This document shows positions 1-64,000 of a DNA stretch of 64,000 bases, piece by piece. A program made the position numbers and the translations under genes. The stretch lies in IMG/VR virus record IMGVR_UViG_3300025711_000006, one strand, 5' to 3'. The notes below the pieces were generated by a model. The model worked only from the letters and a program-made list of their open reading frames with translations. It did not search any database and was not told the DNA's origin. Each line of letters starts with the position of its first letter. Positions within the stretch are counted from its first letter, which is position 1. The stretch is from a virus. Its lineage: Duplodnaviria; Heunggongvirae; Uroviricota; Caudoviricetes.

Positions 1-1
1 T

Positions 2-148
2 GAAGGAATGGAGCTGTATACCGACAAGACAAATAAATGGGTTTATAAGTTCGGCGGAGTTGAGCTTACAAAAATCGTACTGCACACCTGCATTCCACCA
101 CGAGATATGTGTTACCTAATTAGCCGACTTCGCTCTAGCAAGGGATGA
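2..148 (+). CDS. hypothetical protein, 5' end outside window (partial)
   Basis: Open frame runs from window edge to TGA at 146-148, overlapping next ATG (ATGAgatATG). Confidence 0.3.
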   Translation, partial: EGMELYTDKTNKWVYKFGGVELTKIVLHTCIPPRDMCYLISRLRSSKG

Positions 149-151
149 GAT

Positions 152-385
152 ATGAAGTTTCAAGAATACACTAAGCTACGCAAAGAATACGAACGCCTTC
201 CAATTGAAGAGCGTCTGGCCCGAGCAGAGTTCCTGGCCAACTACTACCTAGGCATGCTTACTAACGATGCAAACCTAGTTGTTGATGCGACGAAACACTG
301 GCCACAGTTTGCTGAAATGCGGAGACAAGCACCTGTAATTGATGCCGGAGCAGTAACTATGGCTGAGGTGTTCTTTGCTCAGTGA
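152..385 (+). CDS. hypothetical protein (77 aa)
   Basis: ORF in tightly packed co-oriented operon; GGGATGAGAT upstream. Confidence 0.5.
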   Translation: MKFQEYTKLRKEYERLPIEERLARAEFLANYYLGMLTNDANLVVDATKHWPQFAEMRRQAPVIDAGAVTMAEVFFAQ

Positions 386-683
386 AGACTGGATTGCCAA
401 GCACCGCGAAATAAGCGAGGCCGCAAACAGGTGTATTAGCCTCACAACTGAAGCACCTCGGGGTAGCTCCAGCATCATACGGGCAGGGGCCGCTGAAGGG
501 ATATACCCCGAGCAACTAAACGCGACGGCATTTGTATATGCACCCAAGATAAAAGACATACCAGCTTTCCAGCGCCGGATGGGGCAAAAGAAACGTTTCG
601 ATAAGTGGTGCGAGAAGATGGGTTACTTCCCGCACTCAAAGTATTTTGAGGCTTGGATGGCAGCGCTGGAGCCCGACCAATGA
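375..683 (+). CDS. hypothetical protein (102 aa)
   Basis: ORF overlapping previous stop; co-oriented operon. Confidence 0.4.
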   Translation: MLSEDWIAKHREISEAANRCISLTTEAPRGSSSIIRAGAAEGIYPEQLNATAFVYAPKIKDIPAFQRRMGQKKRFDKWCEKMGYFPHSKYFEAWMAALEPDQ

Positions 684-925
684 GGGACTTGACAGTCGTC
701 CTATATCGTGGTGAGGACGCAGATTTAACCTTACCGATTCGCTTGCTCAAGGAAGAAAAAATCCGGTGGGTGGTCGAGGACGATGTTTCAGAAATGATAC
801 GCCTGGGAGGCCCTGAAGCGGGGGCTGAGCGTGCTTGGTACGCTTATTTCCCGGCTTTCCGACAAGGGGCAAGCAGATGGACGGAAATCTATAAAATCTT
901 GGACACTCGCGGTTTACTTCTGTGA
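653..925 (+). CDS. hypothetical protein (90 aa)
   Basis: ORF, co-oriented. Confidence 0.35.
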   Translation: MDGSAGARPMRDLTVVLYRGEDADLTLPIRLLKEEKIRWVVEDDVSEMIRLGGPEAGAERAWYAYFPAFRQGASRWTEIYKILDTRGLLL

Positions 926-1051
926 TAAAATCTCTTACACTTCCCCTCATAGTGGCACTTTGGGCCGCTGTAATAGCGACAGTGGTGCTGAGGGATTTAC
1001 CAACCCCAGCGTATATGGTCGATAAGACCGCCAAAGAGAAGAGATTAAGTA

Positions 1052-1465
1052 ATGGGCAGCAAAGTGCAAGAGGGCAGCAAGCCTCTGGCGACGAAAGTAC
1101 AGCTTCCGGCGTTGACCGATGAACTGGTGAGAAAAGTAAATTTCAACTCTCAGTTTGATTGGAGTCGGGCGTCACTGCATATCGTTCAAACTGAGTATCT
1201 AATCAAACGCACCTCTGCCTTTGAGATTGGGAAGTTGGTTGGGGTGAGTGACCACGCTGTCTTTCGAGCCCTTCGGCTAATGGGCATTGCTATACGCCCC
1301 ATCGGTAGACTATCGCACCTCACAGAAGAGCAGCGGGTACAGGTTGTGGAGCTACTGAAAAGGCGAACTCTTCAGCAAATAGCCAACCTGTTCTCTGTAG
1401 ACAAGTTCGTCATCTATCGGATTAGCCAGAAGGTGAAGCGCAATGCCCAGTTCCAAGTTCACTGA
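1052..1465 (+). CDS. DNA-binding protein with two tandem helix-turn-helix motifs
   Basis: 137 aa; two HTH-like segments (SAFEIGKLVGVSDHAVFRALR and RRTLQQIANLFSVDKFVIYRIS). Confidence 0.5.
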   Translation: MGSKVQEGSKPLATKVQLPALTDELVRKVNFNSQFDWSRASLHIVQTEYLIKRTSAFEIGKLVGVSDHAVFRALRLMGIAIRPIGRLSHLTEEQRVQVVELLKRRTLQQIANLFSVDKFVIYRISQKVKRNAQFQVH

Positions 1466-2063
1466 AGCACCGCCAAAGTGCCAATTGCATTCCCTGGGTT
1501 GCCAGGGCTTTTGCGATTCTGACCGCGAAGTCAAAGAAGAACTCTGCCAAAAGTGCCTGGAGCTGAAAGACGCCCGGTTCTCGGGCGCCAAGGGTGACGC
1601 TTGGCACTTCGGCTATACCAACTACCGGGGCGAGTACTCTGAGCGCCGCGCAACACCAATCCGCTTTGAGTTCACCCATACTGAGCATCACCCCGAAGAA
1701 CAGTGGATCATGTTCGCCATGGATCACGACAAGGGCTATCGTGCCTTTGCAATGGCTGATATGGTCCTGGGCAATAAGCCGATCTTGCCGGAAGTTCTGG
1801 CGGATATCGTGGAGGTCGAAAGCCGCTTCCCAGGAATCTCGGATGAAGCCGCACTCCGCATTGCCGTACTTGAGGCGATGGTGGCGGATATGGTCGTCGG
1901 TGGGGCGAAGGTAAGGCCGGACGAACAACAGTCCCTGGCCCTCTTTGCGGAGTGGTACGACTCTGTGCGTAGTAAGAAGCCATTCAGTACCGTGAATATG
2001 CGGACTGAGCGCCAGAATGCCTACTTGGCTGGCCTGAATAAGGGCATTGAGTTGAGTAAGTAA
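1443..2063 (+). CDS. hypothetical protein (206 aa)
   Basis: Protein-like composition; fits plus-strand operon; the antisense 267-aa ORF looks like codon-bias junk. Confidence 0.5.
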   Translation: MPSSKFTEAPPKCQLHSLGCQGFCDSDREVKEELCQKCLELKDARFSGAKGDAWHFGYTNYRGEYSERRATPIRFEFTHTEHHPEEQWIMFAMDHDKGYRAFAMADMVLGNKPILPEVLADIVEVESRFPGISDEAALRIAVLEAMVADMVVGGAKVRPDEQQSLALFAEWYDSVRSKKPFSTVNMRTERQNAYLAGLNKGIELSK

Positions 2064-2166
2064 GGAGAAGCAGGGCGTCGTAACTCTTCCCCCACGGATA
2101 GTTACGATAAGCACCCCGTGCGCGCCCTGCGATGGCATTTTACCATACAGCTTTGAGAGCCTGCTA

Positions 2167-2373
2167 GTGAATCGAGAGCGAAAAGCGTGGATCATTGATC
2201 GAGCAAGAGGATTCGCCCAGGGCATTCTTGAGAACGCGGAAGTGTTGTGGCAGGAATGGGCCGAGGACTTTACCGATGAAGAGCATAAGCTGTGCTGCGC
2301 AGAACTAATGAAGCTCTCAAAGAAGATCGGCAGTACACGAACCTTCGCCTCGGTGGAGAAATCCGATGATTGA
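2167..2373 (+). CDS. hypothetical protein (68 aa)
   Basis: ORF in operon. Confidence 0.4.
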   Translation: MNRERKAWIIDRARGFAQGILENAEVLWQEWAEDFTDEEHKLCCAELMKLSKKIGSTRTFASVEKSDD

Positions 2374-2560
2374 AGATCGCCGCCCAGCCTTTGAAACAGC
2401 CTACACTAAATGGCTCATAGAGCAACTGGTTGACCCTGAAAGCGTCCCTATTTTCTTAGAGCGCTCTAAGCGTACCGGCCATTACTACTCAGTGCAAGTA
2501 GAGAGTGCATGGTGGGGCTGGAACACTGGTCTAGACAATGATAAGTCCGTAAGCGAGTAA
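2366..2560 (+). CDS. hypothetical protein (64 aa)
   Basis: ATGA start-stop overlap with previous gene. Confidence 0.4.
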   Translation: MIEDRRPAFETAYTKWLIEQLVDPESVPIFLERSKRTGHYYSVQVESAWWGWNTGLDNDKSVSE

Positions 2561-2564
2561 TGTA

Positions 2565-2774
2565 ATGTCGTTAGCTGCAAACCTCAAGCGTCACCGTACT
2601 GCCCTGGGCCTCACCCAGTTCGAATTGTCTGAGTTGTGCGAAGTAAGCTATACGCAGATCCAGCGTTATGAGCAGGGAAGAGCGGAGCCTAAGAAGGCCA
2701 CAGCGATACGCCTAGCAGTAGTGTTCGGTCTGACCGTTGAACAGCTAAAGGCTCCACAGGTGGAGGCAGCATGA
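2565..2774 (+). CDS. XRE-family helix-turn-helix transcriptional regulator (Cro/CI-like)
   Basis: 69 aa; motif LGLTQFELSELCEVSYTQIQRYEQG typical of HTH_XRE. Confidence 0.7.
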   Translation: MSLAANLKRHRTALGLTQFELSELCEVSYTQIQRYEQGRAEPKKATAIRLAVVFGLTVEQLKAPQVEAA

Positions 2775-3007
2775 GCAAAGTTATTGGCGTTAAGATGGAC
2801 ACGGGGGAAGTTATCTGGCATGCCCTGGGAGTTGTCTCCGACTACGACACAATGTGCGGCTTAGATGCAAACGACTCGGAAGCCGACACTTACGGCACAG
2901 TAGAGCCAAAGCGTGGCCAGAAGATCACTTGCGAGTCTTGCAAGTCTATCTGGGAACGTACTACAGCACTGAAGCTTCGTGCAACTGACTTCGATGTAGG
3001 TAACTGA
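2771..3007 (+). CDS. hypothetical protein (78 aa), Cys-containing
   Basis: ATGA overlap with previous gene; CGLD...CESC. Confidence 0.45.
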   Translation: MSKVIGVKMDTGEVIWHALGVVSDYDTMCGLDANDSEADTYGTVEPKRGQKITCESCKSIWERTTALKLRATDFDVGN

Positions 3008-3008
3008 G

Positions 3009-3296
3009 ATGGCTAAGAACCTCCCGCCGATCACTGAAGTCCAGGCTTGCCCCTATTGCGGCCACGATGAGTTTGCAATCAAGCAGAGCTATCAGGGCAG
3101 TGGGCTATACTACCGTCGAATGGATGGTTTCGAAGGGGCAGATAACACTGAGATGTACAACTGCCTCAGTAATAAGGTAGGAAAGCTCGCATACTGCGGA
3201 CAGTGCGAGAAGCCCATTGCTCGCTGGGATGAAGAAAAAGACCCCCAGCATTACAATAAGTTCAAAATCCACGACAAGTACGGCGCAGGAGACTAA
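3009..3296 (+). CDS. zinc-ribbon protein (95 aa)
   Basis: CPYCGHDEF ... CGQCEKP four-Cys arrangement. Confidence 0.5.
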   Translation: MAKNLPPITEVQACPYCGHDEFAIKQSYQGSGLYYRRMDGFEGADNTEMYNCLSNKVGKLAYCGQCEKPIARWDEEKDPQHYNKFKIHDKYGAGD

Positions 3297-3298
3297 AG

Positions 3299-3439
3299 AT
3301 GACTGTTGATGAACTTCGTGATGCGGTGCAACGCTTCTATGGTGATACTACCCGCTCCAGGGCAGAGACGAAGGAAGCACTTGAAGAGATCCTGGGCGAC
3401 ATTGAAAACATGATTGATAGTTTGGGCGATGACGACTAA
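3299..3439 (+). CDS. small acidic protein (46 aa), below ORF-track cutoff
   Basis: ATG 2 nt after previous stop (TAAAGATG); MTVDELRDAVQRFYGDTTRSRAETKEALEEILGDIENMIDSLGDDD. Confidence 0.3.
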   Translation: MTVDELRDAVQRFYGDTTRSRAETKEALEEILGDIENMIDSLGDDD

Positions 3440-3671
3440 CGCTGTGTTTAGTGTAGTCGATGACCATTACAACGTGAAGGTGTACTTTGTCCTCCACGAA
3501 CTATGTGTGGACAGGGCAGGGAAGGGTTTATTCATCGTGCCCGAGGGCGACGAAGCGCCCGCCCTAGCTACTGCTGCTGAGATTCGTAAAGCATTCCGTG
3601 AACGAGATGAAGTGAAGCTATCGGAGCGGGGTGATCGTGAATGGAAGTACAAGATGGTTCGTCACACTTGA
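3414..3671 (+). CDS. hypothetical protein (85 aa)
   Basis: ORF in operon. Confidence 0.4.
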   Translation: MIVWAMTTNAVFSVVDDHYNVKVYFVLHELCVDRAGKGLFIVPEGDEAPALATAAEIRKAFRERDEVKLSERGDREWKYKMVRHT

Positions 3672-3703
3672 TTAAGTAGCGTAACGGAAGACAGGAAGGC
3701 CAT

Positions 3704-4231
3704 ATGAATGCAGTAATGACTAATATTGACCCTCGTAAAATCCAAGCCGCCATCGAGGCCGCGAAGTGGCTTCCGCATGGGCCAGAAAGGGAGAATAGCC
3801 GCGAAGCAGACAAGTTCGTTATCCGGGCCTACGTGGAAATGTTCGAAGAACTGGGGCGCCTCGCTGGCCTTCAGCTCCGTAGCCGTAACTCTGAAGTGGT
3901 GATGGCTATCATTGACTCCATTGAAGGCCGTATTGGCTCAAGAAACGCACTAGATACACTGTGCCACTACCTGGGCGAAGAGCTGAGCACACAAGTGCTT
4001 GCTGTAGTCCCTGAGTTCAAGTTGTCCGACTGCTCCGAAGAAGACCGGTTTGTTGTCCGCTACCCTTTGGAAGTACGTGACGCCATGTTCCAGGCGGCTG
4101 AGAAAGAGGGGGCTGAGAGCGGTATTGCCTGGTTAGTAGGAACGCTACTATACTGGATCAATGCGCAGCGTAAGAAATACGCGCTTTACAGAGCACTCTC
4201 TGTAATCAACAGCTCTATCGAAGGGGAGTAA
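3704..4231 (+). CDS. hypothetical protein (175 aa)
   Basis: AGGAAGG upstream; protein-like. Confidence 0.5.
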   Translation: MNAVMTNIDPRKIQAAIEAAKWLPHGPERENSREADKFVIRAYVEMFEELGRLAGLQLRSRNSEVVMAIIDSIEGRIGSRNALDTLCHYLGEELSTQVLAVVPEFKLSDCSEEDRFVVRYPLEVRDAMFQAAEKEGAESGIAWLVGTLLYWINAQRKKYALYRALSVINSSIEGE

Positions 4232-4235
4232 GCAA

Positions 4236-4832
4236 GTGGAATTGATCCCAGCAGAGCAGTTGCCCGCTTTTCGGGAAGAAACGAAGCGGCAAGCGGAGGC
4301 TAATTTTGCTCGGGTCAATTCCAAGATCGACTTGAACAAGTACACGGCTAAGTTTCACCGTATTGCTGGCCTAAATATCACCGCAAAGGCGAAGACTTTG
4401 CAGATGTGGGAGCTGGGCACCGAGATTAGCAAGGCAGTTACACCGTTTTCTGCCTGTAAGCAGGGCTGTAGCTACTGCTGCAACATAGCTGCGACCATCA
4501 CCACCACTGAAGCACGGATTATCGGCAAGTATGTTGGCCGTAAGCCCCTGGTATTGACTAAGCGGGTAGATATCTTTGGCAACATACCCAAGTATTCCGG
4601 TACTCCCTGCCCATTTTTGAAACAGGGCCGGTGCAGCATCTATGAGGTTAGGCCACTGGCCTGCCGGATACACTTCAACTTGGCTGATTCGCCCTATTTC
4701 TGCAATACGGCTATCCCGTCTAAAGAGAGCTACGTGCCGCAACTGGACAACGATAGCATAGATGTTGCCCACTTTAAGGCTTTCAGCCAAGAGATATGGG
4801 CAGATATGCGGGACTTCTTCCCGCCGAAGTAA
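4236..4832 (+). CDS. CxxCxxCC-type putative Zn/Fe-chelating domain protein (YkgJ/UPF0153-like)
   Basis: 198 aa; CKQGCSYCC cluster plus downstream CPF...C..C. Confidence 0.45.
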   Translation: MELIPAEQLPAFREETKRQAEANFARVNSKIDLNKYTAKFHRIAGLNITAKAKTLQMWELGTEISKAVTPFSACKQGCSYCCNIAATITTTEARIIGKYVGRKPLVLTKRVDIFGNIPKYSGTPCPFLKQGRCSIYEVRPLACRIHFNLADSPYFCNTAIPSKESYVPQLDNDSIDVAHFKAFSQEIWADMRDFFPPK

Positions 4833-4836
4833 TTAA

Positions 4837-4863
4837 GGCCCGCCATCGAGCGGGCCTTTTTTA
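4837..4863 (+). terminator. rho-independent terminator
   Basis: GGCCCGCCATCGAGCGGGCC hairpin followed by T6. Confidence 0.7.
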
Positions 4864-4869
4864 TTGTAC

Positions 4870-4898
4870 TTGCGGTCTAAGTGCCATCACAGTACAAT
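4870..4898 (+). promoter_or_regulatory. sigma70-like promoter TTGCGG-N17-TACAAT
   Basis: Seen between the terminator and the 4928 gene; flanked by TTGTAC/GTACAA inverted repeat. Confidence 0.4.
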
Positions 4899-4927
4899 GC
4901 GGATTCCCCCACACTAAGGATTTCCAG

Positions 4928-5641
4928 ATGACTACTGGGAACACTCCAGGCGACTTCGAGAATGCCTACAGCGCCCTGGTTAACAGCACCGGTATCAGCG
5001 TAGTATCGCGGGCGACCGCCAATGCCCTGGTAGATCGTATGCTCCAGGGCAAAGAGAGCAGCCAAACCGCCTCGATCACCAAGCGTATTGCAGAGGCTGC
5101 TACTACCGGCAACACTGCCCTAATATTCAGTCTCACTGATGAGCTGAAGAAGATCAAGGACAGCGAGCAAGCCCGCAATGAGAAGCTGAAGGAGGTAGCT
5201 AGCGGCTACACCTTCACCGAGCTGCTGAGAGCCTATCCAGAGGATTACCGAGAACTGGTGCATGAGCTGGCCACCCTGGTACTCCAGACGAATGAAGAGG
5301 GGCTGGCCAAGGGCAAGAAGCGCAATTCCACCCCAGGTAATCGACCGTTCCGCGACACTGGTCCGCTGTACATTATCAGCCACGGCGGGAAGCATATCGA
5401 AGCCCGGAAGAACGTAGGTAGTCCGAAGCTCCCTGGAGCAGAGAAGGATTTCTATGAGTTCATGGGCCTGGAAGTATCGGAAGACGGCAAGCTGGTGAAC
5501 CCATCTTCGTTCACCAACATAAAGGGCGAGGTAGTGCCAACCAACTCCAAGAAGAACATCATTAATGATCTTCTGGCTGGCCACAAGTACTGGATTGATC
5601 GTGGCTTCCGCATCAAAGAGAAGCAGGTGCAGCCCGCTTAA
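4928..5641 (+). CDS. hypothetical protein (237 aa), insulated single-gene unit
   Basis: Listed ORF start at 4796 runs through a terminator; a Met at 4928 with AAGGA 9 nt upstream is more plausible. Confidence 0.5.
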   Translation: MTTGNTPGDFENAYSALVNSTGISVVSRATANALVDRMLQGKESSQTASITKRIAEAATTGNTALIFSLTDELKKIKDSEQARNEKLKEVASGYTFTELLRAYPEDYRELVHELATLVLQTNEEGLAKGKKRNSTPGNRPFRDTGPLYIISHGGKHIEARKNVGSPKLPGAEKDFYEFMGLEVSEDGKLVNPSSFTNIKGEVVPTNSKKNIINDLLAGHKYWIDRGFRIKEKQVQPA

Positions 5642-5648
5642 TAGAAAA

Positions 5649-5673
5649 GCCCCGCCATTGGCGGGGCTTTTTT
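5649..5673 (+). terminator. rho-independent terminator
   Basis: GCCCCGCCATTGGCGGGGC hairpin plus T6. Confidence 0.75.
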
Positions 5674-5822
5674 GTGTCTTTAAAAGACGGGGGTTTAGGG
5701 GTCCACCCGTCCCCAGGAGACGCTAATCTCCCAGTACCATTAGAGTGTTGAGTCCCTACTGGCTACCCATAAGGAAGGATGGGCAGATCCAATGTACCAC
5801 TAGGCGGTAATTGGTGCAATAG

Positions 5823-6092
5823 CTAGTTCATCCGAACGGTGCTGTAGCCCTTACCGATCATGCAATTCTGGTAGGCTTTCTGCTGCTTCATCTGGATATT
5901 GGCGCCCTCCATGAAGGTGCCACGGTACTCGAAGTCTGCGAACTGGACTTGTGCAGCAGCATTCTGGCACTTGGCGTCTTCTTGCGTGATCGTCTCCTGG
6001 GAGGCCCCAGGCTTGACCATCTCATACCTGGGGGTGGTGCAGCCAGCCAACAAGGCAACAGCCACACCAGCAACTAGCAAACGTCCTTTCAT
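5823..6092 (-). CDS. small lipoprotein (89 aa)
   Basis: Signal peptide with lipobox LLAGC. Confidence 0.65.
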   Translation of the reverse strand: MKGRLLVAGVAVALLAGCTTPRYEMVKPGASQETITQEDAKCQNAAAQVQFADFEYRGTFMEGANIQMKQQKAYQNCMIGKGYSTVRMN

Positions 6093-6155
6093 GCACTATG
6101 CTCCAGAGAATTTTGTTCTTCTAGGCGATAGTGCCACATTGATAGCAGAATGCAA

Positions 6156-6329
6156 GCGCTACTTGGGCCAGAATGTACGCTCTTCGTACTCTTCCACGGC
6201 AGTAGCAATAGCCAACAGCCGGTCGCTCTCGGGCGTGCCCAGGGGCGGGCACATCTCCATTAGCGTAGCGGCTTCCTCAAGAAACTTCCCGTGCTGGGAA
6301 TCGCTCTGGATAGTGATTGACTCAGACAT
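6156..6329 (-). CDS. small acidic protein (57 aa), below cutoff
   Basis: ATGTCTGA overlap with stop of upstream gene (translational coupling); MSESITIQSDSQHGKFLEEAATLMEMCPPLGTPESDRLLAIATAVEEYEERTFWPK. Confidence 0.3.
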
Positions 6330-6831
6330 AAGGTGCCCAGTGAGTAGGGTCTATCGGCTCACCATCGTTAGTGCTATCAACTTCAACCCAACCATTCTGG
6401 AAGGCTGCTGTACGGCCCCACTGGATACACCCGAACTGGTCGAAGTTGAACGCACGGATATAACTTCCATCAGTCGGGGCAGAGTCGATAGTGTTGTATT
6501 GGTGGGGGAAGGGCTTCGGTCTTGCCGATATCCACCCAGCGGGTTCATCATTCTGCGACTTCAATTTGTAGAAGGCCAGTAGCATATCAGTGAAGTTGCT
6601 TGGGTGGAAGCAGTAGCGCTTTTCTGCTGGACAATCACGGGTAACACCCAGACAGATGGCTTCAGTGAAGGCGAGCTTCATGATCCCGGCGTAGCTACCG
6701 TCTGGAAGTCTCTTTGCACCGATGTAAATGCCCTCATTCTCTTTGAGCATCCAGACTGTGAAATCGTCTTGCTGGTCCTTGGGCCGCATTAACTCCGCAA
6801 GGGTAATGCTTGGGTCGATATCTACTGCCAT
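6322..6831 (-). CDS. hypothetical protein (169 aa)
   Basis: ORF, protein-like. Confidence 0.55.
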   Translation of the reverse strand: MAVDIDPSITLAELMRPKDQQDDFTVWMLKENEGIYIGAKRLPDGSYAGIMKLAFTEAICLGVTRDCPAEKRYCFHPSNFTDMLLAFYKLKSQNDEPAGWISARPKPFPHQYNTIDSAPTDGSYIRAFNFDQFGCIQWGRTAAFQNGWVEVDSTNDGEPIDPTHWAPYV

Positions 6832-6833
6832 GA

Positions 6834-7187
6834 TTAGTTCTCAACTAGTGGGTAAGGTGGGGTGCCGAAGCGGGAATTAAGCAATCGGTGCAGTGCCTGT
6901 ATCTCTTCATCGTCACCGAGCAATACAACACGGGCTAGGCCAGTCTCAGGCATATGCTTGAAGAGCGGCTTAAAGGTTGGCGATGTAACGTGGCACTTCA
7001 AGGACTTGCTATAACGCACATGCCCAGGTGGGGCTATGGTCTGATACCAACCAAGATCCCGAGTGGCCTGGCCCCCCTCTAGACCGAAGCGGTCTGCATG
7101 CTCCTGCCTATTCACTTTACCGTAAGTAAGCAAGTGCCAGTCAATGCTTGCAAGGCGGGCTTGCTGGGCCAGCTTAATATCAGTCAT
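6834..7187 (-). CDS. hypothetical protein (117 aa)
   Basis: ORF. Confidence 0.5.
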   Translation of the reverse strand: MTDIKLAQQARLASIDWHLLTYGKVNRQEHADRFGLEGGQATRDLGWYQTIAPPGHVRYSKSLKCHVTSPTFKPLFKHMPETGLARVVLLGDDEEIQALHRLLNSRFGTPPYPLVEN

Positions 7188-7543
7188 GCCGTCATACTAC
7201 CTTTATCTTCGTGGTTGCTCCAGGCAATACCAACCCTGCCGCACATGATCTTGTGCCCACGCTCTGCTTCATCCCAGGTACAATAGCGGTCCATTCTTTC
7301 ATCGAACTTCCCGCCAAACACGATGGTTTCAAACAGTACGGGGGCACCTTCACCCCAGTGGTTGTGATCGAGGCCCAGGAAGACAGTAGACACGGTAACT
7401 TCCCCGTCCTGGGAGCGGGACTTTGCAACAATCCACTTCTCAGGCTCCATACGCTGCCGCGCAACCAGCAGAATATCTTGGGTGGCGATGGGCGTCTTAC
7501 CATCCGGGGCTAGGATGTAGAACAACTCTCCGGGGAATCGCAT
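7184..7543 (-). CDS. hypothetical protein (119 aa)
   Basis: ORF overlapping neighbour by 4 nt. Confidence 0.5.
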   Translation of the reverse strand: MRFPGELFYILAPDGKTPIATQDILLVARQRMEPEKWIVAKSRSQDGEVTVSTVFLGLDHNHWGEGAPVLFETIVFGGKFDERMDRYCTWDEAERGHKIMCGRVGIAWSNHEDKGSMTA

Positions 7544-7552
7544 CTCACCTCC

Positions 7553-7789
7553 TTACTCTATAACTGGATTCAAGGGACGCAGGCCGTGGTGCTTCAGGCC
7601 CCAATAGAGGGCGGTCATATCAGGGTGCTCTAGTCGAGCCTTAGCCACTGCATCCTGGCCCCGCTGGTCGTCCTCTACGTCAATCATGTACTCGACCACA
7701 TCGCTATTGCTGGGATCATTAGACCCCGTGGGGTACATCGCTACACAATACGTTCTCAATGCACTATCCCCTGGGCCAGCGTAGGCCAA
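7553..7789 (-). CDS. hypothetical protein (78 aa), paralog of next gene
   Basis: Shares pattern RTY.V ... DA..A....HPDM.A with the 7756-7974 product. Confidence 0.45.
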   Translation of the reverse strand: MAYAGPGDSALRTYCVAMYPTGSNDPSNSDVVEYMIDVEDDQRGQDAVAKARLEHPDMTALYWGLKHHGLRPLNPVIE

Positions 7790-7974
7790 CTACCTTCGGG
7801 TTTACCTCGACTCACCAACTTTGCATGCGTAGCCACCATGCCTGGGTGGGCCATCATGGCAGCGTGCATCGCATCATCTGCCCGCTGGTGTTCCTCAACT
7901 TCCCCTATGAAGGAAAGGGTCTTACTGCCTTGCTGGGCCCCCTGGCGTTGCAGGGTGACGCGGTATGTTCGCAC
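7756..7974 (-). CDS. hypothetical protein (72 aa), paralog of previous gene
   Basis: RADDAMHAAMMAHPGMVATH versus GQDAVAKARLEHPDMTALY. Confidence 0.45.
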   Translation of the reverse strand: MRTYRVTLQRQGAQQGSKTLSFIGEVEEHQRADDAMHAAMMAHPGMVATHAKLVSRGKPEGSWPTLAQGIVH

Positions 7975-8174
7975 TATCGCCTTACCTTAGCGTTACGGAG
8001 CAGATCGAGGTCACGGGTGTGCTCAGCGTGGAGCGATTCCCAGGACCGCAAGGAGAGCTGGATAGACAAGCTATCGGGGCTCTTCTCCAGCAGCTCTCTG
8101 TCACGGGCAATGAACTGACTGACCTGCACTAGCTGCCGCTCAAGCCAATCTATTCGCTCGGCTGTTGTTTGCAT
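7974..8174 (-). CDS. hypothetical coiled-coil protein (66 aa)
   Basis: ORF. Confidence 0.4.
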   Translation of the reverse strand: MQTTAERIDWLERQLVQVSQFIARDRELLEKSPDSLSIQLSLRSWESLHAEHTRDLDLLRNAKVRR

Positions 8175-8407
8175 GCCTGCCCCACCCGCTCGAAGTCTTC
8201 ATCGAAGAAGCACAGGTTAACCCTTTGGTCCGAGACATTTACGCCATCACGGTATATGTCGAAGTACACATACACCTCATCTTTGTTGGTGACGACCAGC
8301 TTATCAGTGGTGAGGATGAAGCCTATATCCCTCGCTCTCCACCAGTCATCACCACCAACCCTGTAGGTCTTACCAACTACGGCGGTCTGTGCCGTCCCTT
8401 TAGCCAT
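8150..8407 (-). CDS. hypothetical protein (85 aa)
   Basis: ORF immediately downstream of the integrase. Confidence 0.45.
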   Translation of the reverse strand: MAKGTAQTAVVGKTYRVGGDDWWRARDIGFILTTDKLVVTNKDEVYVYFDIYRDGVNVSDQRVNLCFFDEDFERVGQACKQQPSE

Positions 8408-8422
8408 ATTATCCCCGTGGGT

Positions 8423-9394
8423 TCACCCGCGTGGGTGAGACTGACGAACTACTTGTTTTGTGTACTGCAAATCCAAGTGGGTGTAGAGCTGAGTAGTGGC
8501 GATATTCGCGTGACCCAGAATCTCTTGCACTGCCCGGATATCCTGGGAGGATTGTAACAGATGTGTGGCACAAGAGTGGCGCATTGTGTGGGGGTGGAGA
8601 TGCTTACCCAGGGTGCGTTCGCCCATAGCCTTCACACGCTTCTGCACAGCCCGCTGAGTGAGGGCCTTACCGTGGATGCCCAGGAACACATTAGACTCTG
8701 GAGCCTTCAGTGTGCCCCGGTACTCCAGCCAGCGGGCCAGGGCCTCTAGGGCCTTGCTGCCTACCGGCACCTCACGCTCTTTGTTGCCCTTGCCGATCAC
8801 ACGGACATAGCCTTCCTTCATGTTGAGCTTGTCCATGGTCAACTCGACCAGCTCAGTGACACGCAGAGCAGCGGAATAGAAGAGTTCCAAGATAGCCTGG
8901 TCCCGTACACCCAGGAAGCCATCCACCTCGGCATCGAGCATCTGGGAGCACTCTTCAACGGCCAGCACCTGGGGCAGTGTCTTAGCCTGCTTGGGGCCTT
9001 GGAAGCCATCGGCAGGGTTGACCTGTACGAAGCCCTCAGACTTGAGGTGGCGGTAGAGGGTGCGAACAGTCGTGAGCATACGGTTGATCGACTTCGGGTT
9101 GATACCTGCCTTGAGTTCACTTCTCACCAGATCACGCAAGTGAGCAACAGTAAGGTCAGACCAACTATTGACCTTCTTCTTCGAGCAGAGGGCATAGACC
9201 TTCTTCAGGTCTTGCTGTTTAGCCGACACAGTATTGTCGGGGGCATAACGCTGGAAACGGAGATAGTCCAAGTAAGTTTCCACCTGCGCCTTCATCTGTT
9301 CCATTGCAACCCCCTGAAAATTACTTCGAAGCGGAACGCTTCTGTATATGGGAATTATAGCACTACCACCAAAATATCCAACTACTTGTTGCAC
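8423..9394 (-). CDS. int: tyrosine site-specific integrase/recombinase (XerC/XerD-like)
   Basis: Catalytic R...HxxR...Y signature (ALRVTEL; HPHTMRHSCATHLL; LGHANIATTQLYTHL). True start probably the Met at 9304 (MEQMKAQVETYLDYLRF...). Confidence 0.85.
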   Translation of the reverse strand: MQQVVGYFGGSAIIPIYRSVPLRSNFQGVAMEQMKAQVETYLDYLRFQRYAPDNTVSAKQQDLKKVYALCSKKKVNSWSDLTVAHLRDLVRSELKAGINPKSINRMLTTVRTLYRHLKSEGFVQVNPADGFQGPKQAKTLPQVLAVEECSQMLDAEVDGFLGVRDQAILELFYSAALRVTELVELTMDKLNMKEGYVRVIGKGNKEREVPVGSKALEALARWLEYRGTLKAPESNVFLGIHGKALTQRAVQKRVKAMGERTLGKHLHPHTMRHSCATHLLQSSQDIRAVQEILGHANIATTQLYTHLDLQYTKQVVRQSHPRG

Positions 9395-10473
9395 CTGCCT
9401 GGGCTGAAATATGGGGAAGTTTTTCCTTGGGAAATATTACCTGAAATTTCAAATCGGGGAATTACCAATCGGGAAGTTTACCAACTGGGGAATTTGAGAA
9501 ATATGTGGCTCGGTGCTTAACGCCTTTGCTCCTGGCTGTGCCCCCGGCCATGCACAATTCCAAAATATGGTCAAGCGCTTTCTTTGCCTGTAGTGCTACC
9601 GTTCGTCTGATAACAGCCTCTGAGTTCGCATAATGTCGATTATACGAACTGGGCTAGAGCCCCCGTCCTGCCTGGGCTAGGCCCTCATCTATAGCCATAT
9701 GATCTAGATATGGCCATATCTATAACCATGCGCAATCCCTCCCTATCCCTGGCCAGGGCCAGCAATTCACGCATTATCGAATTGAACTAACTCTATTCCC
9801 TTTATTGTTCCACGTGGAACGTGGGATAAATAATTAATTGAGTTCAAAAGAGAATGGCTTAACCCCATCGTCATAAATTACCTACGGTAGAGATTGGCTA
9901 TATGAGAGGGTTAATAGACTGTATGGCCAGCCATACGGGGATTAGGCCCTAGCTACGCTAGGTAGCATGCTAGGCTGATAGTCCTGGCCAGGGCCAGCGC
10001 TGTACACCTGGGGCAGGATAATACGCGGCAGTACACAAGGGGGCTAATAGATAACTCATTGCTACGCAATGCGGCCCTGTAATACGTGGCGTATGACGCC
10101 ACACAATAACGCTCTAAGCCACGTATCACGTGGCATTGCGGGCTTTTGAATTAGGGGGCTTTTTGCCCCTGCCCCCTCCTTATACTGGCAAGGCGTTAGC
10201 CTTGAGCGTAGTTAGCGTGTGTCGTATACGACACTATTATAATAGATATGCATTAGATAAATAACAGGCATATTCCCCAGAAAGGGGCCTAATAGAGGGC
10301 CTAAGCATAGGGCGGCTGTATCCTGGGGGGTTTATCCTGGGCAAGAAAAAAGGCCCTGGAATTGCTTCCTATGGGCCTTGTCGTGGGGTATTGCCTGGGG
10401 GTCGCTACCTGGGCTAATGCGGCCATGATATCCCCTAACTAAATGCCCCAGGCCGTAGCCTGGGGCGTTATAC
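9305..10473. promoter_or_regulatory. ORF-free palindrome-rich region next to int; candidate attP and control region
   Basis: Perfect 20-bp palindrome ATAGATATGGCCATATCTAT (~9704-9723); GTTCCACGTGGAAC; GTGTCGTATACGACAC; two copies of CCTGGCCAGGGCCAGC ~220 bp apart. Confidence 0.4.
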
Positions 10474-11217
10474 CTACTTACCGCCCTTCACTGGGTCAGC
10501 GTGTGCGGCCAGTTGCTGGGCTTGTTTACCCTGGGGCAATGGCTTGCCGGTGGCTGGCTTTGCAGCCTCGGGCTTAGCTGGGGGTTTTTCCTGGGCCTTA
10601 GCTGGGGCCGCTGGCTTGTCTTCAGCCTTTGCCGCTGGGGCAGGATCGACCGTGGCCGTTTTCGCTTCCTGGGCGGTTTCCTGGGGCTTTGCAGGGCTAG
10701 GCACTGGGGTAGCTACAGGCGTAGCCGGTGCCTGGGGAGCATCAAAGCTAAGTTGCCCCTGGGCGTCTGCCTTTTCAGTGGCCAGGGCCTTTACCTGGGA
10801 GGCTAGATATTGCTCGGGAACTGGGATTTGCCCCCGGTCATCGGCCTCTAGGCCGTTCAATACGATAGCCCGCAACAGTGCTACGGCATGGTCTGGGCCA
10901 TGGGCCCCCACTACCTGGGCGACCTTGCTATTAGCCAATACGGCATAATAGGAACGCTGCCCGCCAATGCGGTGAATAGCGAACGATGGCGCATATTCAG
11001 CAAAGAATGCTTTGCATTGGTTCCAATCGTCCTGGGGAGCGAACTCCGTTACATTGGTAATTGTGCCGTCATCGTTAAAAATGTAATGGTCTTCTACCGT
11101 CCCCAATACTTCAGCGACGGCATAGGCCAGGGTATCGGCGGCAAGTTCTGAATAGTGAACTTGAACGAACTTAGGCGATTTAGCCGCCTGGGGTTTGGGG
11201 GTTTGTTGTTTTGCCAT
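10474..11217 (-). CDS. hypothetical protein (247 aa) with basic Ala/Pro/Lys-rich tail
   Basis: C-terminal KPAA/AKPE low-complexity tail resembling histone-H1/AlgP-like DNA-binding tails. Confidence 0.55.
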   Translation of the reverse strand: MAKQQTPKPQAAKSPKFVQVHYSELAADTLAYAVAEVLGTVEDHYIFNDDGTITNVTEFAPQDDWNQCKAFFAEYAPSFAIHRIGGQRSYYAVLANSKVAQVVGAHGPDHAVALLRAIVLNGLEADDRGQIPVPEQYLASQVKALATEKADAQGQLSFDAPQAPATPVATPVPSPAKPQETAQEAKTATVDPAPAAKAEDKPAAPAKAQEKPPAKPEAAKPATGKPLPQGKQAQQLAAHADPVKGGK

Positions 11218-11244
11218 TGCTGCGCTTCCTTTGTGGTGAATTCG

Positions 11245-11841
11245 TTATTTGTTCAAATGGCGGATATTGCTATCAGCATCTATCCAGCCCGCCACCCAGT
11301 CATCACACTGGCTTTCATCCAAAGCCACGCATTCACAGCGGGCGTGATACCCGTGGTCATAGGGTTGGCGGTCTTCTAACTCTACGTCACTCTCACAGCC
11401 GGGCGCGTTATCCAGGCTCATCACTGGGGGCAGAATACCCCAAGCCTTACGGCCTTTGGTGAATTTAGCAAACAAGGTTTCACAGTGCGGGCACTGGGTC
11501 AGACTATCCCACGTTTCGCCCTGGGGCGCCGGTAGCGTCTTGATAATCTTTGTACACTTAGGGCAGCTACAAGCTACCAACTTCACGCCCTTAGCCTTGA
11601 GGCGCTTTACCTGGGCCTGATAGGTGGCCGAACGTGGTAGCCCTGCCGGGGTTGGCTTTGCCTCTACCTGGGCCGGTTCCTGGGCGGCTTCTTTATCCAT
11701 ATCGGCTTTAGTCCAATTATAGCCGTTATCGTAACAGCTACCTTGCCAGGAACCTGGGGCATACTTGCCGCTATGAGGTTTACCGGCCAGGGCGTCGGCT
11801 TTCCCCAAGTCGATATAATAGCTAGTGGTTTTAGCGGTCAT
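11245..11841 (-). CDS. Cys-rich hypothetical protein (198 aa)
   Basis: CSCPKC...CPHC; upstream gene TAG stop embedded in CCTAGTAAGG RBS motif. Confidence 0.55.
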   Translation of the reverse strand: MTAKTTSYYIDLGKADALAGKPHSGKYAPGSWQGSCYDNGYNWTKADMDKEAAQEPAQVEAKPTPAGLPRSATYQAQVKRLKAKGVKLVACSCPKCTKIIKTLPAPQGETWDSLTQCPHCETLFAKFTKGRKAWGILPPVMSLDNAPGCESDVELEDRQPYDHGYHARCECVALDESQCDDWVAGWIDADSNIRHLNK

Positions 11842-11856
11842 AGTCTTTTTACCTTA

Positions 11857-12330
11857 CTAGGCTTCAGTGGTGCCGGAAAGCATTACAGGCCGCTCCCCGC
11901 TTTCGTCTAACAGTTGGAAGTATGCCCCCGATTGGGCATAGTAGAAATCAGATGCCGGACCTTTATCGTCTGACTCGAAAACAATAACCCATTGTTCGCG
12001 GCGATAGTTTCCCACCCATTCCCGCTCAAACTTGCGAACGACGAATTTCTTACTTGCTGGGGGATACTTTTTCCACACGGTCGGATCAACCACTTTATAA
12101 GTGGTGGAGAACATGGACGACGGGTCGCGGATATAGGCAATAGCGCTATTATCTGCAAACTGTACTTTGCAGGTTTCCGCATTCCATACCACATTGGGGT
12201 ATAGTTCCTGGGCCTTGATCCAAAGGGCCCCACCCTCTACGCCAGTGCCTTTAATCTCATTGGCACTAGCTGGGGTAATATCGAAGGCTGCGCAAGTTGC
12301 CGCCATTACTTCCTGGGCATGCGTAGGCAT
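11857..12330 (-). CDS. hypothetical protein (157 aa)
   Basis: ORF. Confidence 0.55.
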   Translation of the reverse strand: MPTHAQEVMAATCAAFDITPASANEIKGTGVEGGALWIKAQELYPNVVWNAETCKVQFADNSAIAYIRDPSSMFSTTYKVVDPTVWKKYPPASKKFVVRKFEREWVGNYRREQWVIVFESDDKGPASDFYYAQSGAYFQLLDESGERPVMLSGTTEA

Positions 12331-12335
12331 GGCCG

Positions 12336-12620
12336 TTACTCCCCTTTCAAGCCGTAGCTTGCCCGCACCTGGGCACGGATTTTAGCGGTTCGCTCTTCAT
12401 AAGCAATGCGGGCAGCTTCACGACGGGCCGGGGCTTCAGCCTCCCATTTTGCCTGCCGTTCGGCAATTTCACCCATTAGGCGGGTATATTCAGGCGTGGG
12501 AGTGGTATCGGCCAGGGCGATGAGTACCATACAGCCGACAAAAACGACCAGGGCGACAACGGCTAGCGGGGCCATTGGGTTAGCGACGAATTCGGCATAA
12601 GTCATTGTCTGTTGCTCCAT
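12336..12620 (-). CDS. small membrane protein (94 aa)
   Basis: One hydrophobic TM helix; first gene after promoter cassette 1. Confidence 0.5.
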   Translation of the reverse strand: MEQQTMTYAEFVANPMAPLAVVALVVFVGCMVLIALADTTPTPEYTRLMGEIAERQAKWEAEAPARREAARIAYEERTAKIRAQVRASYGLKGE

Positions 12621-12668
12621 TGCCTTACTAGGCTTACCGGGGAGGCCCTTTGCCCCGCCAATGGAAGC

Positions 12669-12697
12669 ATTCTAGCGCTATATGGTATCTATAGCAA
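12669..12697 (-). promoter_or_regulatory. repeated promoter cassette copy 1 (TTGCTA-N17-TAGAAT)
   Basis: Minus-strand TTGCTAtagataccatatagcgcTAGAAT, then conserved UTR ...CCTAGTAAGGCA. Confidence 0.55.
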
Positions 12698-12744
12698 CAG
12701 GGGCAGTAAAAATAAATCGCCCAGGCGTACCCTGGGCGCCTGGG

Positions 12745-13440
12745 TCACAACTTCACGCCACGGGCCTGGAACCATTCGCACGCTTCAGCCGTGCCGAACT
12801 CCGTACAGGTCAGTACAAACTCAAGGTTACGCATATAAGCCGCGTAAAACTCGACGGGGGTGGATTCCTGGCCGTTTTCTTGGAAAGTTGCCAGCGTGTT
12901 ATCTGTTGCCTCAAGGTGCGCGGCGTTAACGCACTTTGGAACGCGGCTATAATCCGACCAGTTGCGCAAAATGTAGTCGCTGATTTCCTGGGCCGTCATA
13001 TTTACGGGGCTAACTTCAGCGTCTGCCACGCTATTACTGTAGCCAGCCAGGACACACAACAGACCGCCCAAGGTGAGGCTATTTTCCTGGCAATATTCGA
13101 TTACAGCGTCTGCCGTTTCACGGGTCATAGTGCCAGCGGCTTTAATACGCTCTACCAGACCGCCCAGCGACAAGGTTTTAATACCGCAATAGTTTACAAG
13201 CTGGGCGGCAAGGGTATTAGGGCAGACGCCTTCAGAAACTTGCGGAACCTTGCGAATAACAGTAACGATATGGCTTTTATCATGCGAACGACTGCAATCG
13301 TCGTTAAACAGGACAAGGGTTTTATCCGCTTTGGTGATTACTTTAACGACTTGGCGCGGTTGATCGAACAAACCTACATAGCTATCACCCGGTTTAACGT
13401 CCTGGGCGGTAATCATGATTTTGGTTTCGGTAGTATGCAT
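12745..13440 (-). CDS. hypothetical protein (~232 aa)
   Basis: Listed ORF begins inside the promoter -10; start is more likely MHTTETK with AAGGGGAAT RBS. Confidence 0.55.
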   Translation of the reverse strand: MHTTETKIMITAQDVKPGDSYVGLFDQPRQVVKVITKADKTLVLFNDDCSRSHDKSHIVTVIRKVPQVSEGVCPNTLAAQLVNYCGIKTLSLGGLVERIKAAGTMTRETADAVIEYCQENSLTLGGLLCVLAGYSNSVADAEVSPVNMTAQEISDYILRNWSDYSRVPKCVNAAHLEATDNTLATFQENGQESTPVEFYAAYMRNLEFVLTCTEFGTAEACEWFQARGVKL

Positions 13441-13507
13441 TCTATTCCCCTTTGCCTTACTAGGCGTTTTCAGGGGGCTGGCCCTATTGCCTTGCCCCTT
13501 GCTAAGC

Positions 13508-13536
13508 ATCTTATCGCTATAGGAACGCTATAGCAA
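13508..13536 (-). promoter_or_regulatory. repeated promoter cassette copy 2 (TTGCTA-N17-TAAGAT)
   Basis: TTGCTAtagcgttcctatagcgaTAAGAT, conserved UTR with CCTAGTAAGGCAAAGG. Confidence 0.55.
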
Positions 13537-13770
13537 CAGGCTAGGCAAATTTTTTTTGGGGTAGGCCAGGGCCTGGGCCTGCCGTTCGGCTCCCAGGGAT
13601 GTGAGGTATTCCAGGGCCTTTACCATGCTCCCACCATAGCGGCTTAGCAGGTCGCGCAACTGGCTATCGGTGAAGGGGCCCGCCTGGGCTTCCTGGGCGT
13701 ACTGCCGCATAGCGGCGACCATTGCCAGGGTAACGCCCTGGGTTAGAATTTCCAGCTTACTAGGTGCCAT
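13528..13770 (-). CDS. hypothetical protein (~80 aa)
   Basis: Probable start MAPSKLEIL with AAGGCAAGGA RBS; the longer listed ORF is GC-rich leader. Confidence 0.45.
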   Translation of the reverse strand: MAPSKLEILTQGVTLAMVAAMRQYAQEAQAGPFTDSQLRDLLSRYGGSMVKALEYLTSLGAERQAQALAYPKKNLPSLLL

Positions 13771-13862
13771 TCCTTGCCTTTCGTCCTTACCTGGGCGGGG
13801 GCCGTTCCCCCGCCCTGGGCCGGATTGTAAATCTCGGGCACTAGCTTTGTAAATCTCGCACA

Positions 13863-14075
13863 CTAGGCCCCAGGCCGGGCCCGATTGCCGGGGTAAACCC
13901 GCTTATGATGCACCGTATAAGACGAATAACCGCTATCCCAGGTTACGGCACAATCAAAGATTGAATCCAGGCAAGTTACCGGGGTTCGTTCTTCAATAGC
14001 GGCTAGCATGCTTTGCGTCTGGTCAATTACCAACTTAGCGAACTGGCCTCGGGTTAATTGTTTTGCACGGCGCAT
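13863..14075 (-). CDS. hypothetical protein (70 aa)
   Basis: ORF. Confidence 0.45.
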   Translation of the reverse strand: MRRAKQLTRGQFAKLVIDQTQSMLAAIEERTPVTCLDSIFDCAVTWDSGYSSYTVHHKRVYPGNRARPGA

Positions 14076-14088
14076 AATAGTAATTCCA

Positions 14089-14511
14089 TTACTTAGTTAA
14101 ACGGTAGAGATTGCCGTTAAACTCTAACAGCAAACAAAGTTCTTTGTAGTATTCAGCAAAATGCAACCATTGGCCAAGTTGCTCATTAAGGGAATCCAGA
14201 TAGCTACCGCTGTAGCTTTCAATATTCCACCCGTGGCGGGTTTTAACGTTGCCACGTATGCGCCAGTTTTCTACCCCTACCTTGATAACGTCACGGGATA
14301 CGCTGAAGGGGGCTAAGTCGCGGATATCAACAATTGCCGGACTTCCCGCCACCACAAAGCTAATCAGGTGCTTTGCATCCCGCTTTGCAACTTGCTTTTC
14401 GACCTTATGGGCGTGGGCCAGGAAGTCGCAAAAGGTTTCTTTATAGTTGCGGATAGTGGCGCCCATTGTATGGGCCTGGGTAAACTTATGAGCCAATGAC
14501 ATTGCATTCAT
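14089..14511 (-). CDS. hypothetical protein (140 aa)
   Basis: GTAAGTCAGTAAGGAA RBS element upstream. Confidence 0.55.
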   Translation of the reverse strand: MNAMSLAHKFTQAHTMGATIRNYKETFCDFLAHAHKVEKQVAKRDAKHLISFVVAGSPAIVDIRDLAPFSVSRDVIKVGVENWRIRGNVKTRHGWNIESYSGSYLDSLNEQLGQWLHFAEYYKELCLLLEFNGNLYRLTK

Positions 14512-14579
14512 AGCGGCGATTCCTTACTGACTTACAGCCGACCAGGGAAAGGGCCCAGGGTTTCCCCTGGGCGATTTAC

Positions 14580-15071
14580 TTACAAGCCTAATTCAGCATA
14601 TTTATCGGCACGGCGTTTAGCCGGGGCCAGGATAGTGGCCATTGCTTCACTGTCCGACCAATCCGACATTACTTCACTAGCGCTATTGCCGTATACAAGC
14701 CAGACCTTGCCGACCAGCTCCCCGTCTGCCTTGCGGAAAGCTAAAGTTTCCATATCGGTAGCGTAGATTTCCGCCATAACTTCACGCTCATTAGTAGAGC
14801 GTTTAACCGCCCACTCTTCACCGTCAAAGACGCTAACAGTATGGCCCAGCTTGATAGCGTTGCGGACGGCTGCGCGTACAACTGCCTTTTCCCCAGCGAT
14901 ACGGCGGTCGATTGCCTTATAACTTGCAACTTCAGCGACCAGTTCAACGCCACGTTTAATCAGGCGGTAGGCGTTAGCCAGGGCACGGCCCAGCAACTGG
15001 CGATAGGTGAGGCGGGAACCGGTGGCGCGTTCACGTTTGGCGATGAAGTGAGCGAATTGCATGGTATTCAT
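14580..15071 (-). CDS. hypothetical protein (163 aa)
   Basis: First gene after promoter cassette 3; AAGGAAGCTAAAAAATG. Confidence 0.55.
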   Translation of the reverse strand: MNTMQFAHFIAKRERATGSRLTYRQLLGRALANAYRLIKRGVELVAEVASYKAIDRRIAGEKAVVRAAVRNAIKLGHTVSVFDGEEWAVKRSTNEREVMAEIYATDMETLAFRKADGELVGKVWLVYGNSASEVMSDWSDSEAMATILAPAKRRADKYAELGL

Positions 15072-15134
15072 TTTTTAGCTTCCTTTGCCTTACTAGGCTT
15101 ATCGGGGAGGCCCTTTGCCGTCCCCGTGCTAAGC

Positions 15135-15163
15135 ATTCTATCGCTATAGATCCTCTATAGCAA
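15135..15163 (-). promoter_or_regulatory. repeated promoter cassette copy 3 (TTGCTA-N17-TAGAAT)
   Basis: TTGCTAtagaggatctatagcgaTAGAAT; best match to sigma70 consensus. Confidence 0.6.
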
Positions 15164-15171
15164 CATACTTT

Positions 15172-15381
15172 TTAGAAAATTTGTTTGCAGCCCTTCATAA
15201 AGGGCGACTCCCTACACTGGTAGTCGTTCCCCGTCGTTTGTGCCACCTGGGATAGGTCGGGGTTATCCGGCCTTGCCTGGGCCGCTTGCTGGGCCCTCCC
15301 AGCGGGTTTAAAGCTGGCCAGCCCCTTTGCCCCCAGTAGCACTAAACCCACCGCCAATAGCATTACCTTTAACGCCTTCAA
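15172..15381 (-). CDS. small secreted protein (69 aa)
   Basis: N-terminal signal peptide MKALKVMLLAVGLVLLGAKG. Confidence 0.5.
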   Translation of the reverse strand: MKALKVMLLAVGLVLLGAKGLASFKPAGRAQQAAQARPDNPDLSQVAQTTGNDYQCRESPFMKGCKQIF

Positions 15382-15580
15382 TCGCCCCTCCCCTTACCCT
15401 ACTTACTGCCCTACCTTTGATAGCCTTATGCTACTTAGTGCCACCATATAGCGCAATGCCTTCACCCTCCCCCCAGGCAATGAAAAGCCCCGCCCAGGCA
15501 AGCCCAGGCGGGGCTAATAGTTGTGAAGCAAGCTATCTATTTTTGATCCTGGGGGGCTATGCCCTCTAGCCCCCGAACGG

Positions 15581-15982
15581 TTAGCGGTTGCCGTCACGTG
15601 GCGGCCTTGGGGTTCTAGGGCCCCGCGCTGGGTGCCTGAATTCAGGCTTTCTATTTTCATTGGTGAGGTTGGCGGGTTGGCGTTCGTCGTGGTCATCGTC
15701 CGAACTTGTGCCGTCTTGCTGGTGTTTGATCTCCCTTTCAAGGAAGTCATACAACCCTTCTTCACATTCATCAATGATTTTACGCCACTCGCTAAGCTTG
15801 CCCAACATAGCCATAACGTCGGCCCCGCTGTATTGCACGTTATCGGTATAGATGGGGAGCGGGCAACGTTCCAACTTGACGAAAAAGCCCTTAGCATTCG
15901 GGGCATTCTTGATATGGCGAAACTTAAATTGCCGCTGCAAAATGCTTTGCAGTTGATCCATGGGAATATTACGGGTCGTCAT
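15581..15982 (-). CDS. hypothetical protein (133 aa) with disordered basic C-terminus
   Basis: More protein-like than the overlapping frame 15514-15906. Confidence 0.45.
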   Translation of the reverse strand: MTTRNIPMDQLQSILQRQFKFRHIKNAPNAKGFFVKLERCPLPIYTDNVQYSGADVMAMLGKLSEWRKIIDECEEGLYDFLEREIKHQQDGTSSDDDHDERQPANLTNENRKPEFRHPARGPRTPRPPRDGNR

Positions 15983-15995
15983 ATAGTCACCAATC

Positions 15996-16346
15996 TTAAA
16001 TTTTAATAAGTTCGCCGGTAGTGCTGCGCTTTATTTGTATCGGAACTTTTATTAGGCGCAGTAACCACTCATATTCATAAAGCAACTTTGCTACCACTTC
16101 AGCATGGGGACTAACTAATCCATACTTTGAAAGGTCGCCGGGGGGTATATGTTCGCCCCCGCTTCCCTGGCTTACAACGTGGAATGATGCACTATCCCCA
16201 GCTATACAAAAGCCCTTTAACGTTGCGGGACTTGCCTCTAATGCCTTCCTGGCCTCCTTTTCAATTTCTGATAGCGCAGCTTGTACGGCCTTTAGTAGGG
16301 CTTTATCAACGCGCAGCATGATACGGGTTAGAGCCTTGTTTGTCAT
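15996..16346 (-). CDS. hypothetical protein (116 aa)
   Basis: ORF. Confidence 0.5.
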   Translation of the reverse strand: MTNKALTRIMLRVDKALLKAVQAALSEIEKEARKALEASPATLKGFCIAGDSASFHVVSQGSGGEHIPPGDLSKYGLVSPHAEVVAKLLYEYEWLLRLIKVPIQIKRSTTGELIKI

Positions 16347-16537
16347 GCCTGGGCCCTCCCCTGGCGCCTTTTCAGGGCCTTAATATGGCTTTTCGCCTGC
16401 CAGCGGGAAACGTTCACGGGCAAACGGGTATGAAGCCAGCCCAGGCTAACTACTCTCACAAGCCCATCTAGCAGGCTGGCCACCCCGAAAACAATGTTGC
16501 TAAGGCACCCAGCGGGGTTACGGTTACGCTCTATCAT
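16343..16537 (-). CDS. hypothetical protein (64 aa)
   Basis: 4-nt overlaps on both sides. Confidence 0.35.
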   Translation of the reverse strand: MIERNRNPAGCLSNIVFGVASLLDGLVRVVSLGWLHTRLPVNVSRWQAKSHIKALKRRQGRAQA

Positions 16538-17079
16538 CGCGTGACCTGCCGCACACCTACAACGTCGGCTAGGTGGATGCGGTTAACGAAGTTATTAACG
16601 CAAACAAACCATACCCCCGTAGGCCCTACGCCCTTAGATGCGTTATGGGTCGCAAGCCCTTTAAGGATATAGCCGTGTTTATCCCTATAGCTTACTTCAG
16701 CACGCAAGCCCCGATAGTGGGCGTCGGCAATGAGGCCCCGCCAATAAATATCATCCTTGATAAGTCCCGAGGCGCGGCAAGCCTTTTCCCAATAGCGTAG
16801 GGACCGGGGATCATTACCCGGATGCAAAGAAAGGGTTTTATTCTCCCCGTCTTCAAAGAATGCGCGGTCCTGTATCACTTCAGTGGATAGCCAGCGGGGC
16901 GCACCTGGGAACGTATCACTACGCACGGTAAAGCCTTCAGACTGGATAAGCTCCACCGTTTCACGGAACGTATGGGCGACGTTTTCAAAATCAAAGCCGC
17001 GCTCTTGTACGTCCCCGTTAGCCGCGCTTTCCTCGGTTACAATTTCATACGACTGGGAAAGGATGATAGGCATAATCAC
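16534..17079 (-). CDS. hypothetical protein (181 aa)
   Basis: ORF. Confidence 0.55.
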   Translation of the reverse strand: MIMPIILSQSYEIVTEESAANGDVQERGFDFENVAHTFRETVELIQSEGFTVRSDTFPGAPRWLSTEVIQDRAFFEDGENKTLSLHPGNDPRSLRYWEKACRASGLIKDDIYWRGLIADAHYRGLRAEVSYRDKHGYILKGLATHNASKGVGPTGVWFVCVNNFVNRIHLADVVGVRQVTR

Positions 17080-17738
17080 GCCTCCCCTTTGCGAGCGGCA
17101 CGGGTTTGCAGGTAGTCATAAACTTTATCAAGCCGTTTAATACCTGGGGCCGCTTCATACAGCCAGGACGAAAGCCAGCCCTTGCCGCTGAAGTCTTCAC
17201 ACAAACCGAATTCAGTTTCCTGATTAAAGTCCCCGTGCATTGATTCTTGACTAGCCAGGGCCTCTAACAGCGTGCCCGCCTGATTATGATCCCAATCAGA
17301 GACGGGGCCCCAGTCGGCTAGGTCGTTCGAATAGAACGAATGGAAGCCGCTACAGCTAGTAAACTTTTCCGTTACCAACTGGGCCAGGGATTGGCGGTTT
17401 ACTTTCTGATACAGCCGCTCAAGTTCTGCCCCATCAATGAAGGCAAAAATACGGTCTGTATCAAAGTTGTATTCCCGAGGGCTTACAAGTTTTTCAAACT
17501 TGAGAGTTTCAAGCCCGAAAGCCTGGGCGAATGCTTCAGCGTATGCCTTTGCATAGCTGTCATGCACCTGGGAGAAGTTGCACAAATTGAAAAGGCGTTG
17601 CTCTAGCCCTTCGTTTCGTTGGGTGCCGGTGGCACTGTCCGAAAACATTTGTTCAACGGCATTATCTAGTGCCCCGTCATGCAGGGACTGATAAAAGCCG
17701 GAAAACGGCAGGGTAACGCTATGCGGGCTTAGCTTCAT
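17076..17738 (-). CDS. hypothetical acidic protein (220 aa)
   Basis: ORF; GGAG RBS. Confidence 0.55.
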   Translation of the reverse strand: MKLSPHSVTLPFSGFYQSLHDGALDNAVEQMFSDSATGTQRNEGLEQRLFNLCNFSQVHDSYAKAYAEAFAQAFGLETLKFEKLVSPREYNFDTDRIFAFIDGAELERLYQKVNRQSLAQLVTEKFTSCSGFHSFYSNDLADWGPVSDWDHNQAGTLLEALASQESMHGDFNQETEFGLCEDFSGKGWLSSWLYEAAPGIKRLDKVYDYLQTRAARKGEA

Positions 17739-17818
17739 TGCTCCATACTCCGTAACTTTCGGGACTTACTGACTTACTAAAACATGGTACTTCTACGGGC
17801 TTAGCCCCAATTAAGGGG

Positions 17819-18022
17819 CTAGGCGGCATTCTGTTGCATTCGCAACTTGAGTTCGTAAATTCTTTGCTCAAGGGCTAGGGCTACGCCTTCAGCAACGTCC
17901 GCCCAGGTCTGGCAAATTGTCGCACCCTCCCTTACAAAGCGTTCGTTCTTTGCCTGCCTTTCGCGTGCCGCTTTGGCGCGGGTTTCCAGGCGCTGCAAAT
18001 ACTCTTGATCCGTTAGAGCCAT
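17819..18022 (-). CDS. hypothetical coiled-coil protein (67 aa)
   Basis: ORF preceded by CCTAGTAAGGCA UTR element. Confidence 0.45.
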   Translation of the reverse strand: MALTDQEYLQRLETRAKAARERQAKNERFVREGATICQTWADVAEGVALALEQRIYELKLRMQQNAA

Positions 18023-18147
18023 TCCCTACCCCTTGCCCTACTGGGCGCTTGTGCCTTACTAGGCCGTTTCCGTCTTGCTTGGGCCCAGTCTAGTGGCATT
18101 TTGACTCAAGGTAAAGCCCCTAGACTAGCCTTTTTACGTTTCTTTAC

Positions 18148-18519
18148 TTAGAAGGTCTTTGTGATAGTCACCTGCCCGACCTCACAAGGTACGTCATCAA
18201 ACTTAGTTTCATGGGGCAAATCTTTGTTCCCGTGATAGAAAATTTCATTATCGTCTACCACGTACAGCCCAACTTGCGTACCCTTGCGAACGTTGCAACG
18301 GCAGACGCCGCCGACCAACTGGCTAGTAGTGATTAGCCAACCGTCGTGGGTCCATACGTCGGTATCACGGAACAAATCAAAGTTTTTATCATGCTCATTA
18401 GCACGGATACGCAAATCGGCTTGCGCGTCATTGCGGGACCGGCCCAGGTGTGCGGCGCTGCCCTCCCAAAGGTGGAAGCCCATTTGCAGCCGTTCATAAT
18501 GATCCGCTTTCTTTTTCAC
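18148..18519 (-). CDS. hypothetical protein (123 aa), GTG start
   Basis: Start codon is GTG (plus cac at 18517-18519); AAGG RBS. Confidence 0.5.
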   Translation of the reverse strand: MKKKADHYERLQMGFHLWEGSAAHLGRSRNDAQADLRIRANEHDKNFDLFRDTDVWTHDGWLITTSQLVGGVCRCNVRKGTQVGLYVVDDNEIFYHGNKDLPHETKFDDVPCEVGQVTITKTF

Positions 18520-18554
18520 TACCTTACGTCCTTACCTGGGTTTCTGTTGTGTTA

Positions 18555-18580
18555 ATGCTATAGCGTTTCTATAGAACGCC
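18555..18580 (-). promoter_or_regulatory. divergent variant of the CTATAG-N5-CTATAG dyad element (copy 4)
   Basis: CTATAGcgtttCTATAG upstream of 18519 gene; flanking hexamers differ from other copies. Confidence 0.4.
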
Positions 18581-18603
18581 TTAGCGGGTTAATTCTAAGT
18601 GTA

Positions 18604-18632
18604 CGAAAAAGCCCCGTCAAGGGGGACGGGGC
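18604..18632 (-). terminator. rho-independent terminator (minus strand)
   Basis: GCCCCGTCCCCCTTGACGGGGC hairpin followed by T5 on the minus strand. Confidence 0.65.
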
Positions 18633-18687
18633 TCTATAATAGCACTTTGAGGGCTAGTGTCAGAGAAAACCGACGAAAGCACGGGGC

Positions 18688-18861
18688 CTAATCCGCCCTA
18701 GCCACGTTCTGAGACGCCCAGGAACGGGGGACGCTAATCCGATCAAGGCAAGGGGCGCCCGTGGCTTGTGTGACGCCCTGGGCGGCTTCCTGGCTAACGC
18801 CAGGGCCTGGGCCTGGGATGCACAGCGTTACAACTAACGCGATTTCTGCAAACGGACTCAT
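18688..18861 (-). CDS. small hydrophobic protein (57 aa), below cutoff
   Basis: Strong SD AAGGAG 8 nt upstream of ATG; MSPFAEIALVVTLCIPGPGPGVSQEAAQ... Confidence 0.35.
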   Translation of the reverse strand: MSPFAEIALVVTLCIPGPGPGVSQEAAQGVTQATGAPCLDRISVPRSWASQNVARAD

Positions 18862-18878
18862 CTAGTAAATCTCCTTAC

Positions 18879-19166
18879 TTACTTTCGCCGGGGGTTAGGC
18901 CGTAGGGCCTTGATCTTTTCCAGGGGCGGGCCGTACCCGTCGAACATTCCCTTACTTACCAGTTGGTAAGCGGGGCCCTGTAGCTCTAGCTTGTCATACA
19001 GGGCCTTTACCTGGGCCCGCTCTAGCTCCCCTAGGCCCTCCCTATCTAGCTTGCCTATAAACGCCTTTAGAATGGCGGCAAGCTCGGGGGATAGCGCCTT
19101 AATGTCGAGTTGATCCCCTTTAATCAAGGGGGGCGGTGAAGGCCGTAGCCAGGGCGGTAGGTTCAT
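18879..19166 (-). CDS. hypothetical protein (95 aa)
   Basis: ORF. Confidence 0.45.
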   Translation of the reverse strand: MNLPPWLRPSPPPLIKGDQLDIKALSPELAAILKAFIGKLDREGLGELERAQVKALYDKLELQGPAYQLVSKGMFDGYGPPLEKIKALRPNPRRK

Positions 19167-19333
19167 TACAGCGGCCCTACTCTACCAGTCGAAGCGTACA
19201 GGGCAGAACGGGCCGTTTTGATACGACAAAATAGGCACGGCCCCATACCCTAGCATTTGAAGCGGCACCCAGTCTTTGCGGGTCACACAAAGGCTATGAG
19301 AATCACGGATAGCGTAAACGTACATAAAGCCCC

Positions 19334-19693
19334 CTATTGCGATAGACGTTTGATAATCTCGTCATGCGATAGATTAGCCAGTAATGCGTCCACCCTTGCG
19401 GCTTTTTCACTATCGGCCTTTTCCATTGCTTCACGGGCTTGGCGGTCTTCAGTGGTGGCAAGCTTTCCGGCCTCGGTTAGCTCGGGATCTACGGAAACAT
19501 AAAGGCTAATTTCCCGCCCTCCCTTATCCACAAAAACAGCGCGGCCAGACGCTTTAATCTTAACCGTGAATTGTGACTTTACCAGTCGCTCTACGGTAGG
19601 CCAATCGAACGAACCCGCGAAAGTCCCGCCCACCACTTTAACGGAGTTTCGGCTATCTAGGCGCGTGTGGTAGCAGATGTTTTTGTGAGTCAC
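19334..19693 (-). CDS. hypothetical protein (119 aa)
   Basis: ORF. Confidence 0.5.
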   Translation of the reverse strand: MTHKNICYHTRLDSRNSVKVVGGTFAGSFDWPTVERLVKSQFTVKIKASGRAVFVDKGGREISLYVSVDPELTEAGKLATTEDRQAREAMEKADSEKAARVDALLANLSHDEIIKRLSQ

Positions 19694-19986
19694 GGCTTAA
19701 CCTCCCTTGCTGGGGAACGCTGGGAGAATACGACCTTATCAAAGTAGGCGGATTTAGTAAGCCCGCCATTAACGGGCCGCTTGCGGTAAAGCTCCCAGAC
19801 TTCGATATCCTGGGCCTTACCGTCGCCCAGGTATTCCCCCTGGGCGTCATACTCCACGGTAATGACAGCCGAACGCACGCCATAGTTAGAGACGGTATCA
19901 CCAAAAAGGCGCATCGTCTTAGCGGTGAAAAAATGGGGTTCGTGCCCCGCTGCCTCTACCCTTGCAATAAGTTCTTTAACTTCCAT
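19690..19986 (-). CDS. hypothetical protein (98 aa)
   Basis: 4-nt overlap with next gene. Confidence 0.5.
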   Translation of the reverse strand: MEVKELIARVEAAGHEPHFFTAKTMRLFGDTVSNYGVRSAVITVEYDAQGEYLGDGKAQDIEVWELYRKRPVNGGLTKSAYFDKVVFSQRSPAREVKP

Positions 19987-20061
19987 TGCCTTTCCCTCTA
20001 CCCTGCCGCTTGTATTCTTGCATTAGCCTACCCAGCTTCAGATAGGCTAACCCAATAGCTA

Positions 20062-20247
20062 CTAGCTGTTAACTTCGACCGTATGGCAGTTGGTCACTTT
20101 GTAGCCGTCCTTTTCGGCCTTTTCAATTGCAGCCGTTCGGGCGTTGTCCTTGTCGCGGGCTTGGACACTAACAGGAAGCTTTTTAAACTCCCCGCTTTCG
20201 TCTTGAACCTGCAAAGTTACCTTGTAGCTTGTCTGGTCTGGCTTCAT
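20062..20247 (-). CDS. hypothetical protein (61 aa)
   Basis: ORF. Confidence 0.4.
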   Translation of the reverse strand: MKPDQTSYKVTLQVQDESGEFKKLPVSVQARDKDNARTAAIEKAEKDGYKVTNCHTVEVNS

Positions 20248-20251
20248 TGCT

Positions 20252-20575
20252 TTATTCCCCTATCTTAACGCGGCGTTTAATGAGACGGGATGGGTATTCA
20301 GGTACGTTTGTTCGGTACGCCTGCAAATCCCGCTTGGCTTCTTTGTAGTCGGTGCTGCCTGTTACGTCCTCCCACCGTTGCCCGTGCCCATAGTCCACTT
20401 GAACAATATGTTGAACTTCAGTGGTAGCAGGGCCCCGCGCTTTAGTAACGCGGATATCGGCGGGATACTCCCCACGCTCTACAAGGGATTTCCGCACTTC
20501 ATCGGCGGTAAAGCTACCCTCATAAGTTACCGTATCCAGCAACTTTCGACCGTTATACACTTTAAAGCTGGCCAT
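20252..20575 (-). CDS. hypothetical protein (107 aa)
   Basis: ORF. Confidence 0.5.
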   Translation of the reverse strand: MASFKVYNGRKLLDTVTYEGSFTADEVRKSLVERGEYPADIRVTKARGPATTEVQHIVQVDYGHGQRWEDVTGSTDYKEAKRDLQAYRTNVPEYPSRLIKRRVKIGE

Positions 20576-20578
20576 TGT

Positions 20579-20953
20579 TCAAGCCTCCCCACGCTTAGGC
20601 AACGTTGCAAGGTCTACAACATCACGGATATTACTAATGTCCTGGTAATGGTCATAAAGGGCCGCTTCCACGCCCTCTACGCTTTCCGCCCATACCGTGG
20701 TAGTAATGGCGTAGGTAACGCCCAGGGCCCCAGTAGAGCGCCCGTTAAAGGTGACGTTAAAGCACTTGTAGCCGGTGAGGTCGATAACGTCTACGCACTT
20801 AACAAAGTTTTCGTTTTCGTCGCTGCCCATATTGAAGCGCTGCCCGACAAAGTATTGGCGCGTTTCTTCAAAGGGTACGGCCCCGTTAACGTCGGTGACG
20901 TAGTTATAACGGGGGTTTTCCATGATGACTCTAACGCCCTTGAGACTGGCCAT
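20579..20953 (-). CDS. hypothetical protein (124 aa)
   Basis: ORF. Confidence 0.5.
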   Translation of the reverse strand: MASLKGVRVIMENPRYNYVTDVNGAVPFEETRQYFVGQRFNMGSDENENFVKCVDVIDLTGYKCFNVTFNGRSTGALGVTYAITTTVWAESVEGVEAALYDHYQDISNIRDVVDLATLPKRGEA

Positions 20954-21396
20954 TAATCAAGCCCCCACTTTTCGTTATCATACCCAGGAAGGGCGGGAAT
21001 CAGAATCCCGCGCAACTTATTTAACAGCTTGAATGCCTGGGTTTTCTCCCAGTTGTCGCACTCGCACGACTGATAAGCTAGGCAATCAATCAATTTGAGC
21101 GCCTGCAATACCGATACCGGGGCAGCTTTCAAATCAAGAACAACTTTACCTGTAAACGGTTCTTGCGAAACATCCGAACGATGCTTATAGCAATGATTAT
21201 AAGAACGGACGTTTTCAGCCATAAGCAAGTTTGCTTGCTGTTGCGCCGTTTTCAAGGCGTTCATTACATAATGATATGCCTCGGGATCATCCTGATATTG
21301 CCACGGGTTAACGCTACCATTGTAACGACGTTCGGCGTTAAACGCGGCCTGCAAAATGGCGGAAATAGTTTTATCGCTAACGACGAAGGCAGACAT
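20953..21396 (-). CDS. hypothetical protein (147 aa)
   Basis: ORF. Confidence 0.5.
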   Translation of the reverse strand: MSAFVVSDKTISAILQAAFNAERRYNGSVNPWQYQDDPEAYHYVMNALKTAQQQANLLMAENVRSYNHCYKHRSDVSQEPFTGKVVLDLKAAPVSVLQALKLIDCLAYQSCECDNWEKTQAFKLLNKLRGILIPALPGYDNEKWGLD

Positions 21397-22106
21397 TATT
21401 TAGCCCCCAGGTTATCGAATTCATCCGCCATATTTTGGAACTGCCCGAAAAGGTGGGAAAGTTCTTTAGGGCCGCTTGCGTCTTGATCGGCATAATCTGC
21501 CTTAAAAAGGTATTCATGCAGGGCACGACTACCGGGCACGCCCCAGGCTTGGAACTTATCCCCGTAGCCGTAGAGGGCAGAGTTAGGGCGGATAGATCCA
21601 TGTTTGATTTGAAGACGGCCCGCGTCCGTCCATTCGCAACGGGCGCCCATCTTTTTAAAGTTGTGCCGGTAGTCGGCACCTTTCGGCTCGCTTACCTCTA
21701 GCAAAATTTCGACAATACGTCCGCTTTTTGTGCAGTCATCCATGCGATGGAAAAACTTTACTTTAACCTCAGTGCTGGCCCCGCTGAAACTGGTATCAGT
21801 GATAAGGCTAGCGGCCCAGTCGTCGCAATAGTCTTCTTTATCAATGCCAGGGATAAGGGTCATTGGCTTGAAAAGCAACGTCGGGCCGTTGCGGTATTCA
21901 GTGAAGGGAACAACGGTAAACAGCTTGAGGGCTTCCAATGCTCCCCCCAGGCCCTCTACTGGAATGCGGGCCGTCGTTTCCCCATCCTGGGAAAAATGCA
22001 CAAAAGACGGGGCCAGGGGCAGCAAGGTCGCCACGGCGTGCTGTAGCTCAAGGTCGGCCAGTTCGCGGGCGTGCTTTGCCTTCAGCGCTTCGATACTTTT
22101 TAACAT
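21396..22106 (-). CDS. hypothetical protein (236 aa)
   Basis: First gene after promoter cassette 5; AAAGGAGAT RBS. Confidence 0.55.
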   Translation of the reverse strand: MLKSIEALKAKHARELADLELQHAVATLLPLAPSFVHFSQDGETTARIPVEGLGGALEALKLFTVVPFTEYRNGPTLLFKPMTLIPGIDKEDYCDDWAASLITDTSFSGASTEVKVKFFHRMDDCTKSGRIVEILLEVSEPKGADYRHNFKKMGARCEWTDAGRLQIKHGSIRPNSALYGYGDKFQAWGVPGSRALHEYLFKADYADQDASGPKELSHLFGQFQNMADEFDNLGAK

Positions 22107-22152
22107 TTTATCTCCTTTGCCCTACGGGGCGCTTCCTTTGTGTGTAGCCCGC

Positions 22153-22181
22153 ATTCTATCGCTATAGAATCTCTATAGCAA
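22153..22181 (-). promoter_or_regulatory. repeated promoter cassette copy 5 (TTGCTA-N17-TAGAAT)
   Basis: TTGCTAtagagattctatagcgaTAGAAT. Confidence 0.6.
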
Positions 22182-22189
22182 GCGTTTAT

Positions 22190-22471
22190 TTACTCGGGGT
22201 CAGCTACGCGGGTAACGCGCGTAACGGGGGTGGGTAGCTCCCCCTCAAAATGCATAAGCCCGCCCGTCTGTTGCAAGCCCTGGCCCCCGAACGTTTGAGG
22301 CTGGCGGTAGGTGGCGTTAACGGACGCTTGCAAGGCTTGCATTTTGCCCCCTGATTCCCCGGTGAAAATCACGCTTTCACCGATAGCCAAAGCATCCATG
22401 ATAGCTTTGCGGCTACGGATGGCCGGGGGATATGCGATATTGTGTTTACTGGTCACTCTCAGGGACTCCAT
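22190..22471 (-). CDS. hypothetical protein (93 aa)
   Basis: ORF. Confidence 0.45.
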   Translation of the reverse strand: MESLRVTSKHNIAYPPAIRSRKAIMDALAIGESVIFTGESGGKMQALQASVNATYRQPQTFGGQGLQQTGGLMHFEGELPTPVTRVTRVADPE

Positions 22472-22730
22472 AAGCAGATTCGATTAGGGTGGAACAATGG
22501 GCGCATTGTAGCGGTTCGCCCTCCCAATGGATATCACAGCCTGCCGCGTTCCACCCATCACGCAAGCCCGCCCGCGTTGCCTTGCTAATCAGGCGGTAAT
22601 TTTCCTTTGCGCACTTGCTGCAAAGGCACTCCCCATCCGCCATTACCAATACTTTCGGGTAGCCCCCAGGGAAGGCGTTAGGCTGGCGAATGAATTCCTT
22701 TACAGCTTGTACAACTTCGTTACGTGCCAT
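22446..22730 (-). CDS. zinc-finger protein (94 aa)
   Basis: CLCSKC ... CAHC Cys4 arrangement. Confidence 0.5.
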   Translation of the reverse strand: MARNEVVQAVKEFIRQPNAFPGGYPKVLVMADGECLCSKCAKENYRLISKATRAGLRDGWNAAGCDIHWEGEPLQCAHCSTLIESAYGVPESDQ

Positions 22731-22741
22731 ACGTGGCCCCT

Positions 22742-22951
22742 TTAAACGTAGTAGACGGTTTTGAATTGACGCTGAAACTTAGCGTCATTCTGTCCGTAAA
22801 AAGTATCGGTGCGAACGGCCCCCAGTTCAAAATCACGGTAGGCGTTTTCGCCAATTTCCCGTAACTTACCCTCGGGGCTTACAACGTGATACGTGACTTC
22901 ACCGTCGCTAACTCGCACACGGCGGCAAAGTTCTTTAGACTTCAGGGCCAT
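22742..22951 (-). CDS. hypothetical protein (69 aa)
   Basis: ORF. Confidence 0.45.
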   Translation of the reverse strand: MALKSKELCRRVRVSDGEVTYHVVSPEGKLREIGENAYRDFELGAVRTDTFYGQNDAKFQRQFKTVYYV

Positions 22952-23514
22952 TAGTTGCCCACCTTATCCAGGGGAGGCAAGCCCGCGCTTTTCATCATGC
23001 CGCCGATATGTTCGATAACCTGGGCTTTCAAAGCCTTCAGCGTTTTTTGTTCGGGAATGCCGTCTACAAGGCCCGCGCATTGGATACGTTGCACCCACTT
23101 GCCGAACGCTTTAACGCCTACTGCAATGGTCCCGCCTACGGCCTGGGGGTGGGCTACCTGATAAGTACAGCTAAGCCATTTATTGGTTTTCGCGTTGTCG
23201 GCTACCGCCTGGGCGATTTGCTCCACGGTCACTGTATTAACCTGGGGGACTACAGGGGCGGCAAACTTGCCCTCTACCTTGTAGCTTGCCCCGGCACTCT
23301 CAGACCATTTAAACGACAACAGTGATTCATCGCTGAAGCTAACCAGCATGAAAGTACAGCGCCCGCTATCGTTGCGCTTTTCGCTTTCCAGGTGGGCGGC
23401 TTCGAAGTGATAGCGTTTACCGGCGTAGTCTACGCAATAGCCCCCGGTCAAGGTAACAGCGGCCATGGGCTGGCTTACAATGTCGTGAACCTGGGCGGCA
23501 ATGGTCTTTTGCAT
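22951..23514 (-). CDS. hypothetical protein (187 aa)
   Basis: ORF. Confidence 0.55.
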   Translation of the reverse strand: MQKTIAAQVHDIVSQPMAAVTLTGGYCVDYAGKRYHFEAAHLESEKRNDSGRCTFMLVSFSDESLLSFKWSESAGASYKVEGKFAAPVVPQVNTVTVEQIAQAVADNAKTNKWLSCTYQVAHPQAVGGTIAVGVKAFGKWVQRIQCAGLVDGIPEQKTLKALKAQVIEHIGGMMKSAGLPPLDKVGN

Positions 23515-23589
23515 GGTTGTAGCTCCGTTGGTGCCATACGTGGCGTGGGGTACTTCTACGGGCTTAGCCCCAATTAAGGGGCTAAAGGT

Positions 23590-23745
23590 TATGACGCTTT
23601 CTTGCTAATGTCGCGGATGAAACTCTCTTTTGTCCTGGCCGTGGATTCCACGCCTAGGCGCTTTGCAAAGGCTTTCGCCTCCTTTAACGTCACAGCGTTG
23701 GTATCAAGTTTAGTTATCAGCAATTGCAAACTTTGCCGGTCCATT
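23590..23745 (-). CDS. small protein (51 aa), below cutoff
   Basis: Perfect SD AAGGAGG upstream of ATG; MDRQSLQLLITKLDTNAVTLKEAKAFAKRLGVESTARTKESFIRDISKKAS. Confidence 0.35.
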
Positions 23746-23746
23746 G

Positions 23747-23995
23747 CTAGCCCTCCTTACTTGCGAGATTAGGCCGAACATGCACGGGCGTAGCCTTGAT
23801 AACCGGCACCGTCCCCAGGCGGTAGGAATCCCCGAAAAGGCTAACGCCCATATCAGGACACTTTTTCAAATCGCCAGGGCACACGGTTTTCAAGTGGCCG
23901 TTAACCTCCACCGTATCGCCTGGGCGAATAGTGTTAACGTGTACCGGTTCACGGTCGCACAAAATGCCGTCGATTGTTACGCGGGTAGCGGCCAT
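23747..23995 (-). CDS. hypothetical protein (82 aa)
   Basis: ORF. Confidence 0.45.
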   Translation of the reverse strand: MAATRVTIDGILCDREPVHVNTIRPGDTVEVNGHLKTVCPGDLKKCPDMGVSLFGDSYRLGTVPVIKATPVHVRPNLASKEG

Positions 23996-24543
23996 TATTC
24001 GGCCACCTTATAAGCCTTGCTAAGGCCGTATTCCTTGAGGAAATCAGGGGCGCTAAGTTTCGCCGCTCCATTGCAATAATTGTCGCGGTAGTCGGTAAAG
24101 TTCGCATACAGGCGGGACAATTCAACTTTGCTAAGCTGGCCCATTGCCCGCCACTTAGCGTCAAAGTATTGCGGCCCGTATACCTCCTTAGCGGCCTGCA
24201 AAGCGGCCAGGATAATGCGGCGTTCGTCTTCAATCGGTGCCGCGCTTTCCTGGGTATCGGTGCCGTCTAATGCCTCCCCCAGGTATTCCAGGCGGATAGT
24301 CATATGTGAAACACTGGTGACTACCTTAGCCGGGGAAAAGGCATCCACCATAACGCCCATTTGCAAATCGCGCACAGCGGCGGCAACGTGGGAAAGGGGA
24401 TCAAGCGGGCCCAGGTCTAGCAGGTTGCGGACTTCACTGATAAGCAAAGCGGCTTCTTTAGCGGCCTCCTTATATTGCGCATCCACCACAGCGGCACCGC
24501 CCAGGGCGTCAAGGTTCCACAAAGTATCCTTAATATTCATCGC
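23995..24543 (-). CDS. hypothetical protein (~183 aa)
   Basis: Listed start 24618 overlaps the promoter; start is more likely MNIKDTLWN at 24543 with GGAG RBS. Confidence 0.5.
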   Translation of the reverse strand, partial: AMNIKDTLWNLDALGGAAVVDAQYKEAAKEAALLISEVRNLLDLGPLDPLSHVAAAVRDLQMGVMVDAFSPAKVVTSVSHMTIRLEYLGEALDGTDTQESAAPIEDERRIILAALQAAKEVYGPQYFDAKWRAMGQLSKVELSRLYANFTDYRDNYCNGAAKLSAPDFLKEYGLSKAYKVAE

Positions 24544-24599
24544 TTGCCTACTCCGTTGCTGCCCTACTGGGCGGGGTTGTCTTGCTTCGATAGGCGTTA

Positions 24600-24628
24600 C
24601 TCTATCGATATAGATCACCTATAGCAAG
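24600..24628 (-). promoter_or_regulatory. repeated promoter cassette copy 6 (TTGCTA-N17-TAGAGT)
   Basis: TTGCTAtaggtgatctatatcgaTAGAGT. Confidence 0.5.
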
Positions 24629-24639
24629 CCCCGTTGCGA

Positions 24640-25281
24640 AAATCTTTGCTCCCCTTCCTGGCGCCTCCCAGGACTGCCCCAGGTTGGCCCCCAGGGCCTG
24701 GGCTTGCGTAGGCATATAATGAAGGGAACCCGCTCCCAGGTAAACCAGGGCGGGCGCCTGGGCTGGCCAGGAAAATAAATCTAGCCGGGGCCTTGACCTG
24801 GGGCCTTGTGCTATATAATCTCTATAGCAGTAGCGGGAACGTAGCCAGGCGAAAGCGCCCAGGTGGATACCGGAGTTCAAGGGGGGAGTGTGGGCGCTAT
24901 TTAGATCGTTAGTTAGCTAAGCAACTGAATCGTTAGTTAGCTAATCAAGTATACTGGCGGGGTGTACAGGGGGTGCCGCCCGACTTGGAAGACTTTAGCC
25001 CATTGGCCCGGATCATTCCAGCGACCCCCCTGTAGCGCAAACAGTCTACCCCCTGTAGCGACAACTAGCTAGACCCCCTGTGAGGAAACCGGGTAACTAC
25101 CCTACCCCCTGTGATGGAGTTTTTGAGTACCCACTGTGAGGGAATTTTTGAGGAAGTGTGCGAGATTTTCATATTGGAGGGAGCTTACCCCCTTCCACTC
25201 TCTTGAATGAAAGCATATAGTGCCAGCATCTGAGTGGCAAGCTAGTGTCACAGATTCCATTGACGGGGAGTAAGAGCGGTA
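24640..25281. promoter_or_regulatory. complex control region between leftward early operons and rightward mvaT-like gene
   Basis: Degenerate 7th cassette copy (~24803-24830) reading TTGACC-N17-TAATCT on plus strand; 2 x ATCGTTAGTTAGCTAA direct repeats; 5 x CCCCCTGT(A/G)(G/A) boxes at ~25 bp spacing. Confidence 0.45.
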
Positions 25282-25665
25282 ATGAGTAAGATTGCACAGG
25301 TAAAGAACATCGAGGCACAGCTCAAAGCCCTTCAGGCACAGCTTGCAGCTCTCCAGGCAGACCCAGAGGTAAAGGCCGACCAAGAGTTCGAAGCAGAGCT
25401 TCGCCAGTTGCTCGCTAAGCACAGTCGCTCCCTGGTCGATGTGAATCGAGTGCTCGACCCCAACTATAAGCCTGCTAAAGCTCCCAAGGTGAATGGAGCT
25501 GGCCCAGGCGTAGCTACCAATCCGAAGCCTAAGCTCCGTACATGGCTCAACCCGCACACTCAGGAAAAGGTCGAGTCTACCCACGGCAATAACAAGGTTC
25601 TGAATGCTTGGCGGCAGCAGTGGGGTAAAGAAGCTGTAGCGAGCTGGAAGTTACCAGACGAGTGA
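25282..25665 (+). CDS. MvaT/MvaU-like H-NS family nucleoid-associated protein (xenogeneic silencer)
   Basis: 127 aa; N-terminal coiled coil (LKALQAQLAALQ) and C-terminal KLRTWLNPHTQEKVESTHGNNKVLNAWRQQWG matching the MvaT DNA-binding domain as I recall it. Confidence 0.75.
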   Translation: MSKIAQVKNIEAQLKALQAQLAALQADPEVKADQEFEAELRQLLAKHSRSLVDVNRVLDPNYKPAKAPKVNGAGPGVATNPKPKLRTWLNPHTQEKVESTHGNNKVLNAWRQQWGKEAVASWKLPDE

Positions 25666-25674
25666 TTACTACGA

Positions 25675-25700
25675 AGGGGCCGAAAGGCCCTTTCTTCGTT
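25675..25700 (+). terminator. rho-independent terminator
   Basis: GGGCCGAAAGGCCC hairpin plus TTTCTTCGTTTCT. Confidence 0.6.
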
Positions 25701-25717
25701 TCTGCATCGAGCAAAAG

Positions 25718-25888
25718 AAAGCCGCCTCGGTGGGCGGCTAAAGATCGGATGACGAGTCCGGTCTAAGACTGGTGAAGTGGATGACGAGTCCGCTCCGAGG
25801 TTGACGCTGTAAGTATATCCAGTGCTGTGTGAATGTACAGTGGTTTTCCTCTGAGCAAAGAAAAGCCGCCTCGGTGGGCGGCTCCTCG
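25718..25888 (-). terminator. pair of identical hairpin terminators (minus strand)
   Basis: AAAGAAAGCCGCCTCGGTGGGCGGCT at 25718-25745 and again at 25862-25888, with 2 x GGATGACGAGTCCG direct repeats between them. Confidence 0.5.
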
Positions 25889-26025
25889 TTTGTCGTCGTT
25901 GAGTAGGCGCTCTGTACAGCCGACCCGCTCAGCTTACCCAATGATGGCACCAATCGCAATGGATAGTGGCACCAATGTGGATCCATTCGTCTGATTGTAG
26001 GACTGTCCGTCAATCGGGGATTCCC

Positions 26026-26331
26026 TTACACCTCTTCAGGCGTGACTCTCAACTGGGTTTCCATCTGTCCTGGGTTGAACTCGCAGTCAAGCGTGTAGCC
26101 CGCCCGGACCAGCATCGTCATCAGCGTGTCAATGTTGAAGTCTTCTAGCTGGCCCTGCATGAGCCGGTTAACGTCTGCCGCGTCCACGTGCATCTCATTT
26201 GCCGCCAGTTGGTCTGACCACTCCCTTACCCGGATGTGGGTAATGAGCTGCATCCCGAGCTGCGACCTTACCTGCTTCAGGTTGTAGTCAACCGGATCAT
26301 TCGAGAACAGCTTGAATAGGTTCTGCCCCAT
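26026..26331 (-). CDS. XRE-like HTH DNA-binding protein (candidate repressor or antitoxin-type regulator)
   Basis: 101 aa; C-terminal WSDQLAANEMHVDAADVNRLMQGQ...TLMTMLVRAGYTL fits the HTH_XRE pattern; CCCCCTGTGG box at its RBS. Confidence 0.5.
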   Translation of the reverse strand: MGQNLFKLFSNDPVDYNLKQVRSQLGMQLITHIRVREWSDQLAANEMHVDAADVNRLMQGQLEDFNIDTLMTMLVRAGYTLDCEFNPGQMETQLRVTPEEV

Positions 26332-26368
26332 GGTATCCCCCTGTGGTAGTTCTCACGGACACAAGAAA

Positions 26369-26384
26369 GCCGCCCGAAGGCGGC
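26369..26384. terminator. bidirectional hairpin terminator
   Basis: GCCGCCCGAAGGCGGC flanked by A/T runs on both strands. Confidence 0.5.
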
Positions 26385-26498
26385 TCGCTGTCTTTCTTCG
26401 CTGCCCCTGGATCTTCGGTGGTGCTCTTAACCTGCCGACGATGTGAGCCCAGGCGCCTACGGGGGGCATCCTACCTCCCCACCCCCTGTGATGCAAAT

Positions 26499-26533
26499 CC
26501 TACAGGCAATAAAAAAGCCGCCCATGTGGAGGC
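26499..26533. terminator. bidirectional terminator AGGCAATAAAAAAGCCGCCC...GGCGGCTTT
   Basis: Hairpin with A-run before and T-run after; the same 20-mer leader recurs at 36898. Confidence 0.55.
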
Positions 26534-26822
26534 GGCTTTAGTGTCGGACGCCCCGGTCAACAAAGGAGGCGGAGGAAGCAGCGGCTGGAATCACTTCAAG
26601 GCTCAGGGAGATGGGCACAGAGGTGAAAGCGTCCGACAGGCGGCACTTTACATAGTTCGCCACTACCCTGCAACCCCTTCCCTCGAAAATGCCCAGGAAG
26701 GCCCCTGGGAGCCCCGTGGTGCAACGTACCGCTTTAGGGCCTGGTAGTGCCATTGGTGCCGTATGACGCTCTAGGATGCGAAGGCAGGGGCTTAGCTCCC
26801 GTGAACCGCTCAGAATCGACGT

Positions 26823-27790
26823 AGCGTCACTACTTGTATATACGTCTACGCATTTACGCATTTGCGTATCTACTCATCTACTCACTTACGCATCTACTCA
26901 AATGCGCATCTACGCACCTACTCATGTACGCATTTACTCACGTGAGTAGATACGCACCTACGCATTCACTCATCTACGCATTTGCGTGCTTACGCACGTA
27001 CTCACTCACGTGCGTACCTGGGCACGCAATCACTTGGCCACTCGATTACCCAATCACTCACCCACGTGGGCACTCACGTGATTGCCTACGCAATCACGCA
27101 ATTGGTCACGCACCTAAGCACGTGCTTGCTTGGGTGCTTGCTTGGGTAAGTAGGTGCGTGGGTAGGTAATTGGTTAAGCACGTGAGTGAGTACGTGCTTG
27201 CGTAAGCACGTGGTTGAGTAAGTGGCCAAGCAATTGGGTAGGTGCTTACCTGCTTGAGTGAGTGCTTGATTGCGTGGGCACGCACCTACGTGCTTGGGTG
27301 AGTAAGCAATTGCGCAATTAATTGAGTGAGTGAGTTGACACGCACCCACGTGCTTGAGTAAGCTCTTACGCAATGACGTAATTGATTAAGCAATCACCCA
27401 CGCAATTGAGTACCTGAGTAGGTACGTGATTGAGCCAGTACGTGATTGCGTGCTTGAGTAGGTAGGTAGGTAATGAGGTGCGTAACCACCCAATCACTCA
27501 CCCACTTGAGCACGTAGGTACGCAATTGGTTGCGTGGGTGGGTAAGCAAGCACTTCCCTACGTGTGCAGGTACTCACGTAAGTGGATGGCCAAGTAAGTG
27601 GTGAACTACGCAAGTGAGCGCTTACGTGGGGAAGTGCGTGGTTACTCAATTGGACAAGTAAGCCCGTAGGTAGGTAAGCACCTACTTACTCAAGTGAATG
27701 CGTGGCCACTCAAGTGGATGGTTGCGTAAGCACTTAATGACGTACATACTTACGCACTTGGGCCATTACTGGCTTCTATGCGTAACCAGG
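26823..27790. repeat. array 1 of 8-bp periodic repeats (candidate partition centromere or iterons)
   Basis: Over 100 consecutive 8-mers: block A (26838-27010) NNTAC(G/T)CA(T/C); block B (27010-27790) the complementary TG(A/C)GTA(A/G)G; starts TTGTATATACGTCTACGCA. Confidence 0.8.
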
Positions 27791-27900
27791 GGAATACCCG
27801 ATTGCTCACCATGCTGAGCAGTTGCCCACACAGCAGCCGCGTAAGCGGTAAACAGGCACGGAAATGCTCATACACGATGAGCATATAAAGAGGCGGTACT

Positions 27901-28638
27901 ATGAAAATCATCGCAGTAGCAAACGGTAAGGGTGGCGTAGGCAAGACCACCACCACTGCACACGTTGGGGTTAACCTTTTCCAGCGCGGTTACTTCTCCG
28001 CGTTCTTGGACACTGACCCCCTGCTCTCCCTTACTGACTGGTGGGATCTGCGCGAATCGGAAGACCCACAACTGATTTCCTGTGAGCTGAGTAAGCTGGA
28101 TGCAGCTATTGCTCAGCTTGAAGCAGCGGGCGTTGAGTACCTGCTGATTGATACTCCCGGCTTTATGAGCGGTCAGGTCAATAATCTGCTCAAGCGAGCG
28201 GACCTGATTCTGATGATGTCGAAAGCAAGTCCCTTGGACCTGCGAGGCACCATCCGCTCCCTGGACTTCATTGAGGCACAGGGCGTTACACAGCCTATGG
28301 TGTTCGTACTGAATGAAGTACGGAAGGGGACCAAGATCGAGAATGAGTCGATCCTCTCCCTTTCTCAGTTCGGCAAGCTGGCACCCGTTGTTCACTATAA
28401 AGATGCGTTCGTGAGCAGCATGATTAACGGTCATGTGCTGGAAGAAATCGCCAAGAACGACAACCCAGGTATTGCCCAGGTTGACGCACTGACTGAGTAC
28501 GTCCTGGCCCAGCTTGGCGTTAAGGATCCGAAACCTGTTGTCCGCGATGAGCCCGCACCCCAGGCAGGCGCCGAGGTGATTGACCTTGCGTCCAAGCGGG
28601 GTAAGAAGGCAAAAACCTCGGCTAAGCGTAAGGCGTAA
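27901..28638 (+). CDS. parA: ParA/Soj-family partition ATPase (small type Ib ParA)
   Basis: Deviant Walker A KGGVGKTT at N-terminus; 245 aa without N-terminal HTH; GAGG RBS. Confidence 0.85.
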   Translation: MKIIAVANGKGGVGKTTTTAHVGVNLFQRGYFSAFLDTDPLLSLTDWWDLRESEDPQLISCELSKLDAAIAQLEAAGVEYLLIDTPGFMSGQVNNLLKRADLILMMSKASPLDLRGTIRSLDFIEAQGVTQPMVFVLNEVRKGTKIENESILSLSQFGKLAPVVHYKDAFVSSMINGHVLEEIAKNDNPGIAQVDALTEYVLAQLGVKDPKPVVRDEPAPQAGAEVIDLASKRGKKAKTSAKRKA

Positions 28639-28662
28639 CCGACCGACCACCCCCAGGTTGTA

Positions 28663-28905
28663 TATACATCTACGCAAATGCGTAAATGAGTACTTACGCA
28701 CGTGCGTACTTGAGTAGGTAGGTGGTCACTCACGTGGCCACTTGACCACGCACCTAAGTGCGTGGTTAACTGCGTGCTTGCGTAAGCAGTTACCTGTGTG
28801 GGTGAGTAGGTAATTAAGTGGTGGAGTGGGTACACACGCACCTACGCACTTGGCCAAGCACTTGGTTAAGCAAGTAGTTGACTAGCCACGCAAGCGGACA
28901 AGCAG
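28663..28905. repeat. array 2 of the same 8-bp repeat family between parA and the RHH gene
   Basis: Starts TTGTATATACATCTACGCAAATGCG; GTGAGTA/TACGCAC/TAAGCAC units. Confidence 0.7.
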
Positions 28906-28915
28906 GTACACTAAG

Positions 28916-29443
28916 ATGGTAGCGAAAGCACAAAGAGGCTCACTGGCGGCAGCGGGCCTAGTAAGACATAAACCCACAAGCCCATCCTCGGTAGCAGAAG
29001 CTCCGATGGACCCGGATGCAGATGCAGCGAAAGTTGCCCAGGTGTCTCAGCCAGAGCCCGAGGCGACGAAGGAAGCTGTTCAACCAGAACCGGAGCTTGC
29101 CACCAAGCCTGAAGTCAAACCGGATCCTCCGAAGCCGGAACCGCAACAAGTTGCCCAGGAACCAACTTTCGAGCCTGAGCCGGAACCAGAGTTAGTTCGT
29201 AAGGTCGAAATACAGCCCGCACAGCCGGATGCAGCTTTGAACAATCCTTCAGAACTTCAAGTAGTCCGCATTGCGGCCCCGGTACATGCCCGCAAAAAGA
29301 AGCCCGACCAGATTCAACTGAGTGTCAAGCTTAAAGGCTCAATTCTGGAGCGATTCGAAAAGGCGCGGTATGAGACTGACCTTACAGGCCAAGAGATTGG
29401 GGTAGAGGCCATTGAAATCTGGTTGGCACACAACGGGTTTTAG
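28916..29443 (+). CDS. ribbon-helix-helix centromere-binding protein (ParG-like), long Pro/Glu-rich N-terminal tail
   Basis: C-terminal QLSVKLKGSILERFEKARYETDLTGQEIGVEAIEIWL is a canonical RHH fold pattern; located directly after parA. Confidence 0.6.
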   Translation: MVAKAQRGSLAAAGLVRHKPTSPSSVAEAPMDPDADAAKVAQVSQPEPEATKEAVQPEPELATKPEVKPDPPKPEPQQVAQEPTFEPEPEPELVRKVEIQPAQPDAALNNPSELQVVRIAAPVHARKKKPDQIQLSVKLKGSILERFEKARYETDLTGQEIGVEAIEIWLAHNGF

Positions 29444-29462
29444 TGGGATCTGATGTATAGCA

Positions 29463-29535
29463 AGGGGCCATATGGCCCCTTTAGTTGCTGCTGCACAATA
29501 AGCGGACAAAAGAAAAGGGCCTTTCGGCCCTTTCG
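29463..29535. terminator. convergent terminator pair
   Basis: GGGGCCATATGGCCCC plus TTT for the plus strand; AGGGCCTTTCGGCCCT followed by T-run on the minus strand. Confidence 0.6.
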
Positions 29536-29541
29536 TCGTTA

Positions 29542-30036
29542 TCATTCTGCCACTGTTTCTGCCTCTTCCTTCGGCTTCGGTGCGCGTCCTTTCTGAGTCT
29601 TCACCTGCTTTATCTGGTAGTACTTCTTAAAACGGGGCTGGATTTCTTCAAACTTGCCCTTGGCGACAAGCGTGGGGTTAACCATGAACTCTCCGTGACC
29701 GATGCGCCTCAGTACGTCGAGCCCCAGGAGGGCGTTCAAGTAGTTGTTGAAAGTGTTCACCTGAATACCCATCGCTTCACTCATCCTTACCCGCATGCCT
29801 GGGGTGAGGTAGAGCATATTATCGTATTCCATTTTGTGACCGAGATGGTGAACCATGGTCGCATGGTGGGACTTCAACCCCAACTCGGTCATCGCCTCCG
29901 TGTACACCTTCACGAAGGCGGGCTCCTGGGCGAACCTGTATGTGGTTGTCGTCTCTTCGCTCAGAACCTCCCCCGTCTGCTTGTCGATGGTGGTTTTTTC
30001 TGTACGATGTTTGATCGTTTTCGCATTGTTGGCCAT
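29542..30036 (-). CDS. winged-helix DNA-binding protein, RepL-like candidate replication initiator
   Basis: 164 aa; AGGGAG RBS; HTH-like MSEAMGIQVNTFNNYLNALLGLDVLRRIG; family assignment is from memory only. Confidence 0.35.
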   Translation of the reverse strand: MANNAKTIKHRTEKTTIDKQTGEVLSEETTTTYRFAQEPAFVKVYTEAMTELGLKSHHATMVHHLGHKMEYDNMLYLTPGMRVRMSEAMGIQVNTFNNYLNALLGLDVLRRIGHGEFMVNPTLVAKGKFEEIQPRFKKYYQIKQVKTQKGRAPKPKEEAETVAE

Positions 30037-30039
30037 AGC

Positions 30040-30765
30040 TTCGTGCTCCCTCTGGTGGTGGTCAAAATCAGCTAAATCAAGGTACTAGAGGATGCATCTA
30101 GAAATGCTCCCAGGTGCTCAGATGGCGACCCCGATTTTCCTAATGAAATAGCTTACGCTACCTAACCTATATCGGAAAGGCACGTAACCTATTTTATTAG
30201 GGAAAATCGGAAATCGGTAATAAAACCGGGAGGTCGCAAAAGCTTCTTTTCTTTTAGGGCCAGTTTCGGAGGGTTGACACGGTGGGGGATGCGACACTGC
30301 CGCGCTTCGCTTGGCGGCTACGTCCCGTCGCATCGTCCACCCTGGCGCTTCGCTGGGGTGGCCAATCCGCCGTGCCGCAGCTCTCTACACCAGAGGCCAG
30401 CGCCGTGTCAAGAAAAAAGGATTTTACGATTGGGTATTGCGTCGGGTTTCGAACGGGGCTAATCTTTGGCCCAGAAACGACAAAGCCCCTCACGAAGAGG
30501 GGCCTTGAAGTGGCCAAGCGGTGTTACCAGCACCCTAGGCCCGGAGTCGAGGGGAATTCTCAGCTTTAGCAGGCACGGGAATCTCGACTCAGTAGACCCT
30601 ATTATATTAGGGATAGGTCCGTCCTGTCTACTGATTCGCACCCCTACGACACAACTTTTTGCAGGATAAATCCGTCAACCAAACGGGTATTGTCCGCTGT
30701 GTAAGGGGTAATAAACCTTGAAGAATTTCTTCAATGGAATCAGTAACTTAGCGCCTCTGGGCCAA
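30040..30765. other. ORF-poor structured non-coding region (candidate origin or ncRNA)
   Basis: ~115-nt imperfect hairpin 30124-30238 (GCGACCCCGATTTTCCTAAT ... ATTAGGGAAAATCGG ... GGGAGGTCGC); GC-rich 30270-30560 with only short overlapping ORFs in several frames. Confidence 0.4.
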
Positions 30766-31209
30766 CTAGGCACAGAGTTCCAGGCGGATACCCTGGGCCC
30801 GCATAGCACCAAACAGAATATCGGCCACATGGGCTGGATCCTTGGCGACCATCAAACGGCGAATAGGTTCCACACCCGAGATGATTACCCGGCTAGTTGC
30901 CAACCGTTGACGGGAAATGATTCGACCCAACTTGCGGTCGAAGTTATCCGCGAAGGAACAACCCGCAAACCCCACCGCAATCGCCGGTTCTTCAGCAAGT
31001 GCCACTTCAGCACCCAGGGCCTTGGCCACCTCAGTAGGGGTCAGGTACTTGTAAGCCAAAGTTACCCCGCCCTTGTTGTGAATATGATCCCCTCGTTCCA
31101 AGTCCCACACATTCAATCGGATATGTTTGAACCGAACTTCACCGGTTAGCCCCTTCAATGGTGCAGCCAATACGGTGTAACTTTCTTTCGACATTTCTGA
31201 ATTACCCAC
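30766..31209 (-). CDS. hypothetical protein (147 aa), last gene of flotillin operon
   Basis: ORF. Confidence 0.5.
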   Translation of the reverse strand: MGNSEMSKESYTVLAAPLKGLTGEVRFKHIRLNVWDLERGDHIHNKGGVTLAYKYLTPTEVAKALGAEVALAEEPAIAVGFAGCSFADNFDRKLGRIISRQRLATSRVIISGVEPIRRLMVAKDPAHVADILFGAMRAQGIRLELCA

Positions 31210-31340
31210 TTACTTGATTACTCGCTTTTGACGTACTAAAAACTAGTACACTTCTCTCAGGAAACTAGCCGACAATGTTTGGAAAAGTCCCGCACTTCGA
31301 AGTAACGAGACATATTCCGTCGCACTTAGTTGTAAAACTC

Positions 31341-32645
31341 TTACTTGGTGGAAAGGTCTACACTCAGGTCTTTCGCAGCCTTCGCGGCCATGATCTGCAT
31401 CAGTTGACCGATCTCACCTTGGCGGCTCGAACCCTCACTACCGGCCCCACCCATCATGACGCTCGGGACAGGAGCTGTAGCAGCCGCACCGGCCCATGCA
31501 TGGTTGATCTGCACCAGGGCATCGAGCTTGGCTTGCAGGGCGCCGTCAGCGAGGATTACAGCCTTCTTGCGGTAGGCTTCGGCATCGGCAGTGGTCTTGG
31601 TCGCCTTCGCGTCGATTTCAGCCTTATCGAGCAGTTGCTGGGAGGTACGCTTGGCGATGATTGCCTCCTGCTCAGCCTGCTCGGCAGCGGTGATGACCAA
31701 CTTCTTCGCGGTTTCCGCCTCTGTGGTCTTCTCGACCTGGGTACGCAGCGTCTCCTGGCGTTTATCTTCGACCAGACGTTGACCCTTGGCGGTGGAGAGC
31801 AGCTTGGCTTCCTCTTCCTTCAGGCGGTCGGCTCGGGCTACAGCCAGGTCGGCCTGGGCGCTCTGCACCTTCACCATGCGTGCCAGGAACTGGTCATTGG
31901 GCAGGATGTTCGGCACACGTGCCTCTACAACTTCCACACCCATACCGACGAACACTTGCGGCTTGCGAATCTCACGGCCTTTATCGTCAGTCTCTTTCTC
32001 AGTGACGAACGCGGCACGCTTCTGCTCACCATCAGCACCGGCACCGGATACCAACTTATCGCCTTCGCTACGAGTGCTCTCTACGACCTGTTGAACTTCC
32101 TTGCGTTTAACAGCGAACTGGCCGTTACGCAGTTGGTCGTCAAAGTTCGCACTGAATTCAGAGCGGCTACCGGCGAAGTAGTCATCAGCGGTCATCAGAG
32201 AGGCACTAGTTTGCAGAGTCTCTTTAACGGCTGGAACTACGGCGGTCTGCATGAAGTTCTCTGGGGTGCGGTATTCACGCGCAATCTTCAGGAACTGCTC
32301 GCCCTGGGGCATACGGAAGCGGGTCGAGGCTTCGACCTTGCCGTCTACGTTGCCCAGGAAGGTTACACGGTAGTTATCTACGCCCACACCATCGTCAATC
32401 TCACGGCTAGTTTCACCTTCTTTGACGATACTGAATTGCAGGGTTTGAGCCTGCTTCCAGGGCGTAGCTTTACCGAACCACTTGGTGGCGTAGCCAACTT
32501 CGGTAATTACTTTCTCTTCACCAGTAATGGTTCGGATGTGAGTTTGATAGCCTGCTTCGTTGTATACGAAGATGCTATTGAAGGTGCCAACAAGCACCAG
32601 GGCACCGGCTGCAAGGCCAATACCAGCTTTCTGCATGAAGTTCAT
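31341..32645 (-). CDS. SPFH/band-7 (flotillin/YqiK-like) membrane protein with long Ala/Glu-rich coiled coil
   Basis: 434 aa; N-terminal TM (GIGLAAGALVLVGTF), SPFH-like core, then EA-rich heptad region (AEQEAIIAKR...). Confidence 0.75.
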   Translation of the reverse strand: MNFMQKAGIGLAAGALVLVGTFNSIFVYNEAGYQTHIRTITGEEKVITEVGYATKWFGKATPWKQAQTLQFSIVKEGETSREIDDGVGVDNYRVTFLGNVDGKVEASTRFRMPQGEQFLKIAREYRTPENFMQTAVVPAVKETLQTSASLMTADDYFAGSRSEFSANFDDQLRNGQFAVKRKEVQQVVESTRSEGDKLVSGAGADGEQKRAAFVTEKETDDKGREIRKPQVFVGMGVEVVEARVPNILPNDQFLARMVKVQSAQADLAVARADRLKEEEAKLLSTAKGQRLVEDKRQETLRTQVEKTTEAETAKKLVITAAEQAEQEAIIAKRTSQQLLDKAEIDAKATKTTADAEAYRKKAVILADGALQAKLDALVQINHAWAGAAATAPVPSVMMGGAGSEGSSRQGEIGQLMQIMAAKAAKDLSVDLSTK

Positions 32646-32771
32646 TATATTCCTGTCTTACTGACTTACGTTATCTTTCTGACTTACTTTCTTACAGACG
32701 CTTACAATGCCGCACACTATGAAGTACAGCACTGCTACGCCACCAATTACCGCTAGTACATTAGCCACTCA

Positions 32772-33287
32772 TTACCCCGCTGCGATAGGAATCCAATCGG
32801 CAACAGCCTCCTTGAACTTAGTAGGGTGGTGCGCCTCATTACCAGCAAGCCAGAGGCCATAGTTGAATGTTTCACCACCCTGCATTGCTGTTTGATCGTG
32901 ATACGCCTGCCACAACTCCAACTCCCGCTGTGTGATATCGGTCGGGAAAGCATCTGGGAAAGCGTAGGCCACTTGGAAGGCGGTAAGGCCCTCCATCTTT
33001 GGGTCGTACTTTTCATCAGGGATCACACAACCAGCAGCACACATCTGGCCTTCCGAGGTGCGGTATTGGCACCGGCTGGCTTGGGCACCCAGGGCAGGGT
33101 GTTCGGTCGGAACACGCTCAACTGCACGGGCTTTCTGTTTAATCAGGTGCTGCTCAATCTTTTCACGGGAACTAGCGAACATAGATTTTCCGGCGTTAGT
33201 TGCTGCGAAGATAACCGGGGGAAGTTCACTCACACGGATACCGCCTGTTTGGAGCTTACTGAAGGCCACTTTACAGGCTGCGGGCAA
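32772..33287 (-). CDS. hypothetical protein (171 aa)
   Basis: ORF. Confidence 0.5.
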   Translation of the reverse strand: MPAACKVAFSKLQTGGIRVSELPPVIFAATNAGKSMFASSREKIEQHLIKQKARAVERVPTEHPALGAQASRCQYRTSEGQMCAAGCVIPDEKYDPKMEGLTAFQVAYAFPDAFPTDITQRELELWQAYHDQTAMQGGETFNYGLWLAGNEAHHPTKFKEAVADWIPIAAG

Positions 33288-33822
33288 TATCAGCCAGTTG
33301 GCCAGCGGTCATGCCGGTAGAGCGCATCAGGTCTTGCAGGTTGCTAGTCACCTTGCCCACCTGCACCTTGTGATTGCAGGCCACCAGTACCTCCTGGGCC
33401 TCTGCCTGGATAGCACTCAGGCTCATGCCCTTCTCAAGCCACTTGGCGAAGCTCTCACTCAGCTCAGCACGGATCCCGAAGGCCGGGGTATGGGTGCGGT
33501 GAACGACCACAGGAGCGGCCTCAGCCGGGGCCATAGCGCGCATTGGGTAGTCGATACCGGCGACCTTGGCGAAGGCGTTCAAGCGGTAGGTATGGGTCAC
33601 ACGTGGATGGCCATCGCCATCGGTGTAGTCTTCCAAGTCCTGGGCTAGCTGGTTGAGCGTTTCCACCGCGCCGCTATCGAGCAGGGCCTTACACTCAGCA
33701 GCCAGGATCAACTTGTCCTTGGTGCGGAAGGTTGTACCAAAGCCTCGGCGGGGCAGGCCACGGGCTTCAGCCGCGAAGTATTTCTGTGCGAAGGTTTCAA
33801 CTGCTACGGGCAACTTAGTCAA
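33271..33822 (-). CDS. hypothetical protein (183 aa)
   Basis: ORF. Confidence 0.5.
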   Translation of the reverse strand: MTKLPVAVETFAQKYFAAEARGLPRRGFGTTFRTKDKLILAAECKALLDSGAVETLNQLAQDLEDYTDGDGHPRVTHTYRLNAFAKVAGIDYPMRAMAPAEAAPVVVHRTHTPAFGIRAELSESFAKWLEKGMSLSAIQAEAQEVLVACNHKVQVGKVTSNLQDLMRSTGMTAGQLADIARSL

Positions 33823-33954
33823 TGTATTTATTCCGGTCTTTTCGGTTGTACTTGGTCTTGTCCCTATGGGGGACGGACTTATGCTGTTTAGGTAAATTCT
33901 TAGCTACAAAATTGCGGGGAAGAGACTTCTTCTTCTTACCCTTTTTCTTCTTGC

Positions 33955-34272
33955 TCACAGACCTTGCGCCTGTAGCGAAGCAATGAGTGCGTTCCAGTGT
34001 GCATGTGCTGCACTGCGGTACTCTTCAGACTCATAGGGCGTCTCAAATGCGAGAATACCCTTGTGAGCCATGAAGGACTTCAGGAATACATACCCGTCAA
34101 GCGACTTATGCACTGCCGAGCATGCGGCTGTGTACTCTTCATCGGTGATAGCGTTGTGGAACTTGTAATCGCCAATGCAACTACAGAGCCACAAGTTTGG
34201 TATAGCAACCTCGAAGTTGAGGTAGTGGGGGTGCTGTAGTGCAATTTGCAGTACTTCGCTTGGCTTACGCAT
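33955..34272 (-). CDS. hypothetical protein (105 aa), first gene of minus operon
   Basis: ORF. Confidence 0.5.
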   Translation of the reverse strand: MRKPSEVLQIALQHPHYLNFEVAIPNLWLCSCIGDYKFHNAITDEEYTAACSAVHKSLDGYVFLKSFMAHKGILAFETPYESEEYRSAAHAHWNALIASLQAQGL

Positions 34273-34711
34273 TCCGGCTCCGATTCTTACTGACTTACGG
34301 TCTTACGGCCTTACTACCCTGGACGGACCTATTCTATCGGGTCAAATCCGGGCTTGAAAAACTCTGGACGCAACAAAGCCTGATGGTTAATACCTCCATC
34401 AGGCAGCGGACAGACTTGTATTGTGAGATCCCAGACCGGGCGAGTTTGGGGTAAAACAACAACCCGGTTGGGAAATTCCAGTTGGGCTGGGGGCCCTCTG
34501 GTTGTTGAACATGGCGATACGTTCGACGAGGTGCATTCAACCCGATTCATTCCGACAAGTCAATAGGTAGCGAGAAAATTTTCTCGCACACTAAGAACTA
34601 ACGGTGTAATCCAGGCAGGCTGTGGCCTAGACGCTCAGCGGCACTGGTGGCCAGGGGCCGCGTAAGGTAGAATCTCGGACACTTTTAGTAATGCAGATAG
34701 GACGTTAGGCA
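34273..34711. promoter_or_regulatory. divergent control region with operator-like palindromes
   Basis: Perfect 18-bp palindrome GCGAGAAAATTTTCTCGC (34570-34587); 9-bp-stem hairpin 34378-34404; 4 x CTTAC(T/G)G 8-bp repeats 34287-34320; TAGAAT -10-like box upstream of 34712. Confidence 0.5.
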
Positions 34712-34897
34712 GTGAAGCAAATGAGCTGGGCGGGAAAATTCTTTTTCGGGGTGGCACTGGTCATCAGCTTTGTGGCCATCGCGCTGTGCAAGCGGGGCGA
34801 ATGGGCCCTGGGTGCGTTGACGTTCTTCGTCGCTGTGCTGGAGTTCGGCCTGGCCTACAGCTCCACCAAGCTCAACGCTCAGCGGGTGAGGGGATGA
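34712..34897 (+). CDS. small transmembrane protein (61 aa, GTG start)
   Basis: Two hydrophobic helices. Confidence 0.45.
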   Translation: MKQMSWAGKFFFGVALVISFVAIALCKRGEWALGALTFFVAVLEFGLAYSSTKLNAQRVRG

Positions 34898-35055
34898 CTA
34901 AGGCCCTAGCAGGGGCCGTAGCCTTTTGTGCCTGTGTATCCATCTGGGCCCTGGCTGATAACCAACCGTGGGCCAGCTTGCTGTGGGCGTCCCTGGCCTT
35001 CGTCAACTCCCTATCGACCAGCGCCGCGTTCAAGCGTGAGGCCCTAGCGGGATGA
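34894..35055 (+). CDS. small transmembrane protein (54 aa)
   Basis: ATGA overlap with previous stop; MTKALAGAVAFCACVSIWALA... Confidence 0.4.
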   Translation: MTKALAGAVAFCACVSIWALADNQPWASLLWASLAFVNSLSTSAAFKREALAG

Positions 35056-35324
35056 CTGCCGCCCATGTTGAAGCCCTGATGAAGGCGTGCCAGCGGGGAG
35101 AGGTCAAGCTCGATGCGGCTAACAACCTTCTGGCCGACTGCTACGGCGCCCTGGGTAGACTGCTACTGGAGAACCAAGCCTTGCACAAGCAGGTCAAGGT
35201 CTTGCAGTCAGCCGAGAATAGTTACCAGACCGGCTACGACGATGGACGCCGGATGGGAAGCAAAGTGGCCCTCTCTGAGCGGCAGCAACTGAAAAGAGAA
35301 TTAGAGGCCCTTAGAGTCAAATGA
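35052..35324 (+). CDS. small coiled-coil protein (90 aa)
   Basis: ATGA overlap. Confidence 0.45.
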   Translation: MTAAHVEALMKACQRGEVKLDAANNLLADCYGALGRLLLENQALHKQVKVLQSAENSYQTGYDDGRRMGSKVALSERQQLKRELEALRVK

Positions 35325-35331
35325 GAAAAAG

Positions 35332-35655
35332 ATGAGAAAGCGTCTACTTACTATCGGCCTATATCTTGTCTCGGCATGGTGCGGCCTCATTAGCTGGAAC
35401 TGCTTTTACACGGACGACTACCCCCAGGGCGTGATCGGCGGCATTGTGTGCTTTGTGTTCTTCCACATGGCGCAGAAGTTTCGCAAACCAGAAGTTGAGG
35501 CAAAAGACTTGTTCCCAAGCCTCTGCATTGTGTGTGGGATGTTCTTTGCGATGGGTATCCGCTTTGCAATCCAGGGTGATTACACGGGGGCAGGGATGCA
35601 GTTCATTGTCACAGCAGTATGGTTGCGGGCAGCTTGGAAGGTGAAAAACGCATGA
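35332..35655 (+). CDS. transmembrane protein (107 aa)
   Basis: Three hydrophobic segments. Confidence 0.5.
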   Translation: MRKRLLTIGLYLVSAWCGLISWNCFYTDDYPQGVIGGIVCFVFFHMAQKFRKPEVEAKDLFPSLCIVCGMFFAMGIRFAIQGDYTGAGMQFIVTAVWLRAAWKVKNA

Positions 35656-35930
35656 GTTGGTTAAAGGGCAAGAAAGTACTACTGCTGGGCGCTTTCACGA
35701 ACGTTGTGGCGGTCATTTACATTGGGAAAATGGGCGTAGATGCCTGGGAAAGGTGCCAGACTGGCGAAGCCATGCTTGATGCCTGCCTAGTGGCTATGAA
35801 CTTCAGTATTCTGGTGTTCCAGTTTGAGACGCTGCTAACCAACCGACTAGTTGACAAGCGGCATGCCAAGGCCCACGCTGAATCAATGGTTATGCTGTCC
35901 GCTGAAGGCGGCGCCCAGGAGCAGAAATGA
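35652..35930 (+). CDS. transmembrane protein (~92 aa)
   Basis: Probable start MSWLKGKK overlapping previous stop. Confidence 0.45.
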   Translation: MSWLKGKKVLLLGAFTNVVAVIYIGKMGVDAWERCQTGEAMLDACLVAMNFSILVFQFETLLTNRLVDKRHAKAHAESMVMLSAEGGAQEQK

Positions 35931-36229
35931 GCAAAATAAGAGTTCACAACCCCGTAACCGGCGAAGTCCTAGAGTATCCAATCCCTCTTCGGTGGAGCAG
36001 AACGGCAGCAACGCTGATGACCCTCTATGCCCTGGGCCTAACTTGCTTTGCGGGCGTGGCTGCATATAACTTCAAAGTCGAAGACTATGTGACTGGGTTT
36101 CTCTTCACCGTCTTATCTGCTGCGTTGCTCTATGTGATGCGCGACCTGTACAAAGCCGTTCGCCTAGTGAGCAACGTGAACGCCCAGGTAGATGCAATGT
36201 TGAAGCAAGTTGAAGGGCAAGCCCAATGA
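35927..36229 (+). CDS. transmembrane protein (100 aa)
   Basis: ATGA overlap; two TM helices. Confidence 0.5.
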   Translation: MSKIRVHNPVTGEVLEYPIPLRWSRTAATLMTLYALGLTCFAGVAAYNFKVEDYVTGFLFTVLSAALLYVMRDLYKAVRLVSNVNAQVDAMLKQVEGQAQ

Positions 36230-36636
36230 CTGCACGCTACGCCGCCGTGTTCTTCTCGTTCATGACTCTGATCGGATATGCCCTCCGTACTCAGCAGTTA
36301 GACTGGATTTACATCATCACACCGCTAGCTGGTTATACGCTGCATCAGGTAGTCAAGTCAATCAATTCATACCCTAAGAAGTATCGTACACTGAAGACGA
36401 TTAGGGCCCTCATGACGATCTTCCTCATGTTCTTCGTCACGCTCACCATCATGCAGCTCGATGGCGGGTCGATCTGGAAGATTGCCCAGAATGCAATACT
36501 GGTACTTGTATACGCTTTCGTCATTTACAGCAATGGGCGGGTTTACCGGAACGGGCTGGCCATTGACGCTGATATCCAGCGATGGAAAGATGAGATGGCG
36601 GCACGCGAACTGAAGTGGGCTGAGCTGTATAAATAA
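36226..36636 (+). CDS. transmembrane protein (136 aa)
   Basis: ATGA overlap; four hydrophobic segments. Confidence 0.5.
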   Translation: MTARYAAVFFSFMTLIGYALRTQQLDWIYIITPLAGYTLHQVVKSINSYPKKYRTLKTIRALMTIFLMFFVTLTIMQLDGGSIWKIAQNAILVLVYAFVIYSNGRVYRNGLAIDADIQRWKDEMAARELKWAELYK

Positions 36637-36664
36637 AGTCTTAGATAATTAGTGGGGGTCGGTA

Positions 36665-36898
36665 ATGTCGCAGGCAAAGCTACCACGTGGGGATAACGAT
36701 CTAAGAGACTTGGTTGCTTGGGCTAAGGCCCAGGGCTTTTCATGCGATGTATCTAAGGGGCAGCACTTAGTGTTTAGGCGACCCAACACCAAGCCGGTCT
36801 TCGCATCCAATACACCACGATGCACAAGGGCCAGAAAGAACACAATGAGAGACTTGAAGCATGCCCTGCTAGAGTCCCAGCAAAGAGAACTTTCTTAG
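36665..36898 (+). CDS. HicA/YcfA-like small protein (possible toxin-fold RNA-binding protein)
   Basis: 77 aa; LVAWAKAQGFSCDVSKGQHLVFRRPNTKPV resembles the HicA core (GF...kGSH..f..p); no HicB partner seen. Confidence 0.35.
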   Translation: MSQAKLPRGDNDLRDLVAWAKAQGFSCDVSKGQHLVFRRPNTKPVFASNTPRCTRARKNTMRDLKHALLESQQRELS

Positions 36899-36935
36899 AG
36901 GCAATAAAAAAGCCGCCCTATGGGCGGCTTGTCTT
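36898..36935. terminator. bidirectional terminator AGGCAATAAAAAAGCCGCCCTATGGGCGGCTTGTCTTTTGG
   Basis: Hairpin with A-run and T-run; separates plus cluster from the lysis cassette. Confidence 0.7.
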
Positions 36936-37211
36936 TTGGTCGATGAGAATCTTCAGGTATTTATTTGTTGTCTCCTGATTCTCAGATAGGGCTTTGATTC
37001 TTAGGTCAAGTAGGCCGACCATCCTACTCTCTGATAGTTGCAGCTCTGCATGAGAGACTGATTCTTTTTGCAAGGCAGTTACCCGGTCCTCCAGCTTCGA
37101 TATCTCGGTATATTGCCAGGATACAAAGGCCAGGACAAAGGGGAGCATCCACTTGCTGCTAAAGTCCAGCAGGGCTTTACCCACTGTACTCATTTCTCCG
37201 TTATCGGCCAT
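36918..37211 (-). CDS. membrane-anchored coiled-coil protein (97 aa)
   Basis: One TM (WMLPFVLAFVSW) plus coiled coil; last gene of lysis operon. Confidence 0.5.
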   Translation of the reverse strand: MADNGEMSTVGKALLDFSSKWMLPFVLAFVSWQYTEISKLEDRVTALQKESVSHAELQLSESRMVGLLDLRIKALSENQETTNKYLKILIDQKTSRP

Positions 37212-37212
37212 C

Positions 37213-37536
37213 TTATTTACTCTTATCTTTCGAAACTGGGAACGTACCGTCTACCCAATTCCTGAATGCCTCAATCTTATCGTTACATCCTTTTCCGATA
37301 AGCAAGTTTCTTGCGTATGCTTTTTCTAGGCCGTGTTCTTCATTCCAGTCCACCATTTCATACTGGCAACCGACCAGTAGATAGCGTGGTACTTGAATGT
37401 CACTTAGAACATCTGTTGTCGGCGGGGAAGGTGGAGCAGAAGGTGTTGTCGAGCAACTGGCGCCACTCAGCATCAGTAGCCCCACCATCACCAGCCCCGG
37501 CATGGCCCGAGAGAGCTTGTGTAGAGCTTGTTTCAT
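37213..37536 (-). CDS. o-spanin-like proline-rich outer-membrane lipoprotein candidate (Rz1-like)
   Basis: Internal start MKQALHKL; signal sequence ending LSGASC then PSAPPSPPTT; overlaps i-spanin in another frame. Confidence 0.45.
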   Translation of the reverse strand: MKQALHKLSRAMPGLVMVGLLMLSGASCSTTPSAPPSPPTTDVLSDIQVPRYLLVGCQYEMVDWNEEHGLEKAYARNLLIGKGCNDKIEAFRNWVDGTFPVSKDKSK

Positions 37537-37915
37537 GGTTAACCCCTGGGGTAGTACTGGCTGAAGCCTTCCGTTGCTGCGAGAGGGCCGTAAAGGACTT
37601 CTCCAGCTCATTCGACTTGCCGTTGAGTTGGTTGAGCGACTGAATGTATTGCTCGCTGGTCTGTGCGTTGTTCTTGTAGTTGTCGCGGAGGACTGAATAG
37701 TCCACAGACATTTGCTGCACCTGGGCCTGGAGCGTGCTTTGTGTAGCCTCCAGCTTAGTTACGTCCTGTTGCAGCGTGGACATTTGCCAGCCCTGCCACA
37801 CCATGAAGGCGACGGCACCCAGCAATAGTCCAAGTTTAATTTTGTTCCAGACGGTCGCTAGAGGCAGCGAACTAACGACTTTAATTAGTGCGTTCATCAG
37901 TAACGTCCTCGGCAC
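37400..37915 (-). CDS. i-spanin-like (Rz-like) protein
   Basis: N-terminal TM then periplasmic coiled coil (TLQQDVTKLEATQSTLQAQVQQ). Confidence 0.55.
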   Translation of the reverse strand: MPRTLLMNALIKVVSSLPLATVWNKIKLGLLLGAVAFMVWQGWQMSTLQQDVTKLEATQSTLQAQVQQMSVDYSVLRDNYKNNAQTSEQYIQSLNQLNGKSNELEKSFTALSQQRKASASTTPGVNHETSSTQALSGHAGAGDGGATDAEWRQLLDNTFCSTFPADNRCSK

Positions 37916-38147
37916 AACTGTGCTGCTTTACTTTATCCAAGTCATCAATCTCCTGATCTAAGAGCTTGCCTATGCCAAACATAATGGCGAACATGAACCC
38001 CCATCCCACCAGCCATGCAACAGCTAGTGTGTCGGTCAGAATTCCAAGTAGCGCTAGTCCGGCCATGGAGATGGCATTCAGGAGGTTGGCGATAAAGGAA
38101 TAGAGGTGGTAGTGACGGCAGAGGTGTTTGTAAAGCTTATTTCTCAT
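37881..38147 (-). CDS. holin/pinholin-like small membrane protein
   Basis: Two TM helices; probable start MRNKLYKH; overlaps 3' end of endolysin. Confidence 0.45.
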   Translation of the reverse strand: MRNKLYKHLCRHYHLYSFIANLLNAISMAGLALLGILTDTLAVAWLVGWGFMFAIMFGIGKLLDQEIDDLDKVKQHSCAEDVTDERTN

Positions 38148-38709
38148 TACCGTAACCCCACGATTGTAGGGTGGTGCGATAGTCTGAGGGTACTTCACCC
38201 ATGCAGTATTCGTATCGCTTTGTGGCTCGAATAACGAGCCCTGGCATCTTCGTCATCACACCATTCACACGACCATAGACCCACCTAGTAAGTTGCTCAC
38301 AGGCGGCGTCATAACGCTTAGCGTTAAGGTTGGTGAGGTAGGTAGATGATGCCACGCTGGTGATGCCCATATGGAAGGTGAAGTCGGTTCCACTTCCCTT
38401 CATCCACTCAGAGCGGTAGGGCACTTTAACCACGTTGTCTAGTTGCTTTTCGTGTGCTACCCAATCTTTGACGAACAGTGCAACGCACTCATCTTCGGTG
38501 TACTCTTTCTTGAGTACTTCACCCTTCCTGGCCATGTGGCCGATGCAGTAGGTTTTAAGTCCGACCGGATCAACATAGACATTCGTGTGAAACCCTTCAG
38601 AGGGCATTGTATGATCGACGGCAATCCAGGCACTAGGTGCGGATACACCGGCAGCAAGTAGGGCAGCAAACACCTTACGCCTAAGCGAACTTGTGATGTT
38701 TACTTTCAT
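38137..38709 (-). CDS. SAR endolysin, glycoside hydrolase family 24 (phage lysozyme)
   Basis: Catalytic triad spacing E-x8-D-x5-T (SEGFHTNVYVDPVGLKT); N-terminal Gly/Ala-rich weakly hydrophobic signal-arrest-release segment. Confidence 0.8.
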   Translation of the reverse strand: MKVNITSSLRRKVFAALLAAGVSAPSAWIAVDHTMPSEGFHTNVYVDPVGLKTYCIGHMARKGEVLKKEYTEDECVALFVKDWVAHEKQLDNVVKVPYRSEWMKGSGTDFTFHMGITSVASSTYLTNLNAKRYDAACEQLTRWVYGRVNGVMTKMPGLVIRATKRYEYCMGEVPSDYRTTLQSWGYGNEK

Positions 38710-38712
38710 CGG

Positions 38713-39078
38713 TTATCTACCTTGGTAGTAGAAGCGTCCGAACAGCCTAACTCCCGCATACATAAGCCCAGCTCTCCAGCGTGCTACACCGCATGCCCTT
38801 AGAGCACGGTAGAACACCTTATCAGCGTCTTTCCGCCCAATGCCTGAGTCACCATATAGGTAGTCATGCACAACAGCGGCAGGGAAGCCGTAGCTATCGA
38901 ACAGGGCCAGGATAAGGGGAATACGGGGGAGGGTTAGACCGTTCGTAGTGAAGCGGGCGGGGATTTCAATCGGCCCCTCTACCTCATCCACGAAGATATA
39001 AGGTTGCAGGAGCTTCCAGCTCTTAGAGCTGTTTATATACTGGACGTTTAGCGGCAGAGGGAATCCGTTGCTAATCAT
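38713..39078 (-). CDS. DUF1353-like protein
   Basis: 121 aa with HDYLY motif as I recall for DUF1353; adjacent to lysis genes. Confidence 0.45.
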   Translation of the reverse strand: MISNGFPLPLNVQYINSSKSWKLLQPYIFVDEVEGPIEIPARFTTNGLTLPRIPLILALFDSYGFPAAVVHDYLYGDSGIGRKDADKVFYRALRACGVARWRAGLMYAGVRLFGRFYYQGR

Positions 39079-39120
39079 TGTTTACCCTTATATGAAAAGA
39101 GGGGGCATAAGCCCCCTCAA

Positions 39121-39372
39121 TTACTCGCCAGACTCAGGTGTTTCTGGGTCTGTTGCAGTAATGGTTACAACCGCTGCGTACTCTTTCAGCACCTGGGCAA
39201 CAAATACTTTTGCTGTTGGCTGTTGAGTAAGAATGTCCCGAGCCCGTGCATCTGCTTCTGCCTGAGTGGCATAGCGGACCATGTTGCTTGCGTCGTAGAC
39301 GTTGGTTGAGTTGATTGCTACATATGGCATGTTTGAAACTTCCTTTTGTGTGATATTGGTTTTTGTTGCCAT
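39121..39372 (-). CDS. hypothetical protein (83 aa) downstream of J
   Basis: ORF. Confidence 0.4.
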   Translation of the reverse strand: MATKTNITQKEVSNMPYVAINSTNVYDASNMVRYATQAEADARARDILTQQPTAKVFVAQVLKEYAAVVTITATDPETPESGE

Positions 39373-39458
39373 TTAAAAATAGGGCCGAGCAGATGCCTGA
39401 CCCCTTACCTCTTAGTTGTGAGGCAGCAGCTATTACCCTGCTGCCTGTGTGAAGGGAA

Positions 39459-42400
39459 TTACCAGATTCCCATACGCACTCTTAGTACCCCATCAACAAC
39501 AACTTGAATGCCGTCTTGGTTGAATACAGAGTAAGTATTTGCCCGCGTTGGGTGCCGAGTAATAACGTTCCCGACGTTGAAGTCCTGTGTCATAACAGGG
39601 CCACCCCAGTTGGTCTGGTATGCTGAGTAGATGCCAGAGCCGATGATGGCGTTAGTTACCGTTGCCTTATTGATAAAGGCGTCAGCAATAAACGTTTGAC
39701 CGTTCTGTACAACAAACGGCGAAGTCGCTGTTCCGTTTACCGAGTTGAGAATTGCAAACCGGTCAGCAACAAAGAGCACTTGGCTCTGCATGCCGCTCGG
39801 CGTGTTCTCAATCCCGATACCCATACCGGCACCGTAGTACTGACCGTTTGAGTTCACCGCCAACTTCACACTATAAAGAGCGTTAAGCTTTCCATTCGTA
39901 GAAGACTGGGTAGACGAAAGTGTCGAGATACTAGACGTATGGCTTCCAACCGTACTGGTTAGGCTTGAAATCGACGATGCCTGCGCGGTAATAGTTGAAC
40001 CTTGCTGCGTTACTGTTGTAGCTAACGAAGTCAGGGCGCGGGCACTAGGCCCTGCAACAAACGGTGAAGGTGTAGTACCATCCACAACTTGTTTTTCCAC
40101 CATGATGGAATCGACGGTCAAGTTTGCACTTGCTGCACCATTGATATTCGGGTAGATCAAGAGTGAAACTTTTGCTCTTGTGGGGACTGTGATAATCCCT
40201 GATTGCCGAGTACGTGTAGTGGTGAAGTTGACTGCAATTTGCCGAGATGTAGTCATGTCGTACAAGTTGAACAGCGCCTGACCGGCAGTAGTGCCTCGCA
40301 TGTACATGGAAACAATGTAGTTTCCAGGCTCTAACGTCATGTTCGTTGCTGCTGTGTTGGTGGCGGACGCAAGGTAGAGGGCTGCATAAGTGTTACTGCT
40401 GCCTGTCGCTACCAAGTTAATCCCGTAACCTGAATCCGAGCCCGCAACGGCCACCCCAGTCGCTGTCAAGCCGCTTGGAACCACAGGCGGCAAGGTCGTG
40501 GAAGTCAACCAGCTATACTCATCACTCAGCAGGTTAGTACCAGTGCCTCCAATCCCGTTGAGGGAGTTAGTCAAACTGGTGATGCTACTGGATGCACTTG
40601 TTAGAGCACCTTCCGTAGAAGTTACGCGGTTGGTTAGTGCAGTCAATGCGGTAGCTTGGGCCGATACGGCACTTGCACTTGGGCCTGCAACAAACGGGCT
40701 AGCCGTTGTTCCTGGGCCTGTCTGCTTCTCAACCATCACGGAGTCAACAGTTACTTCCTGGCCGCTCACGCCGCTCATGTTGTAGTAGAACAACACAGCC
40801 ATTGTGCTTGGAGCCCCAATGGTTACGGTGTGGCTGTAACGTGTCCGAGTGGAAGTTACAGTCTGTGCTACTGAATACGCACTTGTCGTAGTTGAATACA
40901 GACGCATACGCACAGATGCAGTGGTTGGGGTTGAAGCGTAGAACGACACAATGTATGTGCCCGCTTCAATTGGCATGTTGAACCCGGCTACGTTGTTGGT
41001 AGGGCAGAGCATCAAGTAGCAGCCCGTCGAGGTGCTAGTTGAAGTCATCTTGTATCCGAAGCCTGAAGCAGACCCAGACACAGCTACACCAACAGTAGTA
41101 GTTGCACTACCGTTCGTTGTCGGCAACGCTACGGAAGTTAGCCAGCTATACTCATCTCTGAGCAAGTTGTTACCCGAGCCAGAGATTCCGCCAACTTGGT
41201 TTTGCAACGTCGTTACCGAAGAGCCCTGGGAAGTGATATTCCCTTCAGCAGTGGTTACACGTGACGTTAGAGCAGCGAGAGCAGAGCTATCGGCCTTGTT
41301 CGCCACTGTGTTGGTCAAGCTGGTGATCGAGGTGCCTTGACTTGTAATTGTCCCTTCCGCCGATGTTACTCGGGTATCCAGGGCAGACAGAGCCGTAGCT
41401 TGTGCTGAGTCCTGGGCGGCACGTTTACGAATCACAGGTGACGATACAAACACATCACTAGCGTTGCCCGCTGATACACGGAAGCACATCGCAATGCGGA
41501 TAACACCGGCTGGAATAACACGTGTTCCAGTCAGCTTCGTCCAAGTCGCAGCGGTGCTAGTCAGGCGCACACCGTCACCGCTTGCAGCCACCCAATCATG
41601 AGTGATCGAAGTACCGGCAGCGTCGTACATCTGAATCCAGATACCTACTTGGCGAGAGGCGCTTGTGTAAGCGTACATCTCGAAGTCGTATGTATCACCA
41701 GCCGCAACAACCATGTTATGAGTAACACCGGTTTCTGGAGCCTTGACGTTTGGAGTTACGATGAACCCCATGTACAAGTTGCTTGCACCTGTTGCTAGAG
41801 CCCACTTCAGTACCCGAGCGCTTGGGGATCCATCTGGTACACCGGCATCTGATCGAGCAACAACGGTAACAGCAGATTGGTTAGTGCCGTGACCAGCCGA
41901 GAACGTCGGGTCATTGACCAAGTTGTCTGTAGCAACCGAGCCAACACTTGATTGCAGGCTGGTAATCGAAGTGCCCTGGCTAGTGATCGTACCTTCTGCA
42001 TTTGTAACGCGGTTGGTTAGAGAACTTAGCGCCGTAGACTGTGCTTCGACTTGGCGAGCACTATTACCAACACTGAATGTGCTTGGCTCTGTACCAGTAC
42101 CAATCTGTTCTTCCAGCATGAAGCCGTCGTAGATGTGTGAGCTAGTTCCCGCAGTAGCGTTCTGGAAGACAAGGATCTGTGCATCACCCGCCACTGCTGC
42201 TGGAGTTGTAATCACCGCACTTACGCGGGTCCAGGTTGTGGTCACAGGCACTGTAGCTACTGCTACCTCTACAAATGATCCTGCTGCGTTTTTATAACGA
42301 AGGCGCAACTGTGAAGTCCTTGCCGCATCACCTTGAACCCAGAACGACATAATGTAGTTCTTAGTCGGCTTCAATTTCAGTGGGCAATCAGTTGAGGATG

Positions 42401-45400
42401 CTGTGAGATAGAAGTAATTGGACTGCGATACCGTGCTCACAACACGAAGAGCGTAGTTACCATACGCAGAGGTATTCGCCTCAGTTGTAATGGTGACGTT
42501 AGCCTGCTTGTGTTGCGTAGGTGCTGTGGCACCAAACACGGAGAACTCAGCGGGCATCAAGTTAACAGCAGCATTGATCCCATTGAAGGAGTTAGTCAGG
42601 CTGGTAATGCTCTGGCCCTGGCTTGTTACTGTTGTACCTTGTTGGGTCACAGTCGAAGTCAGAGAACTTAGAGCGCTTGATGTTGCGGCGATATCCGAGG
42701 CCAAGCCTTGACCGTTATCGTGCCAACCGCTTGCTTTAGAACCCGCCTCAACTTGAGGTCTTGCGAACTCAATTGTTCCGTTTGTGGCAGTAGCAGTCGT
42801 ACCGTATACGCGGTAGTAGATGTTCGCTTGAGTAGCATCAGCCGGGGCTGTTGCAGTCAAGGTGATACGTGATCCATCCACAGTGATCGGGGTCAAACTG
42901 CTCGACGGTGTTGAAAGCAGTGTTCCGGCAGCGTTTAGGAACTGGAAGTACAGTCGCATGTTCATCAGGCCAGCTTCAGCCATTCTACGAACATAGATGG
43001 ATGAAGTGAAGGTCTGCCCACCAGCAACCTTAGCCCGTGTTGTCGAAGTAGTTAGCAGCGACATATAAGGGGTAGAGCTAGTGATTCCTGTAATCGCTAC
43101 GCGCTGTGCGCGTTCGCCTGAGTTCATCCAAGATGTAACTAGGCTAGGATTCAGTCCCGCTGTGCCTTCTAGCTGCCAGCCTTCCGGCCAGTTCGCATTA
43201 GTTGCACTTGTACGGGTGAACGTCGGGTTGTACAGCAAGTTCTCAGCGCCTGCATCACCCAAAGCGTTATCCAGTTGCGTGATGTTGCTTGACGCAGTGG
43301 TGATATTGCCTTCTGCTGCTGTTACGCGGTTAGTCAGGGCGGTAAGGGCGGAAGCATCAGCCTTATTGCTCACAGTGTTAGTCAGGGATGTGATCGAGTT
43401 ACCTTGAGAGGTGATCGTGTTACCCTGGTTAGTTACTGTGGTAGTTAGGGCTGTAGTTGCATCAGCGTTGGCTTGATCCGCTGCTGTACGGCGGCGAATC
43501 ATAATGTTGCACCACAGTGATCGACCTACGTTGTCGGTCGTCTCATGGCGGATAACAATCCGGGCAGATACCGAACCTGCTGGAGCAGTGATGCTACCAG
43601 TGTAAGTCTGGAACCCGTTAGTGCCAGCCACACACTGCGCGCCAGTGTAGTAACCAATGTTCGCTGAGTTCTTATCAAAGAACTGCATCTGGAGGCGTGC
43701 CCACTGACCAGCAGTGAAGTAGTTGTTCCAGATATCCGCAGAGGTGTCGAATACTTCCCCTGGTGCTGTGATGATGTTGCGAGTAGTACCGCAGAAGCTA
43801 TTAGCGTAGAACTGGATAGCCTTACCGTATGCAGAGTGGGCTGTAATGCCTACTACGGTTGGATCGTTAGTCCAAGGACCGATATCACCATCCTCGAAAG
43901 TACCCTTCAGTACCAGATTATCTGGCGACTGTGAGAGCGACGATTGAAGCGCTGTGAGTGAGTTCCCTTGGCTAGTGATCGTGTTGCCCTGGGTGGTCAC
44001 TGTTGAGGTCAGACCGCTAATAGCGCTGCCCTGGCTAGTGATATTCCCCTCAGCCGTAGAAATACGGTTGGTTAGGCTTGTGATCGAGCTGCTTTGAGAA
44101 GTGATCGTGCCTTCAGCGGCTGTAACTCTGTTGGTCAGTGCCTGGAGTGCGGTCCCTTGTGCAGCGGCTTGCGTGTAGCTGCTTCCGCCGTTGTACGTGG
44201 ATGGCTCTGAGGATGCACCAACTTGCTTTTCAACCATGAACCGGTCGAAGTAAACTTCAGTACCCGATACACCTGAGTTGTTCGGCATGAGTGCGAAAGC
44301 CATACGGTTTCCGCTGAATGTCGAAGCGTTGGTTAGATCCATTACCGCGCTGTATCGAACCCAACTTGTGGTTAGGGTGATTAGAGCGGATACGGCGTTC
44401 ACCGCAACATCAGAACTATTCAATGCACGGAGGTATGCACGAATCTGGCGACCAGCAACGTTCGTCTTGGCGTAGAACGAGATAATGTATTTAGCATTAT
44501 CATAAGACATATTCCAGCCATCAGCAGTAGCGTTTGAAACATGCAAGTAGCAGGCAAGGGAGTTAGTAGCCAAAGAGCTAGTAAACTTCAGTGCGTAGCC
44601 ATTTTGGCATGCAGCATCAACCACCGTCGTGAAAGTCAGTCCTGCGTTGATTGCACCAATAGGCGGAACATTGGCCGAGAACACAGAGTACTCGGAAGGC
44701 ATCAAGTTAGTACCGTTACCACCAATCGCATTAACGCTGTTGGTTAGGTTGGTAATGCTCTGGCCTTGCGAAGTTGTTGTGCCTTCAACAGCAGTTACCC
44801 GGCTAGTCAGTGCTGTTACAGCGGAGCTGTCTGCCTTGTTCGCTACAGTGTTGGTCAAGCTAGTTAGTGCCGAACCTTGCGAAGTGATTGTGTTACCTTG
44901 CTGTGTAACTGTTGCAGTTAGAGCGGTTGTTGCTGCTGCGTTAGCAGCCTCACCAGCACTCTGAATAGCAACGCGCAAGTTGCCCAGCCACATCTTGAAG
45001 CCAACCGGGGAAACTGCTTCAGTCGCAAGATACACGCGGAATCCAGCAGATCCAGCAGGGAGTGTGTATTGCGTCGAGAGGGCTTGCCAGCCACCTGTTG
45101 CAGCAACGTAGCCCAGTACACGAACGTTACCTACGCTGATTGTGTTGCCTGCCGAATCGACCGGGGTAATGCAGAGCTTACCGGCGTTCGTAACAGCGTT
45201 TTCACAGAACATATGGCATGAGATATTAATTACATCTCCAGCGTTCGCCCTGGTGAAGATTTGATAGTCGTTCCCGATCTTGTTTGTGGAGGTAAGTACA
45301 ACACCGCCCCAGTTATTATCGGTTGCCTTCTTCAATCTCCACAGCAGTCTTCCAGCAGGTGGGTTAGCCGGTACACCACTGTCTGTGGCGTTGGCATAGT

Positions 45401-48400
45401 CCATCTGGTACAGGCTACCGTTCTCGGTCTTGAGAATGCCCGCTGGATCCCAGTTCGGGTTAAGCAGAACATCATCTTGCGATGTGTTACCCAGACTTGT
45501 TTGCAAGTTGGTGATGCTTTGCCCTTGGGCAGTAGCTACACCCTCTGCATTCGATACCCGGCTCGTAAGTGCCGAAGTAGCGGAAGAGTTTGCATCAATC
45601 TGTACTTGCTCGGTTACGTCTTCTACTGTGTAGTAGTCAAGAACCGCTACACCGCCTTTGCTGTTGTAGTTCGCAATCACCATTGGCGAGAACCATGCGG
45701 TTCCTGCTTTCAGGCGTTTAGGGTCAGCCGCAGTACCTGCACCTGCACCACCGTTCTCAGTTGGTGATGTGTGTCCCTTAATGTGTACGCTTACTTCTAC
45801 CCATTGACCAGTAGGGTTAATGACGTTGTTCATCAGCAAGTAGTGCGACGAACTTACGGAGTTTGCTCCCGAGTTATTAATACGGGTCACACCGTCTTCT
45901 GCGAAGCAGTTCAAGCCGAGGTATGTGGATGGCGAGGCCAAACTTACTGAAACCTGCTTCACGCGGGCAGATAGTTTGTACACGCGGGTAGGGTCAAAGC
46001 GGATGCGGCGAGTTGATTCACCCCACCAGTGACCGTTACCAGCTCCACCGCTAAGCACCATTACACCGTCATTGGTGCTGCCTGCCTCAGTACCGTAAAC
46101 GGCTGTAGCAGTCGAAGTGCTTGCATTGGATACCCACTTATCGGTTGCCATAGCGCCGAAGACGCTTTGGTAAACCTTCGTTGGCGAATTGTCCAGCGAA
46201 CCGGTTAGCTTGTTATCAAGCTGGGTAATGCTTTCTCCTTGGGATGTAACATTACCTTCGGCGGTAGTTACTCGGCTGGTCAGGGCCTGGAGGGCAGAGC
46301 TATCGGCTTTGTTTGATACTGTGTTGGTCAGGCTAGTAATCGCTTGACCTTGTGAAGTGATATTACCTTCAGCCGAAGTAACGCGGTTAGTCAAAGACTG
46401 GATTGCATTGCCTTGTGCTGCAACTTGGCCTGCGCTATTACCAATCACGAATGTGGAAGGCGTTGTCCCTGTAGCAACTTGCTCTTCGACCATGATCTTA
46501 TCGACCCACACCGGAACGCCATAGGCGCCTGATCCAGACTTCGGATCAATGCAGAGAATCATCTTCTCGGCAGGGGAAGCAGTCATATCAATGATCGTGG
46601 TATAACGTGCCCAGGAGGTCGTTACGGTCATGTTGCTTGGGTAGTGGAAGACTACGGTGCCATCGGTCTGGATAGCGCGGAAACCAGCACGTAGTTGGTG
46701 TCCATCTGTTCCAGCTCGGACATACATCGAGACGATGTATTTCTTCTGCTTCATCTGCATGTTTGCAGAACCAATCACTGTGGAAGGTGAGAGGTAAACA
46801 GTGGCTGTCCCTGAGTCCTTCTGGAAGCGCAGAGCGTAGCCAGCGAATGTTCCTGCATCTGCCTCTACAACAGCAGTAATGCCACCACCTACAACCATGC
46901 TTGGGGCTGTGTTGCTGAATGTGCAGTACTCGGCAGGGAGCAAGTTGCTACCTGTTCCGCTAATCGCACCAACTGTTGTGCTCAAGTTCGTGATCGCAGT
47001 ACCTTGAGAGGTAATTGATCCGCCCTGGGCAGTAACGGTATTGGTCAGGCCACTGATTGCAGTTCCCTGCGATGTTAGTGTGCCTTCCGCTGTTGTTACA
47101 CGGTTGGTTAGATTGGTTAGCGACGTTCCCTGAGAAGTGATCGTCCCTTCGGCAGTAGTAACACGTGCAGTCAAAGCGCTTGTAGCACTTGCTGCGTTCG
47201 TAACCGAGATAGCGCTTGTACCAGCAACGAATGGTGAAGCAGTGTTTGTTGCACCGATACGCTTCTCAACCATCACGCTATCAATGATAACTTCCATTCC
47301 CGCAACGTTAGTGCGGTTCGGGTAGATGGTTACGGCAGTGCGAGCACTATCCGTTACAGTAACCGGTAGGGTTACACGTGTACGGGCAGTGGTGAAGTTG
47401 CCGAGGCTTGTGTAACGGTGTGTGCCGTCATACAGAGAAACGATAACCTGCCCAGCATTGTTACCCTTGATGTAGAACGAAACTAGGTAAGTTCCAGGCT
47501 CAATGCGGATGTTGTATCCGGCAGCGTTATTGGTAGGCGAGAGCATCAGGAACTGGCTGCTAGCCGTAGAGTTACCGATCTGGTAGCCAAACTTCGAATC
47601 AGCCTCAGCTACTGCAACAGCCGCCGTAGTCAGGGCCGTAGTTTTTGCAACAGCGGGCAGGGTGGTCGAGGTCAACCAGCTATAAGTATCCTCCAGCAGG
47701 TTAGTGCCAGACCCTGCGATACCGTCTACAGTCGCCTGGACGTTGGTGATCGACTGACCTTGCGAGGTCAGGGTATTGCCTTGCTGAGTTACTGTGCTGC
47801 TCAAATTGCTCAGGGCATTTGAGGTTCCAGTGATATTCGTCTCAGCGTTTGTGATGCGTGTTGTGAGCCCTGTGAGCTGCGATGTGTGCGAAGTAAGGGT
47901 GTTGCCCTGGTTCGTGATCGTCGTGGTGTTTGTGCTCACCTGGGCGGCTGTTGCACCGGCTTCTTGCAGGATGGTTCCTACGTCTTTCCAGTACGTCACG
48001 TTAGGTGGAGTCTTGTTCACCGGAACGGCAATCAGAGCCTGATACAGGCGTTGACCTTTGCGGACAATATCGCCAACTGCGTAGGTCTTGGTTGCGTCGT
48101 ACTCAGCAGCCTTAACAGCTGCATCGAGGTCGGTACGCAGGCCAGCAACTGTGGTATCAACTGCATTCGCACGGTTGGTCAAAGTAGTAACACTTTGGTT
48201 CAACGAGGTAACGGAGTTGTTTACGCTTGTTTGAAGAGCTGTTACATCACCTTTAACACCAGTGATCTGGCTATTTAGGTCGTTCTTCGTATTGGTGATC
48301 TGAGTATTGAGCGAGCCTACTTGATTGGTTAGGTCGTTCTTTACATTGGTGATCTGGGTATTGATCGCTGAAACATCAGACTTAACCTTGGTATCCAGGG

Positions 48401-51020
48401 CTGTAATGTCCGACTTAGTTTTAGCAACATCGGTCTGGATTGTCCCTACATCAGTCTTAACTTGGTTAAGCGTGGTCGCAGTAGTATTAAGTTCGCCCAG
48501 TAGTTCCTGGCCAAGCTCAGTACGCCCAATCTCACCGGTAATAGACTCTAGGATCTTATCCGTACCATACTCGGAAATACCGTAAGTCCAAGCAGACCAC
48601 GGACCTTGATTGCCAGTACGGTCAATCAATCGAGCACGGAAGTAAGCAGACACACCGCCAAGCATGTTCGTCTTAACGTAACTAGTGGCCGGATATGCAA
48701 CCATTGTAAGCTCAGTTACATTGGCTCCAGTCTGAGAAGTTGCTTGTTGAATCTGGATGTACGCGGTATCTTCTGCACCGGTAGGGAATGTCCAGCTCAG
48801 GCGGATACCGAAGATTTCCGAAGCAGTGCTGAATGAAGCAGTAGCAGGCGGTAGCCCTTCCTTACCATTCAGTTGCGTATTAGCGGATTCAGTCCATACA
48901 GAGCGGGTGCCAATAGCGTTGATCGCACGTACACGGGCCTGATAGGCGCCGGAGTAGATGCCACGGACTTCGAAGCCGGTGCTTGCAGTGTTGCCGACGT
49001 TGTTCCAGTCACCACCATCTTTACGCCATTGAGCCTCATAATTCATGGCGCCCTTGGCAGGGTTCCACTTCACCGAGAGGGTTGTTACAGCCAGCGTCTG
49101 CTCAATGAATGTGAATGTGGAGAGCACTAATCCTGTAGGCGCATCTTGACCACCAGCAGGAATGCTAGTGATTGGACGGCTCTCCAGGCGAGCCCCAGTG
49201 TCGATGGCAGCGTACTTGCTATCTTCGTATTGCACGCCAGTTACTTCAAACTTGGCGTCGTTCTCAGCCCAGACCACTTTCGTGATACGGTATAGCTGAG
49301 ACTTGAGTGTTGTTTTCTCTACATACCATCCCAGCTCGGCGGTTGGAATAGCGGAGTAGTTAGCTGTTACAGTAATGACCTTACCGTTAACACTTTGGAT
49401 GGTGCGGCCTTCTCCTGAAGTTCCATCGGCCTTGTTAACGTAGAGGATATCACCAGCAACACAGTTTGGTACGCGGTCGCAAGTTACGGTCTTGAGGGTA
49501 GCTGCACTGATGCGGCCAGAGAAGCTGGATCCAGCCAACACTTGGTCGGCAATACCAACTACCTCGCCTGGGCGGGGCAGATAACCGTTCAAGCCAAGCT
49601 TGAAAGTCACCATACGGTTAATGCTGTTGGTAAGCATCTGGTACTTACCTTTACGCTGGGCTTGGCCACGGCTAGTAACGCCGATAGCAGCAATCTCAGC
49701 TTGGTTCCAAGTCTTGTAACGCTGGACTAGAGTGAGGTCGTTAACGGCCTCTACAGCGGTTTCAAAGTGGTTATCCGGGTCGTCAAACGACACAAGGGCC
49801 GTTGTGGCAATCGTCTTCTCAGAAGTAGAGCCGTAAGTGAACTTACCGTCTACAACGTTGCTACGGCTGTAAGTACGCAGGGTATTTACTGCAACAGGCA
49901 TATCCGCTGTTGCAACAATCTGTGTACCGCTCCAGTGCAGCATACCATTGAAGATGGCTACAACGTCGCGTAGGACTTGCCACGCTTCTTTGCGAGACTG
50001 GATGTAAATGTTGCAAGTGTAGCGGGGCTCTGTTCCGCCTTTACCATCCGGCACTAGTACGTCGCAGTACTGAGCCACTTGGTACAGGGTCCACTTATCG
50101 ACCATATCTGGAGTGATTCGAGCACCAAGGCCGAAACGCTCGTTTGTAACTAGGTCGTAGAATACCCAGGCAGGGTTATTAGTCCAGGCCCATTTAAATG
50201 TACCATTCCAAACTCCTGTGTACTGCCTTGTTTCAGGACTGTAGTTGGATGGTACTTGAACCATGCGACCTTTAGTCTTTACGGAAATCTTCGGGATCGA
50301 GGATCCACCGAAAGTTTCAGCATCAAACTCAACGAACAGCAGGGCTGTGTTCGGGTAGCGTAGTTTAGCGTCGATCACTTCTGCAATCGACTTAACACTC
50401 ATTATATCGCCAAACTTACCGTTGTTCTTATTCGGTGTAAGGCGGCGAATGCGGATTGTCCAAGAAGTTCCTGGCTTAGTCAGGTTGATACGGTGGGTAC
50501 GGTTGTACTCTACAGTAGTCTTCTGGCTGTTAGTGCTCCATTTCCCTTGTTCAACGTATGCTCCACCATTGGTGGACAGGTCAATGGCGTACTCAATGTT
50601 GTAGCCGACGATATCGCCATTGTCTTTCTGTTCGAACACTGCTGGGAAGGCGAGTGTTACACGAATAGCATCAAGACCTTGGGTTGTAATCAGGCGGGTC
50701 CATGGGGTTTGATCGGTGAGGGCAAGGTTAACTGCAAACTCGTTCGATACATCCGGCACGCCTGTAATATACGACTGATCGCTGCGACCAGAACGGTATT
50801 CCCACTTAACTCCGCCGAAGTTTTGCAGACCACCCGCACTTTGAAGAGGGGTGCCGTCAAGGAAAATGTTTTCAGCAGTGGGATTGCCAGCGAACTCACC
50901 TTCACCAATGGCTAGAAGCACTTTGGCGTATGATTTCGATAGCAGGGTATTCTTTTCCTCTACGGGAGTATGTTGTTTCCCGGCGCCGCCTTTGTGGCCT
51001 TGCAGAACTTTCTGATCCAT
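39459..51020 (-). CDS. giant host-specificity/central tail fiber protein (lambda J-like N-terminus + about 11 repeated beta-sandwich modules on TSQG-repeat stalks), 3853 aa
   Basis: N-terminal ~1100 aa resembles lambda gpJ domain order; position after I; C-terminal 2700 aa built of repeated ~170-aa modules ending VDSVMVEKQ.G..T.SPFVAG, separated by ALT.LTNRVT.AEG.ITSQG.SIT repeats. Confidence 0.9.
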   Translation of the reverse strand: MDQKVLQGHKGGAGKQHTPVEEKNTLLSKSYAKVLLAIGEGEFAGNPTAENIFLDGTPLQSAGGLQNFGGVKWEYRSGRSDQSYITGVPDVSNEFAVNLALTDQTPWTRLITTQGLDAIRVTLAFPAVFEQKDNGDIVGYNIEYAIDLSTNGGAYVEQGKWSTNSQKTTVEYNRTHRINLTKPGTSWTIRIRRLTPNKNNGKFGDIMSVKSIAEVIDAKLRYPNTALLFVEFDAETFGGSSIPKISVKTKGRMVQVPSNYSPETRQYTGVWNGTFKWAWTNNPAWVFYDLVTNERFGLGARITPDMVDKWTLYQVAQYCDVLVPDGKGGTEPRYTCNIYIQSRKEAWQVLRDVVAIFNGMLHWSGTQIVATADMPVAVNTLRTYSRSNVVDGKFTYGSTSEKTIATTALVSFDDPDNHFETAVEAVNDLTLVQRYKTWNQAEIAAIGVTSRGQAQRKGKYQMLTNSINRMVTFKLGLNGYLPRPGEVVGIADQVLAGSSFSGRISAATLKTVTCDRVPNCVAGDILYVNKADGTSGEGRTIQSVNGKVITVTANYSAIPTAELGWYVEKTTLKSQLYRITKVVWAENDAKFEVTGVQYEDSKYAAIDTGARLESRPITSIPAGGQDAPTGLVLSTFTFIEQTLAVTTLSVKWNPAKGAMNYEAQWRKDGGDWNNVGNTASTGFEVRGIYSGAYQARVRAINAIGTRSVWTESANTQLNGKEGLPPATASFSTASEIFGIRLSWTFPTGAEDTAYIQIQQATSQTGANVTELTMVAYPATSYVKTNMLGGVSAYFRARLIDRTGNQGPWSAWTYGISEYGTDKILESITGEIGRTELGQELLGELNTTATTLNQVKTDVGTIQTDVAKTKSDITALDTKVKSDVSAINTQITNVKNDLTNQVGSLNTQITNTKNDLNSQITGVKGDVTALQTSVNNSVTSLNQSVTTLTNRANAVDTTVAGLRTDLDAAVKAAEYDATKTYAVGDIVRKGQRLYQALIAVPVNKTPPNVTYWKDVGTILQEAGATAAQVSTNTTTITNQGNTLTSHTSQLTGLTTRITNAETNITGTSNALSNLSSTVTQQGNTLTSQGQSITNVQATVDGIAGSGTNLLEDTYSWLTSTTLPAVAKTTALTTAAVAVAEADSKFGYQIGNSTASSQFLMLSPTNNAAGYNIRIEPGTYLVSFYIKGNNAGQVIVSLYDGTHRYTSLGNFTTARTRVTLPVTVTDSARTAVTIYPNRTNVAGMEVIIDSVMVEKRIGATNTASPFVAGTSAISVTNAASATSALTARVTTAEGTITSQGTSLTNLTNRVTTAEGTLTSQGTAISGLTNTVTAQGGSITSQGTAITNLSTTVGAISGTGSNLLPAEYCTFSNTAPSMVVGGGITAVVEADAGTFAGYALRFQKDSGTATVYLSPSTVIGSANMQMKQKKYIVSMYVRAGTDGHQLRAGFRAIQTDGTVVFHYPSNMTVTTSWARYTTIIDMTASPAEKMILCIDPKSGSGAYGVPVWVDKIMVEEQVATGTTPSTFVIGNSAGQVAAQGNAIQSLTNRVTSAEGNITSQGQAITSLTNTVSNKADSSALQALTSRVTTAEGNVTSQGESITQLDNKLTGSLDNSPTKVYQSVFGAMATDKWVSNASTSTATAVYGTEAGSTNDGVMVLSGGAGNGHWWGESTRRIRFDPTRVYKLSARVKQVSVSLASPSTYLGLNCFAEDGVTRINNSGANSVSSSHYLLMNNVINPTGQWVEVSVHIKGHTSPTENGGAGAGTAADPKRLKAGTAWFSPMVIANYNSKGGVAVLDYYTVEDVTEQVQIDANSSATSALTSRVSNAEGVATAQGQSITNLQTSLGNTSQDDVLLNPNWDPAGILKTENGSLYQMDYANATDSGVPANPPAGRLLWRLKKATDNNWGGVVLTSTNKIGNDYQIFTRANAGDVINISCHMFCENAVTNAGKLCITPVDSAGNTISVGNVRVLGYVAATGGWQALSTQYTLPAGSAGFRVYLATEAVSPVGFKMWLGNLRVAIQSAGEAANAAATTALTATVTQQGNTITSQGSALTSLTNTVANKADSSAVTALTSRVTAVEGTTTSQGQSITNLTNSVNAIGGNGTNLMPSEYSVFSANVPPIGAINAGLTFTTVVDAACQNGYALKFTSSLATNSLACYLHVSNATADGWNMSYDNAKYIISFYAKTNVAGRQIRAYLRALNSSDVAVNAVSALITLTTSWVRYSAVMDLTNASTFSGNRMAFALMPNNSGVSGTEVYFDRFMVEKQVGASSEPSTYNGGSSYTQAAAQGTALQALTNRVTAAEGTITSQSSSITSLTNRISTAEGNITSQGSAISGLTSTVTTQGNTITSQGNSLTALQSSLSQSPDNLVLKGTFEDGDIGPWTNDPTVVGITAHSAYGKAIQFYANSFCGTTRNIITAPGEVFDTSADIWNNYFTAGQWARLQMQFFDKNSANIGYYTGAQCVAGTNGFQTYTGSITAPAGSVSARIVIRHETTDNVGRSLWCNIMIRRRTAADQANADATTALTTTVTNQGNTITSQGNSITSLTNTVSNKADASALTALTNRVTAAEGNITTASSNITQLDNALGDAGAENLLYNPTFTRTSATNANWPEGWQLEGTAGLNPSLVTSWMNSGERAQRVAITGITSSTPYMSLLTTSTTRAKVAGGQTFTSSIYVRRMAEAGLMNMRLYFQFLNAAGTLLSTPSSSLTPITVDGSRITLTATAPADATQANIYYRVYGTTATATNGTIEFARPQVEAGSKASGWHDNGQGLASDIAATSSALSSLTSTVTQQGTTVTSQGQSITSLTNSFNGINAAVNLMPAEFSVFGATAPTQHKQANVTITTEANTSAYGNYALRVVSTVSQSNYFYLTASSTDCPLKLKPTKNYIMSFWVQGDAARTSQLRLRYKNAAGSFVEVAVATVPVTTTWTRVSAVITTPAAVAGDAQILVFQNATAGTSSHIYDGFMLEEQIGTGTEPSTFSVGNSARQVEAQSTALSSLTNRVTNAEGTITSQGTSITSLQSSVGSVATDNLVNDPTFSAGHGTNQSAVTVVARSDAGVPDGSPSARVLKWALATGASNLYMGFIVTPNVKAPETGVTHNMVVAAGDTYDFEMYAYTSASRQVGIWIQMYDAAGTSITHDWVAASGDGVRLTSTAATWTKLTGTRVIPAGVIRIAMCFRVSAGNASDVFVSSPVIRKRAAQDSAQATALSALDTRVTSAEGTITSQGTSITSLTNTVANKADSSALAALTSRVTTAEGNITSQGSSVTTLQNQVGGISGSGNNLLRDEYSWLTSVALPTTNGSATTTVGVAVSGSASGFGYKMTSTSTSTGCYLMLCPTNNVAGFNMPIEAGTYIVSFYASTPTTASVRMRLYSTTTSAYSVAQTVTSTRTRYSHTVTIGAPSTMAVLFYYNMSGVSGQEVTVDSVMVEKQTGPGTTASPFVAGPSASAVSAQATALTALTNRVTSTEGALTSASSSITSLTNSLNGIGGTGTNLLSDEYSWLTSTTLPPVVPSGLTATGVAVAGSDSGYGINLVATGSSNTYAALYLASATNTAATNMTLEPGNYIVSMYMRGTTAGQALFNLYDMTTSRQIAVNFTTTRTRQSGIITVPTRAKVSLLIYPNINGAASANLTVDSIMVEKQVVDGTTPSPFVAGPSARALTSLATTVTQQGSTITAQASSISSLTSTVGSHTSSISTLSSTQSSTNGKLNALYSVKLAVNSNGQYYGAGMGIGIENTPSGMQSQVLFVADRFAILNSVNGTATSPFVVQNGQTFIADAFINKATVTNAIIGSGIYSAYQTNWGGPVMTQDFNVGNVITRHPTRANTYSVFNQDGIQVVVDGVLRVRMGIW

Positions 51021-51031
51021 TTGATTCCTCT

Positions 51032-51667
51032 TTAAGTCCGGTCCTCTGCAAAGATTCCGGCTGAAATAACGGCACCGCCGATTTCACGCTCTCCGTATAG
51101 GAGGCCAACCGGCGTACCTTGAGCTGTAGTGTTTACTGGCCCGCCGAACGCATAGGCCGAAGTGTTCTCGCCATCACTCTTGGTCTTTAAACCAGTGTTA
51201 GCGGTGGGGGTGAGCATTTGAACAACGCCCCCTACGGCCATAGCGAAGCCAGCCATTGCCAGAGCCCCAGTGAAGCCACCAGCGGAGAGCGCGCCACCCC
51301 AGCCTGCCGCACCTAGTACGCCAAGACCGGCTACACCCCCTGTAGCAACAACGGCAATGGCCATAAGTGCTACGCCGAGAACTACCGAGAACCCACCGCC
51401 ATTCTTTCGACCCCCATAAATAGGGGCGATACGAATTTCTGGTTTGGCGCCTAGCGTTAGTTCTTCTTCAGTAATGTTCCGTTTGCCATTAAAAACGGCA
51501 AATGCCATACCCCGGTACTCCGAGGTTTCGATAAAGTGTTTGAAGCCAGGAAGCATCACGCCCAGGGCATGAACGGCTTCGGCTGGGCTCTTCACAGAAA
51601 CTTCGAACTCGCGGCCAAACTTTCGCAAGTGGCCGTAGAGTTTTACTTTAACAAGTCTCTCCGACAT
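51032..51667 (-). CDS. tail assembly protein I-like
   Basis: 211 aa; Gly-rich hydrophobic central region typical of the lambda gpI family; position between K and J. Confidence 0.75.
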   Translation of the reverse strand: MSERLVKVKLYGHLRKFGREFEVSVKSPAEAVHALGVMLPGFKHFIETSEYRGMAFAVFNGKRNITEEELTLGAKPEIRIAPIYGGRKNGGGFSVVLGVALMAIAVVATGGVAGLGVLGAAGWGGALSAGGFTGALAMAGFAMAVGGVVQMLTPTANTGLKTKSDGENTSAYAFGGPVNTTAQGTPVGLLYGEREIGGAVISAGIFAEDRT

Positions 51668-52469
51668 AATCTTTGTGCCTTAGAATAAAGGATGTGCGGT
51701 GCAGCCACTGTCCTCCGTAGATTTCAACAGCCGATTTACGCGAATGCATGTGGTGCAGGATGAATGGACCTTGGCCGAAGATATCCAACTCTTCATCTGG
51801 AAGTTTTGGATCTGAGCCGAGGTAGATAGCTGCGTGGTTGGGGTGATAAGTTCGCCCAATCTGCATCACTATCAAATCACCTACTTGAATTTCATCTAGG
51901 GGGACTTTATAGAAGCCGCATTCTTTGAAGTTATCTTCGTACCAAGAAACTCCGTCCTTGTCTTCCCACCAGTTATCTTCACGCTGGAAGTTGGGGAAGG
52001 TGAGGCCAGAAGTGCGGAAGTAGTAGTCTGCACAGCACTGCCAACAGTCGTGGAGGCCGTGAACAAACTCCCTACCAGTGAGAGGTACGCCACCTTGGGC
52101 TACAATCTGCCTAAAATCACCGTCTGGCCACGATACGATGATCCAGGGGGTTGGCTTGGCTTCAGGGTCTAAGGCCAGCTCCAGGGCGTAGTAGCGTTCC
52201 ATGAAGGCTAAGTCGAATGTACTGGGCTGGCTGGTTGCGTCTGGGTGGGAATGCACGATGGCTTCCAACTCTCCCAGGTCCAGGGCGTCAGTCATATCTT
52301 CCGGGCACATCTGAAACTCTTGGGTGGGATCTTCAGAGACGTTCTTGCAAGGGAAGTATTGCGGATGGCCTTCAATACTCACGATAACGCCACAGGCTTC
52401 CCGTGGATATTCCTTGGCTGCGTGACGACGAATGTCCTCTCGCAGATTCTCATCTTCAAATACTTCCAT
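51648..52469 (-). CDS. tail assembly protein K-like (JAMM/MPN + NlpC/P60)
   Basis: HSHPDATSQPSTFD = HxHx7Sx2D JAMM motif; C-terminal Cys/His NlpC/P60-like; 20-nt overlap with I. Confidence 0.85.
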   Translation of the reverse strand: MEVFEDENLREDIRRHAAKEYPREACGVIVSIEGHPQYFPCKNVSEDPTQEFQMCPEDMTDALDLGELEAIVHSHPDATSQPSTFDLAFMERYYALELALDPEAKPTPWIIVSWPDGDFRQIVAQGGVPLTGREFVHGLHDCWQCCADYYFRTSGLTFPNFQREDNWWEDKDGVSWYEDNFKECGFYKVPLDEIQVGDLIVMQIGRTYHPNHAAIYLGSDPKLPDEELDIFGQGPFILHHMHSRKSAVEIYGGQWLHRTSFILRHKDYVGETC

Positions 52470-52477
52470 GTACTTCC

Positions 52478-53209
52478 TTAGTTCATTAGGGCACTTGCAG
52501 GGAAGCCGCCGAAACTCAGGGGGTTTGTTGCCCCCTGGCGGGGCTTACAGCCGGTGCCGAGCAGACCTGAGCACCTATCCTTGGCTGGGTCTGTTACTGG
52601 GTTGCCATCCGCATCGAAGTAAGCTGTGCCTGTATAGCCGCAATCAGCTCCGCGATACTGCCCCTGGAGCATCCAATAGCAAATGCTGTGGATCTGCCGA
52701 GCAGGAATGAGTTTGCCGGTAGTGTCCGCTGGGTTGGATAGGCTCCATGAAATGGAAACGTTATCCTCATTAGTCTTGCGGTCGATGTACCAGACTTGTA
52801 CAAACTCTTGGGATGGGTCAGCCCCAGGTTCGCCGTCCAAGTAGTGCTGGAAGGTGATGTGAATAGTTACCTTTGCCTGGGCAAGGTCATTAAGTGCAAG
52901 GCACAGAGAGCTAATTGTGGCGTCAACGTTTGCAACCGATAGGGTCGGGTTTGCTGTTGAGCCAGTACCATCAATCTCAATGCCGTCGAGGTCATATGGC
53001 CAGCAAGCGTATTCTTGCCCTTGCCAGATAAGTTTCTTCGGCGGTAGCTCTGTACCAAGATATTGTGCTGCTTGTAATTCGGACTGTGTGTATTCCACGT
53101 TGTAGTTGTGGAAGTGCAGCAAAGGACCGTTGAATTCTGTGCAGTCAACTTCGATTAGTCGGACCCGCTGGCCCGGTTCGAGCTTCTGCACATCTAATTT
53201 GATAGGCAT
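52478..53209 (-). CDS. minor tail protein L-like
   Basis: 243 aa; C-terminal Cys cluster (CGYTG...CSGLLGTGC); gene order M-L-K-I. Confidence 0.8.
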   Translation of the reverse strand: MPIKLDVQKLEPGQRVRLIEVDCTEFNGPLLHFHNYNVEYTQSELQAAQYLGTELPPKKLIWQGQEYACWPYDLDGIEIDGTGSTANPTLSVANVDATISSLCLALNDLAQAKVTIHITFQHYLDGEPGADPSQEFVQVWYIDRKTNEDNVSISWSLSNPADTTGKLIPARQIHSICYWMLQGQYRGADCGYTGTAYFDADGNPVTDPAKDRCSGLLGTGCKPRQGATNPLSFGGFPASALMN

Positions 53210-53221
53210 CAGCTCTCCTAA

Positions 53222-53560
53222 TTAAGCTGCATATGCTTTGGTAAACGTGCCTGTAAAGGAGAAAGTATTCCCGCCAACTTCCATTGGCTTAGGGTCTTTG
53301 CACTTGTACAAGCCGATCTGGCCTAGAGGGTTCGTCCAGAAGAACGATTTATACCCAGCCAGGGCATCAAGGAAGGTCATAATGGCGAGGACTTCAGTGT
53401 CCGTGCCGGTAAAACTCACTTCCCAGGATTCTGTTTTGTTGTTAACGCCTTCACCTACGTCTTGACTGTAACCATCTCCGAACTGAGCAGAGCGAACGGT
53501 ATAGCCAATAGTGGGCTGGGCCTGGGTACTGATTACCCAAGTGAATGTTGGTGTTGCCAT
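53222..53560 (-). CDS. minor tail protein M-like
   Basis: 112 aa; position after the tape measure gene. Confidence 0.7.
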   Translation of the reverse strand: MATPTFTWVISTQAQPTIGYTVRSAQFGDGYSQDVGEGVNNKTESWEVSFTGTDTEVLAIMTFLDALAGYKSFFWTNPLGQIGLYKCKDPKPMEVGGNTFSFTGTFTKAYAA

Positions 53561-53599
53561 AACTTCCTCAAAGAAACAGGGGGCCGGGGCCCCCTTAAA

Positions 53600-56500
53600 T
53601 CAACCTTGCATTGATTTCCAGATATCACCACCTGGCTGTAGGTCTTTGCTGATAAGTTGCTTGTAGCGCTGGTCTACGAACTCACCTACCTGGCTTCCGA
53701 ACGAAGAGTAATCAGGCGAAGACGTTGAAGTCTGCTTGTTGCCCTGTCCGTCGATGGTGATGTAAACTTGTACACCTCCACCGCTGTTCTGTTGCAGGCC
53801 AGATACATCGACCGATGCACGAACACCCAGAGAGCCGTCTGAGGCCCGAGTCAGTGGCATAATTGCCTCTGGCCCAGCTTCACCCATGACGTTGTTGTTG
53901 CTCTTGTTGGTAGAGAACGAGGTGGGTTTGTTAACGATAGAGTTGGTGAAAGCACCACCCTTAGCGAAGTACTGAGTACCGCCGTCGAATGCAGCTCCCT
54001 TGGCAGCCATCATGCCCATATCCATTGCCGAAGCACTGTTCATGGAAGCACCAGATGGAGCGCTTGGAGCGGCCCACATAGTCAACACAGCAGCGAGAGC
54101 CCGTGAAGTAGCAATACGCACAGCCATTCGCGCCAAGTCATTCAAGATGGCCTTGGTGAGGTCTGCAAATGAAGCCTTACCGGTTGTAACGAAACTCACA
54201 AGCGAATCTTCCATGCTGTTGAAGGCATTGGTGAAGACTTGGTTAGTCATTGCGGCGTAGTTTTGGCCATCCTCAATGTACTGCTTGTAAGCACTGCTGA
54301 TACCGGCACCCCAGTCTGCCTGGGCCGCTTTCATATCTTCGTAGTTGCTGATGATCTGCTTCTTCATTGCAGTGTGGGCCGCAGCCGATGCACGAAGGTT
54401 GGCAATCACTTCCTCTTGGTCACGCCCTGGCTCACCCAGTTGCAGGGTAAGAGTACGCTGTTCGTCGTTGTAACGATCATCTTCCGCGTTGAGCTGGTCT
54501 TGCAGACCGGCTTGGCCACTGCTCATCGAGAGGGCAGCGCGTTGACGTTGACCAGCAACCTCCAGGTTCTTAACCATTTGGTTGAGGTTTTCAGCGTAGG
54601 CAGAGATAGCCTTATTCTGCTTAGCCAGTCGGGCTTCTTCATCCCCGGCAAGCTTCTTCAGCTTCTTCTCAGACTCTTCCTGGGCAACCACCATCTTCGA
54701 GCGAGCATCAGCAATTTGCCGATCAAGTGAGATGGTCTGGTTAGCAGAAATGTTCTTACTGCCTTTCAGCTTCTCCAGAGAATCAATTTGATTCTGGTAA
54801 GCCTGTGATACCTGCTTGGCTTCCTCTTGCAGAAGAGCCTTACGCTTCTCAACTCCCGCAGACAACCCGATAGTACCGGCGTTCTGCTGCTGAATGATTT
54901 CCTCATTCAGGGTTTGATACCGGGCCTTAACTTCGTTGACTTGGTTCTGGAACTCATTGGCGTCTGTGTTATCGAGAATGGCGGAACGTGGTTTACGTCC
55001 TTGCTTCTCTTTAAACTTACGCTCAGCTTCAGCTTTGAGTGTGTCGTAAGCACCGCCCTTATATCCGCCTTCCTTCGTCCAAGTGACGCCTTCCAGCATC
55101 TTTGGTAGGGTCTTCAGCGTCTTGGCGTTTTCTACGAGGTCATCAAACTGTTTGTTAAGCGCTTCGAGGTATGTGTTCTTCTTGGCGTCTTTACCGGCGT
55201 TCTCAAGATCCTTGAATAGTTTCTTCTCAGTCTCTACTACTTCTTGGTTCGCTTTGGTTCGCCTTGCAACTTCCTCGTCGTACTTATTCTTGAAGTCGCG
55301 GCGTCTGATAAGCGATTGAAGTTGCTCAGCAAGTGCCTCGTCTGAGTTTGCACCGAAGCCCATAAAGCTTGAAACGAAGCCTGTAACGCCACCCTCTTTG
55401 CGGGTCTTAAGGATCCGCTGAATCTGCACGATTTCATCGTTTAGATCGGGGAAGAGTTCGGCACGTACAGCACCATAAGCATTACTGATCGCCGTCTTTA
55501 CATCCATCCAATCTCTTTCGAGGTCGGAGAGAGATTCACGATAGCGCTCCAGTCGCTCCTGGGCGTTGTCTGCAAGACCTTGGCTCAATACGTCCATGGC
55601 CTCTTCGGTTTCGCCTTTCTTCTCCAGGGCGCGAATAGTTTCATACTGAGCAGCGGTAACAAGACCGTACTTAGCACTAAGCTTCTCGGCTTTCTCGGCA
55701 GCGGTATCACCCAGGGTTGCAAGCTCTTCGGCAACCTTGGCAATGTCTTGCCCGGAGGTTACAGCAATGGCTTGCGCAGCCTTACCGAAATTGGCTAGAC
55801 GGCCAGCGGAAACTTCACCAGTAGCAGCAAGAGCCCTGATGGCGTCCTGAGCTTCAGCGATAGAGTTACCGGCGACTGTGGCGCCTTCAGCAATGATTTC
55901 CAGGCCGTACTTGGAAGTGCCGACCAGCTCATTACCTTTGTAGATGGCAGCGTTGAGGGCCGACATACGGCGCTCTGTGTCATACCAGATAGCTGCGAGG
56001 CCGACGAATACAGCACCTACGGCCATACCCGGTGTAACTAGGGACATAAGGCCCTGGGCAACACCTTTAAGGGCAGGACCAACACCGCCGAACATATCCT
56101 TAATCTGACCACCCTGTTGCAGGAACACGGTCAGAGGGGCTTGGCCACCTTGGAGGGATACTGCAATGTCGGTGAACTGAGCGGGGAGGCCCATCTGTGC
56201 CATCTGAAGCTGCTTAGCAGTCAGGGCAGTGCGGCCTAGGGAGTCTTTGTAGCGGTCAGTCTTGGCGCGAAGTTCGTCAATCTTGCTCTGATACTTGGTG
56301 CGTTGCTCTTCGGTAACATCACCTTTGGCATACGCGGTATTCAGGGAATTTTCGAGCTTGGCTAGACGTTGACGCTCTTTTGTAACTGGGTCGATGGCGG
56401 CTAGGAGGTTATCCAGAGCCTTCGCTTCGTCTTCAGCAGAAGCCTTGCGGCGTTTCGAGTTACTTACGGCAGCGTCGGCTGAGTCATTATCAGCCTTAAT

Positions 56501-57346
56501 GCCAGCAAGTGTACTATTCTTTTTCTCTTTGTCAAGAGCCAAGAGGCGATTATGAGCATCATTTCGGTATTTAACCCGAGATTTTTCAGTTGCCTCTTCC
56601 TGCTTGAGGTATTCCTTGTTCTGCTTGTCGCCTTCCTTCAGCCAGTTGTTAAGGCGAGACTTCTCAGCGGCCTCTTCCTCTTCAGCTAGTTTCTGGCGAG
56701 CCTTTGAAGCACTGGCCAGGGCTGAATGCCGGTCGTTAATCTCTTTGGCTTCGGCTTGCTTCTGCTTTTCAGCACTTGCATACCAGTTTTGAAGGCGTTG
56801 ATCCTCGGCGGCTGCTTCTTCTGCGTTTCGCTTCTGGCGAGCCTGGGAGCCCTTGGCTAGTGAGTCGAGGTATTCCGACTGGACAGTCTTCTGCGTTTCG
56901 GCGCTACTGTACCAAGCATCGAGGCGCTGTCTTTCTGCCGCCGCCTCTTTCTTGTTGACCTGCTCAACTACGTTCCCCCGCTCAATGATCTTTTGGCGCT
57001 GGGTGTCAATGATCTGGTTGTACTTCGCGGCAGTCTCATCGGAGTAAGTACCAGCAGCACGGGCTTCATTGAGAAGCTGTTGTTGCTTGGCCAACTTGTT
57101 GAGGCTGCTGGTCTGTCTATCAATCTGCTCAAGCAGCTTGTTGCCATCCGGTGCAGGCTTCGGCGTAGCGGGCTTAGGTTGAGCAGGGGCTTTAGGTGGG
57201 GGAGTGGGTTTAACGGGCGGAGCTGGCTTATTCAGGGGGCTATTTTCTAGCCCCTTGGAAGCCTGGATCAACTCATTAACTTTGTCTGTGGCTGCTTCTA
57301 CTTGCGTGGAGTCAACCTTAATTTGCAAGTTAGCAATAAACGTCAT
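53600..57346 (-). CDS. tail tape measure protein (1248 aa)
   Basis: Coiled-coil rich; three Trp-containing tandem repeats (AAERQRLDAWYSSAE / EDQRLQNWYASAE / EKSRLNNWLKEG); Pro-rich N-terminal segment; position after G/T. Confidence 0.9.
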   Translation of the reverse strand: MTFIANLQIKVDSTQVEAATDKVNELIQASKGLENSPLNKPAPPVKPTPPPKAPAQPKPATPKPAPDGNKLLEQIDRQTSSLNKLAKQQQLLNEARAAGTYSDETAAKYNQIIDTQRQKIIERGNVVEQVNKKEAAAERQRLDAWYSSAETQKTVQSEYLDSLAKGSQARQKRNAEEAAAEDQRLQNWYASAEKQKQAEAKEINDRHSALASASKARQKLAEEEEAAEKSRLNNWLKEGDKQNKEYLKQEEATEKSRVKYRNDAHNRLLALDKEKKNSTLAGIKADNDSADAAVSNSKRRKASAEDEAKALDNLLAAIDPVTKERQRLAKLENSLNTAYAKGDVTEEQRTKYQSKIDELRAKTDRYKDSLGRTALTAKQLQMAQMGLPAQFTDIAVSLQGGQAPLTVFLQQGGQIKDMFGGVGPALKGVAQGLMSLVTPGMAVGAVFVGLAAIWYDTERRMSALNAAIYKGNELVGTSKYGLEIIAEGATVAGNSIAEAQDAIRALAATGEVSAGRLANFGKAAQAIAVTSGQDIAKVAEELATLGDTAAEKAEKLSAKYGLVTAAQYETIRALEKKGETEEAMDVLSQGLADNAQERLERYRESLSDLERDWMDVKTAISNAYGAVRAELFPDLNDEIVQIQRILKTRKEGGVTGFVSSFMGFGANSDEALAEQLQSLIRRRDFKNKYDEEVARRTKANQEVVETEKKLFKDLENAGKDAKKNTYLEALNKQFDDLVENAKTLKTLPKMLEGVTWTKEGGYKGGAYDTLKAEAERKFKEKQGRKPRSAILDNTDANEFQNQVNEVKARYQTLNEEIIQQQNAGTIGLSAGVEKRKALLQEEAKQVSQAYQNQIDSLEKLKGSKNISANQTISLDRQIADARSKMVVAQEESEKKLKKLAGDEEARLAKQNKAISAYAENLNQMVKNLEVAGQRQRAALSMSSGQAGLQDQLNAEDDRYNDEQRTLTLQLGEPGRDQEEVIANLRASAAAHTAMKKQIISNYEDMKAAQADWGAGISSAYKQYIEDGQNYAAMTNQVFTNAFNSMEDSLVSFVTTGKASFADLTKAILNDLARMAVRIATSRALAAVLTMWAAPSAPSGASMNSASAMDMGMMAAKGAAFDGGTQYFAKGGAFTNSIVNKPTSFSTNKSNNNVMGEAGPEAIMPLTRASDGSLGVRASVDVSGLQQNSGGGVQVYITIDGQGNKQTSTSSPDYSSFGSQVGEFVDQRYKQLISKDLQPGGDIWKSMQG

Positions 57347-57360
57347 TGTGCCTCCAGGCG

Positions 57361-57630
57361 CTATTTATCTCTCCCCTCGGCCATCTTCTTCAAAGCTTCC
57401 GCTTCCATAACGCGGATATCATTAAACGCCAGGGGCATATCTTCTTCATCGACTTCAAGGTACTTCGCAACTACCGGAATAGCCTTGTAGTCAAGACCGA
57501 TAGCACCGCCCATACCGACATTCCATTGAGTGGACATTGCTTCGAAGAGCAGGAACGCTGGCCATACGTCAGGCCAGATTTCAATCTCTTCTTCGATCAA
57601 ATCCCCAAAAGAAAAGCCCCAGGCCGCCAT
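57361..57630 (-). CDS. tail assembly chaperone T-like portion (made as G-T fusion by -1 frameshift)
   Basis: Frame is open upstream into the 3' end of G; joined through slippery heptamer. Confidence 0.7.
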   Translation of the reverse strand: MAAWGFSFGDLIEEEIEIWPDVWPAFLLFEAMSTQWNVGMGGAIGLDYKAIPVVAKYLEVDEEDMPLAFNDIRVMEAEALKKMAEGRDK

Positions 57631-57677
57631 CTTGGAAGCATCTGGGGCTCTGTCGTAAAGCGCACGGGCGGCGCTTC

Positions 57678-58055
57678 TTAGTTTTTTAGGCGAGCCTCTG
57701 CATACTCTTTGCGGTATGCTTCAACAATAACCTGTGCAGCGTAAGCGCTGGTGTTGCAAAGAGCTTCAATGCTTTCGTCATTGAATTCATCTTCGAAACC
57801 CCAACCCATTACAATGTCTTTGATCTGCTGATGCTGAATGCTGGTATCGGCTTCAGCCAGGGCAGAGAACGTAAGGTCATCATCATCTAGGGAAAATCCT
57901 TTAGCTGATTCGCTCCACTTGTCGTACAGAGCAGCTAGCTCTTTACGCCCAAGACGGCGGAAGGTGAAACTTACGTCAATCGGATCACCGCCGACACGTG
58001 GGATGCCCACAGTAGCAGTGAAGGTTGGATTCTGGGCAATTTTAAACTTTGCCAT
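57678..58055 (-). CDS. tail assembly chaperone G-like
   Basis: 125 aa between major tail gene and tape measure; slippery site at its stop codon. Confidence 0.75.
   Translation of the reverse strand: MAKFKIAQNPTFTATVGIPRVGGDPIDVSFTFRRLGRKELAALYDKWSESAKGFSLDDDDLTFSALAEADTSIQHQQIKDIVMGWGFEDEFNDESIEALCNTSAYAAQVIVEAYRKEYAEARLKN
57681..57687 (-). promoter_or_regulatory. programmed -1 ribosomal frameshift site A_AAA_AAC
   Basis: Minus-strand CTA AAA AAC TAA; -1 slip reads CTA AGA AGC GCC ... into MAAWGFSF (T frame). Confidence 0.75.
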
Positions 58056-58106
58056 AATAACTAATTCCTTGTTATTGAAAGCCGCCCCGAAGGGCGGCTA
58101 TTGTCC

Positions 58107-58748
58107 TTACAGACGGGTTGGACGTGCTTGCAGCGATAGGGTAATGACGCGGGTCATCAGTTCATCGCGGGTTACAGTCGGAGTTGCTGTGATCGAGATG
58201 ATCGCGTTGTAAGCCATGACCGAGCCAGAGACTAGGTTTAGGCGAACTGGGCGAGCTTTCAGGTCGATATCAGCCGCTTCGATAACAGGCACGTAAGCCA
58301 GGGTTGGGTCATCAGCAACAGTCAGAGACATAGAGATAGCCGACTTAGAAGTAGGCATCTGCTTCTCATCAACGTCTTCGAGGAAGGCGAAGTTAATGAA
58401 CTGTTGTTCACCACCAGAGAACGATACTTCAGTAATCTGTGGGATTGTTACCCAGGTCAGTACTTTCTGGAACGAACCAGCGCCTTGTCCTGCTGGGAAC
58501 AGTGTTGTGCTTGTGGTATCAACACCAGCCAGAGTGAACGAGTCAGTTGTGCTGGTCGCTACTTTGAACACGCGGTTATTCAGCTTGCTCCAGGCAGAGG
58601 TGATAACGATGAAGTCGCCAACAACAAGGCCGTGACCAGTTGAGCTTACAGCCGGTGCAGTAGCGTTAGTGATAGCGGTAAAAGTTTTTGCTGTTGCAAG
58701 AGTGTTTGCAACGTCAAAGGTGCTGCCGTTCGGCAATGCATATGCCAT
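58107..58748 (-). CDS. major tail tube protein (V position)
   Basis: 213 aa; position before G/T; partial terminator hairpin GCCGCCCTTCGGGGCGGC downstream. Confidence 0.7.
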   Translation of the reverse strand: MAYALPNGSTFDVANTLATAKTFTAITNATAPAVSSTGHGLVVGDFIVITSAWSKLNNRVFKVATSTTDSFTLAGVDTTSTTLFPAGQGAGSFQKVLTWVTIPQITEVSFSGGEQQFINFAFLEDVDEKQMPTSKSAISMSLTVADDPTLAYVPVIEAADIDLKARPVRLNLVSGSVMAYNAIISITATPTVTRDELMTRVITLSLQARPTRL

Positions 58749-58761
58749 GTGAGTTTCCTCG

Positions 58762-59172
58762 TTAGTATGTATCAGAGCGGTAGTTAAAGGAGACGGGGGT
58801 CATGTATGTACCGCCGTCTGTAATACCCATGAAGGTTTGAATAGGCGTCATAATCACGGCTTCAAAATCACCGTAACTAACTCGACCATAGAGCGGGAAG
58901 AGTTCTTGCAACTCATCAATGATGGTTGTGATGCGTCCTGTTCCTTCTCCAGCCGGAACAACAATCTGAATCTGGAATACTCCGCGATACGTCCTGCCAT
59001 CACCCGCTAAAGTAGAGGCCCGTGGGGTGGATGGGCCTAGTGTTGTTTTGAGATAAGGTTGATAAGGGGGTGGAGTAGCTACAGAGTTCTCTAGAACCAC
59101 TAACCAGCCTTTCGATGTTCCATACTCTCGAACAATGTCATTAAAAGCTTTGCGAATTTTGCTATCGCTCAT
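58762..59172 (-). CDS. tail terminator-like protein (U position)
   Basis: 136 aa; position upstream of the major tail gene. Confidence 0.5.
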   Translation of the reverse strand: MSDSKIRKAFNDIVREYGTSKGWLVVLENSVATPPPYQPYLKTTLGPSTPRASTLAGDGRTYRGVFQIQIVVPAGEGTGRITTIIDELQELFPLYGRVSYGDFEAVIMTPIQTFMGITDGGTYMTPVSFNYRSDTY

Positions 59173-59624
59173 TATTTCACCCGGTTCCTTGCAATGGCTT
59201 CTTCAGCCAGGGCGTCAAACTCAGCGAGAGTTCTTTGAGCTGGTTGGTATGCGGGTGTAACTGCCCAACCTTTAACTTCTACTTGGTACGCATAATCAAG
59301 GTTGTTAACGATGTAGGCTGTCTGCCCAGGAGTGAGAGTTGACGCAATAGACTTGAGTCGGGCTAGTGTGGCTTGCCCTGTTTCGTCATAAGAGTTGAGG
59401 CTATGAGTTGAAGCGGAGCCTACAGTCATTTGCCAGTTGGCCATGAATCGGCCTGTGAGTACTGGAGAGAACTTAACTAGGCAACCGCTTACCTCAATCA
59501 TGATTTCACGGTAGGTGTTCGTCATGGCCTGCTCTGCAAGTCTGCCGAACTCTTCAAGATCCTTCGTGAAGGAATCGAATTCTTTCGCCATTAGGCAGTC
59601 CTTAATTGGACTTGCCACCCACAC
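59172..59624 (-). CDS. head-tail joining/tail completion protein candidate
   Basis: 150 aa; positional. Confidence 0.45.
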   Translation of the reverse strand: MWVASPIKDCLMAKEFDSFTKDLEEFGRLAEQAMTNTYREIMIEVSGCLVKFSPVLTGRFMANWQMTVGSASTHSLNSYDETGQATLARLKSIASTLTPGQTAYIVNNLDYAYQVEVKGWAVTPAYQPAQRTLAEFDALAEEAIARNRVK

Positions 59625-59980
59625 TTTACTCCAGCGTTATCCCAGTTCTTTACCGAGATGATCGTATATGAAGTACCGTCTAGTTGGATTTCATCCGTAG
59701 TCAGTGGAGTGGGGCAGGGTGTGTCATCGAGCAGTACAGGGCAAAGGTAGAACTTAACGTCGCTCATTCGAATAAGCTGGCCGTCTACATGCCGCAGGGA
59801 GTAGGTCGCCCGTAGTCCTGAGATATCATGAGCGGACTCAATAATCTCGTTCATATCGGTGGACGGGTTGTAAACATAGTCTTGGCGAAGAAGGAGGCCG
59901 GCCATTCCGTTACCGCCTTCAGTACGTGGCTTGAGACGGCGGATAGTCATCGCTCTTAGGCGGTCAAACATATCAGCCAT
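59591..59980 (-). CDS. head-tail joining protein candidate (~130 aa)
   Basis: Likely starts at internal MADMFDRL (ATGA overlap with upstream gene) rather than the listed 60085. Confidence 0.4.
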   Translation of the reverse strand: MADMFDRLRAMTIRRLKPRTEGGNGMAGLLLRQDYVYNPSTDMNEIIESAHDISGLRATYSLRHVDGQLIRMSDVKFYLCPVLLDDTPCPTPLTTDEIQLDGTSYTIISVKNWDNAGVKCGWQVQLRTA

Positions 59981-59981
59981 A

Positions 59982-60419
59982 TCAGCACCCGCATGGTGTA
60001 TCGCAAGAGCAGTGCTTACGGCAGTGGCTACCGAACTTCCAAGGATTGCACTGTCCTTCGCATGAAAGGTCTGTTGACCGATCAAGCTTTGTTTTCTTAA
60101 CTTCCGCTACCCATGGCATCAAGTTAGGTGGGATGCGAGCTACTGGATCATTAATCAGGTAGTCCATCGCCTTCAGATAGTTGGGGGCGAAAGTGTTTTC
60201 AATCGTCAAGTCCCCAATCACTTCTCTTGTATTGATAGAGCCAATAATCATCGTGGCACTGATTGCCATAATGCGCGTGGCTTTATCAATGTTCTCTCCA
60301 ACTGTACCGAGTACCATTGTGTACTCGTCGTCTGTGAACATGGGATAGAGGGGGTTGGTAGTTACATCACCGATACGGAGCTTGATAAACGCAATTCTTT
60401 CTTCAGTTGTTGCAGCCAT
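59982..60419 (-). CDS. head-tail connector/head completion protein candidate with Cys-rich C-terminus
   Basis: 145 aa; unusual tail CEGQCNPWKFGSHCRKHCSCDTPCGC. Confidence 0.45.
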   Translation of the reverse strand: MAATTEERIAFIKLRIGDVTTNPLYPMFTDDEYTMVLGTVGENIDKATRIMAISATMIIGSINTREVIGDLTIENTFAPNYLKAMDYLINDPVARIPPNLMPWVAEVKKTKLDRSTDLSCEGQCNPWKFGSHCRKHCSCDTPCGC

Positions 60420-60428
60420 CTTGCTTCC

Positions 60429-61067
60429 TTAATATCTGGTGTTGTCTCCCTGGAGGGCCAGGGTAATTGTTCGCGTCATCAACTGGTCACGCTGCAACTT
60501 GGGCGTCTTCGTGATCGAGGCCAAGCTTGCATAGACGATGTAGTCGCTATTGATTAGGCTCAGGCGTTGCACCTGAATTTCCTGTGTTCTTGCTGCCGCT
60601 TCGATAGTGGCGAACAGAGGAAGGGATTTGTCGTCAGCTACTTCGATAGTCATAACCGAACCAGACTTGGTGGTTGGGCGACTAACTTCCTTCCCCGAGC
60701 GGGAAGGGCTGTACGTGGTGTATTGCTGTTCTCCACCCGATAGTTCGAGGTTGAGAATCTGAGGTACTTTTACCCATGAGGTGACGCCACGTACTGTGCC
60801 GTAGTTCGTCCCTGCGTTGCGTTTGGTGTCTGTTGTGTCAGCACCTTGCAAGGTGAAGGTGTTGCCAGTCACCGATGAGACTCTGAAGGCGCGTCCGTCG
60901 AGATCCCACCAACCAGACTTCATCATGACGATCTGGCCAATCGTGAAGGTATGACCAACAGCGGTGAAAATTGTGTTAGCGGCACGGGTCACGAATGTGA
61001 TGGGAAAGAACGGCGTATACCCGCTAGCAAATTCAAAGGTTGATCCGTTAGGGAGTTGATACGCCAT
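60429..61067 (-). CDS. second major-tail-tube-like paralog located inside the head gene block
   Basis: 212 aa; clear homology to the 58107-58748 product (MAYxLPNGSTF ... SGGEQQ ... LMTR.ITL.LQ). Confidence 0.6.
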   Translation of the reverse strand: MAYQLPNGSTFEFASGYTPFFPITFVTRAANTIFTAVGHTFTIGQIVMMKSGWWDLDGRAFRVSSVTGNTFTLQGADTTDTKRNAGTNYGTVRGVTSWVKVPQILNLELSGGEQQYTTYSPSRSGKEVSRPTTKSGSVMTIEVADDKSLPLFATIEAAARTQEIQVQRLSLINSDYIVYASLASITKTPKLQRDQLMTRTITLALQGDNTRY

Positions 61068-61076
61068 GCTTCTTCC

Positions 61077-61262
61077 TTACGAAAGGTCTTTCAGAGCAGC
61101 GATGATCTGATTGAGCTTGGTCGCCACTTGCTCTGCTGTTGCTGAGGCTGGAGTAGCGATAGGGGTCAGGGCTTGAATGCCCGCTTGGTCAGGAAGTTGA
61201 GCTGCGATTTGACGGCAGGTTGCAATCCATCCCAATTTAGTGTGTAATTGATTCAGGTCCAC
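61077..61262 (-). CDS. small protein (~61 aa, GTG start)
   Basis: Listed ORF start lies inside the capsid-gene terminator hairpin; GGAGA plus GTG start is more plausible. Confidence 0.35.
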   Translation of the reverse strand: MDLNQLHTKLGWIATCRQIAAQLPDQAGIQALTPIATPASATAEQVATKLNQIIAALKDLS

Positions 61263-61280
61263 AATACTTCTCCTAGAGGG

Positions 61281-61314
61281 AAGAAAAGGGGCGGCACAAG
61301 ACCGCCCCAATCAG
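61281..61314 (-). terminator. terminator/attenuator after capsid gene
   Basis: Minus strand GGGGCGGTCTTGTGCCGCCCC followed by TTTTCTTCC. Confidence 0.55.
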
Positions 61315-62397
61315 TTACGCCAGAGTCAGAGTCTTGACCGCCTTCGGATACAGCAGGGCGTTCATGAAGTTCTGTTCTGTTGTGATCTGGATCTTCTCGT
61401 CGGTTGCCTTCTCGAACCAGTACGAACCTTGCGACTTCTTGTTAACAGCCGAGAAGCGGTTAGCCGGTGCGTAGTAGGTTTTAGCGATGTTGGTCAGACC
61501 AACAGGCAGCAGGATGGCTTCATCGTCGGCAACGAACGGAACGAACGTATCACCTACGTCGTAACCGGAAACACCTACGTCAACGTAAGTGATACCGAAC
61601 AGGCTGATGCTTGGGAAACGCTCATTCAGACCAGCGAAGCGCGGATCATCGGCGTTAACACCCAGCAGAGTGCTCAGCGACTGGGAAGTCGGCAGGCTCT
61701 TCAGCATTTCAGTAACATACGGGTTCATAATCACCTTGGTGAAGAACTCGCTTCCGCACAGTGCAACTACACCACGCAGAGTACCTTGGGCGCCGCGCAT
61801 ATCTTTACGCAGGTTGGCCAGTACTTCACGGGACTGAGCACGTGGGTCTACAGTGTTACCGAAGTCCATTGCGATGCTATCGCGGGTCAGACCGAACTCG
61901 GTGTAGTAGTTAACGGTATCGCCGTAGCTAGTACGCAGTGTTTTGTTTGGTGCGTATACAGTACCGTCACGCAGCAGTTGGAAGCGGGCTGCAACCTGGG
62001 TCAGGTTGTGAGCTTCTTTCAGCAGCAGCATTTTCTCAGCACGGATATCCGCGACCTGAGCCAGGTTCATGACTTCAACCGAGTCATCAATCTGTACTAC
62101 GCCGTCAACGTCGTGCGGGTAGATGGCATCTTCGCTCTTGAAGTGCGGGATGGCCAGTTGCAGTGCTTCGCGCTCTGGTTCGAACGCCAGGGTTTGCCCG
62201 CGACCGTCCCAGTTGCTATCACCGATGATTTGTTGGTTGTGAGTCTTACGAACTACTTCAACAACTTTCTGTGTGCTGTAGTAGTCGCTAAAGATGCCCA
62301 GCGCCTCGGTAATGTCTGCTGTGTACGGAACATCCACAAGGATATCTGTACGATCAACAACTTTACCTAGGTTGTTGCGGTTTAGTGTAATTGGCAT
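61315..62397 (-). CDS. major capsid protein candidate (E position)
   Basis: 360 aa; follows protease/scaffold and D-like gene in lambda order; terminator downstream as usual for capsid genes. Confidence 0.55.
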   Translation of the reverse strand: MPITLNRNNLGKVVDRTDILVDVPYTADITEALGIFSDYYSTQKVVEVVRKTHNQQIIGDSNWDGRGQTLAFEPEREALQLAIPHFKSEDAIYPHDVDGVVQIDDSVEVMNLAQVADIRAEKMLLLKEAHNLTQVAARFQLLRDGTVYAPNKTLRTSYGDTVNYYTEFGLTRDSIAMDFGNTVDPRAQSREVLANLRKDMRGAQGTLRGVVALCGSEFFTKVIMNPYVTEMLKSLPTSQSLSTLLGVNADDPRFAGLNERFPSISLFGITYVDVGVSGYDVGDTFVPFVADDEAILLPVGLTNIAKTYYAPANRFSAVNKKSQGSYWFEKATDEKIQITTEQNFMNALLYPKAVKTLTLA

Positions 62398-62448
62398 AGA
62401 TAGAATCTCGTTATTCTAATGAGTGGTTAGTAGCCGGGGAAACCGTTG

Positions 62449-62901
62449 TTAAACAACAACGGTGTCGATCACGACGATGCCTTGCTTTTCCAGGGCTTGA
62501 GCAAGTGCAGCGAACTGAGTTGCGTTAAGGGCCGAGTGGATCTGCTTAGGCAGGTAGTCTTTAATCTTCATTGGCCCGCTTGTGTAAGCGATGGCATTGA
62601 ACTTGCCAGCAGCGATTGCTTCAGGCTTGAACGAAGTCTGGTAGCCATAGTGATTACCTAGGACAACGGCATATTCGTTAGTCAGGGCAATGTCACCCAC
62701 AGCACTTACAACTGCGAACGGTGCTGTTTCGTCTGTTGACTTAGCACGGAACACAATGGTCCCCAGTTTTACTGGAGCACTTGCGGCTGGTGGTGTAATG
62801 TTGATATCACGACGGTTGTAACCTTCGATGACTTCGAAGCCTTCGAAGAGAACTAGGTCAGACAGACGCTTGTCGCGTACTGGTAGCGATTGGAAAGGCA
62901 T
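62449..62901 (-). CDS. head decoration protein candidate (D position)
   Basis: 150 aa; positional only. Confidence 0.4.
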   Translation of the reverse strand: MPFQSLPVRDKRLSDLVLFEGFEVIEGYNRRDINITPPAASAPVKLGTIVFRAKSTDETAPFAVVSAVGDIALTNEYAVVLGNHYGYQTSFKPEAIAAGKFNAIAYTSGPMKIKDYLPKQIHSALNATQFAALAQALEKQGIVVIDTVVV

Positions 62902-62926
62902 AGTTATTCCTTGATGTGGGGTTGGA

Positions 62927-64000
62927 TTAAGTACGGGTCATGCGCTTTACAGCGGCACGAGTTGCAGCATCAGCCGGGTCTACTTCAGAGTCGGCTTTAT
63001 CAGCGTCTAGGTCTGTGTCCTGGCCGAGTTCAGTCATTAGTGCGGACTGTTCTACGGTTGCTTTGGTGGCAGCGAAGCCATCAACTACAGCTTGGAAAGT
63101 TGCGTCATCGAGTGAGGCAAGGCTTGTCATCAGGCCGTCTACGCGGTCAGCAGCTACAGCAGCGGAAAGGGAGGCTTTGCGAGCAGCCAGAGCCATTTCT
63201 GCCTTCTCTTCTTTCAGCGAAGTTAGTTCGCTCTCTGCGGCAGCTAGGGATGTAGTGGCCGCTTCGAGCTGCGCAGTCATCTCAGCGATGTTGCTAGCGA
63301 CAGCTTCAAGAGCAGAAGTCTTCTCAGCAAGAGCGACTTCGGAAGTTTCAAGTTTGGCTGTAAGCTCATCGAATTGAGCTTGTAGTTCAGCAAGTTTCAT
63401 AGGGTCATCCTGTTCGGACATTGATTTAAAAATTCGTGGTTTAAACACGGAGGCACCACTCATGTTGGTCTGGGCTTCATCAGCCAGATATGAATAAAAC
63501 TCTTCAGGAGTCATTACTTGGTCAGCAAGACCCAACTCAACAGCCTCATTAGCCATAAACATGCGGGCTTGAGTTGATCTAACTGCTTCGACTGAGATGC
63601 CCCTGAATTCAGCAACATGCTCTGTGAAGTCTTTGTAGCAAATGTCTACTTTCTTCTGGAGGTCGGCCAAGAAGCCTTCACGCCAACTTCCATCTTCAGC
63701 AAATGGAATCTTGTCGTCACCGGCTGTAATGAATGTCCGTTCGTAGCCCTCTTTCTCCAGAGCCTTGGAATCGTTAATGAGCTGTACAAGTACGCCCACA
63801 CTTCCAAGCTCAGAATCCCGAGCTGCGATAACTTCATCTGCGATTGCTGTAAGGCCATAAGCAGCAGAGGCCGAGCGGCCATCTACATACGCCAGGAGGC
63901 GTACACCATTGTCGTCTAGTAGCTTGCGGATATAGCGAGCCGAGTCCGACATTTGATGTGCTTCACCACCACCACTATCAACCATCCAGGCAATTGTCTT
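62927..64000 (-). CDS. prohead protease (S49/ClpP-like, lambda C-like) fused in frame to coiled-coil scaffold; 5' end outside window
   Basis: Frame open to the window edge (KTIAWMVDSGGGEAHQ...); C-terminal ELQAQFDELTAKLETSEVALAEK coiled coil; internal Met codons at 63421 and 63400 could give a nested Nu3-like scaffold. Confidence 0.65.
   Translation of the reverse strand, partial: KTIAWMVDSGGGEAHQMSDSARYIRKLLDDNGVRLLAYVDGRSASAAYGLTAIADEVIAARDSELGSVGVLVQLINDSKALEKEGYERTFITAGDDKIPFAEDGSWREGFLADLQKKVDICYKDFTEHVAEFRGISVEAVRSTQARMFMANEAVELGLADQVMTPEEFYSYLADEAQTNMSGASVFKPRIFKSMSEQDDPMKLAELQAQFDELTAKLETSEVALAEKTSALEAVASNIAEMTAQLEAATTSLAAAESELTSLKEEKAEMALAARKASLSAAVAADRVDGLMTSLASLDDATFQAVVDGFAATKATVEQSALMTELGQDTDLDADKADSEVDPADAATRAAVKRMTRT

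Follow-up and report, generated by a model that had tools for sequence, protein, structure and literature searches.

Promoter cassettes with a shared putative operator in an accessory gene block of a phage-plasmid-like tailed phage

Promoter-early stem-loop (PeSL) cassettes of T4-like myoviruses are conserved units of about 100 bp in which an A/T-rich tract and a strong sigma-70-like promoter are combined with a stem-loop (often GGGG..CCCC), with an SD and an ATG at the 3' end. They occur as many repeats in one orientation among the ORFans of a hypervariable region, and breakpoints of gene gain and loss between close relatives lie inside them (Arbiol et al., 2010, PMC2839356; Comeau et al., 2014, PMC4122927). 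Operators are not among their described parts. Repeated regulatory sites are known from Cluster A mycobacteriophages, which carry 20–30 operators/stoperators, asymmetric 13-bp sites bound by a monomer (Mavrich and Hatfull, 2019, PMC6550527), and from the phage-plasmid P1, where the C1 regulon includes 22 dispersed 17-bp operators (PMC8546580). The window analysed here, a stretch of 64,000 nt from IMG/VR record IMGVR_UViG_3300025711_000006, contains cassettes that appear to combine a PeSL-like architecture with an operator swap of the heteroimmune type.

The dyad CTATAG-N5-CTATAG, with at most one mismatch, was present at seven sites (12678, 13517, 15144, 18558, 22162, 24608, and 24811), compared to an expectation of 0.14 from dinucleotide shuffles; seven were reached in 0 of 100 shuffles. 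The dyads were confined to 12.6–24.9 kb of the window and accounted for 11 of its 13 CTATAG hexamers. An nhmmer profile of the promoter part, searched against the 64 kb, recovered exactly five full cassettes, each on the minus strand (E 1.5e-10 to 2.5e-8), as well as the two dyad-only sites (18558 and 24811) and no other match. The six to seven near-identical cassettes of the original prediction were therefore seven dyads, five of them in full cassettes. Its TTGCTA-N17-TAGAAT hexamers were confirmed: TTGCTA (-35) lies at 12697, 13536, 15163, 22181, and 24627, and the -10 hexamer, TAGAAT, TAAGAT, or TAGAGT after a 17-nt spacer, ends at 12669, 13508, 15135, 22153, and 24599.

The cassettes share the order A/T tract, TTGCTA-N17-TAGAAT, leader elements, 12-nt hairpin GCCNNGUANGGC, SD, and ATG. 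As in PeSLs, all five copies had sigma-70-like boxes with an A/T run of 8–11 nt within 25 nt upstream of the -35 hexamer, and a mini-hairpin, SD, and ATG; the GGGG..CCCC stem, proposed earlier as part of a ~60-nt leader common to all cassettes, was present in three of the five (12669, 13508, and 15135). The spacer differs from that of PeSLs in holding a sequence-conserved 23-bp palindrome, TTGC-TATAG-N5-CTATA-GCNA (9-5-9), between -35 and -10 in all five cassettes; TTG and the hexamers were kept in 5/5 copies, the N5 spacer in only 2–3 of five. Eight related genomes of ~105 kb were recovered for comparison (loci numbered L141 to L149). The features of the window are as follows.

24811..24827, minus strand: dyad-only putative operator (CTATAG-agatt-ATATAG) whose centre lies 203 bp upstream of that of the P1 dyad; it lacks a minus-strand -10 hexamer and overlaps a possible plus-strand TTGACC-N15-TATAAT
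24538..24670, minus strand: cassette P1, with A/T tract, -35 TTGCTA 24627-24622, dyad 24624-24608, -10 TAGAGT 24604-24599, hairpin 24572-24561, and ATG 24540; orthologues found in L144, L145, and L146
23533..23544, minus strand: stand-alone hairpin GCCACGTATGGC, upstream of an SD and ATG 23514
22726..22737, minus strand: stand-alone hairpin GCCACGTATGGC, containing the ATG (22730) of gene 22446-22730
22104..22224, minus strand: cassette P2, with -35 22181-22176, dyad 22178-22162, -10 TAGAAT 22158-22153, hairpin 22130-22119, and ATG 22106
18558..18627, minus strand: terminator-promoter composite with a putative operator downstream; hairpin 18627-18611 contains -35 TTGACG, TAGAAT ends at 18592, dyad 18574-18558 at ~+12..+28, gene start 18519
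18148..18519, minus strand: protein of 123 aa whose gene immediately follows the promoter and dyad at 18620-18558; second, weaker candidate regulator
18035..18064, minus strand: tandem hairpin pair GCCTAGTAAGGC and GCCCAGTAGGGC, upstream of ATG 18022
15069..15206, minus strand: cassette P4, with -35 15163-15158, dyad 15160-15144, -10 15140-15135, GGGG..CCCC stem, hairpin 15098-15087, and ATG 15071
13438..13580, minus strand: cassette P5, with -35 13536-13531, dyad 13533-13517, -10 TAAGAT 13513-13508, leader stem, hairpin 13465-13454, and ATG 13440
12603..12740, minus strand: cassette P6, with -35 12697-12692, dyad 12694-12678, -10 12674-12669, leader stem, hairpin 12633-12622, and ATG 12605; the T-run of a terminator at 12738-12718 doubles as its A/T tract
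11851..11862, minus strand: hairpin near-copy GCCTAGTAAGGT, whose stem is closed by G-U, ahead of ATG 11841
10474..24540, minus strand: putatively controlled block of 34 genes, all in the same orientation and divided into six promoter-led units (7, 10, 8, 4, 1, and 4 genes)
26026..26331, minus strand: HTH_37 protein of 101 aa (Pfam E 2.7e-13); best candidate for the regulator reading the dyad type of the window (type A)

Six of the seven dyads were promoter-associated. The variant near 18555, initially read as promoter-embedded, lies instead downstream of a separate TTGACG-N17-TAGAAT promoter (18620-18592). Terminator-like hairpins precede two promoters, at 12738-12718 and at 18627-18611, the latter overlapping the -35. 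In the PeSL scheme the stem-loop is a transcription terminator or attenuator; the leader stem-loops described here are probably not terminators, because they are sited in the 5'UTR and have no U-tract.

Comparison with the relatives separated two dyad types. Across orthologous sites of the type A set (the window, L141/L144, L145, and L149), the hexamers differed at 9/204 positions (4.4%) vs. 38/85 (44.7%) for the N5 spacer (Fisher p = 9e-16). The hexamers are under purifying selection, although part of the conservation of the -35 hexamer is owed to the promoter itself, since it overlaps the predicted operator. Four relatives (L142/L143, L146, L147, and L148) carried a type B dyad, TTGC-AGCAT-N5-ATGCT-GCAA, at orthologous positions, where it replaced type A at every orthologous site sampled by exchange of both inner pentamers. 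TTGC, the 17-nt spacing, TAGAAT, the leader, the hairpin, and the SD were unchanged across the swap in ungapped alignment, which for P4 covered seven genomes. Each genome had one dyad type at all of its sites. The swap extended to the upstream site without a promoter and to the ~+12 site, in both cases within conserved flanks: the site orthologous to 24811 was type B in L146, with the flank 'cgttcccgct' kept, and the layout of the 18558..18627 composite was orthologous in L141, L146, and L142, with the dyad type following the genome.

The dyad is thus selected beyond the needs of the promoter and changes in concert across sites, as expected of a repressor operator overlapping a promoter. A concerted exchange with the rest of the cassette retained points to a trans-acting, sequence-specific regulator, and is probably the signature of a single phage-specific one, most likely a repressor. 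The substitution contrast and the pentamer swap together support the original prediction of sigma-70-type promoters with an embedded operator and one common regulator. Its own refuting condition, that the cassettes might be leftovers of a duplicated mobile sequence, does not hold, because selection acts on specific positions and not on the whole repeat.

We consider it likely that the cassettes are standardised expression units, with a common operator for one phage regulator, of a ~14-kb accessory (early-type) gene block. Host sigma-70 RNA polymerase would start at six promoters, five TTGCTA-N17-TAGAAT-like and the sixth TTGACG-N17-TAGAAT, which from their near-consensus sequences should work unaided. 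The 23-bp palindrome would serve as operator in the -35/-10 gap of five promoters and at ~+12..+28 of one, with a seventh copy 203 bp upstream of the first promoter. A dimeric, phage-encoded DNA-binding protein would read the two inner pentamers sequence-specifically and exclude or block RNA polymerase, turning the whole block off together, most likely while the phage is carried as a lysogen or plasmid, or as an early shut-off.

The concerted swap tells of a trans factor only and not of the sign of its effect. A phage factor could instead switch the block on from a class II activator site overlapping -35, like that of lambda CII; the dyad overlaps the -35 region in five of seven copies, and TTGCTA agrees with TTGACA at only 4/6 positions. 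We regard this as unlikely, as TTG, the 17-nt spacer, TAGAAT, and the upstream A/T tracts describe a promoter that should need no activator, one conserved site lies at +12..+28 of a better promoter, where activators do not act, and another has no promoter on that strand. Repression rather than activation is likely, given promoters near consensus and the conserved site downstream of a start.

Homology with a type A relative broke at 23508, 12612/12606, and 11842. All three breakpoints fall at the 3' edge of a cassette or hairpin, past which a gene has been inserted or replaced; the first lay just after hairpin 23533..23544 and the last by the near-copy 11851..11862. The cassettes therefore have a recombination-junction, PeSL-like side that the original prediction did not include, and their near-identity suggests that they serve as homologous junctions for gene insertion, loss, or replacement. 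Could they be recombination linkers and nothing else, with the dyad forming a stem-loop, as a cruciform in DNA or an attenuator in RNA, and having no dedicated binding protein? T4-like PeSLs have the same parts, often with a stem-loop between -35 and -10, and flank ORFans, the breakpoints fall at cassette edges, and the dyad could form a 6–7-bp hairpin. Such an A/T-rich 6-bp stem would be weak, however, and the hexamers were kept as sequence, with mismatches such as ATATAG and CTATAT left uncompensated. Selection on structure alone would give many variants, as in the genuine 12-nt RNA hairpin, whereas just two discrete dyad versions were found, uniform within each genome. This reading is very improbable.

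The differing gene content at cassette edges, together with a XerC-like tyrosine recombinase gene adjoining the block, would also suit a dyad read by a host protein or targeted by the recombinase as an integron-like attachment site, the two types then reflecting different hosts or recombinases. Dyad type was independent of recombinase phylogeny: the enzyme of the window was 53% identical to that of L149, yet L149 is type A, vs. 75–78% to those of type B genomes. It had only two alignment columns discriminating the types, a number equalled by other partitions. Tyrosine-recombinase core sites typically have a central spacer of 6–8 bp, longer than the 5 bp of the dyad, and the exact -35/-10 placement with fixed phasing points to transcription. 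Overall, a host or recombinase target seems quite improbable.

For a phage-encoded repressor, the HTH_37 protein at 26026-26331 is the best candidate. It was present in the 3/3 type A genomes covering the position (the window, L144 at 67%, and L145 at 90% identity) and absent from L146, the only type B genome covering it, and from all sampled type B DNA. This favours the original proposal of the HTH protein as repressor to the extent that three type A genomes and one type B genome allow. Its presumed recognition helix differed between the window and L144 despite identical dyad hexamers, and no dyad was found near its promoter, giving no sign of autoregulation. No replacement gene was seen at its position in L146; from the operator architecture common to both types, a homologous regulator would be expected somewhere in type B genomes. 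The 123-aa protein at 18148-18519, in which no known domain was found, had four alignment columns discriminating A from B, compared to at most one in 34 other partitions. The XRE protein (2565-2774), also proposed as repressor, was rejected: a relative sharing the dyad has a version of only 45% identity, and the protein did not track dyad type. A BrxR-like WHD was discarded in the same comparison of candidates with dyad type. The Arc/Mnt pair (P22 immI) offered a further model, as the dyad consists of two palindromic subsites spaced by one helical turn (11 bp) and the product of 3704-4231 is an Arc-like tandem-RHH protein; the putative DNA-reading beta-strand residues of this protein did not track dyad type in eight genomes, so the model was not supported.

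The proposed silencing resembles Cluster A in that many copies of a short site lie over a transcribed region, some in promoters and at least one downstream, where elongation would be blocked, and in that the consensus differs genome-wide between related phages, in Cluster A together with repressor specificity. The present sites differ in being palindromic (9-5-9), only seven, and nearly all promoter-associated, and nothing homologous to the L5-type repressor was seen. The likeness to phage P1 is that plasmid-maintenance genes (RepL, ParA, and a tyrosine recombinase) accompany a single proposed repressor that would silence many scattered operons through a repeated operator. The operators of phage P1 are asymmetric and genome-wide, whereas the palindromic sites described here are restricted to a single 12-kb block, and no C1 homologue was detected. 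The set is thus not one of asymmetric, oriented, mostly non-promoter sites of the stoperator or P1 C1 type.

The ORFan association and variable gene content of the block are again PeSL-like: no Pfam domain was found in any of its 34 genes, only 3/10 genes tested had PHROG matches, all to families of function unknown, and gene content varied between relatives. The resident, unlike T4-like phages, is a lambda-tailed, siphovirus-like phage with plasmid-maintenance genes. ParA, RepL, the XerC-like recombinase, and an MvaT/MvaU equivalog sit beside lambda-like tail genes (GpJ, tape measure) and an E-type capsid protein. The ~105-kb genomes appear phage-plasmid-like, and their gene content suggests lysogeny or plasmid carriage; a search for an isolate plasmid or prophage relative found none.

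The RNA element expected in the leader was best supported not as the long stem, whose GGGG/CCCC outer part was eroded in some relatives, but as the 12-nt hairpin next to the SD. This hairpin, GCCNNGTANGGC, is common to all five cassettes and five further genes, with nine exact copies vs. 0.6 expected, all on the minus (sense) strand. The whole window had 0 matches in Rfam 15 at the gathering threshold. With a 4-bp stem and an NGUA loop immediately 5' of the SD, and with a longer stem-loop before it in three leaders, the hairpin would form an independent second module, its probable roles being to stabilise or insulate the 5' end and to standardise translation initiation. A covariance model searched over nine loci (seven genomes and the window) gave 35 matches at E < 0.01, every one of them in the block and in sense orientation. 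The 33 distinct sequences were 98.5% paired, with a closing pair of UA in 16, CG in 12, and AU in 5, equalled in 0/500 shuffles; the hairpin is an RNA module with covariation, separate from the dyad.

The dyad CTATAG-N5-CTATAG, the core of a 23-bp palindrome and a putative operator, was found at seven sites in the window with at most one mismatch (12678, 13517, 15144, 18558, 22162, 24608, and 24811), compared to 0.14 expected, and none of 100 dinucleotide-preserving shuffles reached seven. Eleven of the 13 CTATAG hexamers of the window fell within these dyads. On the minus strand, five of the sites were part of full cassettes matching the consensus of the original prediction, and a profile HMM of the promoter part retrieved exactly five full cassettes (E 1.5e-10 to 2.5e-8) together with two dyad-only sites, with no other match in the 64 kb. 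The presence of five clear minus-strand cassettes of the form TTGCTA-N17-TAGAAT was therefore confirmed by both the profile search and the dyad count relative to shuffles. Two variants had also been proposed, at 18555 and 24803; the dyad is present at both, but in neither case does it lie within a minus-strand promoter. The promoter boxes (−10 being TAGAAT, TAAGAT, or TAGAGT, after a 17-nt spacer) and associated elements are:

24627, minus strand: start of −35 TTGCTA; −10 ends at 24599
22181, minus strand: start of −35 TTGCTA; −10 ends at 22153
15163, minus strand: start of −35 TTGCTA; −10 ends at 15135
13536, minus strand: start of −35 TTGCTA; −10 ends at 13508
12697, minus strand: start of −35 TTGCTA; −10 ends at 12669
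12738-12718: terminator-like hairpin whose T-run serves as the upstream tract of the promoter
18627-18611: terminator-like hairpin overlapping the −35 box
18574-18558: dyad away from the promoter core, at about +12 to +28 downstream of a separate promoter, TTGACG-N17-TAGAAT (18620-18592)
24827-24811: dyad without a minus-strand −10, 203 bp upstream of the first cassette

Among the five copies, the TTG and both hexamers were kept in five or four, and the N5 spacer in just two or three. A short A/T tract precedes every promoter, and the cassette reads as a set of separable modules, namely A/T tract, promoter, dyad, GGGG..CCCC stem-loop, and a 12-nt hairpin.

The window was recognizable as phage DNA by a 3853-aa GpJ-type tail-tip protein, a lambda-type tape measure, an E-type major capsid protein, and an S49 protease. 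No DNA match to GenBank phages was obtained with megablast and blastn of the block or the cassette. The nearest capsid proteins, those of Pseudomonas phages phiPMW and SYP, were 37% identical, and a comparison of the capsid protein with PLSDB plasmids gave only hits of 25% identity. The genes around the block point to a phage also able to live as a plasmid; these and the block itself are:

2565-2774: XRE protein
3704-4231, plus strand: Arc-like tandem-RHH protein
8423-9304: XerC-like tyrosine recombinase
10474-24540, minus strand: block of 34 co-oriented genes in six promoter-led units of 7, 10, 8, 4, 1, and 4 genes
25282-25665, plus strand: MvaT/MvaU-family silencer, divergent from the block (NCBIfam equivalog, 101.8 bits, cut-off 75)
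26026-26331: HTH_37 protein
27901-28638: ParA
29542-30036: RepL

None of the 34 block genes carried a Pfam domain; of ten tested, three matched PHROG families of unknown function and none matched in PADLOC.

Searching viral, genome, and metagenome collections for exact dyad and promoter patterns turned up single chance hits only, and viral-contig scans seeded with gp21396-22106, RepL, or the plus-strand ORF at 31275-32756 gave nothing. Relatives were reached via homologues of the recombinase and the MvaT-like protein in Logan and IMG assemblies. This yielded seven further related genomes (eight with the window), most on contigs of approximately 100–107 kb and with a gene order matching that of the window. 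Three of them, L141/L144 (one contig), L145, and L149 (Logan contigs SRR33868134_3623, SRR23059833_881827, and SRR8512225_628), carried orthologous cassettes with the same hexamers and different N5 spacers, and were classified with the window as type A. Over all orthologous type A pairs, the hexamers differed at 9 of 204 positions (4.4%) and the spacers at 38 of 85 (44.7%; Fisher p = 9e-16), indicating that the hexamers are under purifying selection which the intervening bases escape. The other four, L142/L143, L146, L147, and L148 (Logan contigs ERR6050569_16103, ERR11269299_5031, SRR25400227_43229, and SRR20074257_10007), had cassettes at the same places and were classified as type B. Two additional relatives, IMG/VR 3300046542_000168 and 3300046492_000163, stood outside this typing.

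Type B cassettes kept TTGC, the 17-nt spacing, TAGAAT, the leader stems, the hairpin, and the SD, and differed in the inner pentamers: TTGC-TATAG-N5-CTATA-GC in type A vs. TTGC-AGCAT-N5-ATGCT-GC in type B. In one orthologous cassette, seven genomes aligned without gaps and the swap was limited to 2 × 5 bases. Each of the seven window sites had an orthologue in at least one relative, and within each genome all sites found were of that genome's single type. The first six orthologous sites were type B in the type B loci covering them, including the promoter-less upstream site, where the flank 'cgttcccgct' was kept, and the +12 site; for the seventh site, c12669, no orthologue of type B was encountered. 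Dyad type disagreed with the recombinase tree, in that the L149 recombinase is only 53% identical and the genome yet type A. Such a concerted, genome-wide change at discrete positions indicates a cis site co-evolving with a trans-acting, sequence-specific protein, and heteroimmune phages differ by concerted site changes of this kind (PMC6550527).

The existence of a trans-acting dyad-binding factor is thus strongly implied by comparison of the sequences. In the proposed mechanism, host sigma-70 polymerase would use the six promoters, and a dimeric phage-encoded protein would bind the 23-bp palindrome. Three features make a repressor probable: promoters that look self-sufficient, a site that takes up the stretch between −35 and −10 contacted by polymerase, and a conserved site downstream of the start, a location at which nothing but a block would make sense. 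The upstream site, 203 bp from the first promoter, could contribute via looping; alternatively, and speculatively, it might control an overlapping plus-strand TTGACC-N15-TATAAT. The main reading of the original prediction, promoters with an embedded operator under one common regulator, was supported and sharpened by the comparative signal.

For the identity of the regulator, dyad type was taken as the phenotype, and proteins were screened for tracking it. The XRE and HTH_37 proteins had been named as candidate repressors, and only the latter still stands as a lead. The XRE protein was rejected since it did not track dyad type, being 45% identical in type A L141 and 60% in type B L148, with no discriminating columns. 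HTH_37 was present in all three type A genomes covering its position (the window, L144 at 67% identity, and L145 at 90%) and was found neither in type B L146 nor in any sampled type B sequence. On this thin pattern of presence and absence, it is the best candidate dyad-binding regulator. Its presumed recognition helix is not the same in the window as in L144, the gene's own promoter has no dyad nearby, and no replacement gene was seen at its position in L146. A second, weaker candidate is gp18148-18519, encoded directly behind the promoter-plus-operator at 18620-18558; in a screen of shared proteins it stood out by four columns separating type A from type B, compared to no more than one under 34 other partitions. 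It has no known domain, and its single-sequence AlphaFold model (pLDDT 35) was unusable.

An Arc/RHH operator had been suggested by the 11-bp phasing of the self-palindromic hexamers and the Arc-like gene, but the beta-strand residues did not track the dyad: the putative DNA-reading strands, KFV(I/V)R and (R/K)FV(I/V)R, vary regardless of its type. The target of the Arc-like protein is something other than the dyad. A single chain of this protein contains two RHH units (strands DKFVIRAY and DRFVVRYP), which makes it a covalent pseudo-dimer, and the protein was kept in all eight genomes. The BrxR-like winged-helix protein (6834-7187), gp2167-2373, and gp2366-2560 were rejected because they are not in type A L149, and the XerC-like recombinase did not track dyad type as a specificity factor. 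The ACAGGGGGT / TAGCTAACTA arrays, considered as the true partner of HTH_37, are uninformative because they are conserved in both dyad types, including L146, which has no HTH_37. Within 24880-25280, the control region that separates the block from the divergent MvaT-like gene, four copies of ACAGGGGGT are accompanied by an inverted one, and TAGCTAACTAACGAT is present twice; these two arrays have a different, shared function, as they are kept in relatives of both types.

A conserved leader with a GGGG..CCCC stem, predicted for all cassettes, proved true for three of the five (12669, 13508, and 15135), to whose leaders the stem-loop is confined, and absent from the other two. In 15 orthologous leaders, its inner stem showed one compensatory pair (CG 11, GC 4) that was never broken, and the outer stem was eroded in some relatives. 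The 12-nt hairpin GCCNNGTANGGC occurred as nine exact copies and one near-copy, compared to 0.6 expected, all on the minus strand and within the block. It directly adjoins the 5′ side of the SD in the five cassette-led genes, and likewise in those with starts at 23514, 22730, 18022 (two tandem copies), and 11841. Window copies were 100% paired, with a covarying loop-closing pair (UA 5, CG 3, AU 2). A covariance model gave 35 hits at E < 0.01 in nine loci, every one on the sense strand; 33 distinct copies were 98.5% paired, which none of 500 shuffles reached. The hairpin had no match in Rfam, to which this small, covariation-supported 5′UTR element is new, and a whole-window Rfam scan and a tRNA scan returned nothing. 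Its restriction to the sense strand and its covariation point to an RNA-level module. Our best guess is a 5′ stabiliser or insulator standardising translation initiation; it may instead be a protein-binding or processing site.

An exact 36-nt repeat (17786-17821 and 23549-23584), intergenic in the block and containing the hairpin TAGCCCC-TTAATT-GGGGCTA without a U-tract, is a third conserved intergenic element. In three distant phages with a homologue of gp17076-17738 (L007, L008, and L010), a 12-bp palindrome of their own, CTGTAWTTACAG, recurs immediately 5′ of ribosome-binding sites, as an analogous yet unrelated intergenic motif.

The cassettes very closely resemble the PeSLs of T4-like phages, both in their anatomy and in their place in the genome. 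Within about 100 bp, PeSLs comprise an A/T tract, a strong promoter of sigma-70-like type, a GGGG..CCCC stem-loop, and SD + ATG; they repeat among ORFans in hyperplastic regions, where recombination through them shuffles genes (PMC2839356; PMC4122927). Homology between the window and a type A relative breaks at 23508, 12612/12606, and 11842, each break coinciding with the 3′ edge of a hairpin or of a cassette and followed by a gene that was inserted or replaced, in agreement with PeSL-like gene shuffling. The window phage, however, is not T4-like, and a PeSL-like terminator role of its stem-loop would be putative. With these cassettes, the idea of recombination linkers for ORFan shuffling reaches beyond T4-like myoviruses, to a phage with a lambda-type tail and plasmid genes. 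In control logic, the closest systems are the immunity operators and multi-site regulons of Cluster A mycobacteriophages (PMC6550527) and of P1 C1, with 22 operators (PMC8546580); the sites in both are asymmetric, whereas those of the window are palindromic and limited to one block. A PeSL-like linker that combines an embedded, type-swappable operator with a covarying hairpin next to the SD, in a phage with lambda-type tail and plasmid genes, was absent from the PeSL, stoperator, and P1 papers retrieved, which were sought for those systems rather than for the combination itself.

A more far-reaching reading, which we consider unlikely, is that the cassettes are a gene-capture platform for phage-plasmids. 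A gene recombining at a cassette would gain a strong host promoter, the resident immunity operator, and a standard 5′UTR in one step, would be silenced with the rest of the block, and would swap with immunity type; the GCCNNGUANGGC hairpin would be the recognition element of a dedicated RNA-binding or RNA-processing factor. If true, this would be an integron-like system built from homologous regulatory linkers with immunity control, beyond T4-like phages.

Under the preferred reading of promoters with embedded operators and one common regulator, the block represents a natural multi-promoter regulon in an uncultivated phage family of approximately 105 kb, whose operator is readable from comparative genomics. 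Operator-controlled early promoters and heteroimmune variants are classical; current understanding is not overturned, and it is the comparative signal that is unusually clean. Heteroimmunity groups are predicted within the family, and both these and the regulator are now directly testable. As the two natural operator types differ by 2 × 5 bases in an otherwise identical promoter, they would provide an orthogonal promoter/operator pair once their regulators are known. The small new RNA motif comes in addition.

Tandem GCTATAG (3–5 copies, 11-bp phasing) was also observed in unrelated viral contigs (L015, L028, L030, L038, L063, L071, L072, and L119, mostly of about 37% GC, and L029 and L082, of 53% GC), with two clusters approximately 860 bp apart in eight loci. 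These arrays are a different element that shares the hexamer and may be iterons. About 20 units of 8 bp (ACGCATNT / ACTCATCT; 26840-27018 and 27360-27410), arranged head to tail from the HTH_37 gene towards parA in the interval separating the two, resemble an iteron array or a parS-type centromere that would serve the ParA/RepL module. The MvaT/MvaU-family silencer is full-length and 56–92% identical in relatives. Its presence on a phage is suggestive of a host of the Pseudomonas type, and it may act in silencing or counter-silencing.

The region 9305-10473, between the recombinase gene and the block end, comprises about 1.1 kb without a convincing ORF; its DNA is kept in relatives (tblastx matches in all frames), which would suit an attP/dif-like target of the recombinase or a non-coding RNA. 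Long ORFs occupy both strands at 31275-32756, and the 493-aa plus-strand ORF is probably spurious, the antisense of a Band_7 gene, since in relatives it is the minus-strand frame (31341-32645, 434 aa) that carries an annotation, as Band_7/SPFH. The 3853-aa ORF (39459-51020, minus strand) had raised the possibility that the phage is N4-like and brings an RNA polymerase and promoters of its own, which the assignment of this ORF as a GpJ-type tail-tip protein excluded. The protein is about three times the length of lambda J; its GpJ domains at the N-terminus are set apart from the tip-fibre domain at its C-terminus by approximately 3000 residues with coiled-coil-type matches (SlyX, DUF16, CCDC90). 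Some 6-bp palindromes were strongly avoided in the whole window, CTGCAG (PstI) with 0 vs. 26 expected, CTTAAG with 1 vs. 18, and ATATAT with 0 vs. 7, which probably reflects restriction evasion; the type B operator of the relatives contains CTGCA.

Follow-up and report, generated by a model that had tools for sequence, protein, structure and literature searches.

A kilobase-long array of phased pyrimidine-purine steps beside a ParF-like partition gene is a candidate centromere in a family of ~100-kb phages

Introduction

Temperate phages such as P1 and N15 are kept as low-copy plasmids by ParA-type systems (type Ia ParB/SopB), in which large HTH ParB proteins spread from small parS/sopC sites. 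On the plasmids pB171 (parC1/parC2) and pAD1 (8-bp repeats flanking repBC), repeat clusters of about 100-200 bp lie on both sides of the partition operon. Centromeres bound by ribbon-helix-helix (RHH) proteins are known as about 10-20 short repeats, and we know of no RHH centromere-binding protein that spreads via the CTP-dependent mechanism of HTH ParB.

The closest described system is that of TP228, whose parH/OF region holds 20 boxes, each a tetramer in direct or inverted orientation, set apart by 4-bp spacers and bound by one ParG dimer; operator OF and centromere are built from an identical box type, and both functions coexist (PMC3130281). The RHH ParB of pSM19035 requires contiguous repeats to activate its ParA, and its delta-omega-parS is made of 7-bp heptads in short contiguous arrays (4- and 7-repeat parS in the experiments of PMC9499535). 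Here we analysed a partition locus in a 64,000-nucleotide stretch of a tailed-phage genome (IMG/VR record IMGVR_UViG_3300025711_000006), hereafter the window, and compared it with these systems and with related phage contigs.

Results

A ParF-like ATPase gene and an RHH gene

27901..28638, + strand: parA, encoding a 245-aa small Walker-type partition ATPase (type Ib, ParF-like; Pfam CbiA/ParA, PHROG 164 ParA-like)
28916..29443, + strand: gene of the presumed centromere-binding protein, 175 aa, RHH fold

The ParA protein carries a KGGVGKTT motif at residues 10-17, and its best solved relatives are TP228 ParF (4dzz, E 6.8e-13, residues 1-199) and the ParA 5u1g. Its prediction as a type Ib ParA is supported by this ParF match and by three further features: the protein belongs to the small ParA class (about 200-250 aa) and has no N-terminal HTH domain, its gene neighbours that of a presumed binding protein with an RHH fold, and short boxes in 8-bp register (20 octamers yyTACKCA) lie 5' of the ATPase gene.

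The RHH protein opens with a conserved basic N-terminal peptide (R7 invariant) and a Pro/Glu-rich disordered linker of ~85 aa, followed by a conserved APVHAR(K/R) arm and the C-terminal RHH domain. It had been described as ParG-like; the RHH fold stands, but at sequence level the protein matches neither ParG nor any Pfam family. Pfam, PHROG and PDB-sequence searches gave no match, a PDB profile search returned no RHH protein among its matches, the ParG family PF09274 was hit by one of ten homologues only (E 0.12) and not by the window protein, and hhalign against Aeromonas ParG found no relationship (probability 0.3%). A phmmer search with a single RHH domain sequence recovered 12 clusters only among 1.84 billion representatives, and a scan of GTDB genomes and IMG/VR with back-translated RHH patterns recovered no relatives. 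This is a rare family without a name. The pairing of a small ParF-like Walker ATPase with a protein that joins a C-terminal RHH domain to a flexible N-terminal tail is that of TP228, yet the phage protein has no detectable sequence similarity to TP228 ParG and its tail, about 130 aa and Pro/Glu-rich, compares with one of about 30 aa in ParG.

Two arrays on a single 4-bp lattice

26823-27770: array A, 237 tetramers / 118 octamers in an unbroken frame
28651-28918, no strand assigned: array B, 67 tetramers (about 33 octamers) on the same lattice as array A, between parA and the RHH gene

Together the arrays cover 1216 bp, in agreement with the ~1.2 kb of periodic repeats of the original prediction, and their statistics are far beyond chance. 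In-phase pyrimidine-purine (YR) steps occupy 224 of the 237 tetramers in array A and 62 of the 67 in array B against a background of 0.248 (binomial P about 5e-117 and 7e-32, respectively), and no other 100-bp stretch of the 64-kb window reaches at least 19 in-phase YR steps out of 25. Self-identity is 0.44 at lag 4 and 0.47 at lag 8, versus 0.25 elsewhere. The second array of ~30 units expected between the two genes was recovered as array B, but the view that the arrays bracket both genes holds for parA alone: the RHH gene lies outside, with array B between the two.

The region had further been read as more than 100 consecutive, strictly 8-bp units. Array A does run through its 118 octamers with zero slips, but its true period is 4 bp, and a genuine 8-bp unit is confined to the first 160 bp (26845-27004). 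In the remaining body of array A, lag-4 identity (0.48-0.53) equals or exceeds lag-8 identity (0.44-0.48), and each octamer follows the V-K/B-Y-R rule in its two halves alike. The resulting lattice, (YRVB)n, is degenerate and symmetric under reverse complementation, a property to be expected of duplex DNA whose binder has two-fold symmetry. We rejected a simple tetranucleotide microsatellite or contingency locus, since the units are far from near-identical (40 different tetramers, with 9% for the most frequent); TRF found short sub-arrays only. Heptads of the pSM19035 omega/parS type were likewise rejected, with a lag-7 self-identity of 0.16 versus 0.44-0.47 at lags 4 and 8. At lag 3 self-identity is 0.18, hence no 3-bp signal, and the indels that separate relatives (4, 8, 20, 56 bp and so on) shift any frame; the open reading frames called inside the array are therefore translation artefacts, as had been supposed.

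29542-30036: RepL-family gene
25026-25140: repeat cluster with 23-31-bp spacing, a better iteron candidate than the arrays

The arrays had also been proposed as possible replication iterons, in which case the RepL-like or HTH_36 initiator encoded downstream would use them. Origins are sometimes repeats near par genes, and the RepL-family gene would supply an initiator. We nevertheless regard this reading as highly improbable and did not retain it: the array unit is 4/8 bp, not about 17-22 bp; G+C is 0.50 throughout, with no AT-rich region for unwinding; parA and the RHH gene separate the RepL-like gene from array A; relatives carry one or the other initiator gene (RepL or HTH_36) with the arrays unchanged; and the repeats at 25026-25140 fit better.

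A consensus zone, a degenerate body and embedded conserved elements

26833..26844, + strand: start motif of array A, CTTGTATATACG (near-palindrome GTATATAC); such a motif starts both arrays in every related locus
26845..27004, + strand: consensus zone, 20 true 8-bp units yyTACKCA (TACGCA/TACTCA boxes, 2-nt linkers)
27005..27770, no strand assigned: degenerate body, about 190 tetramers, (V-B-Y-R)n, box orientations mixed
27334..27364, + strand: promoter-like element GTTGACA-N18-TAAGCT, embedded in array A and breaking the periodic rule
27573..27618, no strand assigned: conserved 46-bp island CTCACGYAAGTGGATGGCCAAGTAAGTGGTGAACYACGCAAGTGAG, inside array A, nearly invariant across loci
27803-27820, 27836-27849 and 27864-27884, + strand: structured leader of three hairpin-forming inverted repeats, 5' of the parA RBS

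The two arrays start alike, as originally noted: (C/G)TTGTATATAC(G/A)TCTACGCA opens each of them, array B with GTTGTATATACATCTACGCA at 28657, and occurs nowhere else in the 64 kb searched. The first 20 octamers, predicted as NNTAC(G/T)CA(T/C), follow the consensus yyTACKCA, in which six of the eight positions carry 1.1-1.7 bits of position-specific information. The pattern TACKCAnnTACKCA occurs 20 times in the window versus 0.86 expected, always inside the two arrays.

The body carries TG, CA or TA at every fourth step, and CG almost never. Its in-phase PWM score averages +2.4 bits, versus -7 for background and -10 to -13 off phase. Scores above 4 bits were reached at 59 of 189 positions, which split 32/27 between the two 8-bp sub-registers; the test for a preferred sub-register in the body was negative (32 versus 27 sites). 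Beyond the consensus zone the boxes had been thought to flip to the opposite orientation, TG(A/C)GTA(A/G)G. A trend of this kind exists, in that beyond about 27100 G becomes more frequent than C and the majority of best-scoring boxes are reversed, but orientations are mixed, with only 10 exact reverse versus 8 exact forward boxes in the ~770-bp body.

The promoter-like element is kept in 9/9 related loci, 528-780 bp 5' of the parA ATG. A consensus promoter scanner called no promoter in the region, because the -10 of the window copy matches 3/6 positions only, and the element was picked up by its conservation instead. The 46-bp island is near-invariant although the surrounding array has diverged beyond recognition between loci; a 26-nt pattern drawn from it found no match in genome, viral or metagenome contigs. 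The conservation of both elements inside array A shows that the role of the region goes beyond the binding of one protein.

One unlikely reading is that the arrays serve above all in regulation, as an operator or a titration sink for the RHH protein, rather than as a centromere; by absorbing this protein they would set the expression of parA, of the RHH gene or of neighbouring lysogeny genes, or they would act as an insulator between the par genes and the divergent HTH/MvaT-like genes. The TTGACA-N18-TAAGCT element inside array A in 9/9 loci and the structured leader 5' of parA are consistent with this, as is the sharing of boxes between OF and centromere in TP228 (PMC3130281). However, the TP228 boxes serve both functions, so that regulation would complement a centromere without replacing it. 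Moreover, >100 sites are unnecessary for a repressor operator, the adjacent ParF-like ATPase requires a centromere, for which the window showed no other repeat as a candidate.

In the leader, the RBS-proximal 7-bp stem keeps three pairs through two-sided changes across the nine-locus alignment. These compensatory pairs, together with the conserved promoter-like element 528-780 bp 5' of parA and the lack of any + strand terminator between parA and the RHH gene, would suit a function at the RNA level, in which array A 3' of the internal promoter and array B act as leader and intercistronic RNA and the 4-nt periodicity serves stability or translation. We find this very unlikely: the lattice extends 5' of the promoter-like element too, and the reverse-complement symmetric rule with mixed box orientation points to duplex DNA. 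Rfam returned two sub-threshold miRNA chance matches only, and a tRNA search returned none.

Selection on step class and register across related phages

Arrays at the matching position and in a single phase were found in nine related ~100-kb phage contigs, which come from independent assemblies (ENA, Logan, JGI, NCBI), one of them named Pseudomonas sp. P8_250 and containing a relative of 101.5 kb. Every related locus has an array B, 160-270 bp long. Array phase is retained between relatives even where the sequence is unalignable, and internal indels are multiples of 4 in 16/16 cases, 10 of these not multiples of 8. Within a 92%-identical pair, the transition:transversion ratio is 31:4 at Y and R positions versus 17:20 at the other two (Fisher P 1.5e-4), and in more distant pairs the transition bias at Y and R positions reaches P 5e-16 and 3e-19. 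Indels in multiples of 4 and transitions at Y and R positions indicate selection on pyrimidine-purine class and register, not on sequence. The need for contiguous repeats in pSM19035 would explain selection against register-breaking indels.

Slippage in periodic DNA also yields indels in unit multiples, and the perfect-repeat zone of the window differs from that of one relative (L006) by 56 bp, which shows that its length is unstable; a neutral, decaying tetra- or octanucleotide microsatellite, or an assembly artefact, is nonetheless barely credible. Slippage cannot give a transition-only pattern at Y and R positions, nor would phase be kept where the sequence is unalignable. The independent origin of the assemblies argues against an artefact, and assembly collapse is unlikely given the 40 different tetramers in use.

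25282-25665: MvaT-like gene
26026-26331: HTH_37 gene
3704-4231: gene of an Arc-like RHH protein, the second RHH protein in the window

The MvaT-like gene is syntenic with the array in all related loci with enough upstream DNA, and the HTH_37 gene in L005, L006 and L007. This synteny, and the second RHH protein encoded in the window, would be expected if the lattice were the track of another protein (the MvaT-like silencer, HTH_37, the Arc-like RHH protein or a host nucleoid protein), a reading that we consider improbable. MvaT-type proteins favour AT-rich DNA, whereas the array has 50% G+C, and array B is located between parA and the RHH gene. Leading boxes vary between relatives (TACGCA/TACTCA, TACCCA or TAATGG), yet arrays A and B match within each genome, and in the TACCCA genome (L005) RHH beta-strand residues are changed too. 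The consensus box type, in addition, adjoins parA-parG operons without those other genes.

Such operons were found by DNA comparison. BLAST of the region against phages gave no match, and against plasmids it matched in the 160-bp consensus zone only. TACTCA-type 8-bp units stand in tandem 5' of annotated parA-parG operons on Aeromonas (p71506-2) and Psychrobacter (pP32BP2) plasmids, the sole DNA similarity found for the window's array. These plasmid arrays, themselves unannotated, differ in comprising 11-28 perfect copies (about 90-224 bp) without a degenerate body, beside a ParG of 70 aa. Acinetobacter phage vB_IME_Ab2712 has two TACGCA boxes 8 bp apart, just 5' of the gene of a 34%-identical ParA.

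The phage itself encodes structural proteins (tape measure, major head protein, protease) alongside maintenance-type genes (ParA, the RepL-like gene and a Xer-like recombinase), and its relatives are stand-alone contigs of 100-107 kb. The replicon is a ~100-kb Pseudomonas-type siphovirus which, judged by gene content, is probably kept as a plasmid prophage.

Discussion

We favour, as a reasonably probable reading, that the arrays belong to a type Ib (ParF/ParG-like) partition system, as its oversized parH-like centromere and operator. The proposal of a centromere is sustained here by comparison, through the ParF-like ParA, the RHH fold and boxes shared with parA-parG plasmids and with TP228 parH (PMC3130281), so that binding and partition themselves are put forward as predictions. 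As in TP228, short degenerate-tolerant boxes stand in a strict 8-bp register, direct and inverted, 5' of the ATPase gene (PMC3130281). The 8-bp register had been called unusual; it is exactly that of TP228 ParG, a 4-bp box plus a 4-bp spacer. The size is indeed unusual, with about 146 dimer positions (1.2 kb) in the phage arrays versus 20 boxes (about 160 bp) in TP228. TP228 spacers are AT-rich, whereas the phage spacers follow the box rule and so give a 4-bp lattice; the second array separating the two genes and the phage replicon are further features unlike TP228. Two short-repeat arrays per partition operon recall pB171 and pAD1, although in the phage the second array lies between the ATPase and binding-protein genes. 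What is unusual in this locus is its size, conservation at the level of class and not of sequence, the embedded conserved promoter-like element and a second array that splits parA from the RHH gene.

From these comparisons we infer how the RHH protein would bind the array, with what stoichiometry and spreading, and how the complex would serve partition. RHH dimers would first load onto the 20 TACKCA consensus octamers behind the TTGTATATAC motif at the head of each array, and these octamers would serve as the high-affinity nucleation site. From there the dimers would polymerise cooperatively into the degenerate body at a spacing of one dimer per 8 bp, to fill about 116 positions in array A and about 30 in array B. 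Each monomer would sit on one TG/CA/TA step, which in this mechanism would account for both the 4-bp periodicity and the reverse-complement symmetry. The one-dimer-per-8-bp model rests on analogy, given that the body has no 8-bp sub-register preference. The coat would bristle with a dense brush of tails, long and Pro/Glu-rich, each with the conserved basic peptide at its tip, and this N-terminal peptide may stimulate the ParF-like ATPase on the nucleoid, leading to segregation. Where the coat covers the embedded TTGACA promoter-like element, it would autoregulate parA. A long hard-wired track would then be the RHH route to a large partition complex, one that, unlike those of P1 and N15, the DNA itself would encode. 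The RHH centromeres known so far are shorter by a factor of 5 to 10, and the ~770 bp of weak sites may accordingly have another or an added role.

A bolder version, which we hold only tentatively and think doubtful as a whole, is that the arrays represent a new type of bacterial centromere, defined by structure and not by sequence: a structural code of a TG/CA/TA step every 4 bp in unbroken phase over about a kilobase, templating a continuous filament of >100 RHH dimers as a hard-wired substitute for ParB spreading, with filament size and acidic-tail brush tuned to a 100-kb phage-plasmid.

With RHH-bound centromeres otherwise known as short repeat sets, this phage family would present a natural expansion to about 146 positions, and its arrays bear on how small RHH complexes may scale to large replicons without ParB-type spreading. 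They offer a natural test bed for indirect readout and step recognition by RHH proteins, for the dependence of RHH partition complexes on contiguity and for the relation of partition-complex size to cargo size. The locus also adds a candidate phage-plasmid lineage in Pseudomonas, and the relative in the Pseudomonas sp. P8_250 assembly may allow experiments.

A 4-bp pyrimidine-purine lattice on both sides of parA

Positions 26400-29600 were read and parsed as 8-mers, and the frame was unslipped throughout the repeat region, where two arrays surround parA ahead of a gene for a presumed centromere-binding protein with a ribbon-helix-helix (RHH) fold:

26823-27770, array A, upstream of parA: 237 in-phase tetramers; in 224, the same two positions form a pyrimidine-purine (YR) step
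26845-27004, consensus zone: true 8-bp repeat of 20 units, consensus yyTACKCA, confined to the first 160 bp of array A
27573-27618, 46-bp island inside array A
27901-28638, parA: 245-aa Walker-type ParA (Pfam CbiA/ParA, PHROG 164)
28651-28918, array B, between parA and the RHH gene: in-phase YR in 62 of 67 tetramers
28916-29443, RHH gene: 175 aa

As the background YR frequency is only 0.248, this in-phase excess has binomial tails of ~5e-117 (array A) and ~7e-32 (array B), and nowhere else in the 64-kb window do at least 19 of 25 tetramers per 100 bp carry an in-phase YR. The steps of array A are TG (78), CA (72), TA (71) and CG (3); CG is thus nearly absent as a periodic step, yet it is the commonest dinucleotide between steps. 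Self-identity is 0.43-0.49 at lags 4, 8, 12 and so on, and just 0.18 at lag 3, compared to 0.25 in parA and window-wide. Forty different tetramers are in use, and Tandem Repeats Finder, suggested as a check on the original prediction, recognised only short sub-arrays, the units being too diverse.

That prediction described strictly 8-bp arrays, flipping orientation for ~95 units. The 8-bp description holds for the 20 consensus units, whilst the degenerate body of array A (from ~27005) follows a 4-bp lattice. Both octamer halves obey one rule here (position 1 not T, position 2 not A, position 3 Y, position 4 R), which read from the YR step is the self-reverse-complementary (YRVB)n, and identity at lag 4 (0.48-0.53) is at least that at lag 8 (0.44-0.48). 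A weight matrix built from the consensus units and scored across the body averaged +2.4 bits in phase, -7 in background and -10 to -13 off-phase; scores above 4 bits were reached at 59 of 189 in-phase body positions, split 32 vs 27 between 8-bp sub-registers, as compared to 1.1% of background. Boxes are mainly forward to ~27100 and mainly reverse beyond, with orientations mixed on the 4-bp lattice. Taken together, the shared rule, the lag identities and the mixed boxes mean that the earlier wording only approximates this lattice. The proposed common start of both arrays was confirmed as (C/G)TTGTATATAC(G/A)TCTACGCA, which has no further copy in the window, and all 20 TACKCA pairs spaced 8 bp apart in the window (0.86 expected) lie inside the arrays.

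Register and base class are conserved among relatives

We compared nine related phage loci (L003-L011), two of which (L009, L010) are short contigs starting inside or just before array A. Where upstream DNA sufficed, the gene order was MvaT-like gene, array A, parA, array B, RHH gene, RepL or HTH_36 gene, SPFH gene. Lengths range from 850 to 1370 bp for array A and from 160 to 270 bp for array B, and within each locus all array A segments share a single phase; the Pseudomonas sp. P8_250 relative retains a weaker lattice (69% over 700 bp). The window differs from its three nearest relatives by 16 internal indels, every one of a length divisible by 4 bp but in 10 cases not by 8, and the conserved quantity is therefore the 4-bp register.

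Neutral microsatellite decay could produce unit-sized indels through slippage. However, this explanation, like that of an assembly artefact, is poorly supported, as the arrays recur in independent assemblies and substitutions preserve base class. In the 92%-identical pair of the window and one of these relatives, transitions outnumber transversions 31:4 at the Y and R positions, as compared to 17:20 at the other two (Fisher P 1.5e-4), and the same bias reaches P 5e-16 and 3e-19 in more distant pairs. Identity is 91% in the array, 95% in parA and 85% in the RHH gene, the array thus changing at about the rate of its flanking genes. Slippage cannot account for substitutions that preserve base class, so the YR lattice is under purifying selection. 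The array is a real and strongly selected feature.

Two embedded elements are also conserved. The 46-bp island, with AAGTGGATGG and a near-palindrome, GTGGTGAACYAC, hardly varies in any of the relatives, whilst its surroundings are unalignable. A GTTGACA-N18-TAAGCT/TAATCT/TAAGAT element, conserved in 9/9 loci at 528-780 bp ahead of the parA start, violates the periodic rule; it is likely a promoter that a protein coat could cover. A purely regulatory sink or operator, compatible with a centromere and partly contained in that reading, is an unlikely sole function. Three hairpin-forming repeats lie within ~100 nt preceding parA, and double changes preserve pairing at 3/7 pairs of the RBS-adjacent stem; that the arrays act at the RNA level, as a leader, seems very improbable.

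A ParF-like ATPase and a rare protein with an RHH fold

The best solved relatives of the ParA are TP228 ParF (4dzz, E 6.8e-13, residues 1-199) and the 5u1g ParA. The gene called RHH ParG-like in the original prediction keeps the first half of that name: the AlphaFold model of its last 62 residues (pLDDT 86) is strand-helix-helix, and the fold is therefore RHH. Searches of Pfam, PHROG and PDB sequences returned nothing for the 175-aa protein; its placement in the ParG sequence family is not supported at the sequence level. Its own family is a rare one (10 clusters in a 5.8-billion-protein search, 12 in a 1.84-billion representative search). The ten homologues have the same four-part layout: an N-terminal basic peptide that is conserved, with R7 invariant; a Pro/Glu-rich linker that varies; an APVHAR arm, also conserved; and 50 C-terminal residues that are highly conserved.

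The boxes directly after the start motif are TACGCA/TACTCA, TACCCA or TAATGG depending on lineage, and arrays A and B always agree within a genome. The RHH beta-strand is changed at alternate positions in the TACCCA lineage (L005), with a smaller change in the TAATGG lineage; this matching variation suggests a co-evolving protein-site pair.

Distant relatives with ParAs 46% and 39% identical carry 88- and 99-aa versions of the RHH protein (L012 2315-2581, L013 2092-2391), which share the motif GQxIxxEALDLWLxKNxF with the 175-aa protein but are short-tailed. The former has an array of ordinary size (~180 bp + ~60 bp), and the search for an array in the latter was negative; the kilobase size is therefore an expansion inside this phage lineage. 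Array length grows with RHH tail length in the few cases seen.

Neighbouring genes and replicon type

The window also encodes an HTH_37 protein, an SPFH protein, a major head protein, a head protease and the following:

3704-4231, second RHH protein, Arc-like domain, 175 aa
8423-9394, XerC/D-like tyrosine recombinase
25282-25665, MvaT-type DNA-binding-domain protein (H-NS-like xenogeneic silencer)
29542-30036, minus strand, RepL-family gene, downstream of the RHH gene
39459-51020, minus strand, single ORF of 3853 aa near the tape measure gene, presumably a giant tail or host-recognition protein
53600-57346, tape measure gene

The MvaT-like gene points to a Pseudomonas-type host and is syntenic with the arrays in each relative having enough upstream DNA fetched. 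It is improbable that the arrays are the track of another protein, be it MvaT-like, HTH_37, Arc-like or of the host. By major capsid protein, the nearest cultured phages are Pseudomonas phages vB_PpS_SYP and phiPMW (37% identity, 103-107 kb). Homologues of the RHH protein and ParA are carried by stand-alone contigs of 100-107 kb, one of which (101,508 bp) belongs to an assembly named Pseudomonas sp. P8_250. The recombinase could act in plasmid-multimer resolution or as an integrase, and a phage-plasmid lifestyle is plausible.

In two relatives the RepL position is taken by an unrelated 195-aa HTH_36 gene (L003 6615-7202, L004 6612-7199), suggesting that the replication-initiator module was swapped and the par module retained. 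Replication iterons, the other role originally considered for the arrays, are poorly supported given this swap and the unsuitable size and composition of the units. Candidate iterons or operator sites are instead found in ACCCCCTGT(A/G)(G/A), present five times at 25026-25140 (spacing 23-31 bp) upstream of the MvaT-like gene, with a sixth copy at 26477-26493 immediately before the terminator ahead of array A; similar copies (GGGTGTAGYG or CCCCCTGTAG) adjoin the arrays in L011 and L012. The RepL-like gene is separated from the next gene by ~730 bp (30037-30765) that show no convincing ORF and hold CCTATT(T/A)TATTAGGGA twice, 410 bp apart; neither an Rfam family nor a tRNA was found there.

A probable expanded relative of known partition sites

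The DNA similarity found for the region is limited to perfect 8-bp arrays. On Aeromonas plasmids, ATGTACTC x28 immediately precedes an operon annotated as parA-parG, and a Psychrobacter plasmid carries TCTACTCA x16 and ATATACTC x11. In Acinetobacter phage vB_IME_Ab2712 (L014, OK149216.1, an unannotated N4-like record), two TACGCA boxes lie 8 bp apart (CTTACGCACGTACGCA, ~2880-2900), ~40 bp upstream of a ParA 34% identical to that of the window. The parH and OF sites of TP228 comprise 20 degenerate ACTC tetramer boxes with 4-bp spacers, direct and inverted; one ParG dimer binds per box, coating the array cooperatively, and the N-terminal tails have two roles, recruiting ParF and modulating binding (PMC3130281). 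The 8-bp register, originally considered unusual, is therefore already known for this class. TACTCA, the canonical unit, has YR steps of its own 4 bp apart (TA...CA), a feature retained in the degenerate body.

By analogy with TP228 and pSM19035, RHH dimers would nucleate on the consensus octamers heading each array, then polymerise along the lattice with one dimer per 8 bp and one monomer per TG/CA/TA step. CG near-exclusion may reflect direct reading of a T:A pair at every step, or indirect reading of step deformability. Such coating would account for this exclusion, the 4-bp period, the reverse-complement symmetry and the tolerance of 4-bp shifts. The resulting ~146-dimer complex would present long acidic tails with a terminal basic peptide to the ParF-like ATPase, and the coat on the array would repress the embedded promoter. 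With the RHH ParB of pSM19035, ParA activation requires a contiguous repeat array (PMC9499535), a possible reason for selection against register-breaking indels.

The locus is best filed as a hugely expanded, putative partition locus of the ParF/ParG-parH kind, probably carried by a phage-plasmid, in which the array is split in two around parA and conserved by register and base class, not by sequence.

Follow-up and report, generated by a model that had tools for sequence, protein, structure and literature searches.

Organization of the locus

The window, a 64,000-nucleotide stretch of viral DNA, carries a compact group of genes and non-coding elements around the gene of a ParA-type ATPase. 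Three open reading frames had been called here in the first-pass annotation, for ParA, a ribbon-helix-helix (RHH) protein and a RepL-like winged-helix protein, and all three were confirmed at the same positions. What sets the locus apart, the two phased arrays on either side of parA, was overlooked in that annotation. From left to right, the features are:

25282-25665, plus strand: MvaT/MvaU-family silencer (NCBIfam silencer_MvaTU, 101.8 bits, cut-off 75)
26026-26331, minus strand: HTH_37 protein, left of array 1
26367-26386 and 26514-26539: two terminator hairpins, between the HTH_37/MvaT-like genes and array 1
26834-27770: array 1, candidate main centromere and operator, 937 bp
27790-27900, plus strand: parA leader, three conserved hairpins
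27901-28638, plus strand: ParA, 245 aa, small type Ib (ParF-like) deviant-Walker-A partition ATPase
28658-28906: array 2, candidate second centromere and operator of the partner gene, 249 bp
28916-29443, plus strand: candidate centromere-binding protein (the partner), 175 aa, new family
29462-29534: two GC-rich hairpins, likely terminators, between the convergent partner gene and repL
29542-30036, minus strand: RepL-family replication initiator, 164 aa (Pfam PF05732)
30037-30235, minus strand: repL upstream region with short direct and inverted repeats
30250-30440, minus strand: conserved GC-rich structured block
30472-30630, minus strand: candidate small RNA of about 120 nt

ParA and its leader

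The N-terminus of ParA reads MKIIAVANGKGGVGKTT. Its deviant Walker A motif begins at residue 8, with KGGVGKT from residue 10, which bears out the earlier description of a deviant-Walker-A ParA without an N-terminal helix-turn-helix (HTH) domain. The protein is thus of the kind expected in type Ib systems, where ParA is small (about 200-250 aa) and has no such domain. It matches the Pfam families CbiA, AAA_31 and VirC1 and the PHROG class 'ParA-like partition protein'. The best relative of solved structure is ParF of plasmid TP228 (4dzz), which aligns over its full length, residues 1-199 with residues 1-199 of ParA, at an E-value of 6.8e-13. The score against NCBIfam ParA_partition, 105.6 bits, lies under the equivalog cut-off of 180 bits, and ParA is therefore a divergent member. 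It has a basic C-terminal extension of about 45 residues, and its homologues occur in 303 plasmid records.

The last of the three leader hairpins ends just ahead of the Shine-Dalgarno sequence. Among five relatives, 9 of the 22 predicted pairs in the leader are maintained through changes on both sides.

The partner protein

The 175-aa protein has no match in Pfam, PHROG or NCBIfam. It consists of a conserved N-terminal peptide, a Pro/Glu-rich disordered linker of about 110 residues and a C-terminal RHH-like domain. In the AlphaFold model, residues 1-120 are disordered and are followed by a strand and two helices; the C-terminal domain modelled in isolation has a pLDDT of 91-97. The strand, QLSVKL, carries a motif Q-L-S-x-K that is conserved in the family, and in the alignment Arg7 of the N-terminal peptide is invariant. 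The best geometric matches of the domain are RHH proteins, namely AmrZ (TM 0.70, rmsd 1.7 Å), HicB and Reg576, all with non-significant E-values. The model is consistent with a putative small DNA-binding protein of RHH-like fold.

The protein had been described as ParG-like. The RHH-like fold stands, as a model, whereas membership in the ParG family does not hold up by sequence. Assignment to Pfam ParG (PF09274) was rejected, as the isolated domain has no match even at E<=10. Alignment with authentic ParG by hhalign gives a probability of 0.35%, and when the ParG profile was run over 24 members of the partner family the best E-value was 0.06, reached by one of them. As a positive control, the ParG of an Aeromonas plasmid passes the same profile at 30.5 bits. 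None of the Pfam families tried fits the partner. A ParF-like ATPase followed by a small partner of predicted RHH-like fold nevertheless supports the type Ib partition pair that had been proposed.

The family has only 26 representatives among 1.84 billion, and it is absent from all 185,579 species-representative isolate genomes. No lysogen is therefore known.

The tetramer arrays

Array 1 runs for about 117 octamers, or 232 tetramers, in a single unbroken 4-nucleotide register. Array 2 has 62 tetramers, lies between parA and the partner gene and follows the same grammar. Both open with the motif TTGTATATAC, which contains a palindrome. The left part of array 1, about 290 bp, is C-rich and built of TAC[G/T]CA-NN units; the remainder is mostly in the inverse orientation, TG[A/C]GTA-NN. 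As many as 221 of the 232 tetramers begin with a YR step, and 218 of these begin with TG, CA or TA. The YRMK rule fits 65% of the tetramers, against a background with a mean of 7.5% and a maximum of 12%. ACTC (n=16) and GAGT (n=14) are both among the commonest boxes. The GC content is 50%. Phase-locked arrays of this kind occur at only two places in the 64-kb window, both flanking parA.

Across six related loci it is the position and grammar of the arrays that are conserved, not their sequence. Array 1 is retained in L011, L012, L013 and L016, and array 2 in these and in L017. In the alignment of array 1 all 29 gaps are multiples of 4, and 77-93% of the differences at Y and R positions are transitions, so that the YR step is preserved. 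The MvaT-like and HTH_37 genes keep their synteny with array 1 in L011, L012, L013, L014 and L017. A TTGACA island within the array is conserved and, taken with the structured parA leader, suggests that transcription starts inside the array.

A close parallel in organization is the partition locus of TP228, in which ParG binds 20 boxes at 8-bp spacing, one dimer per box, with either box orientation tolerated, and in which operator and centromere roles coexist (PMC3130281). The ParG tails bear an arginine-finger-like motif that stimulates ParF (PMC7308502). As in TP228, a ParF-like ATPase is paired here with a protein that has a flexible N-terminal tail with a conserved arginine and a C-terminal RHH-type domain; ACTC/GAGT is the ParG box, and the array is probably also an operator. 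There are clear differences. The partner lies outside the ParG family by sequence, and its tail is about 120 aa long, compared with about 30 aa in ParG. The 20 boxes of TP228 (about 160 bp) are separated by AT-rich 4-bp spacers, whereas here 232 and 62 tetramers form continuous phased runs of 0.94 kb and 0.25 kb at 50% GC, in which the "spacers" obey the YRMK rule too. Moreover, a second array splits parA from the partner gene, and the host replicon is a phage. At the level of sequence, then, short boxes are arrayed beside the par genes as in type Ib systems, and the arrays share the ACTC-box grammar of TP228 parH at four to eight times the length of any comparator examined.

Two other plasmids have comparable arrays. 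The 132-kb plasmid of cultured Pseudomonas oryzihabitans FDAARGOS_657 (NZ_CP044072.1) encodes a homologous ParA (36.7% identity) and an unannotated 98-aa partner that hhalign places in the same new RHH family (probability 96.9%) and whose gene is missing from the gene table used. Phased 8-bp arrays precede its parA and lie between parA and the partner gene; they differ in forming four short clusters, each of at most 215 bp, and the partner tail is much shorter. The present locus thereby offers a candidate function for an unannotated protein family on a Pseudomonas plasmid. In Aeromonas p71506-2, (CATGAGTA)x28 stands directly upstream of an annotated parA-parG pair, but this array is 224 bp long. 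The arrays of both plasmids are partly perfect tandem repeats.

The arrays most likely constitute the centromere of the element, judging from their position and box grammar. They might instead serve as a platform on which the phage's own MvaT-like or HTH_37 protein nucleates or silences, as origin iterons or as an operator field with a purely transcriptional role. The genes of both proteins always adjoin array 1, flexible YR steps at 4-bp intervals could suit proteins of the H-NS/MvaT type, and the TTGACA island with the structured leader points to a transcription start within the array. However, array 2 is set between the parA and partner genes, away from the MvaT-like gene; the arrays persist in relatives where repL is replaced or missing; and at 50% GC they are not AT-rich. 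In the 6.5-7-kb flanks examined, no annotated MvaT gene accompanies the plasmid cassettes that combine the same grammar with ParA and an RHH partner. An operator role, for its part, is compatible with a centromere role, TP228 having both. We regard a non-centromeric function as very unlikely.

As centromeres, the arrays would represent a natural experiment in centromere design, in which over some 0.9-1.3 kb the 4-bp register and the YR step are selected while the sequence drifts. They should be useful for studying how RHH proteins read degenerate boxes and assemble higher-order partition complexes, and for relating the length of an array to the size of its cargo.

RepL and the flanking non-coding DNA

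The 164-aa protein encoded convergently to the partner passes the Pfam RepL profile (PF05732) at 45.4 bits (cut-off 20.3) over profile positions 4-154 of 164, in agreement with its earlier description as RepL-like. The profile is also passed by the corresponding proteins of L011 (21.8 bits) and L014 (28.1 bits). In plasmids of 2.8-4.6 kb, and in phage-like elements such as Sodalis phiSG1, the homologues are annotated as RepL. The RepL of the 2,774-bp Pseudomonas plasmid pBYT5-6 belongs to the same family and also has 164 residues; it aligns with query residues 13-154 at 28.9% identity, and identity to the pBYT5-6 and phiSG1 proteins is only about 28-33%. A tblastn comparison with P1 gave no match at E<=1e-3.

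Unlike in the RepL plasmids, repL is dispensable or replaceable in close relatives of this element. Its slot holds RepL in L011, L014 and L017 and an HTH_36 protein in L012, and is without an open reading frame in L013. Because the slot is empty in one relative and filled differently in another, the essential plasmid replicon may be other than RepL.

Between the partner gene and repL, 29462-29481 is a perfect 10+10 palindrome, and a terminator-like site follows on the minus strand at 29534-29513. The region upstream of repL, a candidate repL promoter/operator or origin, is conserved only where repL is carried (in the window, in L011 and in L014); the iteron region of pBYT5-6 shows no homology to it, and origin or iteron sequence is not shared with that plasmid. 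The GC-rich block beyond it, in which the motif GCGAAGC occurs twice and inverted repeats are nested, is found with or without repL.

An inverted repeat brackets the promoter of the small-RNA candidate (TAGACA-N18-TATAAT, 30630-30601, 11 of 12 positions); the candidate also has three hairpins and, at 30507-30481, an intrinsic terminator. L011-L014 and the P. fluorescens DR133 plasmid conserve it, and 7 of its 45 predicted pairs are changed on both sides. Rfam gave no match at gathering thresholds over the whole window, and a local scan of 30472-30594 gave chance-level hits only (E>=1). The non-coding region 30037-30765 had been put forward as a structured candidate origin. It is indeed structured and conserved, but it is not demonstrably an origin, because the small-RNA candidate is conserved even in relatives without repL.

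The Xer-like recombinase and the dif-like site

Two further elements lie in the left part of the window:

8423-9304, minus strand: XerC/XerD-like tyrosine recombinase, called at 293 aa; with a GTG start the open reading frame reaches 9394
9622-9649: dif-like recombination site, AGTTCGCATAA-TGTCGA-TTATACGAACT, 28 bp (11-6-11)

The recombinase matches the NCBIfam models XerC (298.3 bits, cut-off 335.15) and XerD (263.1 bits, cut-off 329.6), in both cases end to end, as well as Pfam Phage_int_SAM_1 and Phage_integrase and the PHROG class 'integrase'. By these profile scores it is Xer-like and not an orthologue of XerC or XerD. The dif-like site is situated about 320 bp upstream of the recombinase gene, and its arms are inverted repeats at 10 of 11 positions about the 6-bp centre. 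The core match alone is non-significant, since 16 of 100 shuffles also gave one; the weight of the site comes from its position beside the recombinase gene and from the symmetry of its arms. A full-length XerC/D-like protein with a 28-bp site of 11-bp inverted arms and a 6-bp centre recalls the Xer/dif single-recombinase systems and Cre/loxP of P1. It differs from Xer/dif in scoring below the XerC and XerD equivalog cut-offs and in having one and the same half-site in both arms, which points to a homomeric, single recombinase.

The enzyme had been described as an integrase of XerC/D type. The Xer likeness holds from end to end, whereas the integration role is not favoured, with a dif-like site adjoining the gene; multimer resolution, as a candidate function, fits at least as well as retained integration. 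If the element were an integrating temperate phage, the recombinase and its site would act at the host dif or a similar sequence, as in IMEX-like elements, and the par and rep genes would be transient aids or passengers. The left arm of the site resembles the XerC-side arm of the bacterial dif consensus, PHROG classes the protein as an integrase, and some elements are known to alternate between integrated and plasmid states (PMC7969092). This scenario has a low probability, however, as the identical half-sites suit a resolution site served by one recombinase, neither a tRNA nor an att-like junction adjoins the recombinase within the window, no chromosomal flank surrounds the module in the five contigs read, and the partner family is absent from the representative genomes.

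The source element and its genome form

The source contig of the window is 107,073 bp long and is phage-like throughout the 81 kb read, in which no chromosomal junction is visible. The phage-plasmid proposal was to be given up if chromosomal att flanks were found and the 164-aa protein had no initiator homology; instead, no junction appears over these 81 kb and the protein matches RepL. The relatives lie on permuted contigs of 100.4-107.7 kb. Module proteins were found on eight contigs of 100-108 kb, and RCUQ01000085.1 is an additional 107-kb relative. With the contigs put in a common orientation, the module lies at 44.5, 40.4, 35.9, 84.3 and 97.0 kb. The map is permuted, without chromosomal flanks and therefore circular.

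A terminally redundant or permuted virion genome would likewise yield a circular map.

The virion, packaging and lysis genes comprise terminase, portal, protease, an E-type capsid protein, tail proteins, a tape measure protein, a gpJ-like protein and lysozyme. Lambda-like tail proteins of L, K and M type are also encoded, and together with the tape measure, gpJ-like and E-type capsid proteins they substantiate the full lambda-like virion module of the first-pass annotation. Its statement that lambda O/P-type replication genes are not recognisable also agrees with our results: besides RepL, no replication gene was recognised in the window by Pfam hits and by Pfam/PHROG scans of selected open reading frames. 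The roughly 24 kb beyond the read part of the source contig may carry others. A full set of virion, packaging and lysis genes thus shares one replicon with ParA and RepL, as expected of the gene content of a phage-plasmid.

The element is a siphovirus of about 105 kb, probably with a Pseudomonas host. It has been met so far in metagenomes only, and no DNA or close protein relatives were found among deposited phages, plasmids and IMG/VR. It resembles P1 and SSU5 in that a tailed-phage genome of about 100 kb and circular map combines partition genes with a plasmid-type initiator and a site-specific recombinase that may resolve dimers. The partition partners of P1 and SSU5 are of the HTH ParB type, whereas a type Ib system with an RHH-like partner takes their place here; Pseudomonas is the probable host, and the plasmid state is putative. 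In P1, dimers are resolved by Cre/lox (PMC7969092).

Proposed mechanism and lifestyle

We consider it reasonably probable that the locus represents a full maintenance unit of plasmid type, made up of a type Ib par system with its arrays, RepL and the Xer-like recombinase, in a circular-map siphovirus of about 105 kb. We infer binding of the partner to the arrays, its interaction with ParA, autonomous replication from RepL, a resolution function and lysogeny. Dimers of the 175-aa protein would read RMKY tetramer boxes (ACGC, ACGT, ACTC, GAGT and similar ones), recurring every 4-8 bp, through the RHH-like C-terminus. They would cooperatively coat the 0.94-kb array 5' of parA and the 0.25-kb array 5' of their own gene, forming a very large partition complex and repressing the par genes. 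The disordered tails would offer the N-terminal peptide with its invariant Arg7, which is likened by indirect analogy to the arginine-finger-like motif of ParG, to nucleoid-bound ParA-ATP dimers. ATP hydrolysis would be stimulated and sister genomes separated. RepL may provide plasmid-type initiation of replication, and the recombinase, acting on the adjacent dif-like site, may resolve multimers. Together, these functions would allow persistence as a low-copy plasmid prophage, so that a phage-plasmid lifestyle is plausible.

If the module works in this way, the element and its relatives represent a previously undescribed group of Pseudomonas-type phage-plasmids of about 105 kb, and type Ib partition with an RHH partner joins the repertoire of large tailed phages.

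Alternatively, the phage could be virulent or pseudolysogenic, with the par system positioning replicating genomes or aiding a transient carrier state, and with RepL as a lytic initiator. The RepL of P1 serves lytic replication, and the same role here would parallel that lytic replicon. Clusters of tRNA genes are more typical of virulent phages, and at least ten such genes are clustered on the contig, which also has RNR and MazG-type genes of nucleotide metabolism. Among the contig genes scanned no CI/S24-type repressor was recognised, but there are two MvaT-like silencer genes and several HTH/Arc regulators. The closest cultured phages, the large Pseudomonas siphoviruses phiPMW and SYP (capsid identity 37%), lack the module, being without this ParA and RepL, and the phiPMW paper discusses the tRNA genes of phages in connection with non-temperate ones (PMC5587285). 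Some phages that are described as strictly virulent have partition homologues, too (PMC7969092). Nevertheless, the cassette is conserved, with its arrays under strong constraint, in all relatives examined, and a homologous cassette is found on a real plasmid. Moreover, the function of a Xer-type recombinase and its site is one that a circular replicon requires when it is inherited vertically, rather than one required in a lytic burst. A virulent or pseudolysogenic lifestyle is for these reasons considered unlikely.

The phage-plasmid reading can be carried further. At least about 100 RHH dimers might coat the indel-free, kilobase-scale array as a continuous filament, whose "brush" of tails would form a specialised, perhaps condensate-like partition body for the 105-kb genome; the array might also be a weapon or shield that titrates the centromere-binding proteins of those resident Pseudomonas plasmids in which the homologous cassette is present, or that excludes host silencers. 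This extension is speculative and rather improbable. If correct, it would represent a new centromere organisation for type Ib systems and an incompatibility strategy of phage-plasmids.

The partition locus

The three open reading frames placed in this region by the first-pass annotation, encoding ParA and proteins of 175 and 164 amino acids, were found at the coordinates it had given. It had missed two phased DNA arrays around parA, which explain the periodic-looking translations on both sides of that gene. The features of the locus are as follows.

26834-27770: array 1, a 937-bp run of tetramers in one register
27901-28638, plus strand: ParA, N-terminal sequence MKIIAVANGKGGVGKTT
28658-28906: array 2, a 249-bp run that takes up the interval from parA to the partner gene
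28916-29443, plus strand: partner ORF, 175 aa, candidate centromere-binding protein
29542-30036, minus strand: RepL, 164 aa

ParA has a deviant Walker A motif at its extreme N-terminus and lacks an HTH domain. This assignment, proposed earlier, was borne out by the N-terminal sequence and by matches to CbiA/AAA_31/VirC1 in Pfam and to 'ParA-like partition protein' in PHROG. The best solved relative of the protein is ParF of TP228, with residues 1-199 of both aligned (E 6.8e-13). A search of IMG/VR for close relatives of ParA or RepL gave none that were useful, and the deposited phages have no DNA similarity to the 26-32 kb region of the window.

Structure and conservation of the arrays

In a scan of the whole 64-kb window the phased tetramer signal is restricted to arrays 1 and 2, both of which open with the motif TTGTATATAC. 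A pyrimidine-purine step starts 221 of the 232 tetramers of array 1, and in 218 of those 221 it is TG, CA or TA. The dominant periodicity is 4, with a weak 8-bp superperiod. The pattern YRMK fits 65% of the array 1 tetramers, compared with a background mean of 7.5% and maximum of 12%. The reverse complement of YRMK is the same pattern displaced by 2 nt, and the pattern would thus suit the binding of dimers with two-fold symmetry. With the frame moved on by one base, the array is composed of RMKY boxes, most frequently ACGC (20), ACGT (19), ACTC (16) and GAGT (14). The initial ~290 bp are C-rich and have a box at alternate tetramers, giving a box-plus-spacer layout; past this point the strand bias is reversed and the boxes are denser.

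Related metagenomic loci from independent assemblies (L011, L012, L013, L015/L016 and L017) retain the opening palindrome of the arrays and the order MvaT-like gene, HTH_37 gene (in most), array 1, ParA, array 2, partner gene. A DNA-level duplication of the MvaT/HTH pair was suspected and not found. Array 1 is ~0.9-1.0 kb long in the window, L011, L012 and L013 and ~1.3 kb long in L016; in L017 it is short and degenerate. A single register is held within each array across the related loci. In a four-way alignment of array 1 the length of every one of the 29 gap runs is divisible by 4; any aligner favours in-phase gaps on periodic DNA, and the one register per genome was established independently. 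In the same alignment, transitions make up 77-93% of the differences at the Y and R positions, compared with 23-34% at the other two. Neutral, microsatellite-like expansion of the arrays is ruled out by the non-identical units, by a register that every relative maintains for ~1 kb and by the changes at YR, almost all of which are transitions.

Two islands in array 1, at 27335-27350 and 27568-27625 (TTGACACGCACCCAC... and ACTCACGTAAGTGGATGGCCAAGTAAGTGGTGAAC...), are far better conserved among the relatives than the neighbouring units and may be the par promoter or the site of another protein. The parA leader forms three covarying hairpins (9 of 22 pairs). Together, the conserved islands and the covarying hairpins suggest that par transcription starts inside array 1, consistent with autoregulation.

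The partner protein

The 175-residue partner has no match in Pfam, PHROGs or NCBIfam. An alignment of ten homologues shows the C-terminal pattern QLS-K-...G..L.RF..A....G..I..EA..IWL.HNG to be invariant, an N-terminal peptide with an invariant Arg7 to be conserved and the middle part to be variable and rich in Pro and Glu. AlphaFold predicts residues 1-120 to be disordered and to be followed by a strand-helix-helix; the isolated C-terminal domain, modelled with a 22-sequence alignment, has a pLDDT of 91-97. Foldseek gave no significant E-value for this domain. Its top geometric match is AmrZ (TM 0.70, rmsd 1.7 Å), followed by the HicB RHH domain and Reg576, all of them ribbon-helix-helix folds with E-values that are not significant.

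The protein had been described as an RHH, ParG-like partner. The RHH-like fold is in agreement with the model and its geometric matches; membership of the ParG family is ruled out by sequence, as Pfam, a PDB profile and hhalign were all negative. Pfam ParG does not match the partner and does recognise an authentic Aeromonas ParG used as positive control, with which the partner has an hhalign probability below 1%. Pfam does not recognise this small family, which has 26 representatives in 1.84 billion and none in 185,579 representative genomes. On the predicted structure, the partner is a candidate RHH-like centromere-binding protein of a new family.

A second 175-aa protein (3704-4231, plus strand) has an Arc-like (RHH) domain near its N-terminus and weak matches to PHROG families labelled 'partition protein ATPase'. 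Its position is unrelated to the par locus.

Comparison with plasmid partition systems

In the TP228 system, whose ATPase ParF is the closest solved relative of this ParA, parH and O_F contain 12 and 8 degenerate ACTC boxes, 8 bp apart and in mixed orientation (PMC3130281). Each box binds one ParG dimer, box inversion is tolerated, and the boxes have both centromere and operator roles (PMC3130281). In the plasmid collection the sole DNA-level matches of array 1 are octamer arrays. One of these, (CATGAGTA)x28, lies immediately upstream of the annotated parA-parG pair of Aeromonas veronii p71506-2.

The closest ParA homologue on a Pseudomonas plasmid is encoded by a 132-kb P. oryzihabitans plasmid. 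There, four short phased clusters precede parA, among them (CACCTAAG)x4 and (ACCCAAGC)x6, and a short array follows it. Next comes an ORF of the partner's new RHH family (hhalign probability 96.9%, E 1.6e-10), absent from the gene table used here:

L023 (NZ_CP044072.1) 3621-3917, downstream of parA: 98-aa ORF

Its product is probably the centromere-binding protein of the plasmid. The ParA, the short arrays and this ORF show that the cassette exists on a cultured Pseudomonas plasmid. Among the related phage loci the arrays go with the par genes and not with repL: they persist in L012, where repL is replaced, and in L013, which lacks it. The TP228 parallel, the plasmid octamer arrays, the P. oryzihabitans cassette and the tracking of the par genes support the reading of arrays 1 and 2 as a candidate centromere/operator. 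The phage arrays are ~4-8 times longer than those of TP228 (~160 bp), Aeromonas (224 bp) and P. oryzihabitans (at most 215 bp per cluster). The mechanism class is a known one; the partner family is new, and the array is exceptionally long, strictly phased and centromere-like. That the cassette with its arrays is a type Ib system of plasmid origin is well supported and very probable.

Arrays were also sought beside the ParA homologues of the uncultured-bacterium plasmid PLAsvaD, a Deefgea plasmid and Acinetobacter phage vB_IME_Ab2712, and none of the three has phased ones. In the PLAsvaD and Deefgea plasmids, which lack arrays, parA is preceded only by a 20-bp palindrome, ACGCAAATACGTATTTGCGT (L024 ~2850-2875 and L025 ~2375-2400). 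The start of array 2 (28672-28685) holds a related sequence, ACGCAAATGCGT.

RepL and the adjacent non-coding region

The suggestion that the 164-aa protein is an initiator gained support from a profile search, in which it passed Pfam RepL with 45.4 bits (cut-off 20.3) over nearly the whole profile. Genes of this family occur on 146 plasmid records, are annotated as RepL on plasmids of 2.8-4.6 kb and are also found in phage-like elements such as Sodalis phiSG1. The RepL-like protein of Pseudomonas pBYT5-6 (2,774 bp, two genes) is likewise 164 aa long. The region 30037-30235, which holds short repeats, is conserved solely together with repL; an origin was sought by homology to pBYT5-6, which has no non-coding sequence in common with this region, including iterons. 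The initiator slot is variable: the window, L011, L014 and L017 carry RepL there, L012 carries an HTH_36 protein, and in L013 the slot is empty. This variability weakens RepL as an essential plasmid replicon. No further replication gene was recognised among the window ORFs scanned, in line with the earlier report of no lambda O/P-type genes.

The structured non-coding region had been taken as part of a candidate origin. The structure is present; its parts are best taken as a candidate small RNA and a hairpin block:

30630-30601, minus strand: promoter TAGACA-N18-TATAAT, 11 of 12 positions, bracketed by an inverted repeat
30507-30481, minus strand: strong intrinsic terminator, ~95 nt after the promoter
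30472-30630, minus strand: candidate ~120-nt sRNA unit with its own near-consensus promoter and intrinsic terminator
30250-30440, downstream of the sRNA candidate: conserved block of GC-rich hairpins in which the motif GCGAAGC occurs twice

The sRNA unit is kept in all relatives (L011, L012, L013 and L014), including those without repL, with compensatory changes: 7 of 45 predicted pairs differ on both sides. Rfam has no family matching the structured region. The unit also occurs in an intergenic gap (L018 ~4960-5200) of CP048608.1, a phage-like plasmid from P. fluorescens DR133 that is not related to the phage of the window.

This 81-kb circular 'plasmid' was rejected as a cultured relative, as its overlap with the window is limited to the sRNA-like element and one small ORF, and it has no phased array. 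It carries tail genes, ParA, a 'stability/partitioning determinant' and a tyrosine recombinase (L019/L020), and is a candidate Pseudomonas phage-plasmid unrelated to the phage of the window.

The recombinase and its site

Alignments of the 293-aa recombinase (gene at 8423-9304, minus strand) with XerC and XerD extend over the full length and score 298 and 263 bits respectively, in each case slightly below the equivalog cut-off. A dif-like site lies nearby:

9622-9649, ~320 bp upstream of the recombinase gene: 11-6-11 site, AGTTCGCATAA-TGTCGA-TTATACGAACT

The earlier description as a XerC/D-type integrase thus holds as regards the Xer-like character, and the recombinase may integrate the element at the host dif. 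Possession of its own site with identical half-sites (inverted-repeat arms, 10 of 11 positions matching) fits the multimer resolution needed by a circular low-copy replicon. The pair is therefore better viewed as a predicted multimer resolution system, by analogy with Cre/lox in P1 (PMC7969092). About five iteron-like direct repeats GGGGAA(T/G)TT, spaced by 15-17 bp, are found beside the site at 9405-9500 and are possibly accessory sequences.

The element, its host and lifestyle

The window corresponds to ~9,966-73,965, reversed, of a 107,073-bp metagenome contig. Genes for capsid, protease, portal and terminase and at least 10 tRNA genes lie past its right end, and RNR, MazG and numerous small ORFs past its left end. 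The tRNA cluster (L007, the contig beyond the right end, 57-3000: Thr, Ile, Ala, Asn, Cys, Lys, Ser, Leu, Ser, Pro) is upstream of the terminase region; it accounts for a gene-free gap near the contig start in which a third array had been suspected. The chromosomal flanks that would have spoken against a phage-plasmid were looked for, and no chromosomal DNA was found in the 81 kb of the contig that was read.

Contigs bearing homologues measure 100.4, 103.2, 103.5, 105.4, 106.8, 106.9, 107.1 and 107.7 kb, plus one of 107.2 kb. In a common orientation the module is at computed positions of 44.5, 40.4, 35.9, 84.3 and 97.0 kb. The constant size and differing breakpoints imply a circular or circularly permuted map, which bears on the circularity raised in the first-pass annotation. 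The metagenomic phage group is previously undescribed. Its nearest cultured phages, phiPMW and vB_PpS_SYP, have genomes of 103-107 kb and a capsid identity of 37%. These phages, a genuine MvaT/MvaU-family gene, the P. oryzihabitans cassette and the DR133 copy of the sRNA point to a Pseudomonas-like host. Gene calling placed a second MvaT_DBD gene at L007 2444-2827.

The partition cassette would maintain the phage as a putative plasmid prophage. Several observations count against such a life: phiPMW and SYP lack the partition module, no CI-type repressor was found among the ORFs scanned, the paper on phiPMW treats phage tRNA genes in connection with non-temperate phages (PMC5587285), and partition homologues are known from virulent phages also (PMC7969092). 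The absence of the partner family from the representative genomes adds to the doubt. Maintenance as a putative plasmid prophage is nevertheless the best explanation overall, favoured with moderate confidence.

In the early region, a ~85-nt intergenic element is present in three copies (~82% identical; 12616-12699, 13449-13538 and 15081-15165), each holding the palindrome GCTATAG-N6/7-CTATAGC. The copies probably serve the leftward early operon as repeated promoter/operator units. An identical 36-bp pair, 5.8 kb apart in this region (17786-17821 and 23549-23584), contains the GC-rich hairpin GGGCTTAGCCCC...GGGGCT in each member. A single ORF of 3,853 aa (39459-51020, minus strand) encodes a gpJ-like tail tip/fibre protein (FNIII-A_GpJ, Phage-tail_3) and has several internal repeat segments with 68-76% DNA identity.
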